Part shown: positions 1 through 64,000 of the stretch, in pieces | Layout: each line of letters starts with the position of its first letter | How positions within the stretch are numbered: the stretch's first letter is position 1 | Source of the DNA: Candidatus Woesearchaeota archaeon | GTDB lineage: Archaea; Nanobdellota; Nanobdellia; SCGC-AAA011-G17; GW2011-AR20 | Assembly (NCBI GenBank): GCA_018303025.1 | Contig: JAGVYZ010000018.1 | Location: 5,250-69,249 of the forward strand | Reading direction: 5' to 3' | DNA length: 64,000 nt | Program-made: the position numbers and the translations under genes | The notes under the pieces: generated by a model | What the model was told of the DNA's origin: nothing | The model's database searches: none | The model's input: the letters and a program-made list of their open reading frames with translations, nothing else

Positions 1-1
1 T

Positions 2-175
2 AAAGATACACTTGCTACAAACCCAAAAAAAGAAATGATTTCCTATGCAGAATTGGTTGCAGAAGCAATTTTAAGGCGTTCATTAAAAAGAGGAGTGAGT
101 GATTTATTAGAAAATCATAGAGAAGAGTGGTTAATTCATACACCGCGACCAGACTTTGATATTATAGAAGTCTAA
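2..175 (+). CDS. 3' end of an unidentified CDS entering from upstream of the window
   Basis: Frame open from window edge to TAA at 173-175 (...ENHREEWLIHTPRPDFDIIEV*); no motif recognised. Confidence 0.35.
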   Translation, partial: KDTLATNPKKEMISYAELVAEAILRRSLKRGVSDLLENHREEWLIHTPRPDFDIIEV

Positions 176-211
176 GTAAAAAATATAAACCACTTCTTCT
201 TTTTAGTTTCA

Positions 212-568
212 ATGAAAAGAGCTTATATTTTAATTGCAGTTATTCTTTTAGGTATATTTTCCTATGTAGTCTATCAATACTCATATTTTGCTTATGATGA
301 AATAAACGGTTTTGTAATTTTAGAGCAAAAAGACTTCATGGACCAAAAAGGCTGGCTTCATATTACAGGAAAAGTAAAAAACATAGAACAACCAGATGAT
401 AATACTAAAATAGTAGTTGAATATTACAATAAAGAAAATCAAACAGTAGGAAAAACAGTTTATTATTTTGATGAAAATATTTCTAAAGGAGAAGTAAAAG
501 ACTATGATGTTTTCAAGGTAGACAATTTAGACCAGGTAGACACATATAAATTTACAATAGAAAGATGA
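212..568 (+). CDS. small N-terminally membrane-anchored protein, unknown function
   Basis: ATG ORF with N-terminal hydrophobic helix (ILIAVILLGIFSYVVY); ATGA overlap with the next gene. Confidence 0.5.
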   Translation: MKRAYILIAVILLGIFSYVVYQYSYFAYDEINGFVILEQKDFMDQKGWLHITGKVKNIEQPDDNTKIVVEYYNKENQTVGKTVYYFDENISKGEVKDYDVFKVDNLDQVDTYKFTIER

Positions 569-903
569 AACAAGTAATTCTAGTTCGCCAGGATTTGCAG
601 ATGCCGAAAGGAAAATTAGCAATTCAATCATGTCACGCTTCTGTAGAAGCAGTCTTGCAATCAGACAAGGAAAAAGTAAAAGAATGGCGAAAACAAGGCA
701 TGAAAAAAATCATCCTAAAAGTTAAAGACAAAAAAGAATTATTATATTATCTTCAATTAGCAAAAGATAGTAATTTCACAACAGCTTTAATAACAGATGC
801 AGGAAAGACATTTTTTGAAACAACAACCACAACTTGTTTAGCAATAGGCCCAGATAATGAAGAAAAATTAGATAAAATAACAGGAAATCTAAAATTATTA
901 TAA
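565..903 (+). CDS. pth2: peptidyl-tRNA hydrolase, archaeal/eukaryotic Pth2 type
   Basis: 112 aa; VILVRQDLQMPKGKLAIQSCHAS... and ...TCLAIGP pattern typical of the PTH2 family. Confidence 0.85.
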   Translation: MKQVILVRQDLQMPKGKLAIQSCHASVEAVLQSDKEKVKEWRKQGMKKIILKVKDKKELLYYLQLAKDSNFTTALITDAGKTFFETTTTTCLAIGPDNEEKLDKITGNLKLL

Positions 904-945
904 ACAACCATAATAAATATAAACAGTTCAAAAACTTCTAAGATT

Positions 946-2340
946 ATGTGTGCAATTACTGCTGCTTATGATTTAGAAAAAGCATGGAATTTAGCAAATT
1001 CACAAAGCAATCGCGGAAGAGATGGCTTTGGTTTTGGAGCAAGGCATAAAGATGGAATAGATATAGTCAAAATAGCAGGAAAAATAACAAAGTTTAGATT
1101 TGAAGATTTAATTAATATATTTTCAGATATACGAAATATAGGAGAGTATACAGAAATTATAGGTCATAATAGATATGCAACAAGTGGAAGCAAAGCCCAG
1201 CTTCTGGAAGGTTCTCATCCTCATAGTGTAGGAGGAAAAGTTATTGTGTCAAATAGCTCATGTATTGTAATAAAAAATTGTGATGCAGCAATAGTTCATA
1301 ACGGTAATGTAACTCCTGAATATCTTCATGGATTAAAAACAAAATGTGATACAGAAGCATTATTGCATTTATATCTTCAATTTGGAGAAAAAGAATTATT
1401 AAGAAACATTCCAGGCTCATATGCATTAGCCATAATAGATAAAAAAAGGCCTGATATGATTGTAATGCGAGATAGGTATGGAATTAAGCCATGCATGTTA
1501 AATATAGAAAATGGAAAAACCTATATTGTTTCAGAAGAAAGTGATCCTCTTCAAGATCTTTCACCAGGTGCAATTTATTACTTACATTCAGATGGAACTT
1601 TTACAGTAAACCAGATAGTTCCTTCATCTTCAAGACACTGTTTTTTTGAATATAATTATTTAGCAAGGTTAGAATCAGTTTTAGATGGAGTTAGTGTAAG
1701 AAAATTAAGAGAAGCACTAGGTGAAAGATTAGCACAAGAATATCCACCAAATAAGAATGATATAATTACTTTTATCCCAAGATGTCCAGAAGTCGCTGCT
1801 AGAAGTTATACAGCTTATTCAATAAGTCAAGGTATAAATGTAGAATTTGCAGAATTATTAAGTAAAAATGATTCAGAAAGATCTTTTTTAGGCCCAACAG
1901 AAGAAGAAAGAAAAGCTTCAATTACCAATAATCTTCATTTAACTTCAGATGCACCTGAAATAATAACAGGTAGAGATATTTTAGCAGTAGAAGATAGTTT
2001 TGTTCGCGGTAATAATGGACCAATAGCAGGAAACATGCTGTTAAGAGCAGGTGCAAGAAGTGTTACATTTATTAGTTATACTCCTCCAATTGGAATAATT
2101 GGAGAAGACGGAATTCAAAGAGGCTGTATGTTTGGTGTTGACATGCCACCAACAGATAATTTTATTGCAGTTGATAGAGTAAGAAAAGTTAACAGAACCT
2201 CGCCAGAAATAAGTGATATAATCGGATTTAATGTTAAATATTTGTCTATGGGAGGAACATTAGAAGTATTCGAAAAGTACGGATTATCACAAACAAGCTT
2301 ATGCACTTATTGTATTGGAGGCAAACATCCCTTTTCTTAA
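946..2340 (+). CDS. amidophosphoribosyltransferase-like protein (class II glutamine amidotransferase + PRTase domains)
   Basis: N-terminal Cys2 (MCAI), GHNRYATSG, CFFEYNYLARLES, PRTase loop ILAVEDSFVRGNN; PurF-like architecture but divergent. Confidence 0.7.
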   Translation: MCAITAAYDLEKAWNLANSQSNRGRDGFGFGARHKDGIDIVKIAGKITKFRFEDLINIFSDIRNIGEYTEIIGHNRYATSGSKAQLLEGSHPHSVGGKVIVSNSSCIVIKNCDAAIVHNGNVTPEYLHGLKTKCDTEALLHLYLQFGEKELLRNIPGSYALAIIDKKRPDMIVMRDRYGIKPCMLNIENGKTYIVSEESDPLQDLSPGAIYYLHSDGTFTVNQIVPSSSRHCFFEYNYLARLESVLDGVSVRKLREALGERLAQEYPPNKNDIITFIPRCPEVAARSYTAYSISQGINVEFAELLSKNDSERSFLGPTEEERKASITNNLHLTSDAPEIITGRDILAVEDSFVRGNNGPIAGNMLLRAGARSVTFISYTPPIGIIGEDGIQRGCMFGVDMPPTDNFIAVDRVRKVNRTSPEISDIIGFNVKYLSMGGTLEVFEKYGLSQTSLCTYCIGGKHPFS

Positions 2341-2356
2341 TAACAGGAGATTAAAA

Positions 2357-2776
2357 TTACTGTGAATGCATAGGAAAAACTAATTCAGTAATTGGAACTC
2401 TTATTTTTAATGTTTGATATACTCGATTTACTAAGTTAGTTGCATATTTTTCTATTTCTTCTGCCAAATAATTATCAGATTTATTTTTATCTAAACAAGC
2501 TGTTGCATTATCTCCACCAATATTTAAATCACTGCCAACACAAACATTTCTTCTGTCATCAAAAGAAGCTCTTACAGCATAAAAATATCGGCTTGAACTA
2601 CTATCTCCAAATCTGCCTGCTTCATTTAATCTTTTTTCTAAATCATAGCTTAGTTTAACAGTAACAAATTCATCTAAAACATTATAACCATCAGGAATTA
2701 CCACAACAGGAAATATTCTTCCATTTCTCAAGCATAAATTTCTTCTATCTTTAACAATCATTACACAGTCTTTCAT
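2357..2776 (-). CDS. hypothetical protein
   Basis: 139-aa ORF, no motif recognised. Confidence 0.4.
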   Translation of the reverse strand: MKDCVMIVKDRRNLCLRNGRIFPVVVIPDGYNVLDEFVTVKLSYDLEKRLNEAGRFGDSSSSRYFYAVRASFDDRRNVCVGSDLNIGGDNATACLDKNKSDNYLAEEIEKYATNLVNRVYQTLKIRVPITELVFPMHSQ

Positions 2777-2886
2777 ATTAAACTAAGAAAAATATCCATT
2801 TAAAAACATTTTGCTTTATAACTACTGTATAATTAAAACAAGTTTATAATAAAAACATTTAAATTGAACAAGTGTAACAAAGATTC

Positions 2887-5346
2887 ATGGCAAATGCAAA
2901 TTTTTCCCAAATAGAGAAAAAATGGCAGAAAAAATGGGAAGAAGCAAAGATTTTCAAAACAGAAAATTCTTCTAATAAGAAAAAAGTATATGTTTTAGAA
3001 ATGTTTCCCTATCCTTCTGGTTATGGCTTGCATATAGGTCATGCATTTAATTATACTATTGGCGATATTTATGCAAGATTCAAAAGAATGAATGATTTTA
3101 ATGTTCTATATCCAATGGGATATGATGCATTTGGCCTACCAGCTGAAAATGCAGCAATAAAAGCAAAAGAACATCCAAAAACATATACAGAAAATGCAAT
3201 TAAGAATTTTATTCAACAGCAAAAAATGCTGGGTTTATCTTATGATTGGTCTCGATTAATAACAACATCCTCCCCAGATTACTACAAATGGAATCAGTTT
3301 TTCTTCTTAGAATTATTAAAAAAAGGATTAGTTTACAGAAAAAAAGCAGCAGCAAACTGGTGCCCAAAATGTTCTACTGTTTTAGCAAATGAACAAGTCC
3401 ATAATGGAAAATGCTGGCGCCATGAAGATACAAAAGTAGAAATAAAGCAATTAGAACAATGGTTCATTAAAACAACAGCATACGCAGATGAATTATTAGA
3501 ATATGTTCCCAAATTAGACTGGCCAGACAGGATAAAATTAATGCAAAAAAACTGGATAGGAAAATCTTATGGTACAGAAATAGAATTCAAAATAAATAAT
3601 CAACCATGGAAAATATTTACAACAAGGCCAGATACAATTTATGGAGTTACTTTTATGGTTGTTTCTTCTTCTCATCCAAGATTAAATGAATTAACAACAA
3701 AAGAGCAAAAAAAGGAAGTTGATAAATTTTTAGAAAAAATAAAATCAACAAAAGAAGAAGATATTGCTTTATTAGAAAAAGAAGGTGCATTTACAGGTTC
3801 TTATGCAATAAACCCATTGACAAATAAAAAAATTCCTGTTTGGGTAGCTAATTTTGTTATTGCAGAATATGGTTCAGGAATGGTTATGGCAGATGCTCAC
3901 GACCAAAGAGATTTGGAATTTGCTCATAAATACAAAATAAATTTAATTGAAACTATTTTACCTGAAGATGGAAAGTCAAGCAATCCAAATAAATCAAAAC
4001 GTGCTTTTACAGATTATGGAGTTTTAGTTAATTCTGGAGAGTTTAGTGGATTAAAAAGTAAGGAAGCAATTGAAAAAATTACAAATCACTTGGAGAAATT
4101 AAATTTAGGTAAACAAAGCATCCAGTTTAAATTAAGAGACTGGCTGGTTTCAAGGCAAAGATATTGGGGAACACCTATCCCAATAATTTATTGTAAAAAA
4201 TGTGGAATTGTTCCAGAGAAAAATCTGCCTGTTAAATTACCAGAAAATGTAAAATTCGGAATAGGCAATCCATTAGAAACAAATAAAGAATTTACAGATG
4301 TAAAATGTCCAAAATGTAATTCAAATGCAAAAAGAGAAACAGACACAATGGATACTTTCTTTGATTCATCTTGGTACTTCTTTAGATTCACAGATCCAAA
4401 TAATAAAAAAGAAGCATTCAAAAAAGAAATAACAAATTACTGGCTTCCAGTAGATATGTACATTGGTGGAGCAGAGCATGCATGCATGCATTTGATTTAT
4501 GCAAGATTCTTCACAAAAGCATTAAGAGACTTAGGATATACAAAAATAAACGAACCTTTCTCTAGTTTATTCAACCAGGGTATGGTTCATGCTAATGATG
4601 GAAATAAAATGTCTAAATCATTAGGAAATGTAATTAATCCAAATGACATGATTGAAAAATATTCAGCAGATATTCTAAGATTATACTTAGTTTCAACAGC
4701 CCAGCCAGATACAGATTATGCATGGTCTGATACAGGAATAGAAGGTTCATCAAGATTCATAAATAAAGTAGTAGAATATTTTAACATAGTAAAAATAGGA
4801 AAAACAAGCAAAAAAGCAGAAAGCAAGATTAATTCAAGCATAAAAGAAATAACAAATAATATTGAATCATTCAAATATAATATAGCTGTAATTAAATTAA
4901 GGGAATTATTTGAGTCATTAGAAAATGAAACATCAAAGCAGGATTTGGAATCTTTCTTAAAATTATTATCTGTTTTCTCACCACATTTAGCAGAAGAACT
5001 ATATGAAAAACTAGGCAATAAAAGTTTTATTTCATTAGCAAAATGGCCAATAATAGATGAAAGCAAAATAGACAAAAAATTTGAAATACAAGAAAAAGCA
5101 TTAGAAACAACAATTTCAGATATTAACAATGTAATAAAAATAATCAAGGAAAAAGAAAACAAAGAGCCAACTAAAATATATCTCTATATTATACCAAATG
5201 AAAAAGACAATTACAATGAAAAAGAATTAGGTAAAAGATTGCAAAAGCAAGTAAAAGTTTTCCTAGTCAACGACAAAAATAAATACGACCCTCAAAATAA
5301 AGCATTAAAAGCAAAGCCAAACAAACCAGGAATATATTTAGAATAA
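2887..5346 (+). CDS. leuS: leucyl-tRNA synthetase, bacterial-type sequence
   Basis: 819 aa; HIGH (LHIGH) and KMSKS; blocks [43 protein letters not shown] match bacterial LeuRS. Confidence 0.95.
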
Positions 5347-5360
5347 AGGAGAAAATCAAT

Positions 5361-5687
5361 ATGGAACAAAACATGACATCAACAACCTTCCAGATAGAAG
5401 GTTATAAAATTGTAAAAAGCTTAGGTGTAGTAAGAGGCATTATAGTAAGATCTCGTTCATTAATAGGAAATATAGGTGCAGGAATTCAGGCTCTTTTTGG
5501 AGGCAATATAACATTGTATACCTCTCTCTGCGAAAGAGCAAGAAAAGATGCATTTGAAATGTTGATACGCCATGCAGAAGAATTAGGAGCAAATGCAATA
5601 ATTGGAATAAGATATGATGCAACAGAAATAGCAGGCGGTATTACAGAAGTTATTTGTTATGGAACAGCTGTTGTAGTAAAAAAATAG
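5361..5687 (+). CDS. YbjQ/UPF0145 family protein
   Basis: 108 aa; [12 protein letters not shown]...[11 protein letters not shown]...GTAV pattern of the YbjQ family; AGGAG 9 nt upstream. Confidence 0.75.
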
Positions 5688-5752
5688 TTTCTAAATTTAT
5701 TTAATTTTGAAGCTATCGCTATATTTAAAAGTTTTTTGATTAATATTTCTTT

Positions 5753-7423
5753 ATGCCAAGAAGAAGTATAGGAAAAATACCAAGAGTAACTGCAACACCC
5801 GATATTCTACATCCAAAAGAAATAGAAATTGAAGAGGAAAATATAGAAATCATATGGGGAGGAGATGAACAAAGTATAATTAAGGGACTTGAAGGACCTA
5901 AGTTTGTTCAGGATTTAGGACTTAGTGCTGTTTTACAGAAAGGAATTGACTTAAGTACTCCAAAATGGAGAAAAAAAGACGATGATGATGGAAGGTGGGA
6001 AGCAAAAAAAAGAACAGATTTTACACAATTAGAAGCTTCAAGAATTATAAATAAAATATTTACAGCTCCAGCAGATATAGAAACAGCTAATTATAGATTG
6101 GATGTTTTTGATTACTTATTAAATAATCCCGAAGGATTTTCAAATTTTGAAAGAGTTTTCAAAAATTTAAATTCATTAATTACCCAGGGATTACAAAGAG
6201 AAAGAAGAAGTGAAGAAGATATTTGGACAAGAATTGCAAATTATGGACTTATTTTTAATATAACAGAAAATTATATTCCATTTGGAAAAAATGCTCCTGA
6301 AGCACTACAAAGAATGGATGAATATTTTGAAGCATTAAAAAAATCTCATTCTCATAGAAAGATGGGAGAACTTGCTTCTAAATTAAGCCAACCTTATGAT
6401 ATAAATTTAAGAGTAAGAGTAGATCCTACTAATCCCAATAAATATGATAATTATCCATGGGTTGTTTCTGCTTCTGTAGTAAGAGCTTCAGAATTTTCTG
6501 GAGAATTTGGAGATAAATTTAGATTAGATGAAAGATATGAATTAGATAATAATTATAAATCAAAAAAACCAGTTAGAGAAATACTTCAAAGAGCTATTGA
6601 ATTAAAATATGAAAGACATCTTAATGATACAGCAGGACATATTGCTTCTACATTAAGATTATTTGAACCAATGTTAATTTACATGGGATACTTACAATTT
6701 ATGAAGCAACAACAAGAAAGAGGAATACAATTTTCAAGACCCAAATTTGCAGAAGATGGAGAAATATTAGATGCAAAAAATCCTTTAGTTACAACAGAAC
6801 CAATAATTGGAAATGATATTAATTATAATCCAAATGATGTAGTTAGAGTTATTACTGGCCCAAATAATGGAGGAAAAACTGTTTATGTTAAAACAGTCGG
6901 AATAATTCATGCATTAGCTCAAATAGGATTTTATGTTCCATCTCCAAATGCAAGATTAAGATATATTAATAATATTTATACTCATTTTGTAAATCCAGAC
7001 GATATTGCTAATGCAGAAGGAAGATATAAAAATGAAATGAGAAGAATGGACGAAATATTCAAAGGTGTTACTCCAAATAGTTTAGTTATTCTTGATGAAC
7101 CTTGCGGAGGTACTACCATAGAATCAGGCGTCAAAATAAGTTGTGATTTTCTTAGAGCATTTGGAAGATTAAGAAATGTTACATATCTGACCACTCATAT
7201 GAGTGCAGTTGCAGATGCTGTAAGTTCTGATTCTATTCCTAGATCAAAAAATCTTCATATGCATATGCAAGATGATGGAACTCCAACTTATGAACTGAGA
7301 GAAGGAGCATCTCCCATGCATTATGGTGATTTTATTCCAAATCAAATGGGATTAGATGATAGAGCTTTATCGCGTAGATTATCTAAAAGAGCTGCTAAAG
7401 AAGGATTTCCTTTTGAAAAATGA
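5753..7423 (+). CDS. MutS-core (domain V) ATPase family protein
   Basis: Walker A GPNNGGKTVYVKT, Walker B VILDEPCGGT, downstream TTHM; no mismatch-binding or Smr domain recognised. Confidence 0.7.
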   Translation: MPRRSIGKIPRVTATPDILHPKEIEIEEENIEIIWGGDEQSIIKGLEGPKFVQDLGLSAVLQKGIDLSTPKWRKKDDDDGRWEAKKRTDFTQLEASRIINKIFTAPADIETANYRLDVFDYLLNNPEGFSNFERVFKNLNSLITQGLQRERRSEEDIWTRIANYGLIFNITENYIPFGKNAPEALQRMDEYFEALKKSHSHRKMGELASKLSQPYDINLRVRVDPTNPNKYDNYPWVVSASVVRASEFSGEFGDKFRLDERYELDNNYKSKKPVREILQRAIELKYERHLNDTAGHIASTLRLFEPMLIYMGYLQFMKQQQERGIQFSRPKFAEDGEILDAKNPLVTTEPIIGNDINYNPNDVVRVITGPNNGGKTVYVKTVGIIHALAQIGFYVPSPNARLRYINNIYTHFVNPDDIANAEGRYKNEMRRMDEIFKGVTPNSLVILDEPCGGTTIESGVKISCDFLRAFGRLRNVTYLTTHMSAVADAVSSDSIPRSKNLHMHMQDDGTPTYELREGASPMHYGDFIPNQMGLDDRALSRRLSKRAAKEGFPFEK

Positions 7424-7942
7424 TTATTTAATTTTAGCATATAAAAATTCATCAACAATTTTTCCGTCTTTAAATATATTTTTTCTTAATCTTCCTTCTA
7501 GAATAAATCCATTTTTCTCTAAAACCTTGCAAGAGCCAGGATTGTATTCAAAAACATAAGCTTGCATTCTTATAATATCAAAATTATTAAAAACATAATC
7601 AAGAACTAATTTTACAGCTTCACTCATTATTCCTTTACCCCAATAGTTTTCACCTAACCAATATCCCATTTCAGCTGTTTTTTTACTATTTAGATCAAGA
7701 ACTCTAAAAGTAATGCCTCCAACTACCTTATTATCAATAGTTATTGCAAATCTAGTCTTTTTATTTTCATTTTTATTACAATCTTTAATCCATTTTTTAG
7801 CATCTTTCAAAGTATAAGGATAAGGAAATTTATCAAGTAGATTAATCCATATTTTCTTATTGTTTGCATTTTTAGTTAAAGAAATTTCATCGCCTTTCTT
7901 AAAAGGTCTTAATACAAAATTCTTTTCTTTCAAAACAACCAT
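7424..7942 (-). CDS. GNAT family N-acetyltransferase (RimJ/RimL-like)
   Basis: 172 aa; GYWLGENYWGKGI and NPGSCKVLEKNGF blocks typical of RimJ/L-type GNATs. Confidence 0.8.
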   Translation of the reverse strand: MVVLKEKNFVLRPFKKGDEISLTKNANNKKIWINLLDKFPYPYTLKDAKKWIKDCNKNENKKTRFAITIDNKVVGGITFRVLDLNSKKTAEMGYWLGENYWGKGIMSEAVKLVLDYVFNNFDIIRMQAYVFEYNPGSCKVLEKNGFILEGRLRKNIFKDGKIVDEFLYAKIK

Positions 7943-7988
7943 CCAAGATAAAGAGATTACTTATTTTTATTTCTTGTGTTTTTCTTTA

Positions 7989-8047
7989 ACAGGTTCATTC
8001 TGATTTCTTTTAGTGCAGGTTTTCTTATAAAAGAAAAAGTGCCCTTA
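7989..8047 (+). repeat. family A repeat locus (CAGGTTCAT ... AGTGCAGGTT-hairpin-GTGCCCTTA)
   Basis: acaggttcattctgatttcttttagtgcaggttttcttataaaagaaaaagtgcccttat; the CCCTTA end contains the TAA stop of the minus gene ending at 8045. Confidence 0.7.
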
Positions 8048-9550
8048 TTTCTTTTCAACATGAGGTTTCCAAACTCGGGAAATTTTATCTTTTTTACTTT
8101 CCTCATCTAAAAACTTTTTAACTTTTTCAGGTAAGATTGCATCAAACTTGCTTCTCTCTTTAATCTTGTTTAATTTCTCTTTAAGTTCTTTTGTAACAAC
8201 ATCATAAAAATCAGGTTTAAAATATATTAATCCGTCTTTTATTCTTTGAAAAGCAGCACTTCCATCAGGAGCAAATACCATGTAGCCTCTTTTTCCTTGT
8301 AATAATTCAGAAAAAGTATCCATCCCAGAATAAACCCTTTTATAGTCAGCATAATAAACTCCGCCAGATTTAGAGCTAGGGTCTAATAACAATAATTCAT
8401 CACCTATAACTTCTAAGCATACAGAATAATGAGCTCTTTTAGCATTAGGAAACAAAACATTTTTCTTGTAATCCACAATAGCTAATCCTCCATCCTTAAG
8501 CCAGGATTTCAATTCTTCTCTTAAATTATATATTTTCTCAGAATCTATCCATACTCCCAAAACTTTCTCTTTAGTCAATTCTTTAACAGATTTAATTATA
8601 TCTTCAGGTTTAGTCCCAGCAGCCATATTTTCATCCTTTCTTACAATAGTTCCAGCTAATTTTCCTATTTCTTCTTGTGAATAATCAAATCCAAATATCT
8701 TCAAAATCATAGAAGCAGAAGCAGGTCCGCAATAGCTTGGATGTTGTGCAACATATTTTTCTTTTATTTTTTCTAAAGTATCAATCTTAGTAACAACCTT
8801 CTTGAAATAAAATCCTTTGTTAAAAACTTCTTTATGAGGCATAAAATAATATATTCCATCAGTTACATTCATAACAACTCCTTGAGTATTAATTTCAGTA
8901 ATTTTCATGAGTTTTTCATCAACTTGAATATACTCTCCTTTCCTAAAAAATCTATAATATTTCAAAAAAAATCCACTAAACAAGTTCACCATAGGATCCT
9001 TTAAACCAATAAAAATAAATAACAATAATAATATCAATACAGGATACAAAACATAACTCAAAAAATAAGTTATTGCACTTATGTCAACATTAGCAATCTG
9101 CAATGCAATCAATCCAAATGTAATGTAAAGTAATATTTTCAAAATATCCAAAAATATTTCAAGCAAATGTTCTTTTCCATATTCATTTACCAAGCTTATT
9201 AATCCAGCTCTTTTCAAAAATTGTTTAACTATAAAAAATATGAACTGAACTATTAAAACAACTAAAATAAAAACAAGTATTGAAGATAATATGACTGGTG
9301 CATATCTATAGAATCCTACAAATGTGTTAAAATTAAAATCAATCTGCAAAAAGCTTAATGCAATTATTATTGTAAATATATTCACCAGATAAACAACATA
9401 TTTTGCAATATTTGGTTTTTCAAGATTAGCACCATGTTTTTTTCTATAAACAGCCAATAATATCTTTTCAACAAGTTTTGATAAAAAGAATCCTAATGAA
9501 ATTATAATAAAGCTTACAAGTAGTTTAGAACTTATAGTCTCGAATGCCAT
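8045..9550 (-). CDS. membrane protein: MscS-like channel core fused to a C39-like (papain-fold) cysteine peptidase domain
   Basis: Multi-TM N-terminus; NLFSGFFLKYYRFFRKGEYIQV...ITEINTQGVVMNVTDGIYYFMPHKEVF resembles the MscS TM3/beta domain; C-terminal YCGPASASMILK...RAHYSV resembles a C39-like Cys/His pair. Confidence 0.55.
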   Translation of the reverse strand: MAFETISSKLLVSFIIISLGFFLSKLVEKILLAVYRKKHGANLEKPNIAKYVVYLVNIFTIIIALSFLQIDFNFNTFVGFYRYAPVILSSILVFILVVLIVQFIFFIVKQFLKRAGLISLVNEYGKEHLLEIFLDILKILLYITFGLIALQIANVDISAITYFLSYVLYPVLILLLLFIFIGLKDPMVNLFSGFFLKYYRFFRKGEYIQVDEKLMKITEINTQGVVMNVTDGIYYFMPHKEVFNKGFYFKKVVTKIDTLEKIKEKYVAQHPSYCGPASASMILKIFGFDYSQEEIGKLAGTIVRKDENMAAGTKPEDIIKSVKELTKEKVLGVWIDSEKIYNLREELKSWLKDGGLAIVDYKKNVLFPNAKRAHYSVCLEVIGDELLLLDPSSKSGGVYYADYKRVYSGMDTFSELLQGKRGYMVFAPDGSAAFQRIKDGLIYFKPDFYDVVTKELKEKLNKIKERSKFDAILPEKVKKFLDEESKKDKISRVWKPHVEKK

Positions 9551-9628
9551 ATTTATAAAAAATCATTAATCATTTAAAAATCTTATCTTGAGTTTCTTTA
9601 GAGGAATTTGTTCATCTTAGGTTCTTTC

Positions 9629-9883
9629 CTAAACTTTTTTCTTTCCCTGTTTTTCTTCCTGAAGGTTCTTTCCTAAAGAAGCTTCCTCAGGAATAATAAC
9701 CCATGCAATAATATAAGCAATTAATGCAGCGCCAAAAGATGCAATTAGCAAAAATACAAAGATTACTCTAACAATAACAGGGTCTATTTCAAAATATTCA
9801 GCAATACCACCGCAAACCCCGCCAAAGATTTTCTCTTTATTGCTTCTATAAAGCCTTTTTACATCTTTTGCCATAAAAGACAA
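9629..9883 (-). CDS. PspC domain membrane protein
   Basis: LYRSNKEKIFGGVCGGIAEYFEIDPVIVRVIFV plus one TM; C-terminal tail EEASLGKNLQEEK encoded by a family B hairpin. Confidence 0.75.
   Translation of the reverse strand: MSFMAKDVKRLYRSNKEKIFGGVCGGIAEYFEIDPVIVRVIFVFLLIASFGAALIAYIIAWVIIPEEASLGKNLQEEKQGKKKV
9661..9685 (-). repeat. family B mismatch hairpin copy inside the PspC-like CDS
   Basis: Sense strand GAAGCTTCTTTAGGAAAGAACCTTC; 4 bp + C.C mismatch + 6 bp, loop AGG. Confidence 0.75.
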
Positions 9884-9925
9884 AGTAAACCAAAGTTTAT
9901 AAAATCTTTTAAATTAAAATTAAGA

Positions 9926-10840
9926 ATGAAATTTCCAAAACTAAAAAATAAAGCAATCTTAGCTCCAATGTCAGGAGTTACAGATATTGCCTTTAGAGAA
10001 TTAGCAAGGAAATATAGTGCATCTTTAACATATACAGAATTCATCCATTCCAAAGCAATTCTTCATAATAATAATAAAACAAATGAAATGTTAAAAATCT
10101 CAAAATTAGAAAAGCCAAGTGCAGTCCAGATTTTCGGAAATTCAGAATCAGACATTCTAGAAGCAGCAAAATTACTAGAAAACAAATTTGATATAATAGA
10201 CATAAACTGTGGCTGTCCAGCATATAAAGTAATCAAGACAGGAGCAGGCTCAGCATTATTAGATTATCCAGATAAAATACAATCATTAATAGAAAAATTA
10301 GTAAAAGAAATAAAAAAGCCAATTACAATTAAAATCCGTTCAGGAGTAAAAGAAGTAAATGCATTAAAAATAGCAAAAATAGCAGAGCAAGCAGGAATCT
10401 CAACATTAACATTGCATGCAAGAACTCAAAAACAAGGTTATTCAGGAACAGCAGATTGGAATTTAATAAAAAAAGTAAAAGAACAAGCAAATATTCCAAT
10501 TATAGGCAATGGTGATATTTCAAGTCCAGAACAGTTCAAAGAAAAATTAGAATTTTCAAAAGTGGATTATATTATGATTGGAAGAGCCTCAATAGGCAAT
10601 CCATATTTATTTCAACAAATAAATGATTTTTTAAAAACAGGCAAATATAAACAAAAATCAAAAGAAATTCAATTTAAAGAATATCTAAAATTAGCAATAA
10701 AATACAATTTAGACTTTTCTCAAATAAAGAATCAGGCAATTTACTTCACAAAAGGCATGGAGAATTCAGCTAAATTAAGAAATAGCTTGGTTTCCTGCAA
10801 GAATATAGAAGAAATAAAAAACCTTTTTAAACTATCATAA
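9926..10840 (+). CDS. dus: tRNA-dihydrouridine synthase
   Basis: LAPMSGVTDIAFR, IDINCGCP, LTLHARTQKQGYSG blocks of Dus TIM-barrel enzymes. Confidence 0.85.
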   Translation: MKFPKLKNKAILAPMSGVTDIAFRELARKYSASLTYTEFIHSKAILHNNNKTNEMLKISKLEKPSAVQIFGNSESDILEAAKLLENKFDIIDINCGCPAYKVIKTGAGSALLDYPDKIQSLIEKLVKEIKKPITIKIRSGVKEVNALKIAKIAEQAGISTLTLHARTQKQGYSGTADWNLIKKVKEQANIPIIGNGDISSPEQFKEKLEFSKVDYIMIGRASIGNPYLFQQINDFLKTGKYKQKSKEIQFKEYLKLAIKYNLDFSQIKNQAIYFTKGMENSAKLRNSLVSCKNIEEIKNLFKLS

Positions 10841-10852
10841 AAGATTTATTTT

Positions 10853-11605
10853 ATGGAAAAAATCCAGGTAATAGTGTTAGCAGCAGGAAAAGGAAAGCGT
10901 ATGAATTCAGAAGAAATTCCTAAAGTTTTAATAGAAATAAACAACAAACCAATAATAAGTTATGTTTTAAAAGCAATAGAAGCAAGCAAAGTTTGCAAAA
11001 CATCAGCTATTGTAATAGGTTTTCAAAAAGAAAGAGTAAAGCAAACATTAGGAAATAACTACATTTACATTAATCAAGAACAACAACTGGGAACAGGCCA
11101 TGCAGTAAATGTCTGTAAAGAAGCTTTAGAAAATAAAGCAGAAAATATTTTAGTTTTATATGGTGACCATCCTTCAATAACAAGTTCAATGGTTAAAAAT
11201 TTAGCAGAATCTCACTTAGAAAACAACAATGTTTTAACATTAGGTACAATAAAAGTAGATAATTTTGAATCTTGGAAAAAAGCTTTTTATGATTATGGCA
11301 GGATAATAAGAAACAATAAAGGTGAAGTTTCAAAAATAGTAGAAAAAAAAGATTGTAGTGAAGCTCAATTAAAAATAACAGAAGTCAACCCAAGTTATTT
11401 CTGCTTTAATGCAAACTGGCTTTGGAAAAACTTAAGTAAAATAAAAAACAATAACTCACAAAAAGAATATTATTTAACAGACCTGCTTAACCTGGCTTTT
11501 ATCCAAAACCAAAAAATAACAGATGTATATATTGACCCAAAAGAAGGTTTAGGTGTAAATACTCTAGAGCAATTAAATGATGTAAAAAACTTATTGTTCA
11601 GGTAA
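10853..11605 (+). CDS. sugar-phosphate nucleotidyltransferase (GlmU N-terminal-domain-like)
   Basis: LAAGKGKRM start, QLGTGHA, LYGDHP; 250 aa, no acetyltransferase LbH domain. Confidence 0.7.
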   Translation: MEKIQVIVLAAGKGKRMNSEEIPKVLIEINNKPIISYVLKAIEASKVCKTSAIVIGFQKERVKQTLGNNYIYINQEQQLGTGHAVNVCKEALENKAENILVLYGDHPSITSSMVKNLAESHLENNNVLTLGTIKVDNFESWKKAFYDYGRIIRNNKGEVSKIVEKKDCSEAQLKITEVNPSYFCFNANWLWKNLSKIKNNNSQKEYYLTDLLNLAFIQNQKITDVYIDPKEGLGVNTLEQLNDVKNLLFR

Positions 11606-11983
11606 AGGAGAAGGAATAGCCCCAGAAGATAAATAAAACATTGTTTTTGTATTATCTCTATCAGTAACATAAAATTCATATTCACAATTTCCTACAGGTA
11701 ATTGTAAAAAATAGTCTGTAAGGGAAGAAGTATTAAACTCAATATAACCACTAACAATAGTACTATCTTCTTTTTTAGCAGCATAATCTATTCTCAAAAT
11801 TCCATTTAAATCTTTAACTAAAAAGCCTAGTTTATTACCATGTTTAACCCAACCCACATAACTTGGAGAGTTAGTAGAATCAGAAACAACAGTAGTTTCT
11901 AAAAGCATGGGAACAGGTTCAATCTGTGGTTTAGCACATCCCATAACAGTCAATAAACCTAAAGTAGCAAGGATAGTTCTCAT
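11591..11983 (-). CDS. putative lipoprotein, unknown function
   Basis: Signal peptide ending in lipobox-like LLTVMGC. Confidence 0.45.
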   Translation of the reverse strand: MRTILATLGLLTVMGCAKPQIEPVPMLLETTVVSDSTNSPSYVGWVKHGNKLGFLVKDLNGILRIDYAAKKEDSTIVSGYIEFNTSSLTDYFLQLPVGNCEYEFYVTDRDNTKTMFYLSSGAIPSPLPEQ

Positions 11984-12034
11984 AAAAAAGAATAAACAAA
12001 AAACTTTATAAACCTAACATTATCGATAATATTA

Positions 12035-12150
12035 AGACGGCCATAGGGGCTTGGTCATATCCGATCCCATTTCGAACTCGGTCAATCAAGCAAGCCTCCG
12101 TTTCAAGCTGTACTGCATTTTATGCGGGAACCTCGAAAAGCTGTCTGCCT
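12035..12150 (+). rRNA. rrf: 5S ribosomal RNA (stand-alone)
   Basis: GGCCATAGGGG...CCGATCCCATTTCGAACTCGG...GTACTG...GCGGGAAC matches 5S conserved blocks; terminal helix GACGGC (12036-12041) / GCTGTC (12140-12145); ends approximate. Confidence 0.85.
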
Positions 12151-12256
12151 TATATTCTCTCTGAGTCAAAAAAGCTCTTCTAAGCAAAATTTATATATTC
12201 TCAAAAATCTATATTACCTATAATATTATAAACAAAAATACGGAGGTAAAGACAAA

Positions 12257-12604
12257 ATGGCAAAAGAATATAGCCTTGGTGGTATATTATTTACAGTAGG
12301 CTTGATTTTAGCAGCTATAATCGCTGTATTTAGTTATGCAAATACACCAACATGGGCAATAATAACAATAGCATTGCTAGGTTTAATAGTAGGCTTGTTA
12401 AACGTAAAAGACAGTGAGATGCAGATGTTCTTGATAGCATCAATAACATTCTTAATAAGTTTCCAGGCATTGAGCAATGTATTTACTACATTAGCCTTAG
12501 GTTGGCAGGCAATAGCTAGCTTCTTTGACTTAATGAGTCTATTTGTAGCACCTGCAGCAGCTGTTGTAGCAGTAAAATCATTGTTTAAATTAGCAAGAGA
12601 CTAA
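12257..12604 (+). CDS. integral membrane protein, unknown function
   Basis: 115 aa, four hydrophobic segments; GGAGG 10 nt upstream of ATG. Confidence 0.5.
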   Translation: MAKEYSLGGILFTVGLILAAIIAVFSYANTPTWAIITIALLGLIVGLLNVKDSEMQMFLIASITFLISFQALSNVFTTLALGWQAIASFFDLMSLFVAPAAAVVAVKSLFKLARD

Positions 12605-12670
12605 ATCTCTTGTTTTTTTTCTTTTCTTTTTATACATAAACTTTAAATCCTAAACAAATTAAAATTTTGT

Positions 12671-13387
12671 ATGGCTTTTATAAGAAAAACAGTTTCAATA
12701 TTCATGATATTATTTGGTTTAATTGGAATAATAGCTTCATCAGCAGCATTTTATTATCTAGATAATTACCAATTCTCACCAACTCTAAAAGACCCAACCC
12801 AGTTAACAGATTCAATAGATGAAATATTTACAGCAACTTCTATTACAATGGAAGATGCAAGTTTGTCAGCTAAAAACGCAGGAACAAGCCTAAGAAGTGC
12901 AAAAGAAGGATTAAGTAATGCAGGAAAAACAACATTAACAATCCAGGATAGTCTAAAAACAACAACATCTTCATTAAGCTCAGCTTCTTCAATGCTAGCT
13001 GAAACCTCTTCTTTATTTAATTTATTAAATATTTCTTACACAAAACAAATTTCACAAAATTTTAATACAGTCTCAACAGAAATAGCTTCAACTTCCTCTT
13101 CATTAAACAAGGTTTCATCTCAATTTGGAACATTATCAGAAAATTTAGAAACAACAGCAGTAAACCTAGAAAGTAACGCAAAAGACATGGAAAAATTAGG
13201 ACAAGATTTAAGTCAGGTAAGTGTAAAACTAAACACATTATCATTCAAGTTTAATGCAATTACTAACCAGGATTATACACCATATTTAGTTAAAGCTCAA
13301 TTATTCGGAAAAATATTTTTAGTTTACTTAGCAATATTGCATTTAATGTTCTTCTTTACAGGAATTTTCTTATTTTCCAAGGATTAG
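12671..13387 (+). CDS. membrane protein with Ser/Thr-rich helical ectodomain
   Basis: N- and C-terminal TM helices flanking an S/T/N-rich repetitive region. Confidence 0.5.
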   Translation: MAFIRKTVSIFMILFGLIGIIASSAAFYYLDNYQFSPTLKDPTQLTDSIDEIFTATSITMEDASLSAKNAGTSLRSAKEGLSNAGKTTLTIQDSLKTTTSSLSSASSMLAETSSLFNLLNISYTKQISQNFNTVSTEIASTSSSLNKVSSQFGTLSENLETTAVNLESNAKDMEKLGQDLSQVSVKLNTLSFKFNAITNQDYTPYLVKAQLFGKIFLVYLAILHLMFFFTGIFLFSKD

Positions 13388-14496
13388 TCTAAAACCTTAA
13401 TAAAAGCAGCATTGCCATCAGAAATATAATGAACTCTTACTTGTTCTAATTTTGGTTCATATATACTCTTACGATTTTCTCCAAAAATATTTCTAAAATC
13501 TCCAACATATAAAACTAATGAATTAGCAGGTTTAAATAAAGCAGATCTTAAACAATGAAAACTAAAATCTTCATAAAATCTCCAATTCTGAGAATCTAAC
13601 ATTATTTGCAATCTTCTTTTTCTAAACATTATTTCAGAAAAAACAGTAGGAAGATGATGAGAACTAGCTTCCATAGAAGCATCTTCTTCAATCATTTTTG
13701 GTTTATCTCTAAAATTTCTAGTGTACTGCAGAGTTAATAATAATTCTTCTCCATCTTTTTTTGTTGCTCCTCTTACTAATCTACGTAGTCTAAAATGACC
13801 AGTTTCATAAGGATTATTCCCAAGTTTAAAATCAGGTGAAAAGAAATCAATTCCTCTGTGCACTTGAAGAGCAAAATGATCTCTCGTTCTATTTCTATTT
13901 TCTACACTCTGCACTTCAACAGAATAACAATGATCTTTATCTAAAAATCCTCTTATTTGTTCATATAACTCAATCAACTCTCTAGCTTCAGACATAGTTA
14001 AATTTCGCCCACGTTCAGTAAAGTTTTCAACATCATTATCAATTATTGAATAACAAGAAGGAGATAAAGTGAAAATATGATATTTGCCTTTGACAGCAGA
14101 GTCAGCAAAAATAGTTCTATTTGTTCCATGGATAAATTTCCAAGCAGAATGAGAAAAATCTCTAACAAATGTATCATAATCTAATCCTAATAATTGACAA
14201 TGTAGTTTAATTTTTTCTATAGCAACATTTCTATTTTTTAAAATTGCACTTGTAAAATCTTGATTTACACCATCCCCTAACAAATCATTCAATGTATTGT
14301 TTGGAAATAAATCAGAGCTTCCTTCATAATCTTGCCAATGCTCACTTCTTAATAAAATTGTCTCGTTTTCAACATCCTTTAATGCATCATCTATAGAATC
14401 ATAAACAGGTGCTACTCTAACTCCTTTTTCAGCTAAATATCTAATTATCTCTTTTTTAGGTTGCACTATTCTTCTTCCAACAAAAGTATCAGTCAT
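13384..14496 (-). CDS. hypothetical protein (orphan, 370 aa)
   Basis: Long ORF; R/D/H/W-rich composition unlike its neighbours; TATA-like ATTTTAAGG upstream; no family recognised. Confidence 0.5.
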   Translation of the reverse strand: MTDTFVGRRIVQPKKEIIRYLAEKGVRVAPVYDSIDDALKDVENETILLRSEHWQDYEGSSDLFPNNTLNDLLGDGVNQDFTSAILKNRNVAIEKIKLHCQLLGLDYDTFVRDFSHSAWKFIHGTNRTIFADSAVKGKYHIFTLSPSCYSIIDNDVENFTERGRNLTMSEARELIELYEQIRGFLDKDHCYSVEVQSVENRNRTRDHFALQVHRGIDFFSPDFKLGNNPYETGHFRLRRLVRGATKKDGEELLLTLQYTRNFRDKPKMIEEDASMEASSHHLPTVFSEIMFRKRRLQIMLDSQNWRFYEDFSFHCLRSALFKPANSLVLYVGDFRNIFGENRKSIYEPKLEQVRVHYISDGNAAFIKVLD

Positions 14497-14530
14497 AAAA
14501 ATAATAAAACAAAAAACCTTAAAATGTTAA

Positions 14531-14911
14531 CTAAATTCTTCCAAGAATTAGTTTAATCTTCTCAGGCAATAAGTTTATTTTAGAAACATTTTTTACAATC
14601 TCAAGGTTATATTTACCATTTTTCTTATCTTTAAATTCTTCTCCCTTCCCATCACCAAGAATACCTTCTAAAATAGAACATTCATAAAAAATCTCTTTCT
14701 CATTATAGCAATTATTTTCAATTTCAAAAATCTTTTTTCCAACTTTAACTTTCACCCCCAATTCTTCAAAACATTCTCTGACAAGTGCATCTTTAGGTTT
14801 TTCTTCTTTCTCAACATGCCCCCCAGGAGTACAATAATATTCATTCCCTTTCCAAAATCTATGAAATAACAAATAACCTTTCTTAGTTTTAATTACAGCA
14901 GAAACTCTCAT
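14531..14911 (-). CDS. NUDIX hydrolase
   Basis: Nudix box GGHVEKEEKPKDALVRECFEELG; 4-nt overlap with the upstream TrmB gene. Confidence 0.8.
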   Translation of the reverse strand: MRVSAVIKTKKGYLLFHRFWKGNEYYCTPGGHVEKEEKPKDALVRECFEELGVKVKVGKKIFEIENNCYNEKEIFYECSILEGILGDGKGEEFKDKKNGKYNLEIVKNVSKINLLPEKIKLILGRI

Positions 14912-15615
14912 TTAGCTATCTTCCATAAAAGTTCAAAGTATTTTTTATAACCTAAAGAAATCTCTTTATTTTTAATAACAATAGCAAATGGATTTTCCTT
15001 ACTCCATAAAATAATAGCAACCTTCTCCCCATAAATGTTTACAGCCAAAGGAGAAGAATATTTATTAGGTAAAAATCTTATCTCACTTAAAGGAATATTA
15101 ATCTTCTCAGTATTTTCATTAAAGATTATCTTAACATGAATTTTATTCTCTTTTCTTCTTTTATCAAACCATTTAAAGTAAAATTGTAATATCTCATAAG
15201 CAAGTGGAGAAGCACCTAATATCAAAATCTCTTTCTTAGTCTCAATCTGGTCTTCAAAAACAGTCTTTAATCCCTCTTTTCCTTTATAAAAATAAATTTC
15301 TTCCTCATTTTTTACACTATCATAATGTTTTAGCATTAAAGGTAATATTTCATTTAATTTCTCTTCTTTTTCCTTGACAATTTCTAAAAACCTGTTAGGA
15401 GAAGCAGCTCGAAATATCTTTTTATTATTCTTAACAATGAAAGAAACAAGTCCTTTTTCAATTAATCTCTCAATAGAATCATAAACAGTTCTTCTATGCA
15501 ATCCAGTTAATCTTGAGATTTCACCAGCAGCAGATTCCCCGTTTTTCAATAAAGAGCCATAAATTAAAGATTCATTATTAGTTAATCCCAGTTCTTTCAA
15601 AGTTTCCATATCCAT
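14908..15615 (-). CDS. TrmB family transcriptional regulator
   Basis: N-terminal wHTH LGLTNNESLIYGSLLKNGESAAGEISRLTGLHRRTVYDSIERLIEKGLV; paralog of 23923-24675. Confidence 0.8.
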   Translation of the reverse strand: MDMETLKELGLTNNESLIYGSLLKNGESAAGEISRLTGLHRRTVYDSIERLIEKGLVSFIVKNNKKIFRAASPNRFLEIVKEKEEKLNEILPLMLKHYDSVKNEEEIYFYKGKEGLKTVFEDQIETKKEILILGASPLAYEILQFYFKWFDKRRKENKIHVKIIFNENTEKINIPLSEIRFLPNKYSSPLAVNIYGEKVAIILWSKENPFAIVIKNKEISLGYKKYFELLWKIAK

Positions 15616-15648
15616 ATTAGACTAATAAAAAGCAGATATATAAATCTA

Positions 15649-15668
15649 GTGGTAATCTATATCACCAC
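15649..15668. promoter_or_regulatory. imperfect palindrome between divergent TATA boxes (candidate operator)
   Basis: GTGGTAATCTATATCACCAC (arms GTGGTAAT / ATCACCAC) between TTTATATAT (minus gene) and ATTTTAATATAAA (plus gene). Confidence 0.45.
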
Positions 15669-15703
15669 ATATTTTAATATAAACTTCTTCATTCTAATTT
15701 TAC

Positions 15704-16063
15704 ATGGTAAGAAGACAAATGATATGGGATAGAAGAAGTCACGCACCTAGTTTAGACTCTCCAGAAGTCCATACTTATACTTTCTTCATGGTTGGTAGTT
15801 TAGAAAGAATTGCAGCAACCTGTCAAAAAATTCTAGAGCAATTAGGTGCTTATGAAGAACCATCAGTAATAGCCAGAGGAAGTATTACAGGTTCTCAATC
15901 AGCATATATTGTTTACAAGTTTGATTCGCCCAAAGCAAATTTTGAAGGAACAGATATAGTTCGTTATAGCAGAAGAGATAGAGGATTAGGAGATATTTCT
16001 GATTTAGATGCATGGTGTGAAAGAAGAATATACGAAGGAGGAAAACAAAATGCAAGAAGTTGA
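15704..16063 (+). CDS. hypothetical protein (orphan)
   Basis: 119-aa ORF divergent from the TrmB gene; overlaps the next ORF. Confidence 0.45.
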   Translation: MVRRQMIWDRRSHAPSLDSPEVHTYTFFMVGSLERIAATCQKILEQLGAYEEPSVIARGSITGSQSAYIVYKFDSPKANFEGTDIVRYSRRDRGLGDISDLDAWCERRIYEGGKQNARS

Positions 16064-16541
16064 AACATATAAACGAACTGCTGGAGAAGGTACAATATCA
16101 ATGAGTGTATTTTTTGAAGATTTATTAGAGCGAGGAAGAATAAGTGTTTTTGATACAACCGGAATTAAACAAGATAGAATAACCGATTCTTTTCCATCAA
16201 CATATATTATTGTAGACAATCAAACAAAAAGAGCTTATTTATTAGGTTTCAGAAGTCATAGTGAAGAATTAAATGAAAGAAACAGTCAAACAGTTCACAA
16301 TGCAACCTTCATGCATAGGCTTCCAGCAGGGTTTAGAATAAGAGGAACAATATTTGCAGAAGATAGTTCAGGTTATCCTTATCTTCCAGGATTGCACCCA
16401 GATGCAAGATTATTAGTAACAAAAGATGATGATTATATCTCAATGGATGATACAGGAAGCATAAGCAGTTCAAGAAAAACAGAATTAATGGGTGAACGAG
16501 ATTCATTAATGGATAGAGTAATAGAATTTGTTACAACTTAA
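16050..16541 (+). CDS. hypothetical protein (orphan)
   Basis: ATG at 16050 preceded by GGAGG (16037-16041); the track ORF starting at 16008 is probably too long. Confidence 0.5.
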   Translation: MQEVETYKRTAGEGTISMSVFFEDLLERGRISVFDTTGIKQDRITDSFPSTYIIVDNQTKRAYLLGFRSHSEELNERNSQTVHNATFMHRLPAGFRIRGTIFAEDSSGYPYLPGLHPDARLLVTKDDDYISMDDTGSISSSRKTELMGERDSLMDRVIEFVTT

Positions 16542-16996
16542 TTTTTCTTTTTTCTTCCATGCTTCATTGAGCTTAAATTGTTCTTAACTTCATAAAATAT
16601 TTTTACATATCCGACAATTAAAACTATAAAAAATACAAACAAGCTAATTAAGCCTTCAAAGTTCTTAACAAAAGAAAATACATCCTGTTTAATCAAAACA
16701 TTAGACAACAAAAGTAAATCAACTAAAAACCCAACTAATAGAACACTTGAAACAGCATTAAACAAAGGCCCAACTAAATTAAATGGAAAATCAAGAGCAA
16801 AAAATATTTCAGCAATTAAAAATATGAGGCTGATAACAACCAATAATCCAACATTAGAGTTTAGAAAGCCCAGTATTAAATCAGAAATATTACTACTGAT
16901 AAACTCATTAATATAATTTGCAACAAGTAAAAGCACAATGAATACCAATAGTCCAACTAATTGTGAAAACAAAATATGAGTAATCGGCTTTTTCAT
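16538..16996 (-). CDS. integral membrane protein, unknown function
   Basis: 152 aa, four hydrophobic helices. Confidence 0.5.
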   Translation of the reverse strand: MKKPITHILFSQLVGLLVFIVLLLVANYINEFISSNISDLILGFLNSNVGLLVVISLIFLIAEIFFALDFPFNLVGPLFNAVSSVLLVGFLVDLLLLSNVLIKQDVFSFVKNFEGLISLFVFFIVLIVGYVKIFYEVKNNLSSMKHGRKKKN

Positions 16997-17084
16997 ATAT
17001 CCAATAAGAAAAACCTTTATTTAATTCTTTCCTAAATTGTTCCTATCTCAAAATCTTTATAAGCAAATATATTATAACAAAATC

Positions 17085-18044
17085 ATGTCAATAGATGAAA
17101 AAATAAAACTAATCAAGCAAAATACAGCAGAAATAGTAACAGAAGAAGAATTACAAGAACTTTTAAAAAATAAAAAACAGCCAGTTGCTTATTGTGGATA
17201 TGAACCCAATGGACCTTTACATCTTGGCCATTTTGTGACAATAACAAAATTAATGGATTTAGAAAAAGCAGGTATTAAAATAAAAGTTCTTTTGGCAGAT
17301 GTTCATGCATATCTAAATAGAAAAGGAACAGAAGAAGACATTAAAAAAGAAGTAGAAAACTGGAGAAAAACAATAAAAGCAATAGGTGTAAATGCAGAAG
17401 TTGTTTTAGGTTCTTCATTCCAATTTAAGCAGGATTATCAAATGGATATAATGCGTTTATCTCAAGCTTCAACAATCAACAGAGGACTAAGAAGCATGCA
17501 AGAAATAGCAAGAGACATTGAAAATGCAACAATCTCTCAATTGTTATATCCATTAATGCAAGTAGTAGATATAAAATATTTAAATTGTGATATAGCAGAA
17601 GGTGGCTTAGAACAAAGAAAAGTTCATATGATTGGAAAAGATATGGTAAAAATAACAAACCATCCTTTCATAGCAATTCACACCCCATTAATAACTTCAT
17701 TAAAAGGCCCAGGTAGTAAAATGTCAAAATCAATTCCAGGTTCAGGAATTTCAGTAACAGATTCTTATGAAACAATTAAAGATACAATAAAAAAAGCATA
17801 TTGTCCTGAAAAAATAACAAAAGAAAATCCAGTCCTGGAAATAGCTCAGTTTATTATCTTCCCAAGAATCAACAAATTAAAAATAAAAAGACCAGCTAAG
17901 TTTGGTGGAGACATTGAATTCTCAGACTACAAAGGATTGGAAAAAGCATTTGAAGATGGCAATGTTCACCCAATGGACTTAAAATCAGCTGTTACAGAAT
18001 ATTTAGAATTAATCATCTCACCTATAAGAAAGAACTGGAAGTAG
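17085..18044 (+). CDS. tyrS: tyrosyl-tRNA synthetase, archaeal type
   Basis: YCGYEPNGPLHLGH (HIGH-class motif), KMSKS; start moved to ATG 17085 (MSIDEK...) with TATA-like sequence upstream. Confidence 0.9.
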   Translation: MSIDEKIKLIKQNTAEIVTEEELQELLKNKKQPVAYCGYEPNGPLHLGHFVTITKLMDLEKAGIKIKVLLADVHAYLNRKGTEEDIKKEVENWRKTIKAIGVNAEVVLGSSFQFKQDYQMDIMRLSQASTINRGLRSMQEIARDIENATISQLLYPLMQVVDIKYLNCDIAEGGLEQRKVHMIGKDMVKITNHPFIAIHTPLITSLKGPGSKMSKSIPGSGISVTDSYETIKDTIKKAYCPEKITKENPVLEIAQFIIFPRINKLKIKRPAKFGGDIEFSDYKGLEKAFEDGNVHPMDLKSAVTEYLELIISPIRKNWK

Positions 18045-18059
18045 TTTTTATTTTCTTTT

Positions 18060-18464
18060 TCAGGAATTTTTCTTTTTCCAAAAGAAAAACCTAATTACAA
18101 CAGCCATCATTATAATAGTTAAAATATCAATAGTAATACAATACTTGCATATAGTTCTCAAAACAAAAACTTGCACATAGATTAACCAAATAGAAAATAA
18201 ACCACCAATCAATATCAAATAATCAACAGCTTTTTTATTAAATAATATACCAAGTAAAATAAATGAAAACCCAATTATTCCCAAATAAACTAAAGGTATT
18301 CCAAAAATAGAAGAATATATACTATTTTGTACTTGAATACAACCACCATTGATAAAGCATTGTTCAGGATTAACAACTTTCTCAGTATTAAGCAGAACTA
18401 TCAAAGATAAAATGATATTAATTACAACAATTAATGTATAAAAATAATATTTATTGAATTTCAT
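18060..18464 (-). CDS. vitamin K epoxide reductase (VKOR) family membrane protein
   Basis: Loop cysteines CFINGGC followed by S..FGIP..YLG, and a CKYC (CXXC) in a TM helix. Confidence 0.65.
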   Translation of the reverse strand: MKFNKYYFYTLIVVINIILSLIVLLNTEKVVNPEQCFINGGCIQVQNSIYSSIFGIPLVYLGIIGFSFILLGILFNKKAVDYLILIGGLFSIWLIYVQVFVLRTICKYCITIDILTIIMMAVVIRFFFWKKKNS

Positions 18465-18808
18465 TCTTGTACATATTTTTTTATTTTCTTATTTAAAAAT
18501 AGTTCGGCTTTTTTCAATTCACTTCCTAAATAAGCAGCATGGTCTAATCGGGTTATCCATTTCCTGTTTATCATTTCATGACAAATATCATCTGCATTTT
18601 TTCCTTTAATTATCCTGAACATTTCATTTTTCTTATTAACCTGCCCAGCATAAATAAAGCCTTTTTCAACCTTAATCAAAAAATAACCTTTTTTATCCAA
18701 AGTTATAAATTCAGGTCTTTTTCCAGCATTAATCTCAGGAATATTCTTTAAAATAAAAATAGGACTATGTTTTTTTCCTTTAACTTCAATTATTTTGGCA
18801 ATTTTCAT
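18461..18808 (-). CDS. small conserved protein (possibly DUF4346-like)
   Basis: 115 aa; ...RLDHAAYLGSELKKAE... ; 4-nt overlap with the VKOR gene; family assignment from memory only. Confidence 0.4.
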   Translation of the reverse strand: MKIAKIIEVKGKKHSPIFILKNIPEINAGKRPEFITLDKKGYFLIKVEKGFIYAGQVNKKNEMFRIIKGKNADDICHEMINRKWITRLDHAAYLGSELKKAELFLNKKIKKYVQE

Positions 18809-18848
18809 ATTTATATACTAAAATAGTTATTTTTAAAAGTTTAGTAAT

Positions 18849-18875
18849 CAGGTTCGTAAAGGGTGAAACCCTTAC
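18849..18875 (+). repeat. family A repeat copy
   Basis: caggttcgtaaagggtgaaacccttac; hairpin AAGGGT-GAA-ACCCTT. Confidence 0.75.
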
Positions 18876-19013
18876 ATGACAAACAAAAAAGTAATAATAT
18901 ACTCAATAATAGCCTTAATCTGCATTGTTTTAACCTTTACAATAAACTGGATTTTCATAGTTCCAGCTTTTATTTTAATGATTTTAAACCAAAAAGAAAT
19001 AATAAAGAAATAG
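18876..19013 (+). CDS. possible 45-aa membrane peptide
   Basis: MTNKKVIIYSIIALICIVLTFTINWIFIVPAFILMILNQKEIIKK*; below the ORF-track cutoff; starts right after a family A repeat. Confidence 0.3.
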   Translation: MTNKKVIIYSIIALICIVLTFTINWIFIVPAFILMILNQKEIIKK

Positions 19014-19055
19014 GTGCCCCACATTTTCTTATTTTTTAGATTTTGTGGTCACCTT
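19011..19055. repeat. 45-bp imperfect palindrome, copy 1 (3' flank of fic)
   Basis: TAGGTGCCCCACA-N-TGTGGTCACCTT; direct repeat of 19958-20001. Confidence 0.8.
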
Positions 19056-19949
19056 CTTCAATGTCTTTTTATATTGATTTATTATAAATCTTAGCATAGG
19101 TTTTACATCCTGTATTAAATCATAATCTCTTAAACATTTATAATATTCCTGCCTGTCTTCTAAATTTATATTAACAGGAGGATAATTATTTCTTATTAAA
19201 ATATAATTTAGTAATAATCTACCAACTCTTCCATTTCCATCTTGAAATGGATGTATATATTCAAATTGATTATGAATTAAAACAGAAAGAACTAATGGCT
19301 TGAACTTATCTTTATTCTTTTTATACCAATCAACCATTTCAAGCAAAGCAGATTTTACTTCTTTTGCAGGAATACCCTGATGTATAATTTCACCAGAAGA
19401 ATTACTTATTACAACTTCAACATTTCTTAATTTTCCAGCAAAATGTTTTGATTTTAAAAAACAAAGTTCATGTAATCTTAAGATTAGATTTAATGATAAA
19501 TCCTCTGAAGTAGTTCTAATAAATTCAATTGCATTAGCAACACCTTTTGTTTCTTCTTCATCTTTATTTTTGGCGTGTCCTTCTAAAATATCAGGAACTT
19601 CACTCTTTTCTACACTAGAACCCTCTATAGCATTTGTATTATAAACAAATTCTTCAGTAAATTTCTGCCATTCAGATTTATCAAAATGAAGAATACTTAT
19701 CTTATCATTATACTTGTTGAGTTTTTCAATTTGATTCTTTGTTAGTCTAAAAAGAAAAACCTCAGTGCTTACATTCTTAAAAATATTCAAAATTTTTTCT
19801 TTTGCCTCTTTTTTTCTCTTATTAATCTCATCTTTTGACAAGTTTGAACCAAGATACTTTCTTATTTTTTGAACACTATTTTTATCCCTATAAGAATGAA
19901 CCAAATAGTACTTTATGCTGTTCCCTGATTTTCTTTTTTCAATGTACAT
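19029..19949 (-). CDS. fic: Fic/DOC family protein
   Basis: Fic motif HPFQDGNGRVGRLLLNYIL (HxFx[DE]GNGRxxR). Confidence 0.85.
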   Translation of the reverse strand: MYIEKRKSGNSIKYYLVHSYRDKNSVQKIRKYLGSNLSKDEINKRKKEAKEKILNIFKNVSTEVFLFRLTKNQIEKLNKYNDKISILHFDKSEWQKFTEEFVYNTNAIEGSSVEKSEVPDILEGHAKNKDEEETKGVANAIEFIRTTSEDLSLNLILRLHELCFLKSKHFAGKLRNVEVVISNSSGEIIHQGIPAKEVKSALLEMVDWYKKNKDKFKPLVLSVLIHNQFEYIHPFQDGNGRVGRLLLNYILIRNNYPPVNINLEDRQEYYKCLRDYDLIQDVKPMLRFIINQYKKTLKKVTTKSKK

Positions 19950-19957
19950 ATAAATGT

Positions 19958-20001
19958 TAGGTGCCCACAGTTTATAAATATTTGTATTTTGTGGTCACCT
20001 T
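19958..20001. repeat. 45-bp imperfect palindrome, copy 2 (over the fic promoter)
   Basis: TAGGTGCCCACAGTTTATAAATATTTGTATTTTGTGGTCACCTT; the arms enclose the TATA box about 25 nt upstream of the fic ATG (19949). Confidence 0.8.
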
Positions 20002-20041
20002 AATCAAATACTTTTATAATAAACAAAAAATCAAAAACAAT

Positions 20042-20971
20042 ATGAACATATTAGTAACAGGCGGAGCAGGTTTTATAGGAAGTCATATTGTAGACTTATT
20101 AGTAAAAGAAAATAAAGTAATAATTATAGACAATCTTTCTTCAGGTCAAAAAGAAAACATAAACAAAAAAGCAATTTTCTATGAGCAAGATTTATCCAAT
20201 TTCAAAGAAGTAGAAGATATAATAAAAAAAGAAAACATAGAAATTATTTATCATTTAGCAGCACAAATGGATGTAAGAAAATCAGTAGAATTACCAATCT
20301 TTGATGCTCAACAGAATATAATAAACACCTTAAACTTATTAGAAGTCTCAATTAAATACAAAATAAAACATTTCATTTTCTCATCGAGTGGCGGAGCAAT
20401 TTATGGGGATACAAATGTTCCAACAACAGAAGAAGCAAGAGAGCTTCCAGTCTCCCCTTATGGCGTAGCTAAACTATCAATTGAAAAATACTTAAATTAC
20501 TATCATAAAATCCATAACTTAAAGTACACTGCCTTAAGATATGCTAATGTTTATGGTTCAAGACAAAATCAAAAAGGAGAAGCAGGTGTAGTTTCTATTT
20601 TTTTCACAAGAATGCTAAGAAATGAACCAATCTCAATTTTCGGCGGAAAGCAAACAAGAGATTTTGTATTTGTAGAAGATGTAGCAAGAGCAAATTTACT
20701 AGCTTTAACAGATAAAGAATCAAATACTTACAATATAGGAACAGAAAAAGAAACAAATATTATAGAATTATTTAATGAAATAAACAAATTCTTCAATAAT
20801 AAATTTAGTCCAATTTATGAAAAAAGTAAATTAGGTGAACAAATGAAAAGTTGTCTATCATATCAAAAAATAAGTAAGCAATTAAACTGGCAGCCAAAAA
20901 TAAACCTAGAAGAAGGATTAAAAAAAACATATGAATTTTATAAATTTCTTAAAGATAGTAACAATAGTTAA
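20042..20971 (+). CDS. NAD-dependent epimerase/dehydratase (UDP-glucose 4-epimerase-like)
   Basis: ILVTGGAGFIGSH Rossmann motif, SPYGVAKLSIEKY (YxxxK); the track ORF start 19961 lies in the palindromic repeat, so ATG 20042 is preferred. Confidence 0.85.
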   Translation: MNILVTGGAGFIGSHIVDLLVKENKVIIIDNLSSGQKENINKKAIFYEQDLSNFKEVEDIIKKENIEIIYHLAAQMDVRKSVELPIFDAQQNIINTLNLLEVSIKYKIKHFIFSSSGGAIYGDTNVPTTEEARELPVSPYGVAKLSIEKYLNYYHKIHNLKYTALRYANVYGSRQNQKGEAGVVSIFFTRMLRNEPISIFGGKQTRDFVFVEDVARANLLALTDKESNTYNIGTEKETNIIELFNEINKFFNNKFSPIYEKSKLGEQMKSCLSYQKISKQLNWQPKINLEEGLKKTYEFYKFLKDSNNS

Positions 20972-21016
20972 ACTTAAATATTTTTTTATTTGATTTATAT
21001 AATTCGGAGGTTTAAA

Positions 21017-21454
21017 ATGAGAAAAGAAATTTTAGCGGACTTGTTAAGAGCAGAAAAAATAGAGCCTAGTTTTGAGTATACAATAGAAATTAACGGAGAA
21101 ACTTATAAAGCTGGAATTCGAAATGTAAAATCTTGTAAAAGAATAGGAAGATTAAAAGGTAATTTATTTTTAGATAAAATAGTAACCGAACCAGTTAAGG
21201 TTGCTGTAGGATCTAATGTAACTGAAACTTCACCAACAAGAACAGAAGAACAAGACAGAAGAGAATCTGTTTTAGATTTCAAGATTAAGTTTGATAAAGG
21301 ATATACCATACTAGATGAGACTCAAACTGGTAAACATCCAGAACCATTAGAACAAGCACAGAGAGCTTTTTGGTCAAGATATAGACATGAAATTAATGGT
21401 GAACAGTTTGAAGCTATTTATGGACCAGTATTTGAACATTATAAAAAAATTTAA
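21017..21454 (+). CDS. hypothetical protein (orphan)
   Basis: ATG 21017 preceded by GGAGG (21006-21010); no family recognised. Confidence 0.5.
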   Translation: MRKEILADLLRAEKIEPSFEYTIEINGETYKAGIRNVKSCKRIGRLKGNLFLDKIVTEPVKVAVGSNVTETSPTRTEEQDRRESVLDFKIKFDKGYTILDETQTGKHPEPLEQAQRAFWSRYRHEINGEQFEAIYGPVFEHYKKI

Positions 21455-21469
21455 TTTTTTCTTTTTTAT

Positions 21470-22549
21470 TTATCCCATATGTAATTCAACAATATCTTTG
21501 TCTTTTAATTTATGCTCTAATTTCATTATTTTCTGTCCTTGGTGTTTTACAGAAACACCCCAAACTCTAGAAAATTTAAACTTTTCAATAAAATCTTTAT
21601 GCAATTTAGAGCACATATCTCTTAAAGTTGCATCCTTAAACATAATCATGGGCTCATTCAAATCAGCTTCTTTTCTCATTTCCTTGCAATAAACTCGTAT
21701 AAAATTTAATTTATTAAAAATTAAATCTCTTAATTTATCAAGATTAAAATCAGTTTCAGCAGAAATAAACAAGTCAAAGCCTTTAATCTTCTCAAGTTCC
21801 TCTTTCTTCATCTTATCAACTTTATTTAACACATAAATAGCAGGAATATACTTCTTATTCCCTTCTAAAAAATCAATAAATTCTTCTACACTTAAATTTC
21901 TATAAATATCAACATTTGCATTGTGAATTTTAAACTCTCTTAAAATTAGTTTAATAGTTTCCATATCCAGATTAAAATTCTTAGGCAAGTTAATATTCAA
22001 CCCGCCTTTCTCTTTTCTAACAAGATTAATGCGAGCTCTTTCAGTATTTATCCTGATATTAAATTCATAAAGCTCTCTTTCTAATTTCTTAATTTGGGAA
22101 GGTTCATCAGCTAATAATATAATCAAATCAGCAGAATAAACACAAGAAAGTACTTCTTTTCCCTTACCTTTTCCAGAAGCAGCACCTTCAACAATACCAG
22201 GTACATCTAAAATCTGAATTTTAGCACTCTTGTATTTCATAACACCTGGAATAACAGTTAAGGTAGTAAAAGCATAAGCAGCAACATCAGATTTAGCATC
22301 AGTCAATTTATTCATTAATGTAGATTTACCTACAGAAGGAAAACCAACTAAAATTACAGAAGCATCCCCTGACTTTCTAACACTATAACCATAAACACCT
22401 TTTCCAGAGCTTGCTTGTTTTTCTTTCCTTTCTTTTAGCTTGGATAATTGAGCTTTTACTAAAGCAAAATGATGAGCAGTACTCTTATCATATTTGCCAC
22501 TACTAAGATCTTTTTCTAAATCCTTTATTCTCTCATCAATCTTAACCAT
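21470..22549 (-). CDS. DRG/Obg-like GTP-binding protein with C-terminal TGS domain
   Basis: G1 GFPSVGKSTL, G3 DVPG, NKVD; 359 aa with the archaeal DRG layout. Confidence 0.85.
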   Translation of the reverse strand: MVKIDERIKDLEKDLSSGKYDKSTAHHFALVKAQLSKLKERKEKQASSGKGVYGYSVRKSGDASVILVGFPSVGKSTLMNKLTDAKSDVAAYAFTTLTVIPGVMKYKSAKIQILDVPGIVEGAASGKGKGKEVLSCVYSADLIILLADEPSQIKKLERELYEFNIRINTERARINLVRKEKGGLNINLPKNFNLDMETIKLILREFKIHNANVDIYRNLSVEEFIDFLEGNKKYIPAIYVLNKVDKMKKEELEKIKGFDLFISAETDFNLDKLRDLIFNKLNFIRVYCKEMRKEADLNEPMIMFKDATLRDMCSKLHKDFIEKFKFSRVWGVSVKHQGQKIMKLEHKLKDKDIVELHMG

Positions 22550-22662
22550 GCTATTCTAAGTAAAAGCGCTCTTTTAAGCTTTTACGATTAAAGATTAAAG
22601 CAATGAAAAACAGATTTTAGATTTAATAAATGTTTATATACTAGAATTTTAACAAAATTTTT

Positions 22663-23139
22663 ATGCGAGAAAGAACTTTAGTTTTTGTAAAACCTCATTG
22701 TTTTAATGATGAAAATAATCTAGCTGATGAAATCTTAGGAAAATTAGAACTTTTAGCTGGTATTCCAAAATGTGATATATTGGTTAAACTACCTGTTTTT
22801 GGAGTTCCAGAAGATATTTTACGTAGGCATTACCAGGAGCATGAAGGCAAAGATTATTATGAAAGATTAATAAGACAAATCTCAGGTAAAAATATCTACT
22901 TAGCGATTTATGCTGGCGAAGATGTAGTAAAGCGGGTAAGAGATGTTATAGGTGCAACAAACCCAGCTAAAGCTACTGTAGGAACTATACGAAGACATTT
23001 TAGTAATGATTCTATTGATGTAGCTGCATCTGAAAATAGAGCAGTGAATAATGTAGTTCATGCATCTAGTGATCCAAAAGCTGCACAAGAAGAAATGAAT
23101 ATATGGTTACACTATATTCTTCGTTTAGACTCTAATTAA
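22663..23139 (+). CDS. ndk: nucleoside diphosphate kinase
   Basis: RTLVFVKPH..., GATNPAKATVGTIRRHF, NVVHASD active-site His context. Confidence 0.75.
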   Translation: MRERTLVFVKPHCFNDENNLADEILGKLELLAGIPKCDILVKLPVFGVPEDILRRHYQEHEGKDYYERLIRQISGKNIYLAIYAGEDVVKRVRDVIGATNPAKATVGTIRRHFSNDSIDVAASENRAVNNVVHASSDPKAAQEEMNIWLHYILRLDSN

Positions 23140-23555
23140 AAACGAAAACCTGGTGGAAGATTACAATAAAATTTTTCTACTTCTTTAGATCCTTTAATTT
23201 TTCCATCTTTGTTTAAATCAGCATTGTAAATAACTTCATTTAAGATTATTTCATATTCATCATTAGAGTTATATGCTTTAAATCCACTCCCTACTAAAGT
23301 TGCTAAAGTAACTAAGCTTATTAATGAACATCTTATAACTCTTCCAATAATAGCTTCTTTTCTACGTTGTTTTAAATCTTGTACTGCCAATAAATATCCT
23401 AGATTTTCCCAATAACCAATATCTTTAGGGTCATTAATCTCTTCCCGAAGATCAAACTCTTTCTTAAATCTTTTATAAGCTCTATATTTATCTGCTTCTT
23501 CAGTTATCCGCCTATAAAAATCAGCCCATCTTATTATTTCTTTAAAAGGTTTCAT
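23136..23555 (-). CDS. hypothetical protein with one internal TM helix
   Basis: 139 aa; AGGAGAG upstream; start 1 nt after the stop of the upstream ORF. Confidence 0.45.
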   Translation of the reverse strand: MKPFKEIIRWADFYRRITEEADKYRAYKRFKKEFDLREEINDPKDIGYWENLGYLLAVQDLKQRRKEAIIGRVIRCSLISLVTLATLVGSGFKAYNSNDEYEIILNEVIYNADLNKDGKIKGSKEVEKFYCNLPPGFRF

Positions 23556-23556
23556 T

Positions 23557-23844
23557 TTAATCTCTCCTAAATTCTACTCCTTGACAATAAATTGGTTGAT
23601 TTGTCATAAAATCTCTTCCAACTTGATCCTGAACTACTAATACTAAATTTTCAACAGGATGATATGATCTTCTCTCAAGTATTTTAACAACAAATTCAGA
23701 TAAACTAGCACTAGGATTAATACTTTCTCTTAATGCATGATTTCTTTGTACAGGATCTAAATTAGGACTTGAAGTAGGATCAAAATCTTTTTGATCATCT
23801 TCTTCTAATCCTCTGTCCATTGCGTCATATTTAAAGTATCTCAT
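23557..23844 (-). CDS. hypothetical protein (orphan)
   Basis: Second ATG (23844) has GGAGG 5 nt upstream (ATGGAGGTTAAAATG). Confidence 0.45.
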   Translation of the reverse strand: MRYFKYDAMDRGLEEDDQKDFDPTSSPNLDPVQRNHALRESINPSASLSEFVVKILERRSYHPVENLVLVVQDQVGRDFMTNQPIYCQGVEFRRD

Positions 23845-23860
23845 TTTAACCTCCATAATT

Positions 23861-23886
23861 ATTTTATAGTAGTAACAAATAATAAG
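23861..23886 (+). promoter_or_regulatory. upstream motif ATTTTATAGTAGTAACAAATAATAAG followed by a TATA box (promoter of the TrmB paralog)
   Basis: 22/26 identical to 38141-38166; both are followed by a TATA-like box and an ATG at similar distance. Confidence 0.5.
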
Positions 23887-23922
23887 AATATTTAAATATT
23901 AGTGCCCCCTTAGGATGGTCTA

Positions 23923-24675
23923 ATGAACACAGAATTATTGGAAGAAATAGGATTAACAAAATCAGAGATAAAAGTATATTTGGCCTTATTAGAAATAGGT
24001 TCCTCAAGTAAAGGACCTTTAGTAAAAAAAGCTAATATAACTTCATCAAAAATTTATGAAGTAACAGACAAATTAATAGAAAAAGGATTAGTTTCTTATA
24101 TAATAAAAAATAATGTTAAATATTTTTCAGCAGCTCCACCCTCAAGAATAAAAGATTACATAGAAGAAAAAAGAGAAAAAATAGAGCAACAAGAAAAATC
24201 TTTTGAAACCTTGCTTCCTTCTCTTCAGAATAAATTTAATTTTCTAAAAGAAGAAACTAATGCTGAAATTTTTCAAGGTTGGAAAGGTATGCATACAGTT
24301 TTCCAAGATATTTTAAATACCTTAAATAAGGGAGATACAGATTATGTTTTAGGAGCAAACCAAGGATTAAATCCAGAAAAAACAAGAAGATTCTTTGATG
24401 TGTATATAGCTAAAACTTATCAAAAAGGAATAAAAATAAAAGTTATTTTCAATGAAAACTCCCGTGATTATTATAAAAAATCAAAAGCAAAAAAAGCACA
24501 TATAGAAGCCAGATTTTTACAGCAAACCACACCTTCAGAAATAAACATCTATAATAATAAAGTAGCTATTTTAATTTTCTCAGAAACACCTTTAGCGATT
24601 TTAATTAATAGCAAAAAAATAGCAGCCTCATTCAAGCAATATTTTGATATAATGTGGAGCTTATCTGTAAAATAA
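23923..24675 (+). CDS. TrmB family transcriptional regulator
   Basis: IGLTKSEIKVYLALLEIGSSSKGPLVKKANITSSKIYEVTDKLIEKGLVSYI wHTH; colinear with 14908-15615. Confidence 0.8.
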   Translation: MNTELLEEIGLTKSEIKVYLALLEIGSSSKGPLVKKANITSSKIYEVTDKLIEKGLVSYIIKNNVKYFSAAPPSRIKDYIEEKREKIEQQEKSFETLLPSLQNKFNFLKEETNAEIFQGWKGMHTVFQDILNTLNKGDTDYVLGANQGLNPEKTRRFFDVYIAKTYQKGIKIKVIFNENSRDYYKKSKAKKAHIEARFLQQTTPSEINIYNNKVAILIFSETPLAILINSKKIAASFKQYFDIMWSLSVK

Positions 24676-24712
24676 GCATAAATTTAAATAATCTAAAAAA
24701 TAGTATAATTAC

Positions 24713-25443
24713 ATGAAAAGTGATTGCCTCTGGAAATAATAGTATTTCTGATTTACATAGTATAAACTATCGGTGGCAATAAAATAGGTGTTTTAGGTGG
24801 AATCGGACCAGAAGCAAGTGCAGAATTTTATAATAAGTTAATAAATAAACTGCAAGAATCAAATTTAATTAAAACTAATAAGGATTATCCTCAAATTATA
24901 ATCAATAGCATTCCAGCTCAAGAATTGATTTTTGATAAAATAAAAGAAAAAGATTTAGAATTTTACAAAAAAGGATTAAAAGAATTAGATTCCCTAAAAC
25001 CAGATTTTATAATAATGGTTTGTAACACAATTCATTTATATTATGACATTTTGCAAAAAGAAATTAGTACACCCATATTAGATTTAAGGAAATTAGTAAA
25101 AGAATATTTAGAAGAAAATAAAATTAAATCAGTTTTAATCATAGGCACTCCAAATACAATAAAGCAAGGTTTATACAAATTTAAAGAAATTAAAACATTT
25201 GAACCAAATAAGAAAGAATTAAAACAATTAACAAATGCTATTTTCAATTATAACAAAGGCATTGAAAAGAATCTGCAATCAAAAGTAGTTAAAGAAATTT
25301 GTAATAAGTATATTCAAAAAGGTGCTCAGTTTATACTTTTAGGATGCACTGAATTTGCATTAATGCTAGAAAAAGAAAATTTACCTAAAATAAGCACTAT
25401 AGACATTTTAGTAGAATCAACAATTAAAAAGTCTTTTAAATAA
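24713..25443 (+). pseudogene. aspartate/glutamate racemase family gene with a 59-nt insertion after codon 3
   Basis: KIGVLGGIGPEASAEFY is in frame with the track ORF but has no start codon. ATG 24713 sits behind a TATA box and is out of frame. Removing 24721-24779 gives MKSKIGVLGGIGPEAS. Confidence 0.65.
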
Positions 25444-25461
25444 AACAAGATTAAAGATAGC

Positions 25462-25947
25462 ATGGATTTAGCAAAAATAAATGATATCTTAGTAGATTTG
25501 TTCGTTCCAATCTTAATATTGATTTCAGCATTAATTCTAGGCAAGATATTTGAAAGACTGTCATTAAAAATAGCAGAAGAATTAGAACTAGAAAAAATAA
25601 CAAAGTTCCCAAATGAAAGAATTTCAGTAATAGTAAAATACTTAACTTATCTTGCAGGAATTATACTTGCTTTGAACCAGGCACAAATTCTATTAATATC
25701 TTTCATAATATTATTGATATTCATAGCAATATTTTTAGTAATATTATTAGGTTTAGAATTATATTACCTAATTCCTAATATAATAGCAGGAATAATCATA
25801 AAAAGAAAACTAAAATTAAACAAAAGAATAAGAATAAATAATATTCCAGGCAAAATAGTAAAGATTACCTTAAAAGAAACAATATTCCAGGCAAACAAAG
25901 AAACTCTTTATTTTCCAAATAAATTGATTTTAAAAGCAGTTTCATGA
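25462..25947 (+). CDS. small MscS-like membrane protein, apparently C-terminally truncated
   Basis: TM helices then NKRIRINNIPGKIVKITLKETIFQANKETLYFPNKLIL (start of MscS beta-domain); the TGA stop lies in a family A repeat. Confidence 0.45.
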   Translation: MDLAKINDILVDLFVPILILISALILGKIFERLSLKIAEELELEKITKFPNERISVIVKYLTYLAGIILALNQAQILLISFIILLIFIAIFLVILLGLELYYLIPNIIAGIIIKRKLKLNKRIRINNIPGKIVKITLKETIFQANKETLYFPNKLILKAVS

Positions 25948-26118
25948 AGGTTTGAACCAGGTTCATGAAGGGCGTTTTTGTTTTTCTTTCCTGAAGTGTT
26001 AAACTCGTTTAACATTAGAAGAGCTTGACTCTTCTTTGGTTTCTTTCGTAAAGAAAGCTTCGCAGGGTCATAAGGGGTGCAAATTTTTAGGCAGGTTCAT
26101 GAAGGGTGCAACCCTTAT
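25937..26118 (+). repeat. cluster of family A repeats plus a family B-like module between convergent genes
   Basis: cagtttcatgaagg (25937), ccaggttcatgaagggcg (25957), gcagggtcataagggg (26062), gcaggttcatgaagggtgcaacccttat (26091-26118); tttctttcctgaag...hairpin between them. Confidence 0.75.
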
Positions 26119-27080
26119 CATTTTAGCATTTCAACAACTTCTTTTATTATTCTTACAGTCATTTCAGGATACCAAGTAGCTAAAAACTCGCAAACTTCAA
26201 TTTCCACAATTAATTTTTCCTGCATAGGAAACAATTTTCTTTTAGGTCCTAAAGCTAAACTCCCATCAAAAACTTCTTCTAATGTAATTCTAGGCAAAGG
26301 AGAGTTCTCAATAGCACTCCTGGCAGCATCTAAATAAGATACAGGTGCAAAATCCTTGTTCATTCTTTTGAACATAAAATCATTTGAATATTTTTTTATT
26401 ACTTTCATATCACTCAAATAAGAGTTTCTTAAATCCAAAGACATTTCATTTAAGTTAAACTTATTATATTTCCTTAAGGTATTTACAACCATTCTTTCTG
26501 TTTCAAGCATAACCATCTGCTTGTACATTTTATTAACTTCCTTGAAAAAATCATAATAAGCCCTATTCACATAATTTAAGATATTTTTTATCATTACCTT
26601 CTCAAGACCTTTGCCTTTGAAAGTAATAAAATCAATCACAGAAGGCATTCCTTTTATCCTGTTATATGCTCTATGGATTAAAAGGACTGTTTGCGCATTC
26701 TCGCATTCACTCCAGAAGTTTTGATATATTCTTAGTCTATGATAATAGTCATTTTCATCAAAAGCAACAAAAGCATATTTTCTCATATAATCCAATTTAA
26801 ACAAAGTATCTTCATTATCTAAAAATTTAGCATAAGATTCTAAAGCAACTTTCAATTCAGGAATATCTCGATTAAAATCAACACCATATAGCCTTCTTCT
26901 AGGCATGTTTCCTAAAACTAATTTACCTTTGTATTCATTTCTTAATAAGCTTCCAATAGTATCAGAATTATCATCTCTTCCATTAGAATTAATCAAGGAA
27001 GGTCCAGAATGAGGGCACATGATTAATGGCTCTTCATTATCCTTGTAAATAATAAAACCTCTTTTAAACTCACTTATCAT
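26118..27080 (-). CDS. hypothetical protein, possible N-formylglutamate amidohydrolase-fold enzyme
   Basis: CPHSGP ... DDNSD ... RRRLYGVDFNRD resembles the FGase family HxG / D / DxNR pattern; weak. Confidence 0.4.
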   Translation of the reverse strand: MISEFKRGFIIYKDNEEPLIMCPHSGPSLINSNGRDDNSDTIGSLLRNEYKGKLVLGNMPRRRLYGVDFNRDIPELKVALESYAKFLDNEDTLFKLDYMRKYAFVAFDENDYYHRLRIYQNFWSECENAQTVLLIHRAYNRIKGMPSVIDFITFKGKGLEKVMIKNILNYVNRAYYDFFKEVNKMYKQMVMLETERMVVNTLRKYNKFNLNEMSLDLRNSYLSDMKVIKKYSNDFMFKRMNKDFAPVSYLDAARSAIENSPLPRITLEEVFDGSLALGPKRKLFPMQEKLIVEIEVCEFLATWYPEMTVRIIKEVVEMLK

Positions 27081-27253
27081 AAACCGAAAAACATTATTTA
27101 GTATATTAAGATTATCAAATTATTTTACATTCTTGAGAATTACTTTCTTCTCTTTCTCATATACAAGAAACTACCAGTGAATATACCAGCTACAACTACA
27201 ATCATAATAATGATTCCAGCAGTGCTTCCTATGCACCAGTTACAGCACCTGTA

Positions 27254-27514
27254 ATGCTTGATAATGCACCTTCTTTAGCTTCAGGTGCGTTTGTATTATC
27301 CTTAGCATTAACAATAAAACTTAATTTCCTGCAATCATTAAGAATAGTTTTTGGCTCTTTTTACGTTTTATTCTTGCCAGGTCATTTCTTAACCTATGCT
27401 TTCTTTCCAAAGAAAGATATAGATTTTATAGAAAGACTAACATTAAGCTTTGCATTATCAATAGCAATAGTTCCTTTGTTAGTCTTCTACTTAAATTTAA
27501 TAGGAATGAAATAA
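27254..27514 (+). CDS. membrane protein fragment (DUF1616-like N-terminus)
   Basis: ...FLPGHFLTYAFFPKKDIDFIERLTLSFALSIAIVPLL...; ends at TAA inside a duplicated segment; a further TM helix continues out of frame. Confidence 0.4.
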   Translation: MLDNAPSLASGAFVLSLALTIKLNFLQSLRIVFGSFYVLFLPGHFLTYAFFPKKDIDFIERLTLSFALSIAIVPLLVFYLNLIGMK

Positions 27515-27585
27515 ACATATTAAACTCATTCTTAACCATCTTAGTATTAATTTTGTTAATTTTAGGATTTATAATTTACAAAAAG
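27503..27585 (+). repeat. about 85-bp direct repeat, left copy (flanks the Bro-N cassette)
   Basis: GGAATGAAATAAACATATTAAAC... ; near-identical first 24 nt and alignable remainder with 28535-28619. Confidence 0.8.
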
Positions 27586-27600
27586 AAATATATTCTTAAA

Positions 27601-27675
27601 AATATATATTAAAAGGCAAGGGTAAAGGACAAACACCTTTAGAAAGTTTATAAATAACAAATGATTACAATGTAG
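27601..27675 (+). promoter_or_regulatory. conserved upstream element U1 + TATA box
   Basis: AATATATATTAAAAGGCAAGGGTAAAGGACAAACACC then TTTATAAATA; AGGACAAA ends 43 nt before the ATG. Confidence 0.7.
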
Positions 27676-28503
27676 ATGGAAGAGAAAAATGCTTTGGTTG
27701 TCTTTCAAGACAAAAATATAAGAAGAATTTGGTTTCAAAATGAGTGGTATTTCTCTGTTGTGGACGTAGTTGGTGCTTTAATTGATAATGAAAGACCAAG
27801 AAAATATTGGTCTGATCTTAAAGTTAAACTTAAGGCAGAAGGATCTCAGTTGTCCGAAAAAATCGGACAACTGAAATTAATGTCTTCTGATGGAAAATAT
27901 TATGAAACAGATTGTGCAAATACTCAATCTTTGCTTAGATTAATTCAATCAATTTCATCACCAAAAGCAGAGCCTTTCAAATTATGGCTAGCAAAAGTTG
28001 GTTATGAAAGAGTTCAAGAAATAGAAAATCCAGAATTAGCTCAGGAAAGAATGAAATCATTATATGAGCAAAAGGGCTATTCAAAAGAATGGATTGAAAA
28101 GAGATTAAGAGGAATAGCAGTAAGACAGGAGCTAACAGATGAATGGAAACAAAGAAATGTTCAAGAAAAAGTTGAGTTTGCTATTTTAACAAATGAAATT
28201 TCTAAAGCAACTTTTGGAAAAACAGTTGAAGAATATAAGGATTTTAAAGGATTGAACAAACAAAATCTTAGAGATCATATGAATGATTTAGAACTAATTT
28301 TTACAATGTTAGGAGAAGCTTCTACTACAAAAATAGCCAGAAATAAAAATGCACAAGGTTTTAAAGAAAATAAAAAAGCAGCTAAAGAAGGTGGAGAAGT
28401 AGCAGGTAATGCAAGAAAAGAGCTTGAGGCTAAAAGTGAAGAAAAAATAAGTACTTCTAAAAATTATTTAATTGAACCTGAGAAAAGAAAAAAGTTGAAA
28501 TAA
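27676..28503 (+). CDS. Bro-N domain protein (DinD/antirepressor-like)
   Basis: LVVFQDKNIRRIWFQNEWYFSVVDVVGAL...RKYWSDLK... matches the Bro-N pattern; helical C-terminal half. Confidence 0.7.
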   Translation: MEEKNALVVFQDKNIRRIWFQNEWYFSVVDVVGALIDNERPRKYWSDLKVKLKAEGSQLSEKIGQLKLMSSDGKYYETDCANTQSLLRLIQSISSPKAEPFKLWLAKVGYERVQEIENPELAQERMKSLYEQKGYSKEWIEKRLRGIAVRQELTDEWKQRNVQEKVEFAILTNEISKATFGKTVEEYKDFKGLNKQNLRDHMNDLELIFTMLGEASTTKIARNKNAQGFKENKKAAKEGGEVAGNARKELEAKSEEKISTSKNYLIEPEKRKKLK

Positions 28504-28534
28504 ATAACTTTTATATTCAAATTAGAATATGATC

Positions 28535-28619
28535 GGAATGAAATAAACATATTAAACCCATTTTTAACAGTTTTGGCAATTATCTTATTAACTTTAGGTT
28601 TTATAATAATTAAAAAATC
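28535..28619 (+). repeat. about 85-bp direct repeat, right copy
   Basis: GGAATGAAATAAACATATTAAACCCATTTTTAACAG...; encodes a second copy of the TM helix NEINILNPFLTVLAIILLTLGFII. Confidence 0.8.
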
Positions 28620-28829
28620 TTTAAAATAGAATTTACTTTCTCTTGTATTTCTCTAGGATAAATTTTAAGGTATTTATTCAGTTATCATTTTACGAAGGTT
28701 ACATATATATGTAACTTTGGTATTTATTAAGATTTTAAAAAAAGTTACTATTATGGAAGCAATTAATTTGAATTAAAGTCTGTTCTTAGAAAGGATGAAG
28801 TTTAAAAGCAACAATTTTTTTATAATATC

Positions 28830-29679
28830 ATGCAATTCAAGCCAAAGTTCATAGAAAAATACGAAAAGATAACAGATATTGAAAAATTCAAGGAATTCTC
28901 ATTAAAAGAGCCAAGAAAGTCAATTAGAGTAAATACTATAAAAATTTCAGTAAATGAATTAAAAGAAAGATTAAAAGATTTTAAATTAACTCAAATAGAC
29001 TGGTGCAAAGAAGGATTTTTTATAGAAGGAAATAGAACAGACTTAGGAAATTTATTAGAACATTCTTTAGGTTATTTTTATGTTCAGGAAGCATCTTCAA
29101 TGCTTCCTCCATTAGCATTATCTCCAAATGAAAATGATATTGTTTTAGATATGGCAGCTTCTCCTGGCTCTAAAACAACTCAGTTAGCTTCAATAATGAA
29201 AAACCAGGGATTAATAATAGCTAATGAATTAAAATATGAAAGAACAAAATCACTCTCAATTAACTTAGAACGTTCAGGAATAACAAATACAATAATAACA
29301 AATTCAGATGCAAGAAATATTAAAGGAAATTATGATAAAATATTATTAGATGCACCTTGTTCAGGTACAGGAACAATAAGAAAATCTCCTAAAACATTAA
29401 AAATCTGGAATCCAAATATGTATAGAAAATTAAGCAATATCCAAAAACAATTAATAGAACATGCTTTCTCTTTATTAAAAGAAAATGGTATTTTAGTTTA
29501 TTCAACCTGCTCTATTTCTCCAGAAGAAGACGAAGAGGTAATTGAATCTTTGTTAAATAATCATCAAAATGCAAAAGTAGAAAAAATAAATTTAAGTAAA
29601 AAATACATTAAGAATCTGGCCGCAAGACAATGATACAGATGGTTTTTTTGTTGCTAAAATAAAGAAAGTAAATTTATAA
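28830..29679 (+). CDS. NOL1/NOP2/Sun family RNA cytosine-C5 methyltransferase, frameshifted near the 3' end
   Basis: VQEASSM, DMAASPGSKT, LLDAPCSGTGT, YSTCS. After the A6 run at 29598-29603 the +1 frame reads RIWPQDNDTDGFFVAKIKKVNL*, the usual family C-terminus. Confidence 0.8.
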
Positions 29680-29758
29680 ATTCGAGCCCAAAACTATCCC
29701 CTAATTTAGTTTGTGATTAAAAAGCAAATTTAATAAATAAGCTTTTGGTGAATTCTAT

Positions 29759-30640
29759 ATGGAGTATCCAATAATAGAAGTAAAAACCAAAGACGGAATA
29801 GTTCTCAATGGATTGATTTCTGAAAGTAAGAAAAGAGACAAAATTCTAATAAATATTCATGGAACCGCTAGCAATTTTTATGAAGAACCTCTTATAAAGG
29901 AACTATATACTGAACTTCCAAAGAAGGATATTTCTTTTTTGTCGACAAATAATCGAGGTAATTCTATATTAGGAAATAGTTGGCAGAGAACGGGTTCAGC
30001 TTTAGAAAAGTTTGAGGAATGTTTAATTGATATTGATACCTGGATAGAATTTTGTTTAAATAAAGGATATGAAAAAATTATTTTGCAAGGACATAGCCTT
30101 GGAACAGAAAAGATTGTATATTATATGAATAAGGGGAAATATAAAGATAAGGTGATTTTCATAATACTTTTAGGATTTTCCGATTCATATGGTTGTGAAA
30201 TGAACTTTTTAGGAAATAAGAAGGAACAATTTTTCAAAGAGGCGCGAGGATTAGTGAACTCAGGAAAATCAGATTATTTATTAACCATAGACTTAAAGTC
30301 TCATGCAGGTATTTTACCAAAGAGTGCTGGTTCTTTCCTCAATCAATTCTTTAAAAATTCAGAGTTATCAAACGCATTTACATTTCATAAAAGAAATCTT
30401 AAAATGTTTTCGAATATAAAAGTACCAATTCTAGCAATAATCTCTAATAATGATAAATATACTGGGAAAGATATTGTAAAAAATGGTTCTGAACATACTT
30501 CAATTCCATTAAAAGAGACCTGTGATTTGCTAAAAAGAGAAAATCCAAGAACCAAATTAGTTATCTTATCTAACACAAACCATGATTTTGAAGGAAAAGA
30601 AAAAGAATTAGCTAAAGAGATTATTAATTTCCTAGATTAA
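29759..30640 (+). CDS. alpha/beta hydrolase
   Basis: Nucleophile elbow GHSLG, HGTASNF oxyanion region, C-terminal NHDF. Confidence 0.7.
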   Translation: MEYPIIEVKTKDGIVLNGLISESKKRDKILINIHGTASNFYEEPLIKELYTELPKKDISFLSTNNRGNSILGNSWQRTGSALEKFEECLIDIDTWIEFCLNKGYEKIILQGHSLGTEKIVYYMNKGKYKDKVIFIILLGFSDSYGCEMNFLGNKKEQFFKEARGLVNSGKSDYLLTIDLKSHAGILPKSAGSFLNQFFKNSELSNAFTFHKRNLKMFSNIKVPILAIISNNDKYTGKDIVKNGSEHTSIPLKETCDLLKRENPRTKLVILSNTNHDFEGKEKELAKEIINFLD

Positions 30641-30756
30641 ATTACAGGACACAAGCGAACTGTAATTCTATAAGTTTTTTCTTTCAATATTATTTATGGT
30701 AAACTTAATTAAATAAAATTCAATAATCTTATAATTATTCTCATCTTATCCCGATA

Positions 30757-31128
30757 ATGATTAAAACAATTCCAATAAAAGATTCCAATGAAGTCATGGC
30801 TGAACTAGGAACCCAGGGATTATTTTTTAGAACTAAACGAGAAAATGTAAGAATAACAGGAATTAGTAATAATACAAATATTCCTTTGGAAGTTAGAACT
30901 GCATTAGTAGATTTAGTAATTCCAACAATATTTACAAGAGAAGCATTGGAAAGAAGAGGAATGAAGTTTAATGAATGTCCTCCAGGTTCCAGATTTGCAT
31001 ATTGCTTGGATGTTGTTGAAGTTTTAAAAGCAGCTGAAAAATATCAAGAAGCCAGACAATTGCAGGATACAATTAATCATCGTCTGAAATTATATGCTAT
31101 TGAACCTCAATCTTATGAGTTAATGTAA
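30757..31128 (+). CDS. hypothetical protein (orphan)
   Basis: 123-aa ORF, no family recognised. Confidence 0.4.
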   Translation: MIKTIPIKDSNEVMAELGTQGLFFRTKRENVRITGISNNTNIPLEVRTALVDLVIPTIFTREALERRGMKFNECPPGSRFAYCLDVVEVLKAAEKYQEARQLQDTINHRLKLYAIEPQSYELM

Positions 31129-31138
31129 ACTACTAGTC

Positions 31139-31531
31139 TTAACTAGTGCCATGATAACCTAATCCTCTTTTTCTTCCATTAGAAGCAGGAAAAGGAGCAA
31201 TACCATTATTCCCAAGTCTAGAACTAGAAAGGATTTTGTCTATTCTTTCTTCCTTGCTAGGCCAAAATGTCATTAACATATGTCTAACAGTATCTCGAGG
31301 ATAAAAAGAATCATTATCGTTCATACCATGAAATGTGGGATTTAATGAAGGGCAGTACTCTTGAAGGTCACTTACCCAAAAAACAAGACCATGTTCTTGC
31401 AGTCTGTCTCTTAAATAAGAATTTAACCACCAGCCATCTAAAGCTCTCACTAATCTATCTACATCATTAAGGTCATATAATGGTTGACCCATATGTTTTG
31501 CAGCCAATTTCTTATAATCTCGTCTTGTCAT
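31139..31531 (-). CDS. hypothetical protein (orphan)
   Basis: The track ORF begins at a TTG; ATG 31531 (MTRRDYKK) has TTTATAAAC about 24 nt upstream. Confidence 0.4.
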   Translation of the reverse strand: MTRRDYKKLAAKHMGQPLYDLNDVDRLVRALDGWWLNSYLRDRLQEHGLVFWVSDLQEYCPSLNPTFHGMNDNDSFYPRDTVRHMLMTFWPSKEERIDKILSSSRLGNNGIAPFPASNGRKRGLGYHGTS

Positions 31532-31590
31532 ATAATTTCCCAAAAAATGAAAGTTTATAAAAATAGAGGTTGATATCCAAAAGATTTCTG

Positions 31591-31673
31591 CAGGTTCGTA
31601 AAGATGGATTTGGGTTCGTGAAGGGAGAATCCCTTACTCTTAGTGCAGGTTCTTCCTAAGAAAGTGCCCTTAC
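31591..31673 (+). repeat. family A repeat locus
   Basis: caggttcgtaaag; gggttcgtgaagggagaatcccttac (hairpin AAGGGA-GAA-TCCCTT, 31621-31635); agtgcaggttcttcctaagaaagtgcccttac containing the TAA stop of the gene ending at 31670. Confidence 0.75.
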
Positions 31674-32170
31674 TTTCCAACATCAATAACTTCAACTTTC
31701 AAAACAGAAACAAAATCTTTAGTTTTCATTTCAATAGACTCTCCAAAATTACCAATAGAAAAATCAACTTTCTCATTTCTCAAAACAGATTTGTCAATAT
31801 AAGTCTCAATATTATTAAATATCTTGCAAAAAGGATGAACACTACCAATTTCACAATTAGTTTTTTTAAAAACAACTTCTTTGTCAGCTAATTTAGCATT
31901 TTTCACATTAAAATATTTCTTTAATTTATTCAAATCAATCTTATAATCACCTGAAATTAAAACTTCAATTATTTTTCCATCTAAGTCAAGAATAAGTGAT
32001 TTCACACCTTGAGAAAGTGGAATTCCTCTTTCTTTAGAAGATTCAACAGCAGTATAAGTTGGTTTATGTTTAATAATTTTAATATCAAATTTATTCAATA
32101 ACTTCTTAACAGCATCAGCTTCTTTTTCCATCTTATTTTGTCTTTCTTTTGATGAAGATTTTCTTTCCAT
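31670..32170 (-). CDS. YbaK/ProX-type aminoacyl-tRNA deacylase domain protein
   Basis: ...GVKSLILDLDGKIIEVLISGDYKIDLNKLKKYF...EIGSVHPF pattern of the YbaK/EbsC family. Confidence 0.65.
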   Translation of the reverse strand: MERKSSSKERQNKMEKEADAVKKLLNKFDIKIIKHKPTYTAVESSKERGIPLSQGVKSLILDLDGKIIEVLISGDYKIDLNKLKKYFNVKNAKLADKEVVFKKTNCEIGSVHPFCKIFNNIETYIDKSVLRNEKVDFSIGNFGESIEMKTKDFVSVLKVEVIDVGK

Positions 32171-32228
32171 GAAAACTTAAAGTTTTCAGGGTCCCAAAGA
32201 CAATGTCTTTTAGGACGTAAAGAAAAGC

Positions 32229-32426
32229 TCAGTCTTTCTTGAATACAGAAATATCATCTAATAAATCAATATGAGTCAAGAATAATGAACGACAGCAAAA
32301 TCTTTCCAAACCTAATTCATCCATAACTTTTTTCTTAGTTTCGCCTTTAGCAATTCTTTCCTTGTATTGCTCCCATAAGTGAGCTACTGGCTTACCACAC
32401 GAAAAACAGCGACAGGGTATGATCAT
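32229..32426 (-). CDS. rpoN: DNA-directed RNA polymerase subunit N (Rpo10)
   Basis: 65 aa; MIIPCRCFSCGKPVAHLWEQY...CCR zinc-binding layout. Confidence 0.9.
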   Translation of the reverse strand: MIIPCRCFSCGKPVAHLWEQYKERIAKGETKKKVMDELGLERFCCRSLFLTHIDLLDDISVFKKD

Positions 32427-32574
32427 TTTATTTTTTTATCTCCTTAATGCCTTATACTTGAATGGATATCCTTGATGTGAAATATATCCTAATTTCTCAA
32501 GTATTGATAACTGAAAATGAACTTTAGTCTTTTTTAAACCTTTCGTTATGGTTTTTTTAGAGAATATTCTATAA

Positions 32575-33165
32575 CTATTTCTCCCAGTGTTCCACAATAT
32601 TGAGTTCATCATCAAAATACTTGTCCCCAAATTTTTTCTTAAAATAATAGCCAAATCCTAATCCAATAAATAAACCAGCTAAATGAGCAGCACTAGCTAT
32701 TCCAGTAGGAAAGAAAAATCTTGAAATATCAATCAAAGCCCATAAGATTCCAGCTAAATACATAGGTAAAGGCATAAAATAAACATAAACAACCATTTTT
32801 GGTTTAAGCATAACAAGAGTGCCCAATACACCAAATATTGCACCAGAAGCACCTAAAGCAGCATTATAAAAGAAACTGGCAATTAAGCCTGCAAATACAC
32901 CAGAAACAAAATAAACAATTAAAAATCGTTTGCTTCCAATAGAGTTCTCAAGTATCATTCCAAAAATAAAAAGAGCAAGCATATTATTCAATAAATGCAC
33001 TAAATCACCATGCAAAAACATGGAAGTAATTAACATCCAAGGTTCATTTAAAACTCTAGAAGAAACTAAAGTAAAATTGTCATTAATATAAGGAATAAAA
33101 CTTTGTAAAATAAATATAATTACGCAAATTCCAATAAGCCAAAAAACATAATTTCTATTTTCCAT
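32575..33165 (-). CDS. rhomboid family intramembrane serine protease
   Basis: GASGAIFGVLG catalytic Ser motif, AHLAG catalytic His, six TM helices. Confidence 0.85.
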   Translation of the reverse strand: MENRNYVFWLIGICVIIFILQSFIPYINDNFTLVSSRVLNEPWMLITSMFLHGDLVHLLNNMLALFIFGMILENSIGSKRFLIVYFVSGVFAGLIASFFYNAALGASGAIFGVLGTLVMLKPKMVVYVYFMPLPMYLAGILWALIDISRFFFPTGIASAAHLAGLFIGLGFGYYFKKKFGDKYFDDELNIVEHWEK

Positions 33166-33180
33166 AATTACTAAGATTAA

Positions 33181-34491
33181 TTAACCTTTAAAAAATCTAT
33201 TATAGACTGCATTTACAGCTTTCATATTATCTCTATGCTCAATACCATAAATAATGCATCTTTCTAATGAACCTTGAGTTATAAATTCAATATTAACACC
33301 ATTAAAAGCTAAACTTCTCTGAATCTCTCCAGAAATGCCAATATGCCCTCTTAATCCTTTGCCTGCAACAACAAGACAACCAACATTATCTTTGCAGACA
33401 ACAGTTGCATTCTCTCCTAAACCATATAGATCAGTTTTAACTTCATCAATTTCAGCATCTGAAAATTCATCTCTCATAGCAACAACAGTAACATCATCTA
33501 TTCCAGTAATAATATGTTCTATTGATTTATTTCTTGAACTAAAAAAAGATGTAATCCTATTAAGTATGCCTTTGCTGTCATTCAAGCCAGTCATCTCAAC
33601 ATTAAAAGAGCAAAAGCCATTTTTATACGCAATTCCAACAATAGGTTTATCAGCTTCCCTGTCATTTACAACATAAGTTCCCTCGCTAGGATAAGTAAAA
33701 GTATTTCTTATATGTACAGGAATCTTGGCATTTTTAACAGGCTTCATTGCTTCTGCATGAAAAACAGTAAACCCTGAATATGCTAAATCCCTTAATTCTT
33801 CATAAGTTATTTCATCTATTTTAGCAGGATTGTCTACAAGTTTAGGGTCAGCAGCAAAAACACCATTTGTATCAGTAAAATTTTCATAAATTACATTATC
33901 AAAACAAGATGCAACATAAGCTCCTGTTAAATCAGAACCGCCCCTGCTAAAAGTAACAAGTTCTCCATTAGCGCTATAGCCATAAAAACCAGGTATAACA
34001 ACAAGTCTGTCTAAAGAAATTCTGTCTTTAATCTTTCTTTTTGAATCTTCTAAAATAACTGCATTCCCAAAATCATTTGTAACAACTAGAATTTCACTGG
34101 GATCAATATAAACAGCATCCATTATTCTGGCTAATAATCTTGCCTGTGCTTCTTCTCCAAAAGCTTTTAGACTATCAAGATAAGCAGGAAAAGGCAAATC
34201 TTTTTTTACCCTCTCTAATAAAATATTTCTTATTTCATCAATATCCTGTCCAGGATAAATATCTTCATATCTTCCCAAAATCTCATTTATTAATTTAGAA
34301 TCTTTATTTCCTGCAAGTTCAATTAGCATATCAGTAACTTTTTTATCACTTTTATTTTTTCTTCCAGGAGCAGAAACAACTGCAATTTTTCTTCTATTGT
34401 CATCAGTAATAATATTTCTTACCTTAGAAACAATCTCAGAAGTAGCTAAAGAACTTCCGCCAAATTTTGCAACACTAAGTAAATAACTCAT
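33181..34491 (-). CDS. aspartate kinase
   Basis: KFGGSSL, VVSAPG, SRGGSD; C-terminal ACT-like region. Confidence 0.85.
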   Translation of the reverse strand: MSYLLSVAKFGGSSLATSEIVSKVRNIITDDNRRKIAVVSAPGRKNKSDKKVTDMLIELAGNKDSKLINEILGRYEDIYPGQDIDEIRNILLERVKKDLPFPAYLDSLKAFGEEAQARLLARIMDAVYIDPSEILVVTNDFGNAVILEDSKRKIKDRISLDRLVVIPGFYGYSANGELVTFSRGGSDLTGAYVASCFDNVIYENFTDTNGVFAADPKLVDNPAKIDEITYEELRDLAYSGFTVFHAEAMKPVKNAKIPVHIRNTFTYPSEGTYVVNDREADKPIVGIAYKNGFCSFNVEMTGLNDSKGILNRITSFFSSRNKSIEHIITGIDDVTVVAMRDEFSDAEIDEVKTDLYGLGENATVVCKDNVGCLVVAGKGLRGHIGISGEIQRSLAFNGVNIEFITQGSLERCIIYGIEHRDNMKAVNAVYNRFFKG

Positions 34492-34578
34492 CTGGTTTTA
34501 ATAAATAATACTTTTTTAAATATTTTGGTTTTAAAAAATAATGTATTATTCAAAAAACATAATTCTTGTTTTCCATTG

Positions 34579-35817
34579 TTAACTCTTATTTTTATACTTT
34601 AAAATAGCTCTTACTACAACACTTTCATGAACCTTAAAAATTTTTGCTACCTCTTTTTGAGTTAAATTGTGAGATTTATAAAAAGCAGCAATTTCCTTTC
34701 TTTTTTCATCATTAGTCTTTATTATTCTTTTTCCTAAATTATTTTCTTTTAGCACTCTTTGAACTTTAATCTGGCTTATTCCAACTTCTTTTGCAATATC
34801 CAATGTTCTAGTACTCCCAGAATTATATAACTCAATTATTTTCTTAATTTTCTCTTCTGAAATCTTATTCCAGACATTTTTCCCTTTCTCTTTAAAATAG
34901 CAAGTTTCTTCTTTAATTTTAGGATATTGTTGCATCATATAAAAAAATTTAGCATATTTTTTAGGACTTAAAGCCATCAATCTCTGATTTAATAATTTGA
35001 TTAGGTTTTCTCTTTGAGAAATTATCAATAAATCATCACAATATTGTTTACTTGGAATATTTAAAAAATTTAAATATTTTTGAAATAAATTTCTTTCTTC
35101 CTGTTTAGCAGCAGTTATATAAATTCTATATCTTTTATATTGCTTATTGTTTTCAACACAACCTTCGCCAGCTATTATCCCTTTCATAAAGCTTTTAACA
35201 CTTTCATTCCCATAGTTGATTAAAGAATAAAACATTAATTTTACATAATTTTTAATAATCTGACTAAATAAATTACATTTATATTCAATAATTAAAGACC
35301 CATAATAATTATCTTTTAATTTTATATGGGGAATATTTTTTATATAAGAAACAGTTTTAGGATGTCTCATTTCATAAGAAATTTTAGTTTGTCTTAACCA
35401 GTGATTAATTACTTTTTCTTCTACTTCTTTTTTATACTTTTCATCTAAAGGTTCTTGCATATTTAATTTTATATACCACCTCCATCTATCTGAAGAAAAC
35501 TCAAAATTTTTTGAAAACCACAAGATTACTTTATTCATTAGTTTAAATTCAGAATTAGCAAATACTAAACATCCGTTCTGAGTTTTCCCCATTTCAGCTT
35601 GTAATAATCCTAAAGCTTCAAATAGTTCATTATTAAGTATGATTTTTCTAGGTAAACTTAAAGAATGTTCACGTTGTGCTTCATTATATTGACTTACCAA
35701 ATAAGATAAGTCAAGATATTCTTCCCCTATATGTTTGTTAAGAATAACTTCATTATTATTTTTCCCAACTAAAATCTTTTCAGGAATAAATTCATTTAAA
35801 TCAAGATAATTATTCAT
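34579..35817 (-). CDS. LAGLIDADG-like (two-motif) protein with C-terminal tandem HTH domains
   Basis: EALGLLQAEMGKT and FMKGIIAGEGCV resemble the two LAGLIDADG motifs; C-terminal LDIAKEVGISQIKVQRVL and TQKEVAKIFKVHESVV HTHs. Confidence 0.55.
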   Translation of the reverse strand: MNNYLDLNEFIPEKILVGKNNNEVILNKHIGEEYLDLSYLVSQYNEAQREHSLSLPRKIILNNELFEALGLLQAEMGKTQNGCLVFANSEFKLMNKVILWFSKNFEFSSDRWRWYIKLNMQEPLDEKYKKEVEEKVINHWLRQTKISYEMRHPKTVSYIKNIPHIKLKDNYYGSLIIEYKCNLFSQIIKNYVKLMFYSLINYGNESVKSFMKGIIAGEGCVENNKQYKRYRIYITAAKQEERNLFQKYLNFLNIPSKQYCDDLLIISQRENLIKLLNQRLMALSPKKYAKFFYMMQQYPKIKEETCYFKEKGKNVWNKISEEKIKKIIELYNSGSTRTLDIAKEVGISQIKVQRVLKENNLGKRIIKTNDEKRKEIAAFYKSHNLTQKEVAKIFKVHESVVVRAILKYKNKS

Positions 35818-35892
35818 AGAAAAAATAAGTAAAAATAATATATAAATGCGGCGCGCGCATTTGTCCTGTAAACCTACCTTTTAATATATATT
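35818..35892 (-). promoter_or_regulatory. conserved upstream element U3 + TATA box
   Basis: Sense strand AATATATATTAAAAGGTAGGTTTACAGGACAAATGCGCGCGCCGCATTTATATATT...; AGGACAAA ends 43 nt before the ATG; contains the GC island 35848-35858. Confidence 0.7.
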
Positions 35893-35918
35893 TTAAAAAA
35901 TATATTAATGTTACCACT

Positions 35919-36335
35919 TTAACGGTACGATTTCTGTCTCTTTTTTCTAGCTTTAGAATCATTTGGTTTACGAGTTTCCTTACGTCTTACATCAGCAATA
36001 AGTAACTGTCTGTCATATTGTAAGAATTTTTTCTCTAAATCTTTATTTTTAGTAAAAGAAACTAAAGCTCTTGAAATAGCTAATCTAACAGCTTCTGCTT
36101 GTGAATTCCATCCACCGCCTTTAACATCAACATCAATTTTAACTTTCTTAGTTAGCTCATCTCCAGCTAATAATAATGGCTCTCTTATTTTATCACGTGC
36201 AAAAACAGGATGAACAACATCTAACATCATTTTGTTTACTCTAACTTGCCCTTTTCCATTTCTAATTACTGCTCTGGCTATACTTCTTTTCCTTTTTCCA
36301 GATACAACATAAGCTTTACCTTCCATAATCACCAA
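35919..36335 (-). CDS. rps9: 30S ribosomal protein S9 (uS9)
   Basis: GKRKRSIARAV..., C-terminal ...ARKKRQKSYR; start may be the internal Met at 36326. Confidence 0.9.
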   Translation of the reverse strand: MVIMEGKAYVVSGKRKRSIARAVIRNGKGQVRVNKMMLDVVHPVFARDKIREPLLLAGDELTKKVKIDVDVKGGGWNSQAEAVRLAISRALVSFTKNKDLEKKFLQYDRQLLIADVRRKETRKPNDSKARKKRQKSYR

Positions 36336-36738
36336 TCTCCTTGCATACTGTTCTTAATGTTACAAATTTTCCAGCTTTGTTCCTATTTATATTCAACATA
36401 TCTACTGTTTCTAAATCAGCATTCTTTAAAGCATCTGGAATTTGATTATAACAAAATATTCTTGAATAAGCATCTCTTCCTCTTGCAACCTTATATGGAA
36501 GCATACCCCTAATAGCTCTTCTCAATAATTTATCAGGTTGTCTTGCATAAAATGGACCAGCAACATTGTGTCCTCTTTCAATTCTATGTTTATAATCTCC
36601 AATAATATTAGCTTTGTTTCCAGTAACAACTACTTTTTCACAATTGACAATTTTAATTTCCTCTCCTAATAATGCAGCTTTGGCTACATAATTAGCTAAT
36701 CTTCCTAAAATTAAATTTTCTCCATTAATAATCATCAT
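36316..36738 (-). CDS. rpl13: 50S ribosomal protein L13 (uL13)
   Basis: INGENLILGRLANYVAKAALLGEEIKIVNCEKVVVTG pattern. Confidence 0.9.
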   Translation of the reverse strand: MMIINGENLILGRLANYVAKAALLGEEIKIVNCEKVVVTGNKANIIGDYKHRIERGHNVAGPFYARQPDKLLRRAIRGMLPYKVARGRDAYSRIFCYNQIPDALKNADLETVDMLNINRNKAGKFVTLRTVCKEIGDYGR

Positions 36739-37097
36739 CCTAATATCCTCACTTTCTTTCCTTTTGGATTTTTCTTGATTAATTCTTGAATAGAAATTGC
36801 TTTTCCAGTTTTATTAATTTTCTCTTTAGCTTCATTTGAAAACTGATAAGCAGCAACAGTAATTTTTTTATTAAAATCACCTAAGCTTAGAACTTTTCCA
36901 GGAATTAAAGCAGTTTCATCATCTTTAGTATATTTTTCAATTTTATACAAGTTTACAACTCTTCTTCTTCTAGTGGGCATTTGTAAATATTCAGCTGTTT
37001 TTTTCCATAAAGCAACTTTTTCTTTATTAGCCAAACTTCTTAATTCCCTGATTAAGCGAATTAAATCCAATGTTTGAGGACCAGTAGCTTTTACCAT
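36735..37097 (-). CDS. rpl18e: 50S ribosomal protein L18e
   Basis: 120 aa; TGPQTLDLIRLIRELR...RRRRVVNL...; position upstream of L13-S9. Confidence 0.85.
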   Translation of the reverse strand: MVKATGPQTLDLIRLIRELRSLANKEKVALWKKTAEYLQMPTRRRRVVNLYKIEKYTKDDETALIPGKVLSLGDFNKKITVAAYQFSNEAKEKINKTGKAISIQELIKKNPKGKKVRILG

Positions 37098-37228
37098 TTT
37101 TTGTTTTGTTTCAACGAGCTAAGAATATTTTGATTAAACTTTTTCTAAAAGTTTACCCTACTTATTCGCGTCAGCTCGCAGAGTAAAATTAAATCACTTT
37201 AAACAGTTTATAAAGCTTTTTCTTTCAA

Positions 37229-37771
37229 TTAAATCATTTTTGCAGAAATAATTTTTACTTCAGTTAAAGGTCTGTCATTTGAATCTGTTTTTACTAAACC
37301 CATTTTATCAACAACATTCATGCCTTCAACAACTTTTCCAAAAACAGGATGTTTAGCATCTAAAAAATTATTATTAACTAAGTTAATAAAGAATTGGCTT
37401 CCACCAGTATTAGAGCCAGCATTAGCCATTGAAATAGTATATTTATCATTTTTATTATGATTAGTAAACTCATCTTTGATTGCATAACCAGGACCACCTC
37501 TTCCTGTTCCAGTAGGGTCTCCTCCCTGAATCATAAAACCAGCCATAATCCTATGAAAAATAACATTATCATAATATCCTTCATTAACTAATTTTTTGAA
37601 ATTACCAGTTGTTATTGGCATATCATTAGCTAATTCAATAGTAATATCACCCATTGTAGTTTTCAATAAAACTTTTTCTGTTTTAGTATTATTCAAATTG
37701 GTCATAAATATTACTCCAATAATTGCAATAATTAAAACTATCGCTAAAACATATTTTATTTTCAGTTTCAT
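37229..37771 (-). CDS. cyclophilin-type peptidyl-prolyl cis-trans isomerase with N-terminal membrane anchor
   Basis: FHRIMAGFMIQGGDP, SMANAGSNTGGSQFFI. Confidence 0.9.
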   Translation of the reverse strand: MKLKIKYVLAIVLIIAIIGVIFMTNLNNTKTEKVLLKTTMGDITIELANDMPITTGNFKKLVNEGYYDNVIFHRIMAGFMIQGGDPTGTGRGGPGYAIKDEFTNHNKNDKYTISMANAGSNTGGSQFFINLVNNNFLDAKHPVFGKVVEGMNVVDKMGLVKTDSNDRPLTEVKIISAKMI

Positions 37772-37785
37772 TTTCTTTCTTTTTT

Positions 37786-37941
37786 ACCTTTAGCTTTTTT
37801 CCAAAATGCTTTTTCTTTAGCGTAGGTTTCTAAATGCTTCTTTTTTGGTGTAGCTTTTTTCTAATGCTTCTTTTTTAGTGTAGCTTTTTTCTAATGTTTC
37901 TTTTTTAGTGCAGGTTTTTTCTTTTCAAAGAAAAAAAGTGC
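37786..37941 (+). repeat. tandem array of about 30-bp units next to the tRNA-Leu 3' end
   Basis: Units at 37818, 37847, 37877 (AGTGTAGCTTTTTTCTAATGCTTCTTTTTT), a degenerate unit near 37786, and a last unit at 37907 that is a family A AGTGCAGGTT-hairpin-GTGC module. Confidence 0.75.
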
Positions 37942-38094
37942 TGCGGGAAACAGGGCTTTCGGAAGTTCTTTTCTTTTCAAGGAGTTCTTTTCCCTGAAGG
38001 CTTTTCTTACAAGAAAAGGCTTCGTTCGAACCTGCGTAGGCACTAAGCCACTAGGTCCTAAGCCTAGCCCGTTTGACCACTCCGGCATTCCCGC
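37942..38094 (-). tRNA. tRNA-Leu(UAG) with 69-nt T-loop intron
   Basis: Acceptor GCGGGAA/TTCCCGC+A, anticodon arm CTAGG-CTTAGGA-CCTAG, long variable arm, T stem GCAGG/CCTGT. Confidence 0.85.
37955..38023 (-). other. tRNA-Leu(UAG) intron at position 59/60 (or 60/61)
   Basis: GAAGCCTTTTCTTGTAAGAAAAGCCTTCAGGGAAAAGAACTCCTTGAAAAGAAAAGAACTTCCGAAAGC between TTCGAAC and CCTGT. Confidence 0.8.
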
Positions 38095-38140
38095 AATAAA
38101 ATTAAAAGAAATATAGGAGTATAAAAAGATAACTAATATA

Positions 38141-38166
38141 ATTTTGGAGTAGTAACAAATAGTAAA
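38141..38166 (+). promoter_or_regulatory. upstream motif ATTTTGGAGTAGTAACAAATAGTAAA followed by a TATA box
   Basis: Matches 23861-23886; followed by ATTATATAAATA about 25 nt upstream of ATG 38197. Confidence 0.5.
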
Positions 38167-38196
38167 TTATATAAATACCAAAAACCTGGCTTTTTT

Positions 38197-39300
38197 ATGA
38201 AATCAGCATACGCATTATTAGTTGCTGCTACTTTAGCATTTGGAGCTAAAACTGCAACTTCACAACCAATAGAATCATCCAGACATTATTCAATAGAGTT
38301 AGCTAATTATCTTTCTGCAAATAATTTAATTCCAGAACAAGCTATAGTAGCTTTAGATGATTCTATTCAAATTACTCATAGAAGATATTCTACAAAATTA
38401 CAAACATTGGCAGAAGATTCAGCAAGAACATTTGGTTCAATGCCAAGAACATTAGAAGAAATTAGAAGTAGAATAGATTTAATAGATAATATAAGAAGAG
38501 AAGTTGGAACTCAAATTGAAGGAAAATATGTTGAAAGATTCAGACAATTCGAAGCTGAAGAAAGAGTATTAAATACAGATGCAAGAAGAAAAGCTAGATA
38601 TTTAGCAGTAAAAGCTAGAGATGCATTAAATGATGGTTTTTTTGATAAATACTTTATAGATGGAGACGATGCAAGAGCTTATTTTTTAGAAAAAATATTA
38701 AATTACTATTCTAGTGGTCCTTACATGAGTAGCGTAGAACTTGACTCATCTTTAGTTAGAAGTTTTTTTTCAAGTCATTTTAGAGAATCAATGATTGCAT
38801 TAGTTGGTGAAGATTCAACAATTGTTAGAAGAATGCAAAGAGATATAGACCCATATACCCTAGAGAGAGTCAGGACTCAAAAACAACAAATGGGAATTAC
38901 TAATGATCCGTATAATTCCTATTCACAATACCATGATGAATTCTTGATACCTAGAAAACTTATGATATATAACAAGAGAGATAGTTTAAAAGAACAATGT
39001 GACAGAGAAATTGGGTTAGCTATTCAAAGAGCATTAATTCCTTTTGGTGGCAGTGATGAGTTTGGAGGGAGTGAAGAATGGAGAAGATTAGTTGAAGAAT
39101 ATAATAGATTAAATAGTAGACAAGATGTTTTAATGAATATATTTGCAACAGCACATGAAATTCAACCAAGGTTAACTGGTTATTATACAAATCCTATTTC
39201 TAATCCTAAAGAATTATTAAGATTAGGAAGAGAACAATTATTCCAACAAGAAGCAAGTGAAATCGAAAGATTTGAAAGATTGATAAGATTATTAAATTAA
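38197..39300 (+). CDS. secreted hypothetical protein (Arg/Glu-rich, helical)
   Basis: Signal peptide MKSAYALLVAATLAFGAKTATS; no family recognised. Confidence 0.45.
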   Translation: MKSAYALLVAATLAFGAKTATSQPIESSRHYSIELANYLSANNLIPEQAIVALDDSIQITHRRYSTKLQTLAEDSARTFGSMPRTLEEIRSRIDLIDNIRREVGTQIEGKYVERFRQFEAEERVLNTDARRKARYLAVKARDALNDGFFDKYFIDGDDARAYFLEKILNYYSSGPYMSSVELDSSLVRSFFSSHFRESMIALVGEDSTIVRRMQRDIDPYTLERVRTQKQQMGITNDPYNSYSQYHDEFLIPRKLMIYNKRDSLKEQCDREIGLAIQRALIPFGGSDEFGGSEEWRRLVEEYNRLNSRQDVLMNIFATAHEIQPRLTGYYTNPISNPKELLRLGREQLFQQEASEIERFERLIRLLN

Positions 39301-39311
39301 CACACTTAAGA

Positions 39312-39608
39312 TTATTTTGAATCAAAAATAGGACATTCTGTTTTAATTTTAGTTATATTTTCATTAATAGGTTTCATTTCATTTCTTAAGTCTCTCACAT
39401 CCCTATTGATGTGATTTATATCTTCACTAGCCCTGTCAAGTTTATGCATTGCCCATCCAGCAATATAAACAACACCCGCAAGAGGAGAGTATTCCAACCA
39501 AGCAGGTGTATTAATAAAACCAAGTAGTTTCAAAATTAGCCATAGACTAACGCCTATCAAAGAAGCCCATGCAATATAATCCCAAATAGTAGCACCTCTT
39601 TTAACCAT
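39312..39608 (-). CDS. small membrane protein
   Basis: 98 aa, two TM helices then a charged helical tail. Confidence 0.4.
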   Translation of the reverse strand: MVKRGATIWDYIAWASLIGVSLWLILKLLGFINTPAWLEYSPLAGVVYIAGWAMHKLDRASEDINHINRDVRDLRNEMKPINENITKIKTECPIFDSK

Positions 39609-39654
39609 GTAAAAATTAAGAAATCAAAACTTATAAAACTTTTCCTAAAAAAGC

Positions 39655-40443
39655 TTATTTAATTTTCTTAATTTCTTTCTCAAGTTCAGAAAGATTTTTT
39701 TCAATAGCTTTGAAAGCTTCTTTCATTAGTTCTTTTTCTTCTAATTGTCCCCAGCTTTCTAAAGTAAATATAAATTTAGTCTTGCTTCCTTCAACATTAA
39801 TGCTTCCTTCAGGTTCAGCAATTTCAGAACAAGCATTGCATAAAGTGCAATTAAGTAAATTTTTAACTTTTAATTTATCACCTTCAACTTCATAAACATT
39901 AGTAGGGCAGACTTCTTTGCAATTTTTCACATTTTCTAATTTATTTTCAACTTTTATAGAAGGATAAGCTTGGTAAAACATTAAGCCAGGTGAGAATTTA
40001 GCATGCTCTTTTCCTATTCCCAATGTAGCAACAGCTTCTATTTTCAAAGCCTGATTTTTATCATTTAATTTAGTTAAAGGCATTTTATCAAAAACAGGAA
40101 CAACTTTAGGATCATCTGATTTAAAATCAGAACTATAAACAGTGCAAGGTCCTTTAACATCAATAGTTAAATTAACTCTGCATAGTGCACATCCATTTCC
40201 CTTGCATTTGCATTCAGAAGGTAAATTATAAGCACCTAAATCAGTTTTTAATGGAACCAATCCCATTCTATGAGCTAATATTTCATCATATAAACCAGAA
40301 TTGTTTTTTACAACATTTATTTCTTTAATAGCCATTACAGGAACCTGAGTCATTACAGCTCTTCTTAATGTATTAGCAATAACATGGTCAATATTATCTA
40401 TTACAAACTTTATTTTGTTTTCAGATTTAGCTAAAATTTCCAT
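39655..40443 (-). CDS. rpoD: DNA-directed RNA polymerase subunit D (Rpo3)
   Basis: ANTLRRAVMTQVPVMAI, LAHRMGLVPL; inserted Cys clusters CKEVCPTNV / CTLCNACSE. Confidence 0.9.
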   Translation of the reverse strand: MEILAKSENKIKFVIDNIDHVIANTLRRAVMTQVPVMAIKEINVVKNNSGLYDEILAHRMGLVPLKTDLGAYNLPSECKCKGNGCALCRVNLTIDVKGPCTVYSSDFKSDDPKVVPVFDKMPLTKLNDKNQALKIEAVATLGIGKEHAKFSPGLMFYQAYPSIKVENKLENVKNCKEVCPTNVYEVEGDKLKVKNLLNCTLCNACSEIAEPEGSINVEGSKTKFIFTLESWGQLEEKELMKEAFKAIEKNLSELEKEIKKIK

Positions 40444-40530
40444 TTTTATCTTGATTAATTTATAAAATACGGTTTTTAAACCTTTGCTTCAAAAAAATAA
40501 AGGCATTTTTGGGATTAATATATAGTCTAA

Positions 40531-40605
40531 AATATATATTAAAAGGTAGGGTTACAGGACAAACACCCTCGTGGAGTATTTAAATAGAATTTACTTCTTC
40601 TATCT
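40531..40605 (+). promoter_or_regulatory. conserved upstream element U2 + TATA box
   Basis: AATATATATTAAAAGGTAGGGTTACAGGACAAACACC then TATTTAAATA; AGGACAAA ends 43 nt before the ATG. Confidence 0.7.
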
Positions 40606-41769
40606 ATGTTAAAAAATGAAGATTTAAGAAACCTAAATGAAGAAGAATTTAAGCAAGTTTATGAATATTTAAGGATAAAAACAGAGAACTTTAAGACTAT
40701 TACTCCTTCTTTAATCTTAGAAAATAACCAATATTTGTTAATATTTAGAATATGCTTGGGTTTATCTCAAAAAGAATTCGCTAAAAAATTAGGAAAAACA
40801 AAAGATTGGTGCAGACATACAGAAGCCAAAAGAAATAAAATAGAAAAAGTCAAAATAGCAGAAAGATATACTAAAAAAATAACAGAATTAATCAATAAAA
40901 AAGAGGTTAAATTAGAAAATTCTTTAATAAATTGGGAAAAATATAATTCTTTTTCTAAAGACCAAATATTACCGGAAGCTGAAATAAAATTAAAATCTTT
41001 TTCTAAATTAACAGAAGAAAACTTAAAAGATTATTTTGATTTAATCAAAAGAGAAACTAATAATTTTACTGAGATTAGCTCTGAATTATTTATAAAAATA
41101 CCACAAAGTATTCTTATTTTTAGAATTATATTAGGACTATCTTACAGAAAATTCAATCAAGTGTCTAATATAAGTGAGAAACAAATAAGAAATTATGAAC
41201 ACTTAACTAATAATATTAAACCGACCCTAGCCAAAAAAATTTCGAATATTGTTACAAGCTTATTGATAAATAAGAATATAGAATTTCAACAGTTTTTAGA
41301 GAATTATAGAATTTTAAAAGGATTTTATGGATGCAGAGATTTAAATTTCTTAGTTAATCAAGGATTGAATAGACTAGCAATGATAAAACCAACAAAATAT
41401 GAAGAAGAAATAGCTAAACTCTTAGAAAACCAAAATATAAAATTTGAAAGATATAAAATATTGAACGGAGTAAAAAGTAGGTTTAACATTGATTTTTATG
41501 TTCCTGATAAAAATATAGCAATAGAAGTTTTTTCTTATAATAATTGCAAAAAAAGAGGTAATATAAAATCAAAAGCTTGCTTAGTTGATCATAGATTTCA
41601 ATCATTAAAATCAAAAGATTCTAAACTAAGAACGATCATGTGCATAAGAATAGAAGGTAAACCAATTTTGCATAATTATGTAAAAAATTATATAGATATG
41701 GAACTTCTTAATACAGATTATTTGTTAATAAATAAAGAAGTAAATAATTTATTATATTTAATTAAATAA
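40606..41769 (+). CDS. protein with two XRE-type HTH modules and a C-terminal endonuclease-like (DUF559/Vsr-like) region
   Basis: Repeated IFRICLGLSQKEFAKKLG / IFRIILGLSYRKFNQVSN; C-terminal ...RFNIDFYVPDKNIAIEVF...; the nuclease assignment is tentative. Confidence 0.45.
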   Translation: MLKNEDLRNLNEEEFKQVYEYLRIKTENFKTITPSLILENNQYLLIFRICLGLSQKEFAKKLGKTKDWCRHTEAKRNKIEKVKIAERYTKKITELINKKEVKLENSLINWEKYNSFSKDQILPEAEIKLKSFSKLTEENLKDYFDLIKRETNNFTEISSELFIKIPQSILIFRIILGLSYRKFNQVSNISEKQIRNYEHLTNNIKPTLAKKISNIVTSLLINKNIEFQQFLENYRILKGFYGCRDLNFLVNQGLNRLAMIKPTKYEEEIAKLLENQNIKFERYKILNGVKSRFNIDFYVPDKNIAIEVFSYNNCKKRGNIKSKACLVDHRFQSLKSKDSKLRTIMCIRIEGKPILHNYVKNYIDMELLNTDYLLINKEVNNLLYLIK

Positions 41770-41788
41770 ATTTTAACTACTTACAAGT

Positions 41789-42202
41789 TTATACACGACG
41801 ACCACGTCTAAAATGTTTTTTGCGACACCCATCATGAGGGAGAGGTGTAACATCTTCTATGTTTCCAATTCTAAAACCTTCTCTTGATAATGTTCTAACA
41901 GCAGCTTGTGCACCAGGTCCTGGATTATTAGGTCCATTGTGTCCACCAGGTGCTTTTATTCTAATATGTAAAGCATTAATACCATGTTCTCTTGCTAAGT
42001 CAGCTGCTTTTTTAGAAGCCATCATAGCAGCAGTTGGACTGCTTTCAAGTCTATGAATTTTAACAACCATACCACCAGAAGTTCTTGCTATTGTCTCACT
42101 CCCAGTAATATCAGTAATATGAATAATTGTATTGTTATAACTAGAATAAATATTAGCTATTCCCCATCTTAATTCAGGTCTTTTTATAGGAGTTTCATTC
42201 AT
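41789..42202 (-). CDS. rps11: 30S ribosomal protein S11 (uS11)
   Basis: [19 protein letters not shown]...; C-terminal ...[11 protein letters not shown]. Confidence 0.92.
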
Positions 42203-42247
42203 TTTTTATTTTCCCTTGAGGCTTTTTTAAAAAGGCTCATTTCATTC
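42203..42247 (-). repeat. family B hairpin element filling the S4-S11 intercistronic spacer
   Basis: Sense strand ATGAGCCTTTTTAAAAAAGCCTCAAGGGAAAATAAAAAATG; hairpin core 42218-42238. Confidence 0.8.
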
Positions 42248-42968
42248 ATTTTTTAGCCTCTTCTTTTTTTGCAGGTTTCTCTTTTTTTGTTTTTTCTTCC
42301 TGAAGGTTCTTTTTTAAAGAAGCTTCTTTATCTTCTTTTTTTTCAAAAGTTTTCTTAGGTTTTTCTTCCTTATGGGATTCTTCTTTTTTCTCTTCCTTAT
42401 TTATTTTCCCTGAATTTTTTCTTTCTCCCTGAAGGCTCTTTCCTAAAGAGGCTTCAACTTTAGGTCTTTCAGGATGATCTTCTTTATTAAAAGCAGATTT
42501 AGGGTTATAATTAATTTTCCCTCTTTCACTTTGCATGACTAAATAAGAAGGAACAGTAACTTTCTGTCCATTTACACTAATATGTCCATGAACAATTAAT
42601 TGTCTTGCCTGATTTGCTGTTTTAGCTAAACCAGCCTTGTAAACAATTGATTGCAATCTTAAGTTCATAATATCGTTTAAAGTTAAACCTAATATAGTAT
42701 CTAAATCAGATTTTTCAGTTAATAATCCTAATTTAACTAATCTATCAACAAGTTGTTTTTTCTCTTTTTCACCTTGTTCACTATCATCATATAATAAGAC
42801 TTTAGCTTGTCCTCTTATTTTGCTTAAGAGAGAATTCATTTTCCAGATTTCATTTTTTCTCTTCAAGCCAAATTCAATAGCTAATGCTTTATCATGTTCA
42901 ATCCTTGCTCTTTGCCAAGGATGATTAGGAGTTTCATACTTTTTTCTGAATTTTCTTGCTAATCCCAT
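42246..42968 (-). CDS. rps4: 30S ribosomal protein S4 (uS4) with long Lys/Glu-rich C-terminal extension
   Basis: MGLARKFRKKYETPNHPWQ..., S4 domain LQSIVYKAGLAKTANQARQLIVHGHISVNG; about 70 extra C-terminal residues containing two hairpin repeats. Confidence 0.9.
   Translation of the reverse strand: MGLARKFRKKYETPNHPWQRARIEHDKALAIEFGLKRKNEIWKMNSLLSKIRGQAKVLLYDDSEQGEKEKKQLVDRLVKLGLLTEKSDLDTILGLTLNDIMNLRLQSIVYKAGLAKTANQARQLIVHGHISVNGQKVTVPSYLVMQSERGKINYNPKSAFNKEDHPERPKVEASLGKSLQGERKNSGKINKEEKKEESHKEEKPKKTFEKKEDKEASLKKNLQEEKTKKEKPAKKEEAKK
42302..42326 (-). repeat. family B mismatch hairpin copy inside the S4 tail
   Basis: Sense GAAGCTTCTTTAAAAAAGAACCTTC, translated EASLKKNLQ. Confidence 0.8.
42431..42455 (-). 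repeat. family B mismatch hairpin copy inside the S4 tail
   Basis: Sense GAAGCCTCTTTAGGAAAGAGCCTTC, translated EASLGKSLQ. Confidence 0.8.
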
Positions 42969-42971
42969 TTT

Positions 42972-43015
42972 GTTTTTTATTTTCCCTTGAGGCTTTTTTA
43001 AAAAGGCTCATTTTA
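42972..43015 (-). repeat. family B hairpin element filling the S13-S4 intercistronic spacer
   Basis: Sense AATGAGCCTTTTTAAAAAAGCCTCAAGGGAAAATAAAAAACAAAATG; core 42989-43009, identical to 42218-42238. Confidence 0.8.
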
Positions 43016-43519
43016 TTATTTTTTCCCCTTTCCACCTTTATCGCTGGTTGGTGCTGGTTTTGCAGCTTTTCCAGGTACAGCTTTTTTCTTTTGTACACCA
43101 ATAGACCTTCCTTTTCTGAAGTGACTCTTTGTTTTTTGTCCTCTCACTGGCTGGTCAATTGCATGTCTTAATCCTCTTCTTGACCTTACTTTTTGTAATC
43201 TTTTAATATCAAAATCTCTTGTTAATCTTACTTCAGAAGATAATACATGTAAATTTTTTCCTGTTTCAATGTCATTTCTTCTGTTTAACATCCAAGTTGG
43301 AATTTTTTCAGAAGGATTAGCTAATAATTCTTCTAATGCTTTTATTTTTTCAGGGCTTAATTCTCCTAATTTTCCATGTGGATCTAAATGCAAAACATTG
43401 CATATTGCATTAGAGAACATAAAACTAATTCCTTTGATTTTTGTCAAGCCATGAAAAACCTTTAATCTACCGTCTAAATCAGTATTTCTTATCCTTACAA
43501 TTGCTCTCATTTCACTCAT
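43016..43519 (-). CDS. rps13: 30S ribosomal protein S13 (uS13)
   Basis: MRAIVRIRNTDLDGRLKV...; the track ORF starts at a TTG, so ATG 43519 is preferred; basic C-terminal tail. Confidence 0.9.
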   Translation of the reverse strand: MSEMRAIVRIRNTDLDGRLKVFHGLTKIKGISFMFSNAICNVLHLDPHGKLGELSPEKIKALEELLANPSEKIPTWMLNRRNDIETGKNLHVLSSEVRLTRDFDIKRLQKVRSRRGLRHAIDQPVRGQKTKSHFRKGRSIGVQKKKAVPGKAAKPAPTSDKGGKGKK

Positions 43520-43610
43520 TTTAAAATACAACCTAAAAAATCATTTATAAAGCTTTTTATTCTCTGGTTTTTAAGAATTTTTCTTTTAGTAAAGATTTTT
43601 ATTATGAAAA

Positions 43611-44060
43611 TTAAGCAGCTCTTTTTCTTACTGGTTCTTCTCTAAGTTCATCTCCATCAAATAATAAGCCATCAATAGTTCCATGATAAACTATTTCTGC
43701 AATTGAAGGAGTATATATAGCACCTTTCCAAGCTTCTCTATCCAAAACAAGAGATGCAATAGTAGCAGGAGTAGAATCAGTTTCTCCTACTTTCATACCA
43801 GTTATAAAATATTTAACTAGAACACCTTGAGATTTATCAGGTTCATTTCTTATTTCTATATCTTGATGTCTTACCCAAGCATGAATATTATGAGTATTTA
43901 GTTCATCTCTTGCTCCATTAAAAGGAGGCATTACTCTTTGAAGAAGAAAATCATAAGTTCCTTCTTTTCCATCAATTTCAATTAAATAATGATTTGCTTC
44001 ACTGCCTTCACCAACAACTCTAAAAGTAACTTCTTGACCAACTAAACATCTGTCTCTCAT
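43611..44060 (-). CDS. hypothetical protein (orphan) inserted between DUF655 and S13
   Basis: ATG 44060 (MRDRCLVGQ) has TTTTTATATT about 20 nt upstream; the longer track ORF starts inside a family A repeat. Confidence 0.45.
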   Translation of the reverse strand: MRDRCLVGQEVTFRVVGEGSEANHYLIEIDGKEGTYDFLLQRVMPPFNGARDELNTHNIHAWVRHQDIEIRNEPDKSQGVLVKYFITGMKVGETDSTPATIASLVLDREAWKGAIYTPSIAEIVYHGTIDGLLFDGDELREEPVRKRAA

Positions 44061-44103
44061 AAAATTTAAGAATATAAAAAAACTTAAAAGCTTATCTGTA
44101 GGA

Positions 44104-44131
44104 GGGTTCATAAAGGGTGTTAAACCCTTAT
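44104..44131 (+). repeat. family A repeat copy
   Basis: gggttcataaagggtgttaaacccttat; hairpin AAGGGT-GTTAA-ACCCTT. Confidence 0.75.
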
Positions 44132-44133
44132 CC

Positions 44134-44679
44134 TTACTGACCTACAAATAAGTAATATCTATCTTCATTATTTAATTCAGCTAGAATTCTTCTTTTAACT
44201 GTTTTTTCAGGATCAGGCATTAATTTAACTCTATTCCTTATGTCTTCAAAACTTTCAAATAATTTCTCATCTCTTTGTTCAATAACTTCCCACATATGCT
44301 TCTTTCCAACACCAGGCAATAATTCAAGCTGGTGCATTCTAGTGCTTAATGGTCCGCATTTATTAAAAAATGAAACAAACTTAGCTTCATTTTCTTTAAT
44401 AATCTCCTCAATAATAATATCTAACTCATGTTTGGCAGTAGAAGTTAATTTAGTATAAGGAATTCTTCCAATAATATGATGTACCTGGTCTCTTTTTCCA
44501 TCCCCAATATAAACTTCATCATGAGGCTGTAAAAATATATCTTTTTTAGGAACTAACTCTAAAAGAATAAAATTTGTTCTACCAACAGCCTGTACAATAG
44601 GCATTTTTCTGAAAGAAGGATCTAATGGATAACCATTCTGTAAAAAGTCTAATACTAGGGCGTTTTCTTCTTTTATCAT
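44134..44679 (-). CDS. DUF655 family RNA-binding protein (OB-like + helix-hairpin-helix)
   Basis: ALVLDFLQNGYP..., ...HQLELLPGVGKKHMWEVIEQR; usual archaeal position next to RpoF/L21e. Confidence 0.75.
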   Translation of the reverse strand: MIKEENALVLDFLQNGYPLDPSFRKMPIVQAVGRTNFILLELVPKKDIFLQPHDEVYIGDGKRDQVHHIIGRIPYTKLTSTAKHELDIIIEEIIKENEAKFVSFFNKCGPLSTRMHQLELLPGVGKKHMWEVIEQRDEKLFESFEDIRNRVKLMPDPEKTVKRRILAELNNEDRYYLFVGQ

Positions 44680-44697
44680 TTTTTATTGTAGTAATTT

Positions 44698-45024
44698 TCA
44701 TTTCTTTATTGCTGTAAGTATCTTTTGCATGTTTTCTTGACTCAAAGTTATATTCTCTCCAACAAACAAAGCATTTACGCTTTCTAGGTCTTTTGGCATT
44801 ATGTCTATAATCTTCACTACATGTCTATCCTTTAATCTTGGAATCTGTAATTTCTCTATTTCTTCTTTTACTTTTTTATAGTCTACTTTCTCTAATAATA
44901 GATTATCATGAGTTTTCAAAGCTCTTTCGCTTAATTCCTTGTCTCTCTTCTTTACAGTATCCAAAAACTCTTTAACTTCATACTTAGTTACTGGTTTTTC
45001 TTCTATTATTTCTATGTCTAACAT
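44698..45024 (-). CDS. rpoF: DNA-directed RNA polymerase subunit F (Rpo4)
   Basis: 108 aa; ...HVVKIIDIMPKDLESVNALF...; conserved L21e-RpoF-DUF655 neighbourhood. Confidence 0.65.
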   Translation of the reverse strand: MLDIEIIEEKPVTKYEVKEFLDTVKKRDKELSERALKTHDNLLLEKVDYKKVKEEIEKLQIPRLKDRHVVKIIDIMPKDLESVNALFVGENITLSQENMQKILTAIKK

Positions 45025-45308
45025 TTTTTTAAGTGAATAGGATGTGATATTAATACTTTTGTTTTTCCACCATCTTTAATTTGAACTTCATAGCAAGCGC
45101 CTTTTTTGCCTACAACTTTTCCTTGCAATCCATGAAATCTAGGATGAAACATTCCTCTTTGAACAGTAGGATTAGCAACTAAATAAACACTTTCTCCAAT
45201 ATTAAAAACCTGGAAATACTTGCTTACACTTAACTTTCCTGACTCTCTAGCTTTCTTTCTAAGCTTGCTTCTTGTTTTCCTTCTTGCTCCACCCATTCGT
45301 TTTGTCAT
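45018..45308 (-). CDS. rpl21e: 50S ribosomal protein L21e
   Basis: MTKRMGGARRKTRSKLRK...GMFHPRFHGLQGKVVG; start moved to ATG 45308. Confidence 0.9.
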   Translation of the reverse strand: MTKRMGGARRKTRSKLRKKARESGKLSVSKYFQVFNIGESVYLVANPTVQRGMFHPRFHGLQGKVVGKKGACYEVQIKDGGKTKVLISHPIHLKKC

Positions 45309-45330
45309 ATTATTAACCTCAAAAATTCTT

Positions 45331-45639
45331 TTATAAATCTTTCTCAATCTCAGAAACAACAGCACTTAAACTGGAATTTAAGGCAAAAAAGAGATTAAAA
45401 TTAGTATTTTCAGCATTATACTTCTTTCCATTAATAATAGCTTTTGCAGTTATCTCACTCTCAGAATTATGAACAGATTTGATATGAACACTTAAATTCT
45501 CAAATTTATCGCTCTTTTCCTGCAATTTTTTGGCAAAATTACCAACAACTTTCTTAACAACAATCAATTTAGAAGGGTCTACATCCCTGAAGCCAACTAA
45601 AGTTATTTTCCCGCCCAGTTCCAATGTATTCTCATCCAT
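45331..45639 (-). CDS. hypothetical protein (weak resemblance to S30AE/HPF-type ribosome-associated factors)
   Basis: 102 aa; ...ITAKAIINGKKYNAENTNFNLFFALNSSLSAVVSEIEK; assignment weak. Confidence 0.35.
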   Translation of the reverse strand: MDENTLELGGKITLVGFRDVDPSKLIVVKKVVGNFAKKLQEKSDKFENLSVHIKSVHNSESEITAKAIINGKKYNAENTNFNLFFALNSSLSAVVSEIEKDL

Positions 45640-45696
45640 ATAAAAGTAATATAATTCTGTTTATTATAAACCTTTGTTTTTATTTGAAAGAAACAA

Positions 45697-46110
45697 CTAG
45701 GCAACTTGTTCAACTCTCTCTTGAAGTCCTAATCTTGCTATCTCGTCTCTCATTCTTCTATGATATTGGGCTATAACTTCATGTTCACCATTTAAAAAAG
45801 TAAAAGTTCCATCCCCCCTACAAACGCCTACAGGTAATGCTTCAGAAAGCCTATCTAATATAACACCAGGATAATTTACCTTAGGAGAAAACATATTAAA
45901 CATTCCTCGACCATGTAATTCCGCAAGAGAAACTTGAAGCCCTGCATCACGATACTGCGGAAAAACAGATAAACATATATCTTCAGGTGCTCTCATTCTG
46001 GAAGTTTTAGGGTCAAAAATCAAAAAAGTATTCCACATAGTTCCTAAATTACATGCTTCCAAAACTCTTGTTGCTTCTTCTCCATCTTTAAATCTATAAG
46101 TTTCAAACAT
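45697..46110 (-). CDS. hypothetical protein (orphan)
   Basis: 137-aa ORF with TTTAAA box about 30 nt upstream; no family recognised. Confidence 0.45.
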   Translation of the reverse strand: MFETYRFKDGEEATRVLEACNLGTMWNTFLIFDPKTSRMRAPEDICLSVFPQYRDAGLQVSLAELHGRGMFNMFSPKVNYPGVILDRLSEALPVGVCRGDGTFTFLNGEHEVIAQYHRRMRDEIARLGLQERVEQVA

Positions 46111-46156
46111 ATAATTAATAATAAGAAAAAGTTTAAATTCTTATCTAAAACAACTC

Positions 46157-46492
46157 TTAACTAACCTTCATCTCTTTTAAGTATTTATCAACTAACTCAT
46201 CAACAAGTAAAAGATTTATATTTTCATAACCCTTGTTTATTCTTAATTTTAGCTCAGAATTAACTTTGTTTATGATTTTTCTTTTAATTTCTTCAATATC
46301 CGTTTCAGGCAAACTCCTGTTTACAGGATTTATCTTTTCCCTGTATTTTTTTGCAATTTCACTGCTATTCCTGATTTCTTTATTATAGGCTTGGGAGATC
46401 TCTTCTTTATCTATTGCCTTTTCAAGAACTTCATGAATAACTGCATTTGCAAGATTTGAGATAAATGCCTCAGTAAGTTTGTTTCTGTTCAT
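46157..46492 (-). CDS. hypothetical helical protein
   Basis: 111 aa; the start codon follows a family B spacer element. Confidence 0.4.
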   Translation of the reverse strand: MNRNKLTEAFISNLANAVIHEVLEKAIDKEEISQAYNKEIRNSSEIAKKYREKINPVNRSLPETDIEEIKRKIINKVNSELKLRINKGYENINLLLVDELVDKYLKEMKVS

Positions 46493-46540
46493 TTTTCTTT
46501 TTCCCTTGAGGCTTTTTCTTAAAAAGGCTCATTCTGTTCA
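46493..46540 (-). repeat. family B hairpin element spanning a stop codon and spacer
   Basis: Sense AATGAGCCTTTTTAAGAAAAAGCCTCAAGGGAAAAAGAAAAATG; its first part encodes ...NEPF* of the upstream gene; core 46508-46530. Confidence 0.8.
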
Positions 46541-47325
46541 TTTATTTTCTCCAAAATAGTCTTAAAGGTTTTATTATAAACTTCCTTATATTTCTTTAAA
46601 AAATCATTTTTAACCATATTTTCCTTTAATTCATTTATATTAATCTTACATAATTCTTCAATTTTTTTATTAACTATTTCTCTATTTAGTTTTTTCCCAG
46701 AAATAAATAAAAGAATAGCTACCATATTAAAAGTCAGATAATATTTTTCTTTCCCATTCAAAAGCTCAAAACCATCAATTAAAGATTTGCTTTTTAATAA
46801 ATTCAAATCAAGAAGCTTATAATTAATGTTTCTTTTAATCCTAAATATAATCCTTTCTTTAGAAACACATTTGCTTAGCATTAAACTATATAATGGGTCT
46901 ATTGATAAACCCGAAAGCAGTTCATTTTTACTAATTACAATAATATGGGTTTTTATTCCAGTTAAACTTTCTATCTTATTTTTAATTAAGCTTACATCAA
47001 TTTTTTTATCATCAATAATCAATATATCCAAGTCATTAAAACTAAATCCTTTTTCAAGAAAAGAGCCAGTAATAATTATATTCTCAGGATTAATCTCTTT
47101 ATTAACCAAATTAAAAACTTCTTCAATTATTCTTGTTTTTATTGGTTCAAGATTTTTTACATTGTAAAAATAAGGCTTAATTCTTTTTCCATCTTCCTTC
47201 TCAGAATTTAATCTTTCCAAAGGCATTATTGTAACATACTGCCCAATAGAAAAACCAGCCCTGTTTTTTGGAATGTAAACCTGGTCCATTCTGCTCCCTT
47301 TGCTTATTCTGCTTATAATTTCCAT
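46519..47325 (-). CDS. nucleotidyltransferase-domain protein with N-terminal AbrB/SpoVT-like segment
   Basis: MDQVYIPKNRAGFSIGQYVTIMPL (AbrB-like, tentative); minimal NTase motif ITGSFLEKGFSFNDLDILIIDD. Confidence 0.55.
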   Translation of the reverse strand: MEIISRISKGSRMDQVYIPKNRAGFSIGQYVTIMPLERLNSEKEDGKRIKPYFYNVKNLEPIKTRIIEEVFNLVNKEINPENIIITGSFLEKGFSFNDLDILIIDDKKIDVSLIKNKIESLTGIKTHIIVISKNELLSGLSIDPLYSLMLSKCVSKERIIFRIKRNINYKLLDLNLLKSKSLIDGFELLNGKEKYYLTFNMVAILLFISGKKLNREIVNKKIEELCKININELKENMVKNDFLKKYKEVYNKTFKTILEKINEQNEPF

Positions 47326-47345
47326 ATTACGTAATATTACGTAAT
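47326..47345. promoter_or_regulatory. two tandem copies of the 10-bp palindrome ATTACGTAAT between TATA box and start codon (candidate operator)
   Basis: attacgtaatattacgtaat abuts ATG 47325; TTAAATATAA lies just upstream in gene orientation. Confidence 0.55.
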
Positions 47346-47392
47346 TATATTTAAGCTTTTTGGTTTAAGTAAATTAAAGAAAAAACCAATTT

Positions 47393-48064
47393 TTAATAAT
47401 CAATAATTGCTAATCCGACTCTTTGTATTAAATCGCCTCTTTGTAAATCTTTTTTCCCTCTTTGATTTAGAATAATAATATTTTCTAATTTTTTTAAAAA
47501 ACCTAAAAATTCAATATCATTACAAAATTCTCTTTCAACTTCAAATATTTGTTCAAAAGTCATAGAATTATTTTCTTGCCTTTTTAAAAATTGTTCACAT
47601 CTTTCTTCAGAACCTTCAATAGGCATATTTATTCTTTTAATTCTTACAATCTCCTTTGGTGTTAATTTACTTTCTTCTATTCTTTTTTTCATATGAAAAT
47701 ACCCCAAAATCTCATGCAAAGTTGGTTCTTCAAAATATTCTTGAATATATCCAATATGATTTCCTACAGGGAAAAAATTGGGATTAAATAATTCATAACT
47801 GAAAGGTTCATATCCTCTTCTCTTAAAATAATCAATTAATCTTTCATAATATCCTTGAGCTTGTCTAGCATGACCAACATGAGCCTCTCTTTTAAAAACT
47901 AGACCATTATTATCATCTACACCAACAACAAGAGGACTTATAACATAATGCCCATGTCCCCTATTAACTCTTTTAAAACCAACACCCCTTTGTATATCAT
48001 CATAAAAAGCTCTTGCTCTTTCTTCAAAACCTAATTCTCTACTTGCAATTTTTGTAATTAACAT
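47393..48064 (-). CDS. hypothetical protein (orphan)
   Basis: 223-aa ORF, His/Arg/Gly-rich N-terminal half; no family recognised. Confidence 0.45.
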   Translation of the reverse strand: MLITKIASRELGFEERARAFYDDIQRGVGFKRVNRGHGHYVISPLVVGVDDNNGLVFKREAHVGHARQAQGYYERLIDYFKRRGYEPFSYELFNPNFFPVGNHIGYIQEYFEEPTLHEILGYFHMKKRIEESKLTPKEIVRIKRINMPIEGSEERCEQFLKRQENNSMTFEQIFEVEREFCNDIEFLGFLKKLENIIILNQRGKKDLQRGDLIQRVGLAIIDY

Positions 48065-48114
48065 TTTCTATTTAAATTCTAAAAATAAAATATATTTAAA
48101 TCTATCTTTTTTAA

Positions 48115-49824
48115 CTACTTTAAAATTATAACAGCTTTGCTCATATAAACACCATCATAATCATAACCTAGTTTTTTATAATAGCCCTTAACACCAATAC
48201 CAGAAATAACTAATATTTTCTTTTTGTTATGTTTCAAGCAAATCTCTTCAGCTTTTTTAACAAGCATTTTCCCAAAACCATGATGTTGTATTTCACCTTT
48301 CTCGCCTAACTTAACTGATTTCCCATAAACATGCAACTCTCTTATTATCCCAGAATCTAAAGTAATCTCTTTCCTTAAACTCTCATTAACAAATCTTAAT
48401 CTGCAAAATCCAATTATTTTGTCATTAGCATCAATAGAAATAAAAAACTCTTTCCCACAAGAAGCATTATATTCTAAAACATTTAAGTTATAATTAGAAA
48501 TATCACAATTTTTAATTTCTCTGCATCTTATGCATTTACATTTGATTTTCTTCTTTAACATTAAAGCATTAACATATTGTCTTAAGTTTGTTTTATTCAC
48601 CCCATCAATAATTCCCTTGCTGATATCTCTCTGTATTCTCATTATTCTAACATATCTTGGAACATCTCGTTTAAATTCAGAAATAACTCCAGCAGCATCA
48701 TTAAGTTTCATGGGCTTGAACTTTTTATTCTTATAATCTTCATAAAGTTCAGTTCCAGGCATAACCAAGCAAGGATATATTTTCAGCATATCAGGCCTGT
48801 ATCTTTCATCAAAAAATAATTTTTTTAGACCAGAAATATCTTTTTTGATTGTCCAAGAAGGTAAGCCAAGCATATAATGTAAATTTATCTTAAACCCTAA
48901 ATTTTTCAATCTTTTAATAGCTTCAATACTTTCTTTGTTCAAATGCCCTCTTTTTACTTTTTTTAATTGACTGTCATAAACACTTTGTATCCCTAATTCA
49001 ACTCTAGTAACCCCATATTCAAGCATTTCATTACATTGTTTTAATGAACAACAATCAGGCCTTGTTTCAATAGTTAAACCGATGCACCTTACATTAGAAC
49101 TTTCATTTTTCAGTTGTTCTTTTTCTAGATTCAAATTTTCTTTTTTTAGATGCAAAACATTTTCTTTCACTTTTTCTATTCTTTCAGGACTTCTAAAATC
49201 CATACCTAATTCAAAAAACTTATAGAACTTCTCAAAATTAATCTCTACTCTGGTTTTTCTTTCTCCATGAAAGCTCTTTTCTAAAGAGGTTTCAAAGAAT
49301 AATTCTGAAAATTTATTAAAAGCAAAATAAATATCAGCAACAAATTCATCCTTATATTGTTTAGAAAAATTAGTAAAAGTCCCGCCCATAATAATAACAT
49401 CGCATTTTCCAATATCATGATTTAATAAGACATAATTCTCTAGCCTGTTAAAAATCTGTAAAACAGCATCATATTCATTTCTTTTAGCCCTCATAGAAGC
49501 AGGCTCATTTCCAGTATAAGATTTAGGAACATTTCCAAAAAAACTTTTCAATCCTCCTGGACAATAAACACATCTTGCTTGTTCAGGACATTTTCCAGGT
49601 TTAGTCATAATAGCAATAGGAGTAACCCCAGATAAGCTTCTCATTGGTTTTATTTTAATGTCTTTTAAGTCTCTTCTTTGTTCATTATTAGCATGAGAAA
49701 ATAATCTAATCAAATCAGGTAATCCTTTCAACTTATACTTTTTAGATAATTCAGTTCTCAATCTTAAAAGTTCACTTAAACTTTTTCCTTTTGCATTCTC
49801 AAAAAACTCTTCATAAAATTCCAT
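48115..49824 (-). CDS. elp3: Elp3-type radical SAM / GNAT tRNA modification enzyme
   Basis: CPEQARCVYCPGG cluster, LTIETRPD, C-terminal GNAT (HHGFGKMLV); start moved to ATG 49824 (MEFYEEF). Confidence 0.9.
   Translation of the reverse strand: MEFYEEFFENAKGKSLSELLRLRTELSKKYKLKGLPDLIRLFSHANNEQRRDLKDIKIKPMRSLSGVTPIAIMTKPGKCPEQARCVYCPGGLKSFFGNVPKSYTGNEPASMRAKRNEYDAVLQIFNRLENYVLLNHDIGKCDVIIMGGTFTNFSKQYKDEFVADIYFAFNKFSELFFETSLEKSFHGERKTRVEINFEKFYKFFELGMDFRSPERIEKVKENVLHLKKENLNLEKEQLKNESSNVRCIGLTIETRPDCCSLKQCNEMLEYGVTRVELGIQSVYDSQLKKVKRGHLNKESIEAIKRLKNLGFKINLHYMLGLPSWTIKKDISGLKKLFFDERYRPDMLKIYPCLVMPGTELYEDYKNKKFKPMKLNDAAGVISEFKRDVPRYVRIMRIQRDISKGIIDGVNKTNLRQYVNALMLKKKIKCKCIRCREIKNCDISNYNLNVLEYNASCGKEFFISIDANDKIIGFCRLRFVNESLRKEITLDSGIIRELHVYGKSVKLGEKGEIQHHGFGKMLVKKAEEICLKHNKKKILVISGIGVKGYYKKLGYDYDGVYMSKAVIILK
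49269..49293 (-). repeat. family B mismatch hairpin copy inside elp3
   Basis: Sense GAAACCTCTTTAGAAAAGAGCTTTC, translated ETSLEKSFH; outer stem compensated (GAAA/TTTC). Confidence 0.8.
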
Positions 49825-49900
49825 AAATAAAAGAAATAAACTGAATTTAAAAAGTTTGGTTTTAACAACCTTTAAAAACAACTTTTTCAGTATATAGTTC

Positions 49901-51712
49901 ATGTTAAACTTCAAAATAATAGTTCCAGATACAAGCATTTTAATAGAAAGAGCTTTGTCAGATAAAATAAAGAAAAAAGAATTAAGAACTTCAACAATTA
50001 TAATTCATGAAGCTGTTTTAGGTGAACTAGAGCATCAGGCAAATATAGGAAAAGCAATAGGTTACTTAGGTTTGGATGAAATAAAAGAATTAAATATATT
50101 AAGCAAAACAAACAGATTCAAATTAATTTACGCAGGAAGACGTCCTTCTTCAGCAGAAATAAAACATGCTTCTTTAGGTGAAATAGATTCATTAATTAGA
50201 GACTTAGCTTATGAAAAAAGAGCAGTTTTGGTTACAGGTGATAAAGTCCAGAGCAAAGTAGCAGAAGCAAAAAACATGCTCGTTCATTATATTGAACCAG
50301 TAATCACAATAAAAAAATCTTCTTTAGACAAATATTTTGATGAAATAACAATGTCAGTCCATTTAAGAGAAAGTTCTAAACCTTATGGAAAAAAAGGCTC
50401 GCCAGGAAACTGGAAATCAGTTGAATTGTCAGAAAAAGAATTAACAAAAGCAGAAGTAGAAGAATTATCCAAATCAATAATAGAAGAAGCAAAATCAAGG
50501 CAAGATGGTTTCATTGAAATGGAAAGAAGAGGTTCAACAATAGTCCAGCTAGGAAAATACAGAATAGTAATTACAAGACCTCCTTTCAGTGATGCATGGG
50601 AAATAACAGCAGTTCATCCAATAGTAAAATTAAACCTAGAAGATTATCATTTATCAGATAAATTATTTCAAAGAATTTCAGAACAGGCAGAAGGAGTTTT
50701 AATAGCAGGTGCACCAGGTGAAGGTAAAAGTACATGTGCAGCAGCAATAGCAGAATATTATGCTTCATTAAATAAAAATGTAAAAACAGTAGAATCACCT
50801 AGAGATTTAGACTTAAGCAATAAAATAACTCAATATTCATTAACCCAAGGGTCTATTCAGGAAATACATGATGTTCTATTATTATGCAGGCCAGATTATA
50901 CTATTTTTGATGAAATGAGAAACTTAGAAGATTTCAGGTTATTTACTGATTTGAGATTAGCTGGAATTGGTTTCTTAGGTGTAGTTCATGGAACAAATCC
51001 AATAGATGCAATTCAAAGATTCATAGGAAAAACAGAATTAGGTATTATTCCGCATATTATTGATACAGTCATTTTCATAAAAGCAGGACAAGTAAATAAA
51101 GTTTTAAGTTTAAACATGACAGTCAAAGTTCCTTCTGGAATGACAGAAGAAGATTTATCACGTCCAGTAATAGAAATAAAAGATTTTGAAACAAATAACT
51201 TAGAATATGAAATGTATTCTTATGGTGAAGAAACAGTTGTTATTCCAATTAAAAAAACAATTAAAAAATCAGGAGCGCATAATTTAGCTTCAAAACAAAT
51301 AGAATCAAGATTAAGAAAAATTTTCCCAGAATTAAAAGCAGAAGTTATTTCAGACCATAAAGCAATAGTTTACTTGCCTGAAAAAGACATTCCAGCAATA
51401 ATAGGAAAGCAAGGAAAAAATATTTCTCAAATAGAATCAGAATTAGGAATAAAAATTGAAGTGTCTTCTTATAAAAATAATTTAACAAAACAAGAGATAG
51501 AATATAGTTTAGATGAATCTCATAAATATATAACTTTAATTGTAAACAAAAATTTCATAGGAAGACATGTTGATGCTTATTATGATGATGAATATTTGTT
51601 TGGTGCAAATGTAGGTAAAAAAGGAGACATAAATTTGCACAAGAAAAGTGAAATAGGCAAAAAAATACTTTCTATATTCGATAAAAAGCATAAAATAAAG
51701 CTTTTAATATGA
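49901..51712 (+). CDS. PIN domain - PilT-like ATPase - KH domain protein
   Basis: N-terminal IVPDTSILIE PIN start, Walker A GAPGEGKST, C-terminal IPAIIGKQGKNISQIE KH motif. Confidence 0.8.
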   Translation: MLNFKIIVPDTSILIERALSDKIKKKELRTSTIIIHEAVLGELEHQANIGKAIGYLGLDEIKELNILSKTNRFKLIYAGRRPSSAEIKHASLGEIDSLIRDLAYEKRAVLVTGDKVQSKVAEAKNMLVHYIEPVITIKKSSLDKYFDEITMSVHLRESSKPYGKKGSPGNWKSVELSEKELTKAEVEELSKSIIEEAKSRQDGFIEMERRGSTIVQLGKYRIVITRPPFSDAWEITAVHPIVKLNLEDYHLSDKLFQRISEQAEGVLIAGAPGEGKSTCAAAIAEYYASLNKNVKTVESPRDLDLSNKITQYSLTQGSIQEIHDVLLLCRPDYTIFDEMRNLEDFRLFTDLRLAGIGFLGVVHGTNPIDAIQRFIGKTELGIIPHIIDTVIFIKAGQVNKVLSLNMTVKVPSGMTEEDLSRPVIEIKDFETNNLEYEMYSYGEETVVIPIKKTIKKSGAHNLASKQIESRLRKIFPELKAEVISDHKAIVYLPEKDIPAIIGKQGKNISQIESELGIKIEVSSYKNNLTKQEIEYSLDESHKYITLIVNKNFIGRHVDAYYDDEYLFGANVGKKGDINLHKKSEIGKKILSIFDKKHKIKLLI

Positions 51713-51779
51713 TTTTCTTAGAAACTTTTATAAAAGATTATTAGTTTAAAATAATATACTAAAAATCTTTTTTGTAACA

Positions 51780-52922
51780 ATGAAGAATAAATTAAAAGTT
51801 TCTATCGTAATATGTACTCGAGATAGGAACACCTATCTTAAGACTTGTATTGATTCTTTGTTAAAGCAAACTTATCTTCCAAAAGAAATTATTATAGTTG
51901 AAGACTGTTCAAATGAAGATGAAAATGTTTTCAAATTTTTCAAAAAAGAATTTTCAGACTTAAATTTTGAAATCAATAAAAATATCACCAATTTGTTCAA
52001 TTATAAAACAAAGATTATTTTGTTAAGAAATGAAAAACAGTCAGGTATTGTAAAATCCAGAAATCTGGGAATTAGAGTTGCAACAGGAGACATTATTGCT
52101 TTTTTAGATGATGATAGTTTTGCAAGAACAAACTGGATAAAAAATCTAGTAAAAAACTATACTAGCAATAAAATAGTTGGTGTTGGTGGTCCTTTCATTG
52201 AAATAGGAAGAAAAGTAGCACCAGTAACTAAACCAGTTAAAAGAGTCTCATATTTTTCAAAAAAAGAGGGAAGAATGATTATTAACTACAAACTGCAAAA
52301 TCTTTTCCAAAGGCATTTTCTTCCAAAAACAAATGTTAAAATATTATTGGGTGGTAACATGTCTTTCAGAAGAGATACTTTATTGAAAGTTCACGGTTAT
52401 GATTCAAGATACACTGGAAATGCATATCATGAAGAAACAGATACTTCATTAAGAATTTCAAAATTAGGAAAAATCATATTTGATCCAAATGTTATTAATT
52501 ACCACAATACAGCTAAAAAAGGAGGAAATAGAGAAATTGAAAAGTTTATTTTAGATAATTTCTTATTTTATTTGTTTAGAAATACAGCATTTTTCTTTTT
52601 AAAACATTTTGGGGCAATAACAGGTTTTAAATTATTAAAAAATCTAGTTAAAAGACAAATCAACTTTTTAAAGCACAGACAAACAGGTTCATCAAGAACC
52701 TATTTTAAAGTAGACAGTATAAAAAAATCAATTTATACTGTTCTAAAAGGTTCAATAATAGGCTTATATGTCTGGTTCATAAATAGAAAAAGAGAAGTTA
52801 GATTCATTTTCGCAAATCCCTCAAAAATAGAAGCATATAAGTTTGTAATAATAGGTCCCACAATAAAGATTATAATGCTTGAACAAAAAACCAATTTCTT
52901 GAAAAAAATGTTCGGGTTATAA
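51780..52922 (+). CDS. family 2 glycosyltransferase with C-terminal membrane segment
   Basis: VSIVICTRDR, FLDDDS (DxD), GGNMSFRR. Confidence 0.8.
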   Translation: MKNKLKVSIVICTRDRNTYLKTCIDSLLKQTYLPKEIIIVEDCSNEDENVFKFFKKEFSDLNFEINKNITNLFNYKTKIILLRNEKQSGIVKSRNLGIRVATGDIIAFLDDDSFARTNWIKNLVKNYTSNKIVGVGGPFIEIGRKVAPVTKPVKRVSYFSKKEGRMIINYKLQNLFQRHFLPKTNVKILLGGNMSFRRDTLLKVHGYDSRYTGNAYHEETDTSLRISKLGKIIFDPNVINYHNTAKKGGNREIEKFILDNFLFYLFRNTAFFFLKHFGAITGFKLLKNLVKRQINFLKHRQTGSSRTYFKVDSIKKSIYTVLKGSIIGLYVWFINRKREVRFIFANPSKIEAYKFVIIGPTIKIIMLEQKTNFLKKMFGL

Positions 52923-52954
52923 AAGCTTATAAAAAGAAAGTTGTTAATATCTAA

Positions 52955-54298
52955 GTGGGGAAAATTCCAAAAAAAGAGGTTGTAAAATTAGAGAAACAAA
53001 GTTTGAAATATTCTGTTTATGAAGGCTCATCCGCTTCAATAATGGAAGGTTCAGGAACAGCTTATATTTCTCCATTTGCAATGGCATTAAATGCTTCAAA
53101 TACAGAAGTTGCATTTCTCTCTTCAATACCTTCTTTGTTCTCTCCATTAACACAACTAATTACAGTTCATTTTTTAAAAAAAATAAAATCAAGAAAAACA
53201 ATTACAATTTCTTTTGTTTTACTACAGGCATTAATTTGGATTCCAATAATGTTATTGCCTTTTATGAATCTTAGTCATAAGCCAATATTTCTTATTGCCT
53301 TATTCACCTTATTATCTGCATTTGGCTCTTTCATAAGTCCAATCTGGGCTTCCTGGATTTCAGATATGGTTGACCCAAACAAAAGAGGAAATTATTTTGG
53401 AAGAAGAAATGCAATAGCAGGTTCTTTTGCAATAGCATTTACATTCATGGCAGCTTATATTTTAGATGCATTAACAAATAAATTATTTATAGCATTTGCA
53501 ATTATTTTTATAATTGCAATGATAGGAAGATTATTATCATCTTATTTTTTAACAAAGCAGTTTGAGCCAGAATTCAAGTTTCCAGAGCAGGATTATTTTT
53601 CATTCAAGTCTTTTTTAAAAAAAATGCCAGAAACAAACTTTGGCAAATTTAGTATGTATCAATCCTTTCTAAATTTTGCAGTTATGATTGCATCACCTTT
53701 TTTTGCAGTTTACATGATAAGAAATCTAAACTTTTCCTATCCTCAATATACATTAATTACAGTAACAGCATCAATTTTCAGTTTAATAGGAATGAGAGTT
53801 TGGGGTAAATACGCAGACAAGCATGGAAATGTGAAAACATTAAAAATATTGGGCATTTTCATTGCAATAGTCCCATTATTATGGATATTTAATTCAAATA
53901 TTTATTATCTTTTGTTTGTCCAGGTAATTTCAGGTTTTGCATGGGGTGGATTTAATCTATCTGTTTCAGACTTTATTTATGATGCAACAACAAAAGAAAA
54001 AAGAGCTTTATTTATTTCATATCACAATGTTTTGAATGGAATAGCCTCATTTTTAGGAGCAGCATTGGGTGGAATTTTAGTTGCCATAAAAATGCCCTTT
54101 ACTCCAATAATCCTGCTTTTTGTATTATCTGGAATTTTAAGAATAATATTTTACTATATCTTCATCCACAAAATAGAAGAGCCAAGAAACATTAAAGAAG
54201 TACATCATACTCACAGATTAATTAACTTGGCTCCCTCCCAAGGATTATTGCATGAATTAATAGCAATTGTCTCAAAAAGAAAGAATAATAAACAATAA
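52955..54298 (+). CDS. MFS-type transporter
   Basis: About 12 TM helices, GRRNA-type loop after TM2; GTG start. Confidence 0.7.
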   Translation: MGKIPKKEVVKLEKQSLKYSVYEGSSASIMEGSGTAYISPFAMALNASNTEVAFLSSIPSLFSPLTQLITVHFLKKIKSRKTITISFVLLQALIWIPIMLLPFMNLSHKPIFLIALFTLLSAFGSFISPIWASWISDMVDPNKRGNYFGRRNAIAGSFAIAFTFMAAYILDALTNKLFIAFAIIFIIAMIGRLLSSYFLTKQFEPEFKFPEQDYFSFKSFLKKMPETNFGKFSMYQSFLNFAVMIASPFFAVYMIRNLNFSYPQYTLITVTASIFSLIGMRVWGKYADKHGNVKTLKILGIFIAIVPLLWIFNSNIYYLLFVQVISGFAWGGFNLSVSDFIYDATTKEKRALFISYHNVLNGIASFLGAALGGILVAIKMPFTPIILLFVLSGILRIIFYYIFIHKIEEPRNIKEVHHTHRLINLAPSQGLLHELIAIVSKRKNNKQ

Positions 54299-54315
54299 TT
54301 TTTCTTTAATATTAT

Positions 54316-54391
54316 GCCCTTGTAGCTCAGCTTGGATTAGAGCGAGTCACTCCTAATGACTAGGCCGTGGGTTCAAATCCCATCGAGGGCG
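54316..54391 (+). tRNA. tRNA-Arg(CCU), no intron
   Basis: Acceptor GCCCTTG/CGAGGGC, anticodon arm AGTCA-CTCCTAA-TGACT, T arm GTGGG-TTCAAAT-CCCAT. Confidence 0.9.
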
Positions 54392-54432
54392 TATTAATAA
54401 TCTTTAAATAATAATAAGTAATAAAAAATAGT

Positions 54433-54885
54433 ATGAACAAATATCTAATTTTTATAATCTGTTTACTAATCGTTTATTCAATAGCTTTCATAGGAAGCAT
54501 TTTCACATCAAAGAATACAGGTTCAGATTGGTATCAAAGTATAAAACCAAAACTTACTCCCCCAAATTATGTCTTCCCAATTGTCTGGAATATTTTATTC
54601 TTATTAATAAGCATTTCATTATATTTGGCATGGACTTCAACAAAAGCAAAGCAAATAATAATAGTTGCTTTTGCAATAAACTTCTTTCTTAATATTCTAT
54701 GGTCTTTCTTGTATTTTTATTTAAAATCACCAAAAGCAGCTTTCATAGAAATAATTTTTCTCTGGTTATCAATTTTATCATTAGTCTTAGTAACATGGAA
54801 GATAAATAAAACCTCATCTTACTTATTAATGCCTTATTTAGCCTGGGTATCTTTTGCTTCTTTGCTGAATTTTCTCTCAATTTAG
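54433..54885 (+). CDS. tspO: TspO/MBR family membrane protein
   Basis: 150 aa, five TM helices, Trp-rich (WYQSIKPKLTPPNYVFPIVWNILF). Confidence 0.75.
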   Translation: MNKYLIFIICLLIVYSIAFIGSIFTSKNTGSDWYQSIKPKLTPPNYVFPIVWNILFLLISISLYLAWTSTKAKQIIIVAFAINFFLNILWSFLYFYLKSPKAAFIEIIFLWLSILSLVLVTWKINKTSSYLLMPYLAWVSFASLLNFLSI

Positions 54886-54937
54886 TATAAAATATAACTT
54901 AGATAAACTTATATATAACTTATTTTAAAAATAGAGC

Positions 54938-55258
54938 ATGGTAGTAGTCGGAATAAACACAGTATGCAGAGCATGCAAAAAAAGAGTAAATGTGGGTGAC
55001 TTGGTAAAAGTTAATGGAACTCCTGTTTGTGGGGATTGTGCTTCTAAATCAAATTTGCCAAAAGACTTGGTCAAAAAAGAAGTTTCTAGAAATAAATTTG
55101 GAGAAACAAGAATGATCTGCGGATTATGTAAATTTAAATTCTCAACAGCAAAAGACCCAAGAGATGTTACAAGATGTCCTTTTTGTGATAAATCAGGATA
55201 TGTAAAGAGAGAAATTACTTCTTATGATGTTTTAAGCGATGTTTCAAGAATGGAATAA
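54938..55258 (+). CDS. double zinc-ribbon protein
   Basis: CRAC...CGDC and CGLC...CPFC cysteine pairs. Confidence 0.5.
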   Translation: MVVVGINTVCRACKKRVNVGDLVKVNGTPVCGDCASKSNLPKDLVKKEVSRNKFGETRMICGLCKFKFSTAKDPRDVTRCPFCDKSGYVKREITSYDVLSDVSRME

Positions 55259-55268
55259 AATTTCTTTT

Positions 55269-56366
55269 TTATTTAGAATAAATTAAAATTTCTTTTACAA
55301 TTTCATCAGCGCCATTGCCTTTTATTTCTTCTAATTTATCAAGTTTTTCCTGTATCTTGGGAATTGCATTTATAAAATTTTCAATATGAACTTTTAAGAA
55401 ACCAGTATCTTTCATTAATTTATGCATTATGTATTCCTTATATTCATACATATTAACATAGTGCTCAATATAATTTTTTATTGGAAAAACCAAAGCAGGT
55501 TTTTTATAAACAATAGTCTCCATTAAAGAATTATGTCCTGCAAGTATAATAACACCCTTGCATATTTTTAGATATTCCAAAAAGTCTTCCCTAAATTTGT
55601 AGAGTCTTACATTACCAATTACTTTCTCTTCATTATATCCAAATATGACAAATTCTTCATTAATGTTCTTGCTTATTTCAACAATCTCTTCCACTATATT
55701 TTTTCCAAAAAAAGAACCACCTAAAGTAATCAAAATAGGTTTTTTCTCTAATTCATGCTTTCTCATTAGTGTATTTACATCAGGCAGTTCAATTGGCATT
55801 TTTCTTATTATAGGATTAACATATCTTACATTTTTTTCATCTGTTTTTTTCTTTATTCCGGGCAAAAAAACCAAAGTAGAATTTCTATAGCAGTAATCAA
55901 CTATTTTAAAAAAATATTTTGATTGAATCTTTTGCATAAAAGTAAGCTTTTTATGTTTATCAAATTCTGCCCAGGTATTCAAATCCAGGTTATAAATAAA
56001 AAATATCTTTTTCCCAAGCAAGCTTCCAGCTTTAACTCCTAAAGGCTCGCTATCAACGATTAAACAATCAGGATTAAACTGAATAAGATGATTTTTTATA
56101 GTTTCATAATCTTTATAGTAATAAAAAGGATAATTTAAATTATGCAATAACATTTTTAAAAGATTAACTTTAAAATTTCCTTCTGGAAAATTATGCCCAT
56201 GAATTTCAGCAACTTCAAACTTACCTTTAAAATAATCACAGACTTTTTTGTTTCCTATTATTGAGATTTCAAGTTCTTTCACATTTCTTTTTAATTTGTC
56301 AATAATAGCACTTTCTCTTGCAATATGTCCCATTCCTATACCTGTAATAACAAATGTAACTTTCAT
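55269..56366 (-). CDS. GT-B glycosyltransferase (MurG/GT28-like)
   Basis: ITLGGSFFG and AGHNSLMETIVYKKPALVFP resemble the GT28/GT1 C-terminal domain; 4-nt overlap with the upstream deacetylase. Confidence 0.6.
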   Translation of the reverse strand: MKVTFVITGIGMGHIARESAIIDKLKRNVKELEISIIGNKKVCDYFKGKFEVAEIHGHNFPEGNFKVNLLKMLLHNLNYPFYYYKDYETIKNHLIQFNPDCLIVDSEPLGVKAGSLLGKKIFFIYNLDLNTWAEFDKHKKLTFMQKIQSKYFFKIVDYCYRNSTLVFLPGIKKKTDEKNVRYVNPIIRKMPIELPDVNTLMRKHELEKKPILITLGGSFFGKNIVEEIVEISKNINEEFVIFGYNEEKVIGNVRLYKFREDFLEYLKICKGVIILAGHNSLMETIVYKKPALVFPIKNYIEHYVNMYEYKEYIMHKLMKDTGFLKVHIENFINAIPKIQEKLDKLEEIKGNGADEIVKEILIYSK

Positions 56367-56998
56367 TTTACTCTATAAAATTTTTCAGCATATTTTACTT
56401 TTATTTTTCTCCCATATAATTTAGACCTTATATAAACAGGTAACATCAGGACATACATAAAATACAACTGAGTTTTATATTGCTTCATAATATTGATTTT
56501 TTTCAAAAAATAATTAGAGATATCTTCATAAACAACAGGTTTGTTCTCTTTCAATAAATTCCATACTTCATAGCTGTAAACTTTAGTTTCAAAACGCATT
56601 TCTTTCAAAACATCATCAACGCATTTGAAAACAGCCCTATGGTCTGGATGAGGGTCATATTGTGAATCAACAAATATTTTTTCAGGCTTATTATTTTGAA
56701 TTACTTCTCTTATTTTATTTTTAACATTAGTATCAATAACCTGTGCCAGTTTAGCATCATCTAGTCCCAAAAACAAAGTTTCTACCTTTAATTTTTCATT
56801 CACACTTAAGGTTTCATTTGCTCTTTTTCTCGATATAACTTCTTCTTTATAATGAGGATGTGATTTTTGCCCAGCAGAGAAAATAACTTCAAGAACATTA
56901 TTGCCATTATCAATTTCTTTTAAGATAGTTCCTAATGCACCAACAGCAAAATCATCATCATGTGCACAAAAAACAATTATATTTCCCATGATATACAT
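56363..56998 (-). CDS. LmbE/PIG-L family deacetylase
   Basis: FCAHDDDFAVG and HPDHRAV motifs. Confidence 0.8.
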   Translation of the reverse strand: MYIMGNIIVFCAHDDDFAVGALGTILKEIDNGNNVLEVIFSAGQKSHPHYKEEVISRKRANETLSVNEKLKVETLFLGLDDAKLAQVIDTNVKNKIREVIQNNKPEKIFVDSQYDPHPDHRAVFKCVDDVLKEMRFETKVYSYEVWNLLKENKPVVYEDISNYFLKKINIMKQYKTQLYFMYVLMLPVYIRSKLYGRKIKVKYAEKFYRVK

Positions 56999-57039
56999 TA
57001 AATTAAACTCCTTAAAAAGATTTACTGATATAAAGAATC

Positions 57040-57203
57040 TGCGCGAACGGGGACTTTCGCAGCTTTGTTCTCTTTTCCGAAGCTTTCTTCATCTTTGTTC
57101 TTTCTTTTGATGAAGATTTTCTTTCTTCAAAGAAAGAAAAGCTCATTCGAACCCCGGTCCCAAGCTTGGAAGGCTCGGATTCTAACCACTAAACCATTCG
57201 CGC
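57040..57203 (-). tRNA. tRNA-Gly(UCC) with 92-nt T-loop intron
   Basis: Acceptor GCGCGAA/TTCGCGC+A, anticodon arm CGAGC-CTTCCAA-GCTTG, T stem CGGGG/CCCCG split after TTCGAAT. Confidence 0.85.
57053..57144 (-). other. tRNA-Gly(UCC) intron at position 59/60 (or 60/61)
   Basis: GAGCTTTTCTTTCTTTGAAGAAAGAAAATCTTCATC...GCTGCGAAAGT; begins and ends like the tRNA-Leu intron. Confidence 0.8.
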
Positions 57204-57335
57204 TTATAAAAACTAAATAAAAATCACCTTAAAAAACTTATCTTTTGCACATATATTTTCATTCTGATTCTTTTTGCTCATAACTTTTTCTTTCTTTTGT
57301 TTTAAGTTCTTTTGATCATAAACTTTTCCAACGTA

Positions 57336-57421
57336 CCAGGTTCGTAAAGGGTGCGCAGGTTCATTTTCTTAGCGCAGGTTCTTTCTAAGAAAGTGCGGTT
57401 CGTGAAGGGAGAATCCCTTAC
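57336..57421 (+). repeat. family A repeat locus (three copies)
   Basis: ccaggttcgtaaagggtgcgcaggttcatttt; agcgcaggttctttctaagaaagtgcggttcgtgaagggagaatcccttac; the CCCTTAC end holds the TAA stop of uppS. Confidence 0.75.
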
Positions 57422-58128
57422 TTGCCAAATCTTCTTTCCCTATCACTATAGTCAATTAAAGCAGCTTTAAAATCTTCTTTAGAAAATTCAGGCCATAAAT
57501 GATCAACCCAGTAAATTTCAGCATAGCTTCCCTGCCATAATAAAAATCCAGAAAGTCTTTTCTCTCCCCCAGTTCTTATTATCAAATCAGGCTCACTCTC
57601 AAGATAAATGTTTTTCTTGAAAACTTCTTCATTAATATCATTAACATCTAAGCTTCCATTTTTAACAGCTTCTGCAATTTTTTTAGTAGCATCAATAATC
57701 TCAGTTCTTCCACCATAAGCCATTGCGAAATTAATTATAAAATTAGTATTATTTTTAGTCTTCTCAATAATTAAATGTATTTTTTCCTGTATATCTTTTG
57801 CAAACATCCATGTTCTTCCAATGATATTTATTCTAATTCCTTCCTTCATTAATCTTTCATCATCTCTTAATTTGTCAAATTCTTTTCTGAATATATCCAT
57901 TAAAAAGTTAAATTCTTCTTTTGGTCTGTTAAAATTTTCAACAGAAAAAGCATACAAAGTTAATTCTTTAACCTTAAATTCCTTGCACCAATTAAGGACA
58001 TTTTCTATTTTATTTGCCCCCCATTCATGCCCTTTCCAGGGTTTAAGGGTTAATCTTCTAGCAAATCTCCTATTTCCGTCCATTATTATGCCAATATGTT
58101 TTGGAATTTTGTTTTCAGTTGGATTCAT
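57418..58128 (-). CDS. uppS: undecaprenyl/di-trans,poly-cis-prenyl diphosphate synthase (cis-prenyltransferase)
   Basis: HIGIIMDGNRRFA, ...IRTGGEKRLSGFLLWQ..., ERRFG. Confidence 0.9.
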   Translation of the reverse strand: MNPTENKIPKHIGIIMDGNRRFARRLTLKPWKGHEWGANKIENVLNWCKEFKVKELTLYAFSVENFNRPKEEFNFLMDIFRKEFDKLRDDERLMKEGIRINIIGRTWMFAKDIQEKIHLIIEKTKNNTNFIINFAMAYGGRTEIIDATKKIAEAVKNGSLDVNDINEEVFKKNIYLESEPDLIIRTGGEKRLSGFLLWQGSYAEIYWVDHLWPEFSKEDFKAALIDYSDRERRFGK

Positions 58129-58187
58129 AATCTTAGCCCCTAGCTTAAATTTAAATAATTTTCTCGTTTTTTAAATGTTATTATTAA

Positions 58188-58652
58188 GTGATAATTAAAC
58201 ATAGTAAGGAATTTAAAACCCCAATTCATATGAAAAAAATGGAAATTAAAGAAGTATCTTCAATTAAAGAACTAAATTCAGTTAAAAAGGACTCTATTTT
58301 GAAATCACAAGACCCAAAATTAATAAGATATATATTAGAAAACAAAAAAATAAAAGCAATTTGTTCAATAGAAGAAGATTCCTTAAAAGATTTCATGCAT
58401 TCAAGAAATTCAAATTTAAATAACATTTTCTGCGAAATAGCAAGAAAAAATAACATAGGATATGCTATAAGTATAAGCAATCTCTTGAATTCAAAAAACA
58501 AGATATCCCTATTCGGAAAGATATTCCAAAATATTAAACTGTGCAAAAAACATAAAGTAAAGATTTATATATTAAATGACTCTAATAAGAATCAAAAGGA
58601 CCTTGAAGCTTTCTCAAGATTCTTAAATATTCATGGAGAAATAATAAAATGA
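58188..58652 (+). CDS. hypothetical protein (possibly a truncated RNase P Rpp30-like protein)
   Basis: Weak pattern only (...NIGYAISISNLL...KVKIYILNDS...); GTG or alternative start. Confidence 0.3.
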   Translation: MIIKHSKEFKTPIHMKKMEIKEVSSIKELNSVKKDSILKSQDPKLIRYILENKKIKAICSIEEDSLKDFMHSRNSNLNNIFCEIARKNNIGYAISISNLLNSKNKISLFGKIFQNIKLCKKHKVKIYILNDSNKNQKDLEAFSRFLNIHGEIIK

Positions 58653-58773
58653 TAGAATTATCAAATAATCAGGTTTTTGGCCAGGATGATGACGATTTTG
58701 AAGTAGACATTGATGAATTAAAAAAAATCCTTGGAGAGGAAAAAAAAGCTAAAAAGTTCTTAAAACAAAAGAG

Positions 58774-60732
58774 ATGCTACATCGCAAGTTAATGATTACA
58801 GTTATTATATTGATATCTTTTCTTTTTATAGTAAGTATAATCTCTAAAAATAGCATGATAGAAGACAAAGAAAAAGTCTCAGTCATAGTAAAACTAAAAG
58901 AATCAACCCCAAATATGTTCCAGGGATTTGTTGTTTATGAAGATTCATTAGACAAACAATATTACTATTCTTCAACAGATTCTTATTTAATTTTAATAGA
59001 CAAAGACAAGCTTGAAGCATTAAGAAATAATGAAAACATAGAATTAATTTCAGAAGAGCAGGTTTATCATGCAACCTTAGAAGATGCTCTTCCTTTATCA
59101 AATGTAACATTAGTTCAATCTTTATTCAATTTAACAGGTAAAGGACAAACAGTCTGCATCTTAGATACAGGTATAAATTATTCTCATCAAGATTTAGGAA
59201 ATTGTTCTGAAACTGATTTTTTGTCAGGAAATTGCAATAAAATAATATCAGGTTATGATTTTGTTAATAATGACAATAATCCTTATGATGATGCAGGTCA
59301 TGGTTCTCATGTTTCTGGAATAGTTTCAAGAACAGCACCAGATGCAAAAATAATTTCAGTAAAAGTTCTAGATGAAAATGGAGATGGTTCTTCCTCAATA
59401 ATAAACGCAGGCATAGATTTCTGCATAAATCACAAAGAAGAATATAACATCTCAGTAATAAGCATGAGCTTAGGTGGTGGATTATACTCTAATTATTGCA
59501 ATAATGAACCATTAAAGCCATTTATAGATGCAGCATTATCCCAGAATATTACAGTAGTGGCTTCAGCAGGAAATGATTTCTCAAAAACAAAAATAACAGG
59601 TCCTGCTTGTATAAATGGAGTAACTTCAGTATCTGCATTAAACAAAGATAATTCAATAGCTTCCTATAGTAACAGAAATAAGAATACAGTAGTTTTAGCA
59701 ATTGGCTCCAATATTAATTCAACTTCAATATCAGGAAATTATGAAACAATGACTGGTACTTCAATGTCTACTCCATTAGTTTCAGGAGCAATAGCATTGC
59801 TAAATCAGTATCAATTAAAAAATTTTAATATTATTTTATCACCCCAAGAAATTAATTTATTATTAAAAAACAATGGAAATAACATTACAGATTCAACAGG
59901 ATTAAATTATTCAGGATTAAATATGCATAAATTATTAAATATAATTTCTATAAATGATACAGAAATAAATAATTCAGAGGATTCAAATACAACAAATGAA
60001 TCTATTCAGGTTAATAATTCAATTTTAGTAAATCTAATTTCTCCAATAAACAATTTAACAACTTCAAATAATAATTTAACATTTGAATGTTCAGCATCAA
60101 GTAATTCTTCATTAACAAATATCTCATTATATCTTGGAAATTCAACTTCTTTTGAAAATAAAGAAACAAAGATAATTTCAGGAAATGCAAATAATTCAGG
60201 ATTCAATATAACTTTAGAAAACAATGGTAATTATTTTTGGAATTGTTTATCTTTTAATAATTTATCAGTTTCAAATTTCAGCAGTGAAAATTTCTCAATT
60301 ATAGTTAATATTTCACAAGTAGCAAATTTAACAGTAAACACTTCAACCCAAACAGAAAATACAACTATTCAAAATTCAGACAGTAGTTCAGGCTCATCAG
60401 GAAGTTCCGGTTCTTCAGAGTCTTCAGCTTCAGAGCCACAAGCATTATTAGTTTCTCCTGAAGTTACAGAAACAGAGCAAGAAATAATTGAAGATAATCA
60501 GAAAATTCAATATAAAGCATCTAATGAAAATATTCAATTAAACACAGAATTACAAAATCAGAATATAGAATCAGCAAAACAGGGCTTTTTCTCAAACTTA
60601 ATGACAGGACAAGCAGTAATAAGCAGTAATTTATCAATAAATAGAGTTTACATCACAATTTTCTTAATCTTGATTATTCTTTCAGCTTCAGGATTCATAA
60701 TGTTTAAAATGAGAAAAAAAGGTAAAAAATAA
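58774..60732 (+). CDS. subtilisin-like (S8) serine protease, secreted, with C-terminal membrane anchor
   Basis: Catalytic D (CILDTGI), H (GHGSHVSG), S (GTSMSTP); N-terminal signal anchor; Asn/Ser-rich stalk; C-terminal TM + KK. Confidence 0.85.
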   Translation: MLHRKLMITVIILISFLFIVSIISKNSMIEDKEKVSVIVKLKESTPNMFQGFVVYEDSLDKQYYYSSTDSYLILIDKDKLEALRNNENIELISEEQVYHATLEDALPLSNVTLVQSLFNLTGKGQTVCILDTGINYSHQDLGNCSETDFLSGNCNKIISGYDFVNNDNNPYDDAGHGSHVSGIVSRTAPDAKIISVKVLDENGDGSSSIINAGIDFCINHKEEYNISVISMSLGGGLYSNYCNNEPLKPFIDAALSQNITVVASAGNDFSKTKITGPACINGVTSVSALNKDNSIASYSNRNKNTVVLAIGSNINSTSISGNYETMTGTSMSTPLVSGAIALLNQYQLKNFNIILSPQEINLLLKNNGNNITDSTGLNYSGLNMHKLLNIISINDTEINNSEDSNTTNESIQVNNSILVNLISPINNLTTSNNNLTFECSASSNSSLTNISLYLGNSTSFENKETKIISGNANNSGFNITLENNGNYFWNCLSFNNLSVSNFSSENFSIIVNISQVANLTVNTSTQTENTTIQNSDSSSGSSGSSGSSESSASEPQALLVSPEVTETEQEIIEDNQKIQYKASNENIQLNTELQNQNIESAKQGFFSNLMTGQAVISSNLSINRVYITIFLILIILSASGFIMFKMRKKGKK

Positions 60733-60759
60733 ACCTTTTTAAACTAATTTCTTTCTTTT

Positions 60760-60835
60760 AGTGTAGGTTTTCCCTTTACAGGTTCGTGAAGGGTGGAACC
60801 CTTACGCGGGTTCATAAAGGGTGCCAAACCCTTAT
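60760..60835 (+). repeat. family A repeat locus abutting tRNA-Leu(CAA)
   Basis: agtgtaggttttccctttacaggttcgtgaagggtggaacccttacgcgggttcataaagggtgccaaacccttat, followed directly by GCGGGAA of the tRNA. Confidence 0.75.
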
Positions 60836-60963
60836 GCGGGAATGCCGGAGTGGTCAAACGGGGTAGACTCAAAATCTACTGGCTTAGTGCCTACGCAGGT
60901 TCGAACGAAGCCTTTTCTTGTAAGAAAAGCCTTCAGGGAAAAGAACTCCTTGAAAAGAAAAGA
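60836..60963 (+). tRNA. tRNA-Leu(CAA) 5' exon (60836-60906) plus intron start; 3' exon not found in the window
   Basis: 71-nt exon identical to tRNA-Leu(UAG) except for a fully compensated anticodon arm (GTAGA-CTCAAAA-TCTAC); the next 57 nt are identical to the Leu(UAG) intron, then diverge; no CCTGYTTCCCGCA downstream. Confidence 0.6.
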
Positions 60964-61094
60964 TTTTCTGGACCTAAGAAAACAAAAGTTTTCTTTGGAA
61001 AAAGAAGCATTGAATTCAACTTAATTCAGGTTTAGCAATAATTATAAATTCAAAAAATATTAAATTAAAGAAGGTGAAAAAAAGGGTAAATTCT

Positions 61095-61778
61095 ATGACA
61101 GGCTTAATTCATTTAAAAAATGTATCTAAAATTTATCAGGTAGGTGAAGTAGAGGTAACTGCCTTAAAACACATAAACTTAGAAATAAAAAAAGGCGAGT
61201 TTATAGCAATCTTAGGAAAATCAGGTTCAGGTAAATCTACAATGCTAAACTCAGTTGGCTGCTTGGATACACCAACAAAAGGAACAATTCATTTAGATGA
61301 ATTTGACATAGAAGAGCTTCATGAATCAGAATTAGCAACAATTAGGGGCAAAAAAATAGGTTTTATTTTTCAGGCATTTAATTTAATTCCAAGTTTGACA
61401 GCATTGGAGAATGTCATGCTTCCAATGATATTTCAAGGAACAGAAAGAACAAAAAGATTAAAAAGAGCAACAGAGTTATTAACATCTGTTGGTTTAAAAG
61501 ATAGAATGTATCATCGTCCATCTCAATTATCAGGTGGACAGCAGCAAAGAGTTGCAATTGCAAGAGCATTGGCTAATGACCCGGAAGTTATTTTAGCAGA
61601 TGAACCAACAGGCAACTTAGATTCAAACACAGAAAAAGATATAATTAAAATGCTTCAAGACCTGCATAAAAGAGGTAAAACAATTATAATGATTACTCAT
61701 AATGAAAAACTAGCTCAAATAGCAGAAAGAGTGGTTCATTTAAAGGATGGTGAAATTGTAAATGAAAACTATTTTTAA
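61095..61778 (+). CDS. ABC transporter ATP-binding protein (MacB/LolD-like)
   Basis: Walker A GKSGSGKST, signature LSGGQQQRVAIARA, Walker B ILADEPT; ATG 61095 preferred over GTG 61074. Confidence 0.9.
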   Translation: MTGLIHLKNVSKIYQVGEVEVTALKHINLEIKKGEFIAILGKSGSGKSTMLNSVGCLDTPTKGTIHLDEFDIEELHESELATIRGKKIGFIFQAFNLIPSLTALENVMLPMIFQGTERTKRLKRATELLTSVGLKDRMYHRPSQLSGGQQQRVAIARALANDPEVILADEPTGNLDSNTEKDIIKMLQDLHKRGKTIIMITHNEKLAQIAERVVHLKDGEIVNENYF

Positions 61779-63102
61779 CATTATTTTTTTATTCATTTTA
61801 GTAGCAGGCTTAGCATCTGCAATAGAAGTAAACACAACAGGAAATTTAATTGGTAGTAATAGCATAGTTTTTCAAAGCTTAAGATACAATCCATACCCAG
61901 TCACTCCAGGCGATTATTTTGAAATTTGGTTCAGAGTAATAAATAATGGAAACTCAGATTTAAGCAATGTTAAATTCTCAATAACAGAAACATTTCCTTT
62001 CTCAGTTTATCCTGGAGAAAGTAAAGAGCAAACATTCTCTTCTTTGGCAAAAGGAGCAGAAGTAAATTTTAAATTTAAAATAAAAGTAGATGACAAAGCA
62101 GTAGAAAAAGATGAAAGTCTAAAAGTATTAGTAAACGATGGTCAAACATCAAGAGAATTTCCAATTACAATTCGTTCAAGATCTCCAACATTATCAATAA
62201 TCTCAGTATCAACTCAACCAGAAAGAATACAACAAGGAGAAAAAAGTAAAATAATAATCAAATTAAAAAATGACGCATCAACAATAATGCGTAATATAAA
62301 TGCAAAATTGGATATTTCCTCAACAATTTTCTCACCAGTATATTCAGTTACAGAAAAAAACATAAGAACATTAAGCCCAGGAGAAGAAGCAACATTAGAA
62401 TATGATATAATAGCAGACCCTGATGCAGATTCCAAGCCATATAATATTCCTTTCAAATTAACATATTATGATGTTCTGGATAATAAATTAACAAGCAATG
62501 AAACAATAGGTGTTATAGTAGAAAGCATGCCTAAAATAGAAATATTATTTGAAGAATCAAAAGTTTACACAAAAGGAGATAATGGTGACATTATTGTTTC
62601 AGTCAGTAATGTTGGCCCGACAAAAGTAAAATTCTTAACAATAGAATTAAACCCAGCAAAGAGTTATGATATTTTAACAGCTTCAAAAATCTATTTAGGT
62701 GACTTGGAACCAGATGATTTCCAGACAGCAACATTCAAAATAAAAACAAATTCAAAAGACGTTAATTTAAACATGAGTATAAATTATAAAAATTCATTAA
62801 ATGAAGAATTTAACAAAAATACAAATATTAAAGTTCCAATCTTCTCTTCATCAGAAGCAGTAAGTTATGGATTCAAAACAGCTAAAACAAATATCTTTTC
62901 AATAATCTTTTACTTCCTGGCTTTAATGTTTGTTTATTATGCATATAAAGAGTATAGAATTCATAAAGAACTTCCAATATCTCTAAAAATAGCTCTAAAA
63001 AGAACATTAAGAATAATAATCAGATTCATAGGATTTTTCAGGCCATCAAATCTAAGGAGTCTTCCCTACAGGATACGAAGATGGATGAGAGATGATAAGT
63101 GA
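61762..63102 (+). CDS. secreted protein with repeated beta-sandwich (CARDB/COG1361-like) modules and C-terminal TM
   Basis: Signal peptide, repeated ...PG(E/D)...(F/L)K(I/L)... modules, C-terminal TM; overlaps the ABC ATPase gene. Confidence 0.5.
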   Translation: MKTIFNIIFLFILVAGLASAIEVNTTGNLIGSNSIVFQSLRYNPYPVTPGDYFEIWFRVINNGNSDLSNVKFSITETFPFSVYPGESKEQTFSSLAKGAEVNFKFKIKVDDKAVEKDESLKVLVNDGQTSREFPITIRSRSPTLSIISVSTQPERIQQGEKSKIIIKLKNDASTIMRNINAKLDISSTIFSPVYSVTEKNIRTLSPGEEATLEYDIIADPDADSKPYNIPFKLTYYDVLDNKLTSNETIGVIVESMPKIEILFEESKVYTKGDNGDIIVSVSNVGPTKVKFLTIELNPAKSYDILTASKIYLGDLEPDDFQTATFKIKTNSKDVNLNMSINYKNSLNEEFNKNTNIKVPIFSSSEAVSYGFKTAKTNIFSIIFYFLALMFVYYAYKEYRIHKELPISLKIALKRTLRIIIRFIGFFRPSNLRSLPYRIRRWMRDDK

Positions 63103-64000
63103 TTATATTTCTTTAACAATAAACAGCATCCTTCATAGAAGATTAAGAGCCTGGTTGACTATTTTAGGCATAGTCATAGGTGTAGCTTCTATAATAGCTT
63201 TAATCTCTATTTCCCAAGGATTAAAATCATCTATTGAAGAACAGTTTGCAACTTTCGGTACTTCAAGATTATTCATAGCAGCAAAATCATTTCAAGGCCC
63301 TGGTTCAGCTTCAGAAGGCTTAACAGAAAAAGATGTAACAGCATTAGAACAAATATCAGATTTCAAATATGTCGCCCCAGTAATAGGTAAATCAGGTGAA
63401 CTAGAATATAAAAAAGAATTAAAATATACATTAATAGCAGGATTTCCAGCAGAAGAATTCTCAGAAGTTTTTGAAGATATGGGTATAGAAGTTTCAAAAG
63501 GTAGAATGTTTAATTCAGGTGAAAAATATGTAGCAGTAATAGGTTCAAGAGTTGCTACTGATTTATTTAAAGATGAATTAAGAATTAATAATAAGATTAA
63601 AATTCAGGGAGTAGACTTTAAAGTAATTGGTATTTTTGAAGAAATAGGAAATCAGCAGGATGATAATCAGATTAATATTCCTTATGAAGCAGCAAAAGAA
63701 ATTTTTAATACAGGTGATAAAGTAGATTATATTTTAGCCCAGGTTAAAGAAGGAATAGATGCAGCAGAAACAGCAAAAAAAGCAGAAAATAAATTAGAAA
63801 GAACAAGGGACGATGAAAACTTCCAGGTATTATCAGCATCACAAATAGCAGAGCAAATTAATAGTGTTCTAGGTATTATTCAGGTTGTCTTAATTGGAAT
63901 AGCAGCTATTTCTTTAGTTGTAGGTGGCATAGGTATTATGAACTCAATGTATACCTCTGTTTTAGAAAGAACAAAAGAAATAGGTATTATGAAGTCAATA
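63092..64000 (+). CDS. ABC transporter permease (MacB/FtsX-like), 3' end outside the window
   Basis: MISDYISLTINSILHRRLRAWLTILGIVIGVAS..., periplasmic domain, then ...GGIGIMNSMYTSVLERTKEIGIMKS; no stop before the window end. Confidence 0.8.
   Translation, partial: MISDYISLTINSILHRRLRAWLTILGIVIGVASIIALISISQGLKSSIEEQFATFGTSRLFIAAKSFQGPGSASEGLTEKDVTALEQISDFKYVAPVIGKSGELEYKKELKYTLIAGFPAEEFSEVFEDMGIEVSKGRMFNSGEKYVAVIGSRVATDLFKDELRINNKIKIQGVDFKVIGIFEEIGNQQDDNQINIPYEAAKEIFNTGDKVDYILAQVKEGIDAAETAKKAENKLERTRDDENFQVLSASQIAEQINSVLGIIQVVLIGIAAISLVVGGIGIMNSMYTSVLERTKEIGIMKSI

Follow-up and report, generated by a model that had tools for sequence, protein, structure and literature searches.

Groundwater archaea with small genomes in the Woesearchaeota group carry a hairpin-forming DNA repeat of 25 to 36 bases that is spread genome-wide, and the orientation of this repeat is independent of the neighboring genes and follows the gene-independent GC and AT skew of the chromosome. 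In a 64-kb stretch of a Candidatus Woesearchaeota MAG (the window), we found seven full copies and about 10 partial units, or "heads," all on the + strand and at a density of about one locus per 7 kb; the family motif is (A)GCRGGTTC-RT(R)AAGGGW-loop-WCCCTT-AY. A search of the window with GGTTCRTRAAGGG, allowing at most one mismatch, gave nine matches, all on the + strand, against a chance expectation of 0.11. A covariance model applied without filters recovered the seven full copies on the + strand and none on the minus strand at E<0.1, and the 7-mer CAGGTTC occurs 22 times on the + strand and 3 times on the minus strand. When the stretch was lengthened to about 82 kb of the same genome, nine repeat loci were present, with the + sense in all. 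The first-pass annotation had proposed a real, strand-biased, modular repeat family whose copies all read on the + strand whatever the orientation of the flanking genes, and this is borne out. The repeat was also found at more than 112 metagenome loci, mostly of 27 to 32% GC and not from the same species as the window. Scanning with the motif gave no matches in viral contigs and singletons only in contigs of GTDB representative genomes. An Rfam search of the window returned tRNA and 5S only, with no family matching the repeat, and positions 60600-61200 gave a partial tRNA alone at E<=1.

Each unit consists of a conserved, single-stranded head, (TTTT)AG(C/TG)R-GGTTC, followed by an imperfect hairpin in which a 1-nt bulge separates 2 bp from 6 bp: two outer pairs (R-Y and T-A), one bulged purine, and six inner pairs (AAGGGW/WCCCTT), with a loop of GNA type (GCA, GAA, or GGA) or GNNAA. 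Arrays are head-to-tail, with 3'-truncated heads upstream of one complete unit; the partial heads in the window start at 7984, 25937, 25958, 26063, 31585, 57331, and 57355. All of the following features are on the + strand. A partial head without hairpin (CAGGTTCAT..; 7984..8009; 12 bits with the covariance model) is followed by module B (8010..8048), made up of TTAGTGCAGGTT, a T/A-rich hairpin, and GTGCCCTTAT. Full copies are found at 18843..18878 (49.8 bits; G-C outer pair, loop GAA) and at 44097..44134 (39.9 bits; pentaloop GTTAA), the latter between the stop of a DUF655 gene (44134) and the ATG of the next minus-strand gene (44109-44111, inside TTCAT). The cluster at 25937-26118, previously described as four copies, is in fact one full copy (26086..26121; 48 bits; A-T outer pair, loop GCA) and three partial heads, two at 25937..25975, of which the first is degenerate, and one of a second subfamily (CAGGGTCATAAGGGGT) at 26063..26085. 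Three other small hairpins, GTGTTAAAC..GTTTAACA, AGAAGAG..CTCTTCT, and CTTTCGTAAAGAAAG, occupy 25990..26062 in this inserted cluster; the first of them was found again in another species, joined to a head. Another locus comprises a partial head (31585..31611), a full copy with a compensated stem top, GGGA/TCCC (31605..31640; 44.2 bits), and module B (31641..31673). A module B copy at 37905..37942 is flush with the 3' end of the minus-strand gene for tRNA-Leu(UAG), and three 30-nt tandem units (37833-37922) stand before it. Two partial heads and a module B unit form an array at 57331..57396, with a full copy of the GGGA/TCCC type at 57389..57424 (38.1 bits). A degenerate module-B-like head (TTTAGTGTAGGTTTTCCCTTTA; 60757..60778) and a tandem of two full copies at 60773..60838 (60773-60808 and 60809-60838; 43.9 and 30.4 bits) make up the last locus; the tandem ends exactly at position +1 of the tRNA-Leu(CAA) gene (60836).

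In 83 distinct copies drawn from many related metagenome contigs, pairing in the 8-bp bulged hairpin reaches 99.8%, and four stem pairs show compensatory changes, including pairs 14-35 (54 GC, 27 AU), 22-28 (51 UA, 18 CG, 11 AU, 2 GC), and 21-29 (76 GC, 7 AU). Covariation at the observed level appeared in 0 of 500 shuffles, and slid partners pair in at most 55%. The compensated AAGGGA/TCCCTT variants reported earlier at 31621-31635 and 57405-57419 are present; an additional covarying pair, which had been missed, links R6 to the Y that follows CCCTTA. All seven window copies have G-C or A-T at this pair, which numbers 49 G-C, 25 A-T, and 3 other among 77 unique copies (Fisher p=8e-18) and varies independently of the stem-top type. 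We conclude that the hairpin is under selection as a nucleic acid structure. The DNA could instead be conserved through protein function, as a coding motif (peptide xGFVKGA..L): 18 copies lie in the open frame of ORFs of at least 150 aa, and several ribosomal proteins include the translated motif. The window copies, however, all lie between genes or antisense to them, stop codons interrupt two of the three + frames of the repeat (one is open), codons explain neither the R6/Y nor the stem covariation, and a triloop in place of a pentaloop shifts the frame (TLT versus KPL); this explanation can be set aside with near certainty.

The repeat had been proposed to sit on gene ends and to supply stop codons, a description that suits the window. 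Read in antisense, six of its seven loci come immediately after minus-strand genes, and three overlap the stop codon. Three minus-strand genes take the TAA inside RTAAGGG as their stop, those ending at 8045 (gene 8045..9550; module B TTA at 8045-8047), 31670 (a tRNA_edit gene, three residues shorter than its ortholog in locus L141; module B TTA at 31670-31672), and 57418 (an undecaprenyl-diphosphate synthase gene; TTA at 57418-57420 of the full copy). These three assignments stood; the fourth, for the minus-strand gene at 26118..27080, did not, as this gene has a native TGA (26118-26120) that adjoins CCCTTA and is outside the motif. The TGA of the + strand MS-channel gene (25945-25947) does fall within the repeat, as claimed, but inside a degenerate head. 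Elsewhere, the stop of the minus-strand gene ending at 44134 is 2 nt away from the repeat, and the site at 18872 provides the stop of a doubtful minus-strand ORF or, alternatively, the ATG, at 18876 directly after CCCTTAC, of a plausible 45-aa + strand membrane peptide.

A larger sample of 78 copies does not bear out a role at gene ends: the repeat adjoins gene starts as often as gene ends, with 18+5 copies located inside ORFs. Downstream genes number 24 in the sense of the repeat and 23 in the opposite sense, upstream genes 23 and 29, respectively, and for the 47 intergenic copies the neighboring gene is equally often in the same and in the opposite sense. A terminator or 3'-untranslated-region reading, which fits the window, was rejected because these 78 copies show no link to gene sense; nor, in either sense, does a T-run follow the hairpin, as it would in an intrinsic terminator. 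The broader idea of the first-pass annotation, an RNA-level element of the adjacent genes acting as a 3'-end terminator, stabilizer, or processing site, can draw on the six window loci and on the ribosomal-protein operon of a relative, where all copies are in gene sense and often 6 nt ahead of the ATG. It is nevertheless most unlikely, given the even split of neighbor sense, the occurrence of both orientations within tRNA introns, an orientation that stays coherent across tens of kilobases despite mixed gene directions, and the lack of a U-tract and of an Rfam match. On our best reading the supply of stop codons is incidental; the stops (TRA in TTCRTRAA, TAG in TTTTAG, and TAA in RTAAGGG) and occasional starts would simply come with landing inside or against gene ends.

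Copies are tolerated at sites where harm is small, namely, tight intergenic spacers, tRNA introns, and protein termini or loops. Within tRNA introns they are found in the minus sense in two metagenome loci (L114 and L039) and in the plus sense in a third (L040). A relative has in-frame copies in L22 (both termini), the L32e tail, L3, the L24 tail, and the prefoldin N terminus, mostly outside the Pfam domains, and the resulting peptide is xGFVKGA..; further in-frame copies were identified in DHH and PTA genes. Comparison of L060 with L066 provides an ortholog without the in-frame insert. The combination of gene edges, tRNA introns, and in-frame ribosomal-protein sites therefore points to the behavior of selfish DNA and not to a gene-end signal.

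Comparison of relatives showed that copies are gained and lost between orthologous loci. The entire 170-nt cluster at 25948-26117 is absent from the orthologous locus of a relative that is 86% identical at the protein level (L139), where the two convergent genes overlap by 9 nt and a native TGA terminates the 320-aa protein at the identical codon. Sites both filled and empty, together with differing array sizes, were also found among L052, L060, and L066 and between L061 and L101; two loci that are 99.6% identical (L093 and L129) differ by a 14-nt half-unit indel, and a syntenic relative has 0 copies in 21 kb. The REP- or MITE-like behavior suggested earlier is thus supported. At filled versus empty sites the right edge is sharp at CCCTTAY, the left end and the target are inconsistent, and we found no terminal inverted repeats (TIRs) or target-site duplication; the half-unit indels are flanked by CCTTAT direct repeats. 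An IS630-like element that is polymorphic in the same species was considered as the source of the repeat and rejected; it has a TA duplication, and its TIRs are unrelated to the motif.

The first-pass annotation had also derived the repeat from tRNA. The head GCAGGTTCG is identical to the 5' T-stem plus T-loop of tRNA-Leu, and in the window the tRNA-Leu(UAG) and tRNA-Gly(UCC) genes have T-loop introns of canonical structure (helix, 3-nt bulge, 4-bp helix, 3-nt bulge, helix) that begin with GAAG followed by a hairpin, as the repeat unit does. A mobile bulge-helix-bulge (BHB) intron, or a T-arm-derived retro-element, processed by the tRNA splicing endonuclease would accommodate these resemblances, the copies within tRNA introns, and the similarity of the "mismatch hairpin" (D1) repeats to the first 40 nt of the tRNA-Leu intron. 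The unit itself forms no BHB, however, because its bulge is 1 nt and it has no CGAA strand to pair with UUCG; the BHB motif fits the real T-loop introns only. In addition, the intron copies are in both orientations, most copies lie outside RNA genes, the in-frame copies are evidently kept in their ORFs and not spliced, and the common sequence amounts to about 9 nt, from the tRNA motif that is most conserved. We give a tRNA origin, which is unproven, very little credence, slightly less than an RNA-level role. The proposed unity with the D1 family is plausible, since a ..TGAAGG head precedes a hairpin in each and D1 is like the start of the tRNA-Leu intron, but it is not demonstrated. Fujishima et al. 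reportedly described, in 2010, tRNA-intron transposition of archaeal BHB introns in Thermoproteales. The repeat resembles these in that related short sequences are dispersed among tRNA genes, and differs in the features just given. The T-loop introns are polymorphic in the window's organism.

What does organize the repeat is the strand. On contigs of 15 to 64 kb all copies point one way (13/13, 4/4, 4/4, 3/3, and 7/7), and 107 heads have the same sense versus 2 with the opposite sense. Gene-corrected GC3 skew is negative in 28 of 30 motif-oriented contigs; an assumption-free version is negative in 19 of 21 (p=2.2e-4), with the opposite sign in two, and AT3 skew is positive in 17 of 21. Within the window the skew is negative in all eight 8-kb bins. 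Orientation thus follows strand asymmetry, a correlation that the first-pass annotation had suggested checking. The direction of ribosomal-protein operons gave conflicting indications of which strand is leading: a large ribosomal-protein cluster is in motif sense in one genome, and S13-S4-S11 is antisense in the window. A single reversed copy in contig Ga0208375_1000754, an in-frame insert in a DHH gene, was considered as an orientation switch marking an origin and rejected, there being no orc1/cdc6 gene and no change of skew. We infer that the skew reflects the direction of replication. The leading strand usually has G>C, and by this rule the + sense would be lagging-strand sequence (the leading-strand template), with the complementary sense on the lagging-strand template.

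This strand asymmetry, in 19 of 21 contigs, together with the density of loci in the window and the retention of head and hairpin shape across many genomes, is what a polar chromosome signal beneficial to the host would produce, that is, an archaeal counterpart of Chi, KOPS, Ter, or lagging-strand priming sites read on one strand by a replication, repair, or segregation protein. We think this improbable. The 21-kb syntenic relative does without any copy and close relatives differ in presence and absence, degenerate partial units and arrays are common, insertions fall in ribosomal-protein coding sequence, and the known signals are short oligomers mostly within genes, not hairpin arrays.

A stronger alternative, though still rather unlikely, is that polarity arises by differential survival and not by strand-specific insertion. 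Copies in either orientation would arise by slippage, gene conversion, or an ordinary transposase, to be deleted when the stabler hairpin strand (the + sense, with sheared G.A loops) is on the lagging-strand template and expanded into arrays when it is the nascent lagging strand. Triplet repeats show orientation-dependent instability of the same kind. The placement of the + sense on the lagging-strand sequence by the standard rule is as expected, G..A loops occur in the + sense only, the arrays and the half-unit indels with CCTTAT direct repeats resemble slippage products, and no transposase was found in the window or in the approximately 0.6 Mb sampled. On the other hand, nearest-neighbor DNA stability is predicted to be equal on the two strands (-4.4 kcal/mol for each), the hairpin is short and weak, and neither spread to distant new loci nor the conserved single-stranded 5' head is explained.

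The explanation that we favor, with about even confidence, is that these are selfish, non-autonomous, lineage-specific small repeats of Woesearchaeota-like DPANN archaea whose orientation is coupled to replication, as the skew suggests. If the skew marks replication direction, a strand-specific process acting on single-stranded DNA at the replication fork would generate or preserve copies, and within it a protein may read the bulged hairpin and its single-stranded flank much as Y1/HUH enzymes recognize REPs and the ends of IS200/IS605. Both excision and insertion of IS200/IS605 elements use the lagging-strand template, and binding of TnpA-REP needs the 5' flank of the REP and a stem irregularity (PMC6006769, PMC3333891). 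Subclass 1.1 TnpA does occur in Archaea, and REP/RAYT systems have been reported in Bacteria only (PMC6006769). A Pfam search of about 70 window ORFs revealed no Y1/HUH transposase, RAYT, or other mobilizing enzyme, and tblastn with IS608 TnpA found no Y1 transposase or RAYT in about 0.6 Mb of motif-bearing loci.

Among known systems, REP/BIME (REPIN) sequences with their RAYTs share several traits with the repeat: they are numerous, clustered imperfect palindromes of 25 to 40 nt whose stem has an irregularity and whose single-stranded 5' flank is conserved, and they are mostly extragenic at gene ends and divided into subfamilies with compensated stems (PMC3333891). The flank of the REP is GTAG, whereas that of the Woesearchaeota repeat is GCRGGTTC, without GTAG and analogous in position only. 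Several points count against our reading: REP/BIME form inverted doublets and the repeat forms head-to-tail arrays; the + sense, if it is the recognized, active strand, would sit by the skew rule on the leading-strand template, opposite to IS608; the ends and target lack clear definition; one contig has a reversed copy and two have the opposite skew sign; and neither the window nor the 0.6 Mb sampled yielded an enzyme. Unlike REPs, the repeat also occurs in frame in genes, appears from the skew to be strongly replication-polar, and has no RAYT that we could find in the DNA sampled. With IS200/IS605 and the PATE mini-elements derived from them, which transpose as single strands by "peel and paste," it has in common strand-specific hairpin recognition (presumed for the repeat), a lack of terminal inverted repeats and obvious target duplications, and an orientation tied to replication direction (judged, for the repeat, by skew); it differs in having no tnpA or tnpB nearby or in the 0.6 Mb sampled and in its undefined ends and target tetranucleotide. 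MITEs and Correia-type elements are likewise small, non-autonomous, and numerous, occupy gene boundaries, and are able to provide genes with stop or start codons, but have the terminal inverted repeats and target-site duplications that the repeat lacks. Integron attC sites (PMC5371416) are likewise imperfect hairpins bearing extrahelical bases and acting in single-stranded form (as presumed for the repeat), at gene 3' ends in one shared orientation and with sensitivity to the replication strand. The repeat has no GTTRRRY/RYYYAAC core, cassettes, or integrase, and its neighbors are housekeeping genes. Rickettsia palindromic elements (RPE), said to have been described by Ogata et al. in 2000 as bacterial and about 100 to 150 bp, are longer and unrelated in sequence. 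Like the repeat, they are short palindromic selfish elements, intergenic as well as in frame in conserved protein genes, and add peptide segments at tolerant positions. We know of no replication polarity described for RPE.

A bolder version, which we consider unlikely, is that the repeats represent an undescribed DPANN class of replication-polar hairpin elements, either mobilized from single-stranded DNA at the fork by an enzyme not related to the known Y1 transposases or co-opted as an archaeal strand-orienting chromosome signal. If so, either version would give a ready marker of replication direction where origins are hard to map, and in this lineage the elements would, besides, alter the termini of ribosomal proteins and give rise to, or embellish, non-canonical tRNA introns.

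The reduced genomes of DPANN archaea are usually considered repeat-poor, and this would be the first REP- or RPE-like repeat system documented in them. The repeat explains several oddities of annotation, among them borrowed stop and start codons, spurious GTG ORFs starting within the motif, and intron-containing tRNAs overlooked by standard tools. In uncultivated archaea, the link between orientation and skew would serve as an easy guide to replication direction, origins, and termini. The in-frame copies in L22, L32e, L3, L24, and prefoldin would mean that selfish DNA reshapes the most conserved proteins of an ultra-small genome.

Seven full copies of the strand-polar hairpin repeat, all on the + strand, were recovered when a covariance model built from 53 copies was run on the window without filters; nothing comparable was found on the minus strand. 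With at most one mismatch allowed, GGTTCRTRAAGGG matched the window nine times, always on the + strand (0.11 matches expected). The seven repeat loci listed in the first-pass annotation were borne out: they hold the full copies, partial heads (CAGGTTCRT.. lacking the 3′ arm, the head being the conserved 5′ part of the unit) and a second module, module B, consisting of AGTGCAGGTT, a T/A-rich hairpin and GTGC(CCTTA). A further 9 kb of the same genome on either side added two loci, both in + sense (GGTTC...CCCTTA), which gives nine loci in about 63 kb. The window has a G+C content of 28% and carries archaeal housekeeping genes, including S13-S4-S11-RpoD, L18e-L13-S9-RpoN, LeuRS and ELP3. A protein identical to the 320-aa protein beside the repeat cluster at 25937-26118 is carried by a Candidatus Woesearchaeota MAG, and the species is found again in many groundwater metagenomes.

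The unit reads (TTTT)AG(C/TG)R-GGTTC, RT(R)AAGGGW, a loop, and WCCCTTAY. Two more pairs extend the AAGGGW/WCCCTT stem, one between the position-6 purine and the pyrimidine that follows CCCTTA and one between T and A, so that one purine is left bulged. The hairpin is under selection. Across 77 unique copies the position-6 outer pair was G-C in 49, A-T in 25 and something else in 3 (Fisher p=8e-18), and it covaried independently of the stem-top variant. In 83 distinct copies collected by the model, standard pairs made up 99.8% of cells and double changes occurred at four of the eight hairpin pairs; none of 500 shuffles reached the observed covariation, and shifted partners paired in at most 55%. 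Loops in + sense are GCA, GAA, GGA or GNNAA, and a second subfamily, CAGGGTC-RT(A)AGGGG..CCCCTAY, has the same architecture. Folding is weak, at about -7 kcal/mol for RNA and -4.4 for DNA of either strand, and Rfam yielded no family matching the unit.

A pattern scan found at least 112 motif loci in metagenome contigs; among the matches listed, most have 27-32% G+C and no DNA similarity to the window, and thus belong to other species. A scan of one genome per species returned singletons only, including some from Woesearchaeota, Pacearchaeota and Altiarchaeota, and a scan of viral contigs gave no motif match. In an Altiarchaeota MAG, GGTTCATGAAGGGGCGAAGCCCCTTAT occurs at 3380-3590 and 6990-7175 of locus L014 within a segment of ~85 nt that separates a complete tRNA from a repeat of the same tRNA's last ~23 nt, an arrangement found again at a second tRNA gene 3.6 kb away. 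A Woesearchaeota MAG (L016) has the identical 27-mer, with a longer stem extending to GTTCAT/ATGAAC.

Copies are gained and lost between orthologous loci. At L139, where the ortholog of the 320-aa protein (minus strand, 26118..27080) is 86% identical, the convergent gene pair has a 9-nt overlap, and the 170-nt cluster 25948-26117 is absent as a whole; the end codon and native TGA of the 320-aa protein are identical in both. The original end of the MS-channel gene lay in the overlap, and its stop in the window, at 25947 (+), is a TGA within a degenerate head. The tRNA-editing protein, with its TAA in module B, falls 3 residues short of its ortholog in a more distant relative (L141), in which no copy was found across a 21-kb syntenic stretch. 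Among L052, L060 and L066, from other species, orthologous sites that carry the repeat in one lack it in another, and same-site arrays differ in unit number and type (L061 and L101); copies form head-to-tail arrays. One 99.6%-identical contig pair differs by a single 14-nt half unit with CCTTAT repeats at its bounds. Repeat loci are identical among strains of the window species, so turnover is slower than strain divergence. The earlier description as a strand-biased, mosaic, REP/MITE-like repeat was right.

Three strain contigs (L022, 12548-13610; L025; L026) carry an IS630-like element (HTH + DDE_3; 1,063 bp) with a TA target duplication, which the window lacks at 22721/22722. The six remaining contigs of the species all contain 36 nt (29594/29595) and 69 nt (23774/23775) of coding sequence that are missing from the window, and comparable 63-71-nt indels, with no flanking repeats, occur in the near-identical contig pairs L027/L028, L036/L079 and L065/L096. 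Such indels resemble assembly artefacts or the work of an unexplained deletion process.

Unit orientation is independent of the direction of transcription. Intergenic copies have the downstream gene in the same sense in 24 cases and in the opposite sense in 23; for the upstream gene the counts are 23 and 29. In 20 of 47 cases a gene boundary is found no more than 13 nt from the CCCTTAY end; for the head end the count is 6 of 52, because truncated heads pile up on that side. The sites are those expected of insertions that persist wherever they do no harm; with spacers of 0-50 nt, such sites lie against or just inside gene ends, and since TRA, TAG and TAA triplets stand in three of the six frames, the element often supplies the stop. 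Clear cases in the window number three (8045, 31670 and 57418). The gene-end and stop-codon function proposed by the first-pass annotation is not supported, given the even split of downstream gene senses and the ortholog at L139, which ends at the same codon without the repeat. Directly after one CCCTTAC is the ATG of a 45-aa hydrophobic ORF (MTNKKVIIYSIIALICIVLTF..; 18876-19013, +), which overlaps in antisense a 50-aa minus-strand gene of public annotations and looks the more protein-like of the two.

Genes themselves are also invaded, with 23 of 78 non-redundant copies inside ORFs of at least 150 aa, 18 of these in the same sense. The large ribosomal-protein cluster of a related species (contig Ga0209210_1000985, covering L112, L062, L119 and L091) contains about 13 copies, all in the genes' sense, and several are translated in a single fully open frame as xGFVKGATL or xGFVKGAKPL: at the N- and C-termini of ribosomal protein L22, three to four times in the tail of L32e, within L3, in the tail of L24 and at the N-terminus of prefoldin. 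All but the one in L3 lie outside Pfam domains, and locus L060 has an L22 ortholog without the N-terminal insert. DHH-family and phosphotransacetylase genes are likewise interrupted in frame. The repeat is possibly a polar signal beneficial to the host, but the ribosomal-protein insertions, the degenerate units and the patchy distribution all fit that poorly.

A tRNA origin had also been suggested. The head, GCAGGTTCG, is the 5′ T-stem and T-loop of the window's tRNA-Leu genes. Position 59/60 is interrupted by T-loop introns in tRNA-Leu(UAG) (37942-38094, -; 69 nt, 37956-38024) and tRNA-Gly(UCC) (57040-57203, -; 91 nt, 57054-57144), and neither gene was detected by ARAGORN or by Rfam at gathering threshold. 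The tRNA-Leu(UAG) intron is predicted to fold into a canonical helix, bulge, 4-bp helix (UUCG/CGAA), bulge motif, with the T-loop UUCG pairing with CGAA at the intron 3′ end. The intron begins with GAAG and a hairpin, like the unit after its head, and its first 40 nt resemble D1, a further hairpin repeat specific to the window. The likeness is suggestive of common ancestry or of a common target (GGTTCR). The unit cannot form the tRNA splicing motif, however, and the common string is short, so a tRNA derivation is unsupported and we treat it as unproven. Copies also occur within tRNA introns, antisense in tRNA-Gly(GCC) (37/38 intron, L114) and tRNA-Lys(CUU) (L039) and sense in a T-loop intron (L040), and at L099 one lies directly 3′ of a tRNA end.

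In the window, the 3′ exon of tRNA-Leu(CAA) (60836-60960) and the module B after it give way to ~52 nt from the start of the tRNA-Leu(UAG) intron, so that the gene would be non-functional; an intact gene with no intron occurs in three further contigs of this species (L120, L145, L146). Either the two tRNA-Leu loci have recombined or the source MAG is chimeric here through assembly. The stretch from tRNA-Leu(UAG), with its module B, to a cyclophilin gene holds three tandem 30-nt units (AATGCTTCTTTTTTRGTGTAGCTTTTTTCT; 37833-37922) ending with TTTTAGTGYAGG, the sequence that precedes repeat heads.

Two other hairpin families each keep one orientation: D1 (9646-9687, 42287-42328, 42416-42457, 46492-46533, 49254-49295) and D3 (ATGAGCCTTTTTAAAAAAGCCTCAAGGGAAAATAAAAA; 42202-42253, 42973-43024, 46494-46545). 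D1 is read in frame, as ..SLGKxLQxEKK, within an ELP3-like gene and in the C-terminal tail of ribosomal protein S4; D3 lies directly upstream of the starts of S4, S11 and one further gene, where it might specify a leader peptide of 12 aa. An element of ~70 nt (..TAAAAATATATATTAAAAGGYARGGKTAMAGGACAAACACC..; 27587-27656, +; 40517-40586, +; about 35840-35918, -), conserved and also found in L111, stands upstream of genes for a Bro-N protein, a 387-aa HTH_3 protein and a 412-aa protein with C-terminal HTH domains, possibly as a promoter and leader common to all three, or as a small RNA.

Unit orientation depends instead on strand asymmetry. On contigs of 15-64 kb all copies run one way, however the nearby genes are oriented (13/13, 4/4, 4/4, 3/3 and 7/7), and heads number 107 in the same sense versus 2 opposite. 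Comparison with GC skew, a check suggested earlier, showed that orientation follows skew. Contigs were motif-oriented, and third-position skew on the motif strand was measured separately for + and - genes and then averaged, to part coding from non-coding asymmetry. Among 21 non-redundant contigs having both gene classes (11 flipped, 10 not), mean GC3 skew was negative in 19 (p=2.2e-4) and AT3 skew positive in 17; a pooled coding correction gave 28/30 and 26/30 contigs, respectively. GC skew is negative in every one of the window's eight 8-kb bins. A single reversed copy on one contig, an in-frame insert, coincides with no skew change. Gene-independent skew over tens of kilobases is a replication-strand signature, and the leading strand usually has G>C and T>A, as in bacterial and Pyrococcus/Methanothermobacter work. 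By this rule, the + sense would lie on lagging-strand sequence; ribosomal-protein operon direction gives conflicting hints on which strand leads.

The closest worked-out precedents for a single-strand process at the fork are IS200/IS605 elements and REPs, in which a Y1/HUH protein reads an imperfect hairpin and a short single-stranded flank on one strand only, with IS200/IS605 excision and insertion taking place on the lagging-strand template (PMC6006769, PMC3333891). REP/RAYT systems have been reported from Bacteria only (PMC6006769). Unlike REPs, our repeat has no GTAG and no inverted doublets; no defined element ends or target were found, and a search of the window and of ~0.6 Mb of motif-bearing DNA turned up no Y1 gene. 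An alternative that needs no transposase is orientation-dependent hairpin instability: a hairpin on the lagging-strand template would be deleted, and one on the nascent lagging strand would expand. Polarity and arrays would follow from this too, but the spread to new loci would go unexplained. We infer that strand-specific handling of single-stranded DNA at the replication fork would drive this repeat, the family of which appears undescribed.

Follow-up and report, generated by a model that had tools for sequence, protein, structure and literature searches.

Genomic setting and promoter layout

The 64-kb stretch of DNA analyzed here (hereafter, the window) is part of the chromosome of a Woesearchaeota (DPANN) archaeon of about 28% GC (25–31% G+C across the window), and encodes the archaeal RNA polymerase subunits D and N together with S13, S4, S11, L18e, L13, S9, aspartate kinase and RsmB. 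Identical contigs recur in many aquifer (Rifle-type groundwater) metagenomes. Upstream of the 66 ATG-initiated open reading frames of the window, the starts of TATA-like hexamers show a mode at -29 (range -30 to -27), and most first-in-operon genes have no Shine-Dalgarno (SD) sequence. With a TATA box that begins some 29 nt upstream of the ATG and no SD sequence, the first-in-operon genes of this host appear to be leaderless, and the -29 position matches the geometry of the archaeal leaderless “group D” of GeneMarkS-2 (PMC6028130).

Three genes of this window are preceded by the element under study. At 27676..28503 (forward strand), a gene with a leaderless-type start encodes a 275-aa Bro-N protein (Pfam Bro-N, E 9e-11), whose C-terminal half matches the NCBIfam model DinD PRK11525 (E 1.8e-6, below cut-off), for which reason we call its architecture DinD-like. 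At 34579..35817 (reverse strand) lies the gene for a 412-aa protein with two LAGLIDADG-like motifs, each with a glutamate at its acidic position, and Cbp1-like HTH repeats at the C-terminus (NCBIfam HTH_Cbp1, E 1.7e-7, below cut-off); its Pfam matches (LAGLIDADG_3, E 0.003, HTH_7 and HTH_23) are all below the gathering thresholds. The third gene (40606..41769, forward strand) encodes a 387-aa protein with two XRE-type HTH domains (Pfam HTH_3) and a C-terminal restriction-endonuclease-like domain. Pairwise BLASTP between the three proteins gave no match better than E 0.4, so that no similarity is detectable, and their Pfam families differ, in agreement with an earlier note on this DNA that had called the downstream genes unrelated.

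The labels that the same note had attached to these genes deserve different degrees of trust. The Bro-N assignment is upheld by Pfam, LAGLIDADG-like has Pfam matches below gathering, and nuclease-like is weak for the 387-aa protein, where it relies on weak Foldseek matches and on invariant residues of the family (D296, E307, D328, H329 and K335). The AF2 model of this protein is a confident one (pLDDT 89.6); its HTH domains weakly match C.BclI, C.Kpn2I and SinR, and its C-terminus weakly matches AF1548 and Ecl18kI, the nuclease-like matches having E>0.05. The weakness of these PDB fold matches is attributable to the presence of several domains, and a sequence search of the PDB with the same protein retrieved nothing.

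Structure of the module in the window

All three copies are present exactly as the earlier note had quoted them, at 27601 (+), 40531 (+) and 35892 (-). The degenerate 33-nt pattern AATATATATTAAAAGG-N6-TA-N-AGGACAAA, allowing up to two mismatches, finds these three matches in the window, compared with 0.00 in 100 dinucleotide-preserving shuffles. The distances that it had reported are exact as well: from the start of the block to the ATG there are 75 nt, and from the end of AGGACAAA to the ATG 43 nt, in front of the genes starting at 27676, 40606 and 35817. The second TATA-like box, described as lying at an identical offset, does begin at -29 in all three copies. Since -29 is the genome-wide leaderless TATA position, we regard this proximal box as an ordinary core promoter, and from its sequence and placement it looks like the working promoter of the module.

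The extent of the conservation had been underestimated. Instead of 33–37 bp, the conserved block spans about 52 nt, beginning some 14–22 nt further 5′, with an extra TATATT box upstream and ACC at its 3′ end; in the alignment, the 5′ edge of the block, with the TATATT box, lies about 22 nt upstream of ATTAAAAGG. The whole module including the proximal AAGTTTATAAATA box is about 71–73 nt long, ending 20 nt before the ATG; measured as far as the start codon, it comes to about 95 nt. Its elements follow one another in a constant order: the TATATT box, AAAATATATATTAAAA, the asymmetric 23-mer GGTAGGGTTACAGGACAAACACC, a variable stretch and AAGTTTATAAATA. The AT box AAAATATATATTAAAA contains a 10-bp palindrome, AATATATATT. 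The sequence between the blocks, said to be non-conserved, is indeed variable, although it is limited to 6–7 G+C-rich nucleotides, and at least 30 invariant columns adjoin it, giving the conservation a block-like character. The best 50-nt windows, starting at -92 to -89 and extending to about -40, are 84%, 82% and 92% identical between pairs of window copies.

Copy 3, upstream of the double-HTH gene, occupies 40514..40586 on the forward strand (nhmmer 68.3 bits, E 2.9e-19) and consists of AT box A (TAATATATA), the palindromic AT box (AAAATATATATTAAAA), the 23-nt asymmetric box (GGTAGGGTTACAGGACAAACACC), the variable stretch CTCGTGGAG, which corresponds to the BRE region, and the proximal TATA box TATTTAAATA (40577-40586). 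Copy 1, upstream of the DinD-like gene, lies at 27586..27656 on the forward strand (53.5 bits, E 1.2e-14) with its proximal TATA box TTTATAAATA at 27647-27656. Copy 2, upstream of the 412-aa gene, lies at 35837..35908 on the reverse strand (58.9 bits, E 2.4e-16) with TTTATATATT at 35846-35837, and begins 11 nt past the stop codon of S9.

An RNA element was ruled out, as RNAalifold on 14 module copies predicted 0 pairs, no hairpin is conserved, and an Rfam search of the module, with both gathering and E-value thresholds, gave only noise. The alternative stems AAAGGT/ACCTTT and AGGGT/ACCCT are found in some copies only, being absent from the CGCGCG-type copies, and were dismissed. A solitary CRISPR-repeat-like unit was likewise rejected, since the copies form no array and Rfam CRISPR-DR matches did not rise above noise.

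Further copies and their spacing

The earlier note had proposed looking for further copies and recording what lies downstream of them. A scan of metagenome contigs retrieved 48 loci, about 28 of them with the full module and nearly all from one aquifer sample series, which together with the window make 13 distinct sites (10 external). The upstream region is nearly invariant in the 16 sequence variants from these 13 loci. With a profile HMM, every true copy scored at least 51 bits and the next best match 20.6 bits in about 0.7 Mb searched; this bimodality, without graded weak sites, is unlike a generic promoter. Within the window, the profile finds the three copies and no weak intermediates, and none upstream of the approximately 63 other genes, including those for ribosomal proteins and other housekeeping functions. 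In the GTDB representative genomes, the pattern gave 11 chance matches, all in bacteria, meaning that the source species is unrepresented there, at least at these loci. Three pattern scans of IMG/VR recovered no module copies, the three matches to an 18-mer being chance hits in unrelated contigs of 36–65% GC. On these scans, and on a megablast search of a phage collection with 18 kb of the window, which returned no match, a phage origin was rejected.

The genes behind the module (at least 13, unrelated to one another) are mostly accessory genes for DNA-binding proteins or nucleases, plus a radA operon. Four encode LAGLIDADG_3 proteins: the 412-aa protein of the window, a 447-aa protein at locus L034, a 407-aa protein at L039 and a 313-aa protein at L044/52/79. 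A KilA-N protein follows the module at L070 and an ORF6N protein at L060; at L059, a NYN nuclease lies behind a leaderless ORF of 37 codons, and L063 has a fragment of a DUF1016 (PD-(D/E)xK) gene downstream. Small proteins of 50–61 aa are encoded beside nrdR at L050/55/75, and at L056 an IS200/IS605-type element is inserted right after the proximal TATA box. Finally, at L057/64/78/38 the module precedes a gene for a 95-aa protein followed by an intein-containing radA; the stop codon of the former overlaps the start of the latter, so that the two form an operon. The external sites mostly bear out the note’s picture of DNA-binding and nuclease-like genes. As to occurrence before many unrelated housekeeping genes, which the note would have counted against its own reading, there is none among those of the window in the profile search, and one external copy serves radA, a housekeeping recombination gene.

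These sites also modify the claim of an exactly conserved distance to the ATG. Of the 11 sites whose downstream sequence can be read, 9 have an ATG 29–30 nt past the start of the proximal TATA box. The 75-nt distance holds in the window copies but breaks down at four external ones, whose main gene is SD-led and begins 81–216 nt downstream of ATTAAAAGG. The only invariant spacing is that from the distal block to the proximal TATA box. Therefore, what is conserved is the internal architecture of the module and not its distance to a gene, and the constant 75 nt results from the fixed distal-to-proximal distance added to the leaderless TATA-to-ATG distance.

The copy at the double-HTH gene

The family of the 387-aa protein comprises about 40 homologue clusters, all from DPANN archaea, and in the seven DPANN lineages examined the gene lies, without exception, between S11 and rpoD on the opposite strand. 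Progressively diverged copies of the module were recognized upstream of four orthologues (L085, L091, L093 and L088). L085 (66% protein identity) has the best-scoring of them, at 29 bits, with a distal block about 76% identical, and retains the 29-nt TATA-to-start spacing, its start codon being GTG; the others stand upstream of orthologues with 68% (16 bits), 53% (20.6 bits) and 51% (9 bits) protein identity. The deepest-conserved part of the module, AAAATATATATT, is retained in all four diverged copies, GGACAA(A/C) is kept in three of them, and L093 also preserves ACCCTCGTGGAG and the -29 TATA box. In the more distant L089, L090 and L094, the HTH gene is present with no recognizable module.

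The synteny of the gene and the diverged copies at its orthologues indicate that this copy is old, constrained and the likely source of the others. From these sequence comparisons, the module at the double-HTH gene is ancestral and vertically inherited, and the 387-aa gene is likely its original owner. By comparison, the DinD-like protein has more than 8000 homologues, the best 120 of which are at least 68% identical and come from Woese-, Nano- and Micrarchaeota. In another Woesearchaeote (L095, 36% GC), the DinD-like gene is SD-led and has no module, which shows that the association with the module is lineage-specific and that the regulon is not conserved as a set.

Possible insertion footprints at the flanks

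Two of the window copies are accompanied by possible traces of insertion. Copy 1 and the Bro-N gene form a 941-nt unit bracketed by direct repeats of 91 nt (78% identity; blastn 79% over 92 nt, E 7e-14): the left repeat (27494..27584, forward strand) is the 3′ end of a DUF1616 fragment gene and stops 2 nt before the module, and the right repeat (28526..28616, forward strand) begins 22 nt past the Bro-N stop codon. At the second site, the interval between the S9 and rhomboid genes holds the module, the 412-aa gene and aspartate kinase in the window, nothing in the relatives L023 and L085, and ndk in L080, L081 and L084; the 412-aa gene is absent from L023, L080, L081 and L085. A 26-nt orphan 5′ end of the rhomboid gene (ATGGAAAACAAGAATTATGTTTTTTG, 34551..34576, reverse strand) lies 2 nt past the stop of the 412-aa gene; the complete rhomboid gene begins 1.4 kb further on, at 33165. 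L023 is 99.9% identical to the window down to 35919, 11 nt from the module, where it switches to an 88% relative; this switch marks a recombination or an assembly breakpoint.

Outside the window, L038 and L057 share the module and the 95-aa gene with unrelated upstream flanks, which brings to three (two in the window and one external) the sites where homology or an indel breaks off at the 5′ edge of the module. At L059, L070 and L044, the stretch down to the ATG, AAAAGATGCTTAGA, is shared too, in front of unrelated genes. Read from sequence, these footprints fit a movement of promoter-plus-gene units by recombination through flanking host homology. The impression that all three window genes are insertions into conserved gene order thus fits the flank footprints of the first two sites, but the gene at 40606, syntenic in seven DPANN lineages, is not a recent insertion.

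There is no general signature at the other end of these units. No flanking direct repeats were found at sites other than the first, no second module copy, not even a partial one, lies in direct or inverted orientation within 3.5–4 kb downstream, and the 3′ flanks show no common motif, terminator hairpin or conserved end. Terminal inverted repeats are missing, as is an inverted copy of any module part downstream. A MITE or IS-derived element with an outward promoter, of the Correia or ERIC type, was rejected on these grounds, the flanking repeats being diverged copies of host genes (91 and 26 nt) and not short target-site duplications.

Constraint and copying

The module is identical between orthologous sites at which the adjoining coding sequence is about 87–90% identical. 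This identity, the block-like conservation and the persistence at deep orthologues argue for selection. On the other hand, the paralogous copies of the aquifer lineage are 82–100% identical over about 50 nt, compared with about 76% for the orthologous copy of L085, and the greater likeness of paralogues is a sign that they were recently copied or underwent gene conversion. Near-identity of paralogous copies over about 50 nt is more than a transcription-factor site would call for by itself. From these patterns of identity, both processes, selection and copying or conversion, seem to operate.

Interpretation and alternatives

The explanation that we favor, and hold to be somewhat probable, is that of a lineage-specific control region fixed to a leaderless core promoter, which began at a regulator-like gene and spread to accessory genes. 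The 37-mer originally flagged would be the core of an upstream control region of about 50 nt, set at a fixed distance from a BRE/TATA core promoter. A dedicated transcription regulator would bind this region just 5′ of the BRE/TATA and might activate transcription or keep TBP/TFB off the promoter; both the regulator and the sign of its action are guesses. The most economical candidate is the 387-aa double-XRE-HTH protein itself, which would then be autoregulated. From its gene, the module may have reached the other loci of the aquifer lineage through propagation or capture of the promoter; with leaderless transcripts, a module fused 29–30 nt before any ATG would suffice to express a newly arrived gene. 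The outcome would be a co-regulated set joining recombination genes (radA and the DinD-like gene) with selfish endonuclease-type genes. That a near-identical module precedes unrelated genes points to a shared control circuit spread from gene to gene. Of the two readings offered by the earlier note, a shared regulator site and the conserved end of a mobile cassette, the evidence favors the first, in the form of a cis-regulatory module that has been propagated, with features of both; the 3′ side offers no partner end.

To a mobile unit proper we give a smaller but real share of the probability. Here the module would chiefly be the 5′ end of small cassettes moved between loci and related genomes, either by homologous recombination among the copies or by illegitimate recombination with host genes at the flanks, helped by homology, in the manner of the PeSL elements of T4-type phages, and its promoter function would be secondary; this partly overlaps with the preferred explanation. 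The boundaries at the 5′ edge (the repeat ending at 27584 and the module starting at 27586; the break in L023 at 35919), the module and 95-aa gene shared by L038 and L057 behind unrelated flanks, the diverged partial duplications of host genes beside two cassettes (78% over 91 nt; 26 nt of rhomboid), the common AAAAGATGCTTAGA of L059, L070 and L044 and the greater similarity of paralogues than of orthologues are all what such a process would leave, and the cargo consists of typical selfish genes at sites that are variable hot spots. However, the 3′ ends lack a second copy, a terminator hairpin or a conserved motif, terminal inverted repeats are absent, and the module never occurs in arrays or in IMG/VR viral contigs; the copy at the HTH gene is old and has been passed on vertically, and blocks that alternate between invariant and variable speak for functional selection. 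An improbable alternative concerns the distal AT box (AAAA-TATATATT), which could be a BRE/TATA of its own with a start about 24 nt downstream, near ACAAAC; tandem promoters would add an mRNA with a 41–43-nt leader beside the leaderless one, and the 23-mer would be promoter-proximal and initiator sequence or an operator at which that upstream promoter is repressed. TATATATT and ACAAACACC lie 23–25 nt apart, the usual archaeal TATA-to-start distance, AAAATATATATT is the part conserved most deeply (L085, L091, L093, L088), and the inter-TATA distance is kept in L088 and L091 even though the 23-mer shifts by 2 nt. Yet the proximal box already stands at the genome-wide leaderless position, a leader from the distal start would have no SD in most copies, and AT-rich boxes are common in a genome of 28% GC.

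Two further readings can be given little weight. It is very unlikely that the 20–23-mer is a recognition site for another kind of protein, such as the target of a homing endonuclease or an ORB-like site for Orc1/Cdc6. The 23-mer has a loose likeness to the I-SceI site (TAGGGATAACAGGGTAAT), its size and lack of symmetry would suit a LAGLIDADG target, and LAGLIDADG-like proteins are encoded downstream at 4 of 13 sites; however, insertion splits such targets, whereas here the sequence is intact beside every gene, including those that do not encode endonucleases. As for an origin-type site, TTACAGGACAAAC partially matches the mini-ORB TTCCAGTGGAAC quoted in PMC1904270, in which the ORB cores TTCC and GAA are described as perfectly conserved, but the element has TTAC in place of TTCC and no GAA, and the 13 dispersed single sites, without clustering, inverted pairs or an adjacent cdc6, are unlike origins. 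Still more remote, and refuted by the searches described above, is the idea that the module is simply the strong promoter of housekeeping genes in general, or an AT-rich likeness that arose by chance. Its proximal half, AAGTTTATAAATA at -29, does have the genome’s generic promoter form; the distal 50 nt, in contrast, are found at 3 of about 66 window genes, none of them housekeeping, 0 matches are expected from the shuffles, and the profile scores are bimodal.

Comparison with known systems

The module can be compared with several systems in which a conserved upstream sequence is shared by unrelated genes. Putative mobile promoters (PMPs) are defined as upstream sequences that share 80% identity or more over 50 nt or more within a single genome, in front of genes that are not homologous (Matus-Garcia, Nijveen & van Passel, 2012; PMC3575422). 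All three window pairs, at 82–92%, reach this identity in front of non-paralogous coding sequences, and at the sequence level the module satisfies the operational definition of PMPs. It differs from them in lying mostly between -97 and -20, compared with the interval of -150 to -50 used by the authors of the definition, which the best 50-nt windows, running to about -40, overstep, abutting the start codon as expected for archaeal leaderless genes; in being present at 13 sites when PMPs mostly come in pairs; in the strong bias of its cargo toward DNA-binding and nuclease genes; and in having an identifiable ancestral “home” copy at a conserved regulator-like gene.

The PeSL (promoter-early stem-loop) cassettes of T4-type phages, composites of a promoter and a stem-loop terminator whose copies flank a mobile ORF on both sides and so allow its excision as a circle (PMC2839356, PMC4122927), are similar in that a conserved promoter cassette stands before unrelated, mostly accessory ORFs in plastic regions, and in both cases homology boundaries at the cassette suggest shuffling mediated by recombination. 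In contrast to these cassettes, the module has no stem-loop or terminator half (0 pairs in RNAalifold), there is one copy per locus and not one on each side of the ORF, and it resides in a cellular archaeal chromosome, with no evidence for mini-circles. A PeSL in the strict sense was therefore rejected, since the module has no stem-loop and is unpaired.

Archaeal upstream activating sequences (UAS) provide another parallel, those next to the BRE including the Ptr2 sites of Methanocaldococcus. The site of the haloarchaeal activator GvpE also lies immediately upstream of the BRE (PMC2241852). Like these, the module places a conserved element of about 20 nt directly upstream of the BRE/TATA at a fixed distance, but UAS are short bipartite motifs restricted to a single pathway, where they serve one operon or a few, and are not propagated as near-identical blocks of about 50 nt. 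To our knowledge, transcriptional regulation in DPANN archaea is almost unexplored and none of these organisms is genetically tractable; the module offers a concrete handle in vitro, with one DNA element, one candidate regulator and a defined set of targets. It also illustrates how a leaderless genome can switch on new arrivals, by means of a promoter block set 29–30 nt before any ATG.

A further comparison is that with the bacterial SOS regulon, where the LexA box is found upstream of recA, dinD, lexA and genes of prophages and mobile elements. In a comparable manner, one operator-like sequence precedes the radA operon, the DinD-like gene, nucleases, genes of mobile elements and the gene of the candidate regulator, and could be a shared operator of the double-HTH gene, the radA operon and the DinD-like gene; the 10-bp palindrome within its AT box is a further likeness. 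Unlike in the bacterial system, no LexA homologue is involved, the candidate combining two XRE-HTH domains with a nuclease-like one; the conserved DNA, mostly asymmetric, extends over about 50 nt, and the gene set is not conserved in other Woesearchaeota. A genuine SOS-like circuit for recombination or DNA damage, in which the 387-aa protein would autoregulate and control radA, the DinD-like RecA/RadA modulator and the nucleases through the module, selfish genes having captured it later, is in our estimation a long shot. If it existed, its regulator gene would lie inside the S13-S4-S11-rpoD cluster, and the captured LAGLIDADG and other selfish genes would be expressed exactly when the cell is recombination-proficient. 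The module links a recombinase operon with homing-endonuclease-like and antirepressor-like genes and, if this link is regulatory, it bears both on the timing of selfish genes and on an SOS-like response in archaea.

Accessory genes and a hairpin element in ribosomal-protein clusters

The accessory genes of these genomes seem to land preferentially in ribosomal-protein clusters. In another Woesearchaeote (L095, 3100-16150), an island of ~13 kb interrupts the conserved L10-L1/L11-NusG-SecE cluster, its cargo comprising a DNA methyltransferase, a PLD-family nuclease, a DinD-like Bro-N gene, PIN/RHH pairs and DUF3800. The S9-rhomboid junction of the window, where the second copy of the promoter module and the 412-aa LAGLIDADG-like gene are located, presents three different states across relatives.

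The ribosomal-protein cluster of the window also harbors a second repeated upstream element of ~50 nt, of the form ATGAGCCTTTTTAAAAAGGCTCAAGGGAAAATAAAAA-ATG, which contains a perfect hairpin with the arms GAGCCTTTTT and AAAAAGGCTC. This element is found immediately 5' of three minus-strand genes of the cluster, namely S11 (42202-42253), S4 (42973-43024) and the ORF 46157-46492 (46494-46545), and could represent an internal signal for processing, termination or re-initiation.

Repeats and a gene fragment in the window

A 26-nt intergenic repeat, GGTTCGTGAAGGGnGnAnCCCTTAC, containing a GAAGGG/CCCTTC-like hairpin, is present in five copies in the window (18851-18876, 26094-26119, 31613-31638, 57397-57422 and 60781-60806), two of which are identical. 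In addition, an inverted repeat of 134 nt occupies 37962-38095 and 60835-60968, its copies being 93% complementary and separated by 22.7 kb. It includes a tRNA-like match at 38035-38094, which is sub-threshold (23 bits versus a gathering score of 29), and it is adjoined by a tandem repeat of three 30-nt units (37833-37922). One strain (L017) departs from the window sequence at 37955, just ahead of this inverted repeat.

Beside the Bro-N gene (27676-28503, plus strand), a DUF1616 gene is reduced to an N-terminal fragment of 86 codons (27254-27584). The stop codon of this fragment falls within GGAATGAAATAAAC, and the next frame goes on to encode a transmembrane helix. The 23-nt sequence at which the frame switches is identical in a duplicate located 3' of the Bro-N gene (28526-28616).

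Intervening sequences and mobile elements at related loci

In the metagenome contig L034 (7960-8040), a LAGLIDADG ORF of 447 aa is continuous, in the same reading frame, with the N-terminus of aIF2-gamma (ending in NIGLVGH). A 29-nt insert, TATTGAACGTAAGTTCAAAAGCCAAAGAC, separates this segment from the following VDHGKTT, and its removal restores the frame. RNA folding of the region gives a central hairpin with exon-exon pairing on both sides (z = -2.8). The insert may be a mini-intron of a protein-coding gene, or else an assembly error.

In the metagenome locus L059, a hairpin repeat of the type CCATTTTnCnGATGTCAGnAAAATGG occurs four times, ~60-260 nt past the stop of the NYN gene. Downstream of the module in L057 (5563-7740), radA (725 aa) contains an intein with a LAGLIDADG-type insert, and the nearby 1651-aa SMC-like gene of L059 (3981-8936) may also have one. 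Finally, in L056 (3500-4180), an IS200/IS605-type element with a Y1 transposase and subterminal hairpins at each end has inserted directly after TTTATAAA of a module copy.

Follow-up and report, generated by a model that had tools for sequence, protein, structure and literature searches.

Very small hairpin elements with a mirror-repeat tail in tRNA genes, spacers and reading frames of DPANN archaea, and their possible SINE-like spread

Short interspersed elements (SINEs), target-primed retroposons of eukaryotes, are short, non-autonomous and linked to tRNA genes, with an exact 5' end and an A-rich 3' tail; their target duplications vary in length and open with an A-run. No retroposon of this kind is known to us from archaea or bacteria. 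Imperfect hairpins with one fixed mismatch are found at the ends of IS200/IS605 and in REP sequences, elements that make no target duplications; DDE transposases make duplications of fixed length. Rickettsia palindromic elements (RPE), which Ogata et al. reportedly described in 2000, are said to be in-frame inserts in both protein-coding and RNA genes. Like the element described here, an RPE is a small palindromic repeat that lies in frame within genes and is tolerated as an extra peptide segment. However, RPEs are bacterial and 100-150 bp long; no association with introns has been reported for them, nor an A-rich tail, long target duplications of variable length or a mirror tail.

How archaea gain tRNA introns, many of them at non-canonical positions, is an open question. 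In Thermoproteales, related introns occur across many tRNA genes, non-canonical positions included, as is the case for the element. According to the account in PMC10714607, their gain has been ascribed to transposition, their removal proceeds via the bulge-helix-bulge motif (Fujishima et al. 2010, Mol Biol Evol 27:2233, cited therein), and their reported movement is between tRNA genes. A bulge-helix-bulge intron in archaeal cbf5 mRNA is a precedent for a tRNA-type intron in a protein-coding gene (PMC2738675). A further likeness is with RNA triple helices of the ENE/MALAT1 type, in which a stem is accompanied by a downstream A-rich tract on the same strand and three positions co-vary at each level; ENE-like triplexes occur in RNAs of transposable elements (PMC7583470, PMC12501189).

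The element was analyzed in a 64-kb stretch of archaeal DNA, referred to here as the window. A sequence-only reading of the window had listed ten copies of a hairpin with a fixed C.C mismatch, and all ten sequences are present where it placed them. In an independent scan (outer stem of at least 3 bp, C.C, inner stem of at least 5 bp), the mismatch is fixed in all nine copies that fold cleanly, and each of the nine lies in the sense orientation of its host gene (eight on the - strand, one on the +). The tenth copy, in a tRNA-Gly intron, is looser, as had been noticed: it has C.U in place of C.C and was missed by the covariance model described below. It still belongs to the family, obeying the mirror-tail rule 9/9 (arm GAAAGAAAA, tail AAAAGAAAG).

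A degenerate pattern that fits five copies gives 5 matches in the window and 0 in 100 dinucleotide shuffles. We built a covariance model, as had been proposed, from five copies of equal length, chosen because MAFFT put loop gaps in the wrong places. All nine clean copies score 33-66 bits, compared to 20 bits for the next best match; pairing covaries, and further copies were found beyond the window. Three additional window members have other outer stems (37897-37941, 8005-8042 and, tentatively, 18051-18092). The element family is present in many DPANN metagenome genomes across several phyla. It matches no Rfam family, the only window features reaching gathering scores being tRNA-Arg and 5S rRNA; a permissive Rfam scan of 37850-43100 returned a single sub-threshold tRNA match. 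A literature search found no published description of the hairpin element. In a scan of viral contigs, the lone match was GC-rich and is attributed to chance.

The element has a fixed order of parts. A 4-bp outer stem is followed by the C.C mismatch and an inner stem of 5-10 bp, with the pyrimidine arm first and the purine arm second; then come the outer 3' strand, a 3-nt linker (AGG, ATG or ACG) and a purine tail that mirrors the purine arm and ends in a few A-rich bases. Other subtypes have C.U or a small internal loop where the main subtype has C.C. The copies in spacers, in reading frames and next to genes in the window, with their associated repeats, are as follows.

42209..42239, - strand: S4/S11 spacer copy, TGAG-C-CTTTTT-A-AAAAAG-C-CTCA, then AGG, then GAAAA
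42240-42255 and 42193-42208, - strand: 16-nt target duplication of the S4/S11 copy, TAAAAAATGAATGAAA
42980..43010, - strand: S13/S4 spacer copy, identical to the S4/S11 copy; its flanking repeat is approximate only, GGGGAAAAAATAATAAAAT vs GGGAAAATAAAAAACAAAAT
46495..46531, - strand: spacer copy between a 268-aa ORF and the 111-aa MNRNKL gene; the hairpin loop contains the stop codon of the ORF upstream
46532-46543 and 46483-46494, - strand: 12-nt target duplication of the 46495..46531 copy, AAATGAACAGAA
42421..42455, - strand: copy in the Lys/Glu-rich C-terminal tail of S4, CTCTTT/AAAGAG, tail GAGAAA; translated EASLGKSLQGE
42293..42326, - strand: second S4-tail copy, TTCTTT/AAAGAA, tail AAGAAA; translated EASLKKNLQEE
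49259..49293, - strand: Elp3 copy, outer stem GAAA/TTTC, ATG linker, tail GAGAAA; translated ETSLEKSFHGE
9652..9685, - strand: copy in an 84-aa PspC-like membrane protein, forming its C-terminal extension EASLGKNLQEE; a partial repeat follows
8005..8042, - strand: third-subtype module, 2 bases past the stop codon of ORF 8045-9550; arm AAGAAAA, tail AAAAGAA
18051..18092, - strand: hairpin with mirror tail, membership tentative; TTTTTCTTTT/AAAAGAAAAA, tail AAAAAGAAAA, outer stem AGG/CCT

The copies in reading frames all use one frame, read E-[AT]-S-L-x-K-[NS]-[LF]-[QH], in agreement with the sequence-only reading. Elp3 has an insertion of 57 residues compared with its Methanocaldococcus infernus counterpart, and its copy of the element lies close to where this insertion begins. 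We also considered whether the Lys/Glu tails of DPANN S4 proteins are generally built from the element; this is unsupported, as the peptide occurs in only a few of ~65 homologs.

Since the source genome is AT-rich (28% G+C) and its coding strands are rich in purines, such hairpins might be no discrete feature at all: they could be chance palindromes in purine-rich sequence, or, within genes, a repeated peptide favoured by selection on the protein, given that S4 tails in DPANN archaea are generally rich in Lys and Glu. The hairpin alone is no stabler than shuffled sequence (z -0.03 to -1.0), which is what chance would give. Because these energies are not significant, we dropped them as evidence, and the case rests on covariation. 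Stems are 99.1% paired, and 8/10 pairs show double-sided, compensatory changes, 70 cells in total, in copies gathered with window-derived patterns and with counts inflated by subfamily descent. This level was reached by 0/500 shuffles, and slid controls collapse. In two collection scans, all true matches kept full complementarity even though the search pattern did not demand it. The empty shuffles of the pattern search, the lack of a mirror tail in chance pattern matches, and the presence of the same element in non-coding spacers, in tRNA introns and in several phyla also argue against chance or a peptide repeat, an explanation that we regard as hardly credible. The strong stem covariation thus supports the earlier suggestion that the hairpin is a selected structure.

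The purine tail mirrors the 3' arm, and the two agree at 301/317 positions (permutation p<5e-5). In the tail/arm permutation the observed value was 207, and the highest of 20,000 was 194. Tail positions bearing G agree in 51/61 cases at shift 0, compared to 0-40 of 86-181 at other shifts. The spacing is equally strict: a mirror tail begins exactly 8 nt past the arm in 38 exact cases, while other gaps give 0-8 and a direct-repeat control gives 1. The rule also holds in other subtypes and in variants detected by the covariance model alone. Each of the four inner-stem types is found on both the GAAG..AGG and the GAAA..ATG background, and the three-way changes must therefore have arisen repeatedly.

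At each level of the stem, three positions vary jointly, C-G with G and T-A with A, and the linker G is aligned with the C.C mismatch; counts by level include 37 of C-G with G and 12 of T-A with A (5 others). The candidate third strand thus mirrors the purine strand of the duplex and co-varies with it level by level. This register is the one expected of an intramolecular triple helix in single-stranded nucleic acid; given such three-way covariation, an unusual kind of natural triple helix is predicted. The element contains a homopurine mirror repeat, the classical requirement for H-DNA (PMC7583470, PMC12501189). It differs from ENE, which clamps its A-tract between two U-rich strands (U.A-U), in having one pyrimidine and two purine strands (R.R-Y in the sense strand, or Y.R-Y in the opposite strand). 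The only clamp-like level is C.C with G; the rest of the stem is fully Watson-Crick paired.

An all-RNA triplex of the purine motif is regarded as unfavourable (PMC7583470, citing Semerad and Maher 1994), and the 3-nt linker leaves no room to turn while the outer stem is closed. Therefore, the fold may be one of DNA, of the opposite strand or of an alternative conformer. Pairs of G.T vs A.C (5 vs 2) give no sign of which strand folds. We considered and rejected the idea that the tail derives from the target, with a triplex guiding target choice: at one target site, the tails of the window copy and of the copy in the relative L025 differ, each matching its own stem. The position of the tail, between the hairpin and the second repeat, also counters this idea.

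The sequence-only reading had related the hairpins to tRNA introns, and our data support this relation. The modules in tRNA genes of the window are as follows.

37956..38024, - strand: T-loop intron of tRNA-Leu(UAG) (gene 37942-38094), with the element module at 37985-38023
60907..60945, + strand: the same module as in Leu(UAG), right after the T-loop of the tRNA-Leu(CAA) 5' part (60836-60905)
57100..57144, - strand: second-subtype module in the T-loop intron of tRNA-Gly(UCC) (gene 57040-57203), one base inside the intron, with C.U and an ATC linker
37897..37941, - strand: third-subtype module at the first base of the tRNA-Leu(UAG) 3' trailer, outer stem GCA/TGC and a small internal loop

The tRNA-Leu(UAG) module (CTTTTCTT/AAGAAAAG, tail GAAAAGAA) is preceded by a single intron base (C, 38024). 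A distal second 3' arm, AAGAAAAGAACTTC, closes a bulge-helix-bulge, GCAGG TTCG [AAC] GAAG ... CTTC CGAA [AGC] CCTGT, which is recovered in the minimum-energy fold of the precursor. Copies in tRNA genes have two 3-nt bulges with a 4-bp helix between them at both boundaries and further helices on either side, as read by hand for Gly and for the T-loop introns of L001, L013, L067 and L083. It is this distal arm that supplies the closing strand; the proximal arm belonging to the C.C hairpin does not. For tRNA-Leu(CAA), no 3' exon was found within the window. The second subtype of tRNA-Gly recurs in the S4/S11 spacer of the relative L028. In the trailer module (arm AAAGAAAAAA, tail AAAAAAGAAA), repeated tail-like units follow, and its L067 ortholog has a compensated stem, GTA/TAC.

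About 1/5 of distinct copies, sampled blind to context, are in tRNA genes. Those in introns, whether canonical, in the T-loop or elsewhere, start at most one base from the intron 5' end, and those in trailers start exactly at the first trailer base. Spacer and ORF copies show no systematic bulge-helix-bulge: with G.U pairs and any of three bulge sizes accepted, 5/53 have a 4-bp helix of suitable geometry, approximately the chance expectation. They most probably stay in the RNA and are translated. In this respect they differ from the cbf5 intron, as their reading frame is kept open. The suggestion that they serve as processing or protein-binding sites gains no positive support, the two ribosomal-protein spacer copies (S13/S4, S4/S11) also being absent from a close relative. 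The element also differs from Thermoproteales introns in being only the 5' module of an intron, in its long target duplications, and in occurring in trailers, mRNA spacers, gene starts and ORFs.

ARAGORN and Rfam (gathering scores) call none of the three window tRNA genes because the introns sit in the T-loop; read by hand, all three genes are sound. The sequence-only reading had overlooked that the tail is a mirror repeat, that target sites are duplicated and that a distal arm builds the splice site in introns.

That reading had also suggested spread into spacers and ORFs, possibly by mobility. The hairpin element does behave as a mobile insertion element, since close relatives have empty orthologous sites, different subtypes have hit the same gene starts independently, copies nest and target duplications flank them. 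In L025, whose S4 is 90% identical, both ribosomal-protein spacer copies (S13/S4 and S4/S11) are absent and the S4 and S11 genes overlap; the S13/S4 spacer is 5 nt long and without the element in both L025 and L028. At the gene start hit by the 46495..46531 copy, L025 has a different subtype and a different duplication (AAAAAATGAA). At the S4-tail site 42421..42455, L028 has another subtype (CTTTTC/GAAAAG, tail GAAAAT) and L025 has none. The subtypes at the S4/S11 junction also differ between the window and L028. Some copies sit within the loop of other copies. Within the window's own species, the S4 and S11 copies are carried by 22/22 contigs, with no within-population polymorphism. An apparent disruption of S4 in L016 is a scaffold gap.

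Many copies lie between cistrons or 0-20 nt upstream of start codons, and it should be asked whether the element is a host-selected regulatory module, a portable gene-boundary cassette acting as a terminator, promoter, ribosome-binding or RNA-stability/processing signal, with the ORF and intron copies as by-products. Its acting parts would be the T-run, the TATA-like loop, the AGG(G) linker and the A-rich tail. The loop of spacer copies, TTTTTA(N)AAAAA, precedes the ATG by ~26-40 nt, the distance typical of archaeal promoters; AGGG is ~10 nt before the restored ATG, at the place of the original GAGG or GGAG; and the perfect stems suggest continuing constraint. However, the genes at the S13/S4 and S4/S11 junctions are coupled more tightly in the close relative without the element, the loops of ORF copies are not TATA-like (TTTAGGAAA), and the same module lies within tRNA introns and protein-coding sequence. 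Furthermore, promoter, terminator or ribosome-binding roles predict neither stem covariation nor a mirror tail at fixed spacing. We therefore consider a regulatory module quite improbable as the explanation of the family.

The insertion junctions are informative about how copies might arise. Several copies are flanked by direct repeats of 10-25 bp, which open with an A-run and include a second copy of the start codon downstream. For the S4/S11 copy, the S4 stop codon and a duplicated S11 start fall in the upstream repeat, and the working S11 start falls in the downstream one. Flanking repeats of at least 11 nt were found for 7/52 copies, compared to 10/2000 controls, and L067 provides a further case of 19 nt. 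Clear target duplications are seen in only ~8-10/54 distinct copies, every one including a start codon, so they may be an unrepresentative, selected subset. The 5' junction of the insert is always the first stem base, while the 3' end varies within the A-rich tail; the second repeat opens with an A-run immediately past that tail. Orientation is sense in every copy open to judgement. Ectopic integration of a CRISPR spacer was rejected, as a single conserved sequence is inserted each time and the duplications differ in length, from 10 to 25 bp.

A relic of a DNA transposon, MITE-like or REP-like, could produce a family that is multi-copy and nested and that differs in presence and absence between relatives. 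A trans-acting transposase, e.g. HUH/Y1 of the IS200/IS605 or RAYT kind, would move the imperfect hairpin in single-stranded DNA, and the mismatch and triplex-forming tail would be the enzyme's recognition features. The hairpin with its fixed mismatch does resemble IS200/IS605 ends and REP sequences; further likenesses to REP/RAYT systems and IS200/IS605 ends are single-stranded action, multiple copies and orientation specificity. Moreover, a purine-motif triplex is favoured in DNA over RNA, and no reverse transcriptase was found in the 20 largest window ORFs or in a rough motif screen of 591 kb. On the other hand, those systems are extragenic, make no target duplications and have a conserved tetranucleotide guide or cleavage site, features that find no match here; the present copies lie also in ORFs and tRNA genes and have target duplications. 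These duplications, of variable length and A-run-first beside an A-rich tail, and the asymmetric ends (5' hairpin, 3' purine tail; exact 5', variable 3') are unlike those of a MITE, with its terminal inverted repeats and short duplication of fixed length, or of any element with two transposase-bound ends. A Pfam search of the same 20 ORFs found no endonuclease or transposase either. A DNA transposon also leaves unexplained why the element starts at RNA processing sites of tRNA genes, and we judge it unlikely, with some weight nonetheless.

The combination of an A-rich 3' tail, variable A-run-first duplications and an exact 5' end is that of a SINE. On balance, we think it probable that these sequences, very small at ~28-45 nt, form a family of non-autonomous mobile elements with SINE-like spread in DPANN archaea. 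Source copies would probably be those attached to tRNA genes, from which the splicing endonuclease or RNase Z would free an RNA starting at, or within one base of, the first base of the element. Target-primed synthesis might then copy the freed RNA into DNA at A-rich targets. New copies arise at staggered target breaks, which leave the direct repeats. Against this route, what is inserted is not an entire intron, and the RNA of a GAAG-type intron would begin one base upstream of the inserted 5' end. The element is ~10x shorter than a SINE, its source would be a tRNA intron or trailer and not the tRNA body, and neither the window nor the screened loci yielded a partner reverse transcriptase or endonuclease. 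Reverse transcriptases are known from these lineages (PMC4372165, PMC5006420).

Copies appear to persist where they do little harm. In tRNA genes, the distal arm completes a bulge-helix-bulge and the insert would be spliced out. For copies lying just within a gene start, the duplicated target supplies the start codon again. Other copies would be tolerated between cistrons, or in protein tails and loops, where one open frame encodes a hydrophilic peptide. The stems of ORF copies are still perfect, which could reflect a local function and not dead copies.

A more specific proposal, which we put forward tentatively, is that of a DPANN SINE-like retroposon with tRNA intron 5' modules and trailer starts as its sources, in which RNA from tRNA processing is copied by a putative reverse transcriptase in a target-primed manner and the triple helix is needed for the cycle; its insertions would create bulge-helix-bulge introns, add peptides and rebuild gene starts. 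If the proposed copying route is true, this would be the first SINE-like retroposon known to us in prokaryotes. As one element is both an intron module and a fresh insertion with target duplications, a mobile-element origin of introns becomes directly testable. The element has also colonized essential genes (S4, Elp3) in frame in very small genomes. For DPANN metagenome genomes, there is a practical effect: tRNA genes are hidden from standard finders and ORF calls are lengthened.

The ten hairpin sequences listed by the sequence-only reading were all present at their coordinates, and an independent scan for the architecture (outer stem of at least 3 bp, C.C mismatch, inner stem of at least 5 bp) recovered the nine clean copies, all oriented like the genes that contain them. 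A degenerate pattern matched five times in the window and never in 100 shuffles. The covariance model proposed as a check was built from five window copies and run; in the window the nine clean copies scored 33-66 bits and the next match 20 bits, and further copies were found in related DNA. In an energy comparison the hairpins were no more stable than shuffled sequence, so the case for the element rests on covariation. At 28% G+C, the window encodes archaeal housekeeping functions (a cluster of S13, S4, S11 and RpoD; L13/S9; Elp3; LeuRS; TyrRS or TrpRS; 5S rRNA); an identical S11 is encoded in the same gene order by at least 22 contigs from groundwater metagenomes, and the best named S4 homologs, at ~55% identity, come from Nanoarchaeota and Woesearchaeota, which places the organism among the DPANN archaea.

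The element family is widespread. A pattern fixing only purine and pyrimidine classes gave 14 matches in GTDB representative genomes, 12 of them in Woesearchaeota, Nanoarchaeota or Aenigmatarchaeota and one each in a "Thermococci" bin and a Treponema bin; all 14 had full stem complementarity, which was no requirement of the pattern. Scanning metagenomes without specifying the tail yielded 62 loci, and the covariance model, run on the DNA of the collected loci, found 79 copies (54 distinct). In the resulting alignment, which is fitted to the structure and whose copies share descent as members of a mobile family, 99.1% of stem cells are paired and two-sided changes occur in 8 of 10 stem pairs (70 cells). 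The C.C mismatch is kept in 52 of the 54 distinct copies, while outer stems include GAAG/CTTC, TGAG/CTCA, GAAA/TTTC, TAAA/TTTA and TGAA/TTCA, as well as TAAG/CTTA, CAAG/CTTG, CAAA/TTTG and GAAC/GTTC. None of 500 shuffles matched the pairwise covariation values and slid controls collapsed, in agreement with the original suggestion of a selected structure.

Covariation extends to the tail. With positions 1-25 assigned to the hairpin and the tail starting at 26, tail positions 29 onwards are the purine arm read backwards.

Purine arms of the hairpin and the tails that follow them
arm AAAGAG, tail GAGAAA
arm AAAGAA, tail AAGAAA
arm AAAAAG, tail GAAAAA
arm AAGAAA, tail AAAGAA
arm AAGAAAAG, tail GAAAAGAA
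arm AAAAGAAAG, tail GAAAGAAAA

Across the 54 distinct copies, tail and arm agree as mirrors at 301 of 317 positions at shift 0; for G-bearing positions agreement is 51/61 at this shift, compared to 0-40 of 86-181 at other shifts. When tails were permuted among the 38 distinct types, the maximum score in 20,000 permutations was 194 (observed, 207). Nearly all perfect-stem metagenome matches have the mirror tail, which is absent from chance matches with imperfect stems. Of 275 informative pyrimidine/purine hairpins in the DNA of the collected loci, 38 have an exact mirror precisely 8 nt downstream of the arm, compared to 0-8 cases at other gaps and one for the direct-repeat control. Within the linker, G28 is invariant and aligns with the C5.C21 mismatch, and position 27 tracks the level-4 pair (G with G-C in 34 copies, T with A-T in 16, C with C-G in 2; 2 exceptions). 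Each of the four inner-stem types occurs on both GAAG..AGG and GAAA..ATG backgrounds, showing that the three-way changes arose more than once and that simple subfamily descent or recombination is not the explanation.

To our knowledge, a mirror repeat cannot be templated by a polymerase. The element carries the sequence signature of a triple helix; such a fold would explain the mirror tail base by base, and we found no other account that does so. It could be of either kind, R.R-Y (A.A-T, G.G-C) on the sense strand or Y.R-Y (T.A-T, C+.G-C) on the opposite strand, and wobble counts do not decide the folding strand. Caution is needed in that, once the outer stem is closed, a linker of 3 nt is too short for a turn. 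According to a citing paper, purine-motif triplexes are reported to exclude RNA (Semerad and Maher 1994, cited in PMC7583470).

The mirror-tail rule brought in four window copies missed by the covariance model:

tRNA-Gly intron, C.U type: obeys the rule at 9/9 positions
first base of the tRNA-Leu(UAG) trailer: obeys the rule at 10/10 positions
8005-8042: further copy
18051-18092: further copy, a tentative member

Other observations concern the tail or family membership (L025 and L067 are loci collected in the scans):

27385-27435, both strands: palindrome CTTTCTTTGGAAAGAAAG with a partial mirror tail on each strand; not a clear family member
37860-37925, minus strand: unit CT[GA]CACTAAAAAAGAA[AG]CATTAGA in tandem downstream of tRNA-Leu(UAG)
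L067 120-240: three units like this downstream repeat (CCTAC[GA]CTAAAAGAAAG...)
L025 5044-5080: S4-tail copy in which loss of one C has produced a perfect 10-bp hairpin (GAAGCTTTTT TAG AAAAAGCTTC) whose tail no longer mirrors the arm

The tandem units in the window and L067 look like several tails for one hairpin, and the L025 copy appears to be decaying.

As the sequence-only reading proposed, tRNA introns, spacers and open reading frames have the element in common, with about one fifth of distinct copies in tRNA genes.

Positions of copies in tRNA genes
5' end of a T-loop intron, or one base inside: window Leu (twice) and Gly; L001, L008, L013, L067, L083
canonical intron position: L083
other non-canonical intron position: L005
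first base of the 3' trailer: window tRNA-Leu(UAG); its L067 ortholog, with a compensated stem
first base of the 3' trailer, immediately following an intact tRNA-Ser: L061

In introns the element's 5' strand pairs with a second, distal 3' arm to form a textbook bulge-helix-bulge site (GCAGG TTCG [AAC] GAAG...CTTC CGAA [AGC] CCTGT), which is present in the minimum-energy fold of the complete precursor. This makes the C.C hairpin an alternative conformer in introns, with C5 unpaired in both. The window tRNA genes concerned are:

37942-38094, minus strand: tRNA-Leu(UAG), 69-nt T-loop intron (position 59/60), good bulge-helix-bulge site
57040-57203, minus strand: tRNA-Gly(UCC), ~92-nt T-loop intron (position 59/60), good bulge-helix-bulge site
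60836-60980, plus strand: tRNA-Leu(CAA), 5' part complete to the T-loop, then ~55 nt as in the tRNA-Leu(UAG) intron

The first two were missed by ARAGORN and by Rfam at gathering score, so tRNA counts for such genomes will be too low. The 3' exon of tRNA-Leu(CAA) (CCTGTTTCCCGCA) is absent from that strand across the whole window; the gene is one half of a split tRNA or else a duplicate that was truncated. Spacer and ORF copies have no systematic bulge-helix-bulge site and are most likely not spliced. Only at the PspC-like copy (9661-9700, minus strand) could flanks pair over 4 bp with 3-nt bulges (TCCT [GAG] GAAG...CTTC AGGA [AGA]); over all copies, such flank helices are about as frequent as expected by chance.

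Mobility, raised at first as a possibility, is borne out by empty sites, recurrent insertion at the same sites, nesting and target duplications, and we regard the element as very probably a mobile insertion element. In L025, whose S4 is 90% identical to that of the window, the S13-S4 gap is 5 nt and S4 overlaps S11, both junctions lacking the element. The orthologous MNRNKL genes are preceded by a TGAG/CTTTTT copy in the window (flanks AAATGAACAGAA) and by a GAAG/TTTCTT copy in L025 (flanks AAAAAATGAA). The S4/S11 junction holds a C.C type in the window and a C.U type in L028, and the same S4-tail site holds CTCTTT/AAAGAG in the window, CTTTTC/GAAAAG in L028 and no copy in L025. L046 and L064 each have one copy nested in another's loop, and in L064 the element and its flanking repeat are amplified as a tandem unit. 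That the element is primarily a host-selected regulatory module seems improbable to us.

Flanking direct repeats of at least 11 nt border 7 of 52 copies, compared to 10 of 2000 random controls; further target duplications measure 19 nt in L067 and 10 nt in L025, and lengths range from 10 to ~25 nt. In all duplication cases the 5' end of the insert (28-41 nt) is exactly the first base of the outer stem, its 3' end is a variable point in the A-rich tail, and the second repeat opens with an A-run. Each repeat contains the downstream gene's ATG, indicating that insertion landed a few codons into the gene and duplication rebuilt the start; its presence in every duplication is probably a survivor effect.

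The asymmetry of the ends, the duplications that open with A and vary in length, and the A-rich tail all fit target-primed RNA copying of the LINE and SINE kind. RNase Z would make an RNA end that coincides with the exact 5' end; the end left by the splicing endonuclease would be within one base of it. All copies whose orientation could be judged lie in the sense of the local gene, an orientation that A-rich targets on purine-rich coding strands may account for. Reverse transcriptases exist in these lineages (PMC4372165, PMC5006420); none was found in the 20 largest window ORFs or by a rough motif screen of the collected loci (591 kb). We hold an RNA route tentatively, at somewhat below even chances, and consider movement as DNA by a transposase unlikely.

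Two inserts have further features:

42193-42255, minus strand: the S4 TGA overlaps the ATG of a 16-codon mini-ORF that crosses the element and whose stop overlaps the S11 ATG
L025 1100-1190: the copy upstream of the MNRNKL gene has a 42-nt insertion between the mismatch C and the outer 3' strand, containing a different perfect 8-bp hairpin (AGAGGAAC AAG TTCCTCT) and translated within the upstream ORF

The mini-ORF thus preserves ATGA stop-start overlaps, which are used in translational coupling, across the S4/S11 insert.

Among the closest systems in concept are the transposing tRNA introns of Thermoproteales, Rickettsia palindromic elements, SINEs, REP and IS200/IS605 hairpins, and ENE-type triple helices and H-DNA mirror repeats; each has some features in common with the element and fails on others. 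No Rfam family matches it, no description of such an element turned up in the literature searched, and it is apparently a small mobile element of DPANN archaea that has not been described. The observation is genuine and of more interest than the original description suggested; through the element, tRNA introns and trailers are linked to insertions in mRNAs and proteins.

The four ORF copies are read in a common frame as one shared peptide, E-[AT]-S-L-x-K-[NS]-[LF]-[QH]-[GE]-E. Those in S4 and the PspC-like protein are C-terminal extensions. In Elp3, the copy falls close to the beginning of a 57-residue insertion (judged against the solved M. infernus enzyme) within a variable loop, and it accounts for only the first ~20 of those residues. 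Related observations are:

48115-49938, minus strand: Elp3, with the 57-residue insertion (KFSELFFETSLEKSFHGERK...HLK) between radical-SAM core segments compared to M. infernus Elp3 (6IA8)
49901-51712, plus strand: 603-aa protein with a PIN domain, secretion-type ATPase and KH domain, whose ORF and the long Elp3 ORF call, which lies on the other strand, overlap at the latter's 5' end
S4 homologs P0005-P0120: C-terminal Lys/Glu-rich tails of 30-110 residues are common in DPANN S4, and only a few contain the element peptide; Methanocaldococcus S4 (183 aa) has no tail
L004/L030, L012/L057, L084 and L011/L058: copies in or just before the N-termini of small proteins with ...KRGQ or KKGQ at the start, then a hydrophobic stretch

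These last N-termini resemble archaeal class III (pilin-like) signal peptides, from which an N-terminal extension would be cleaved off; this may be why insertions there are tolerated.
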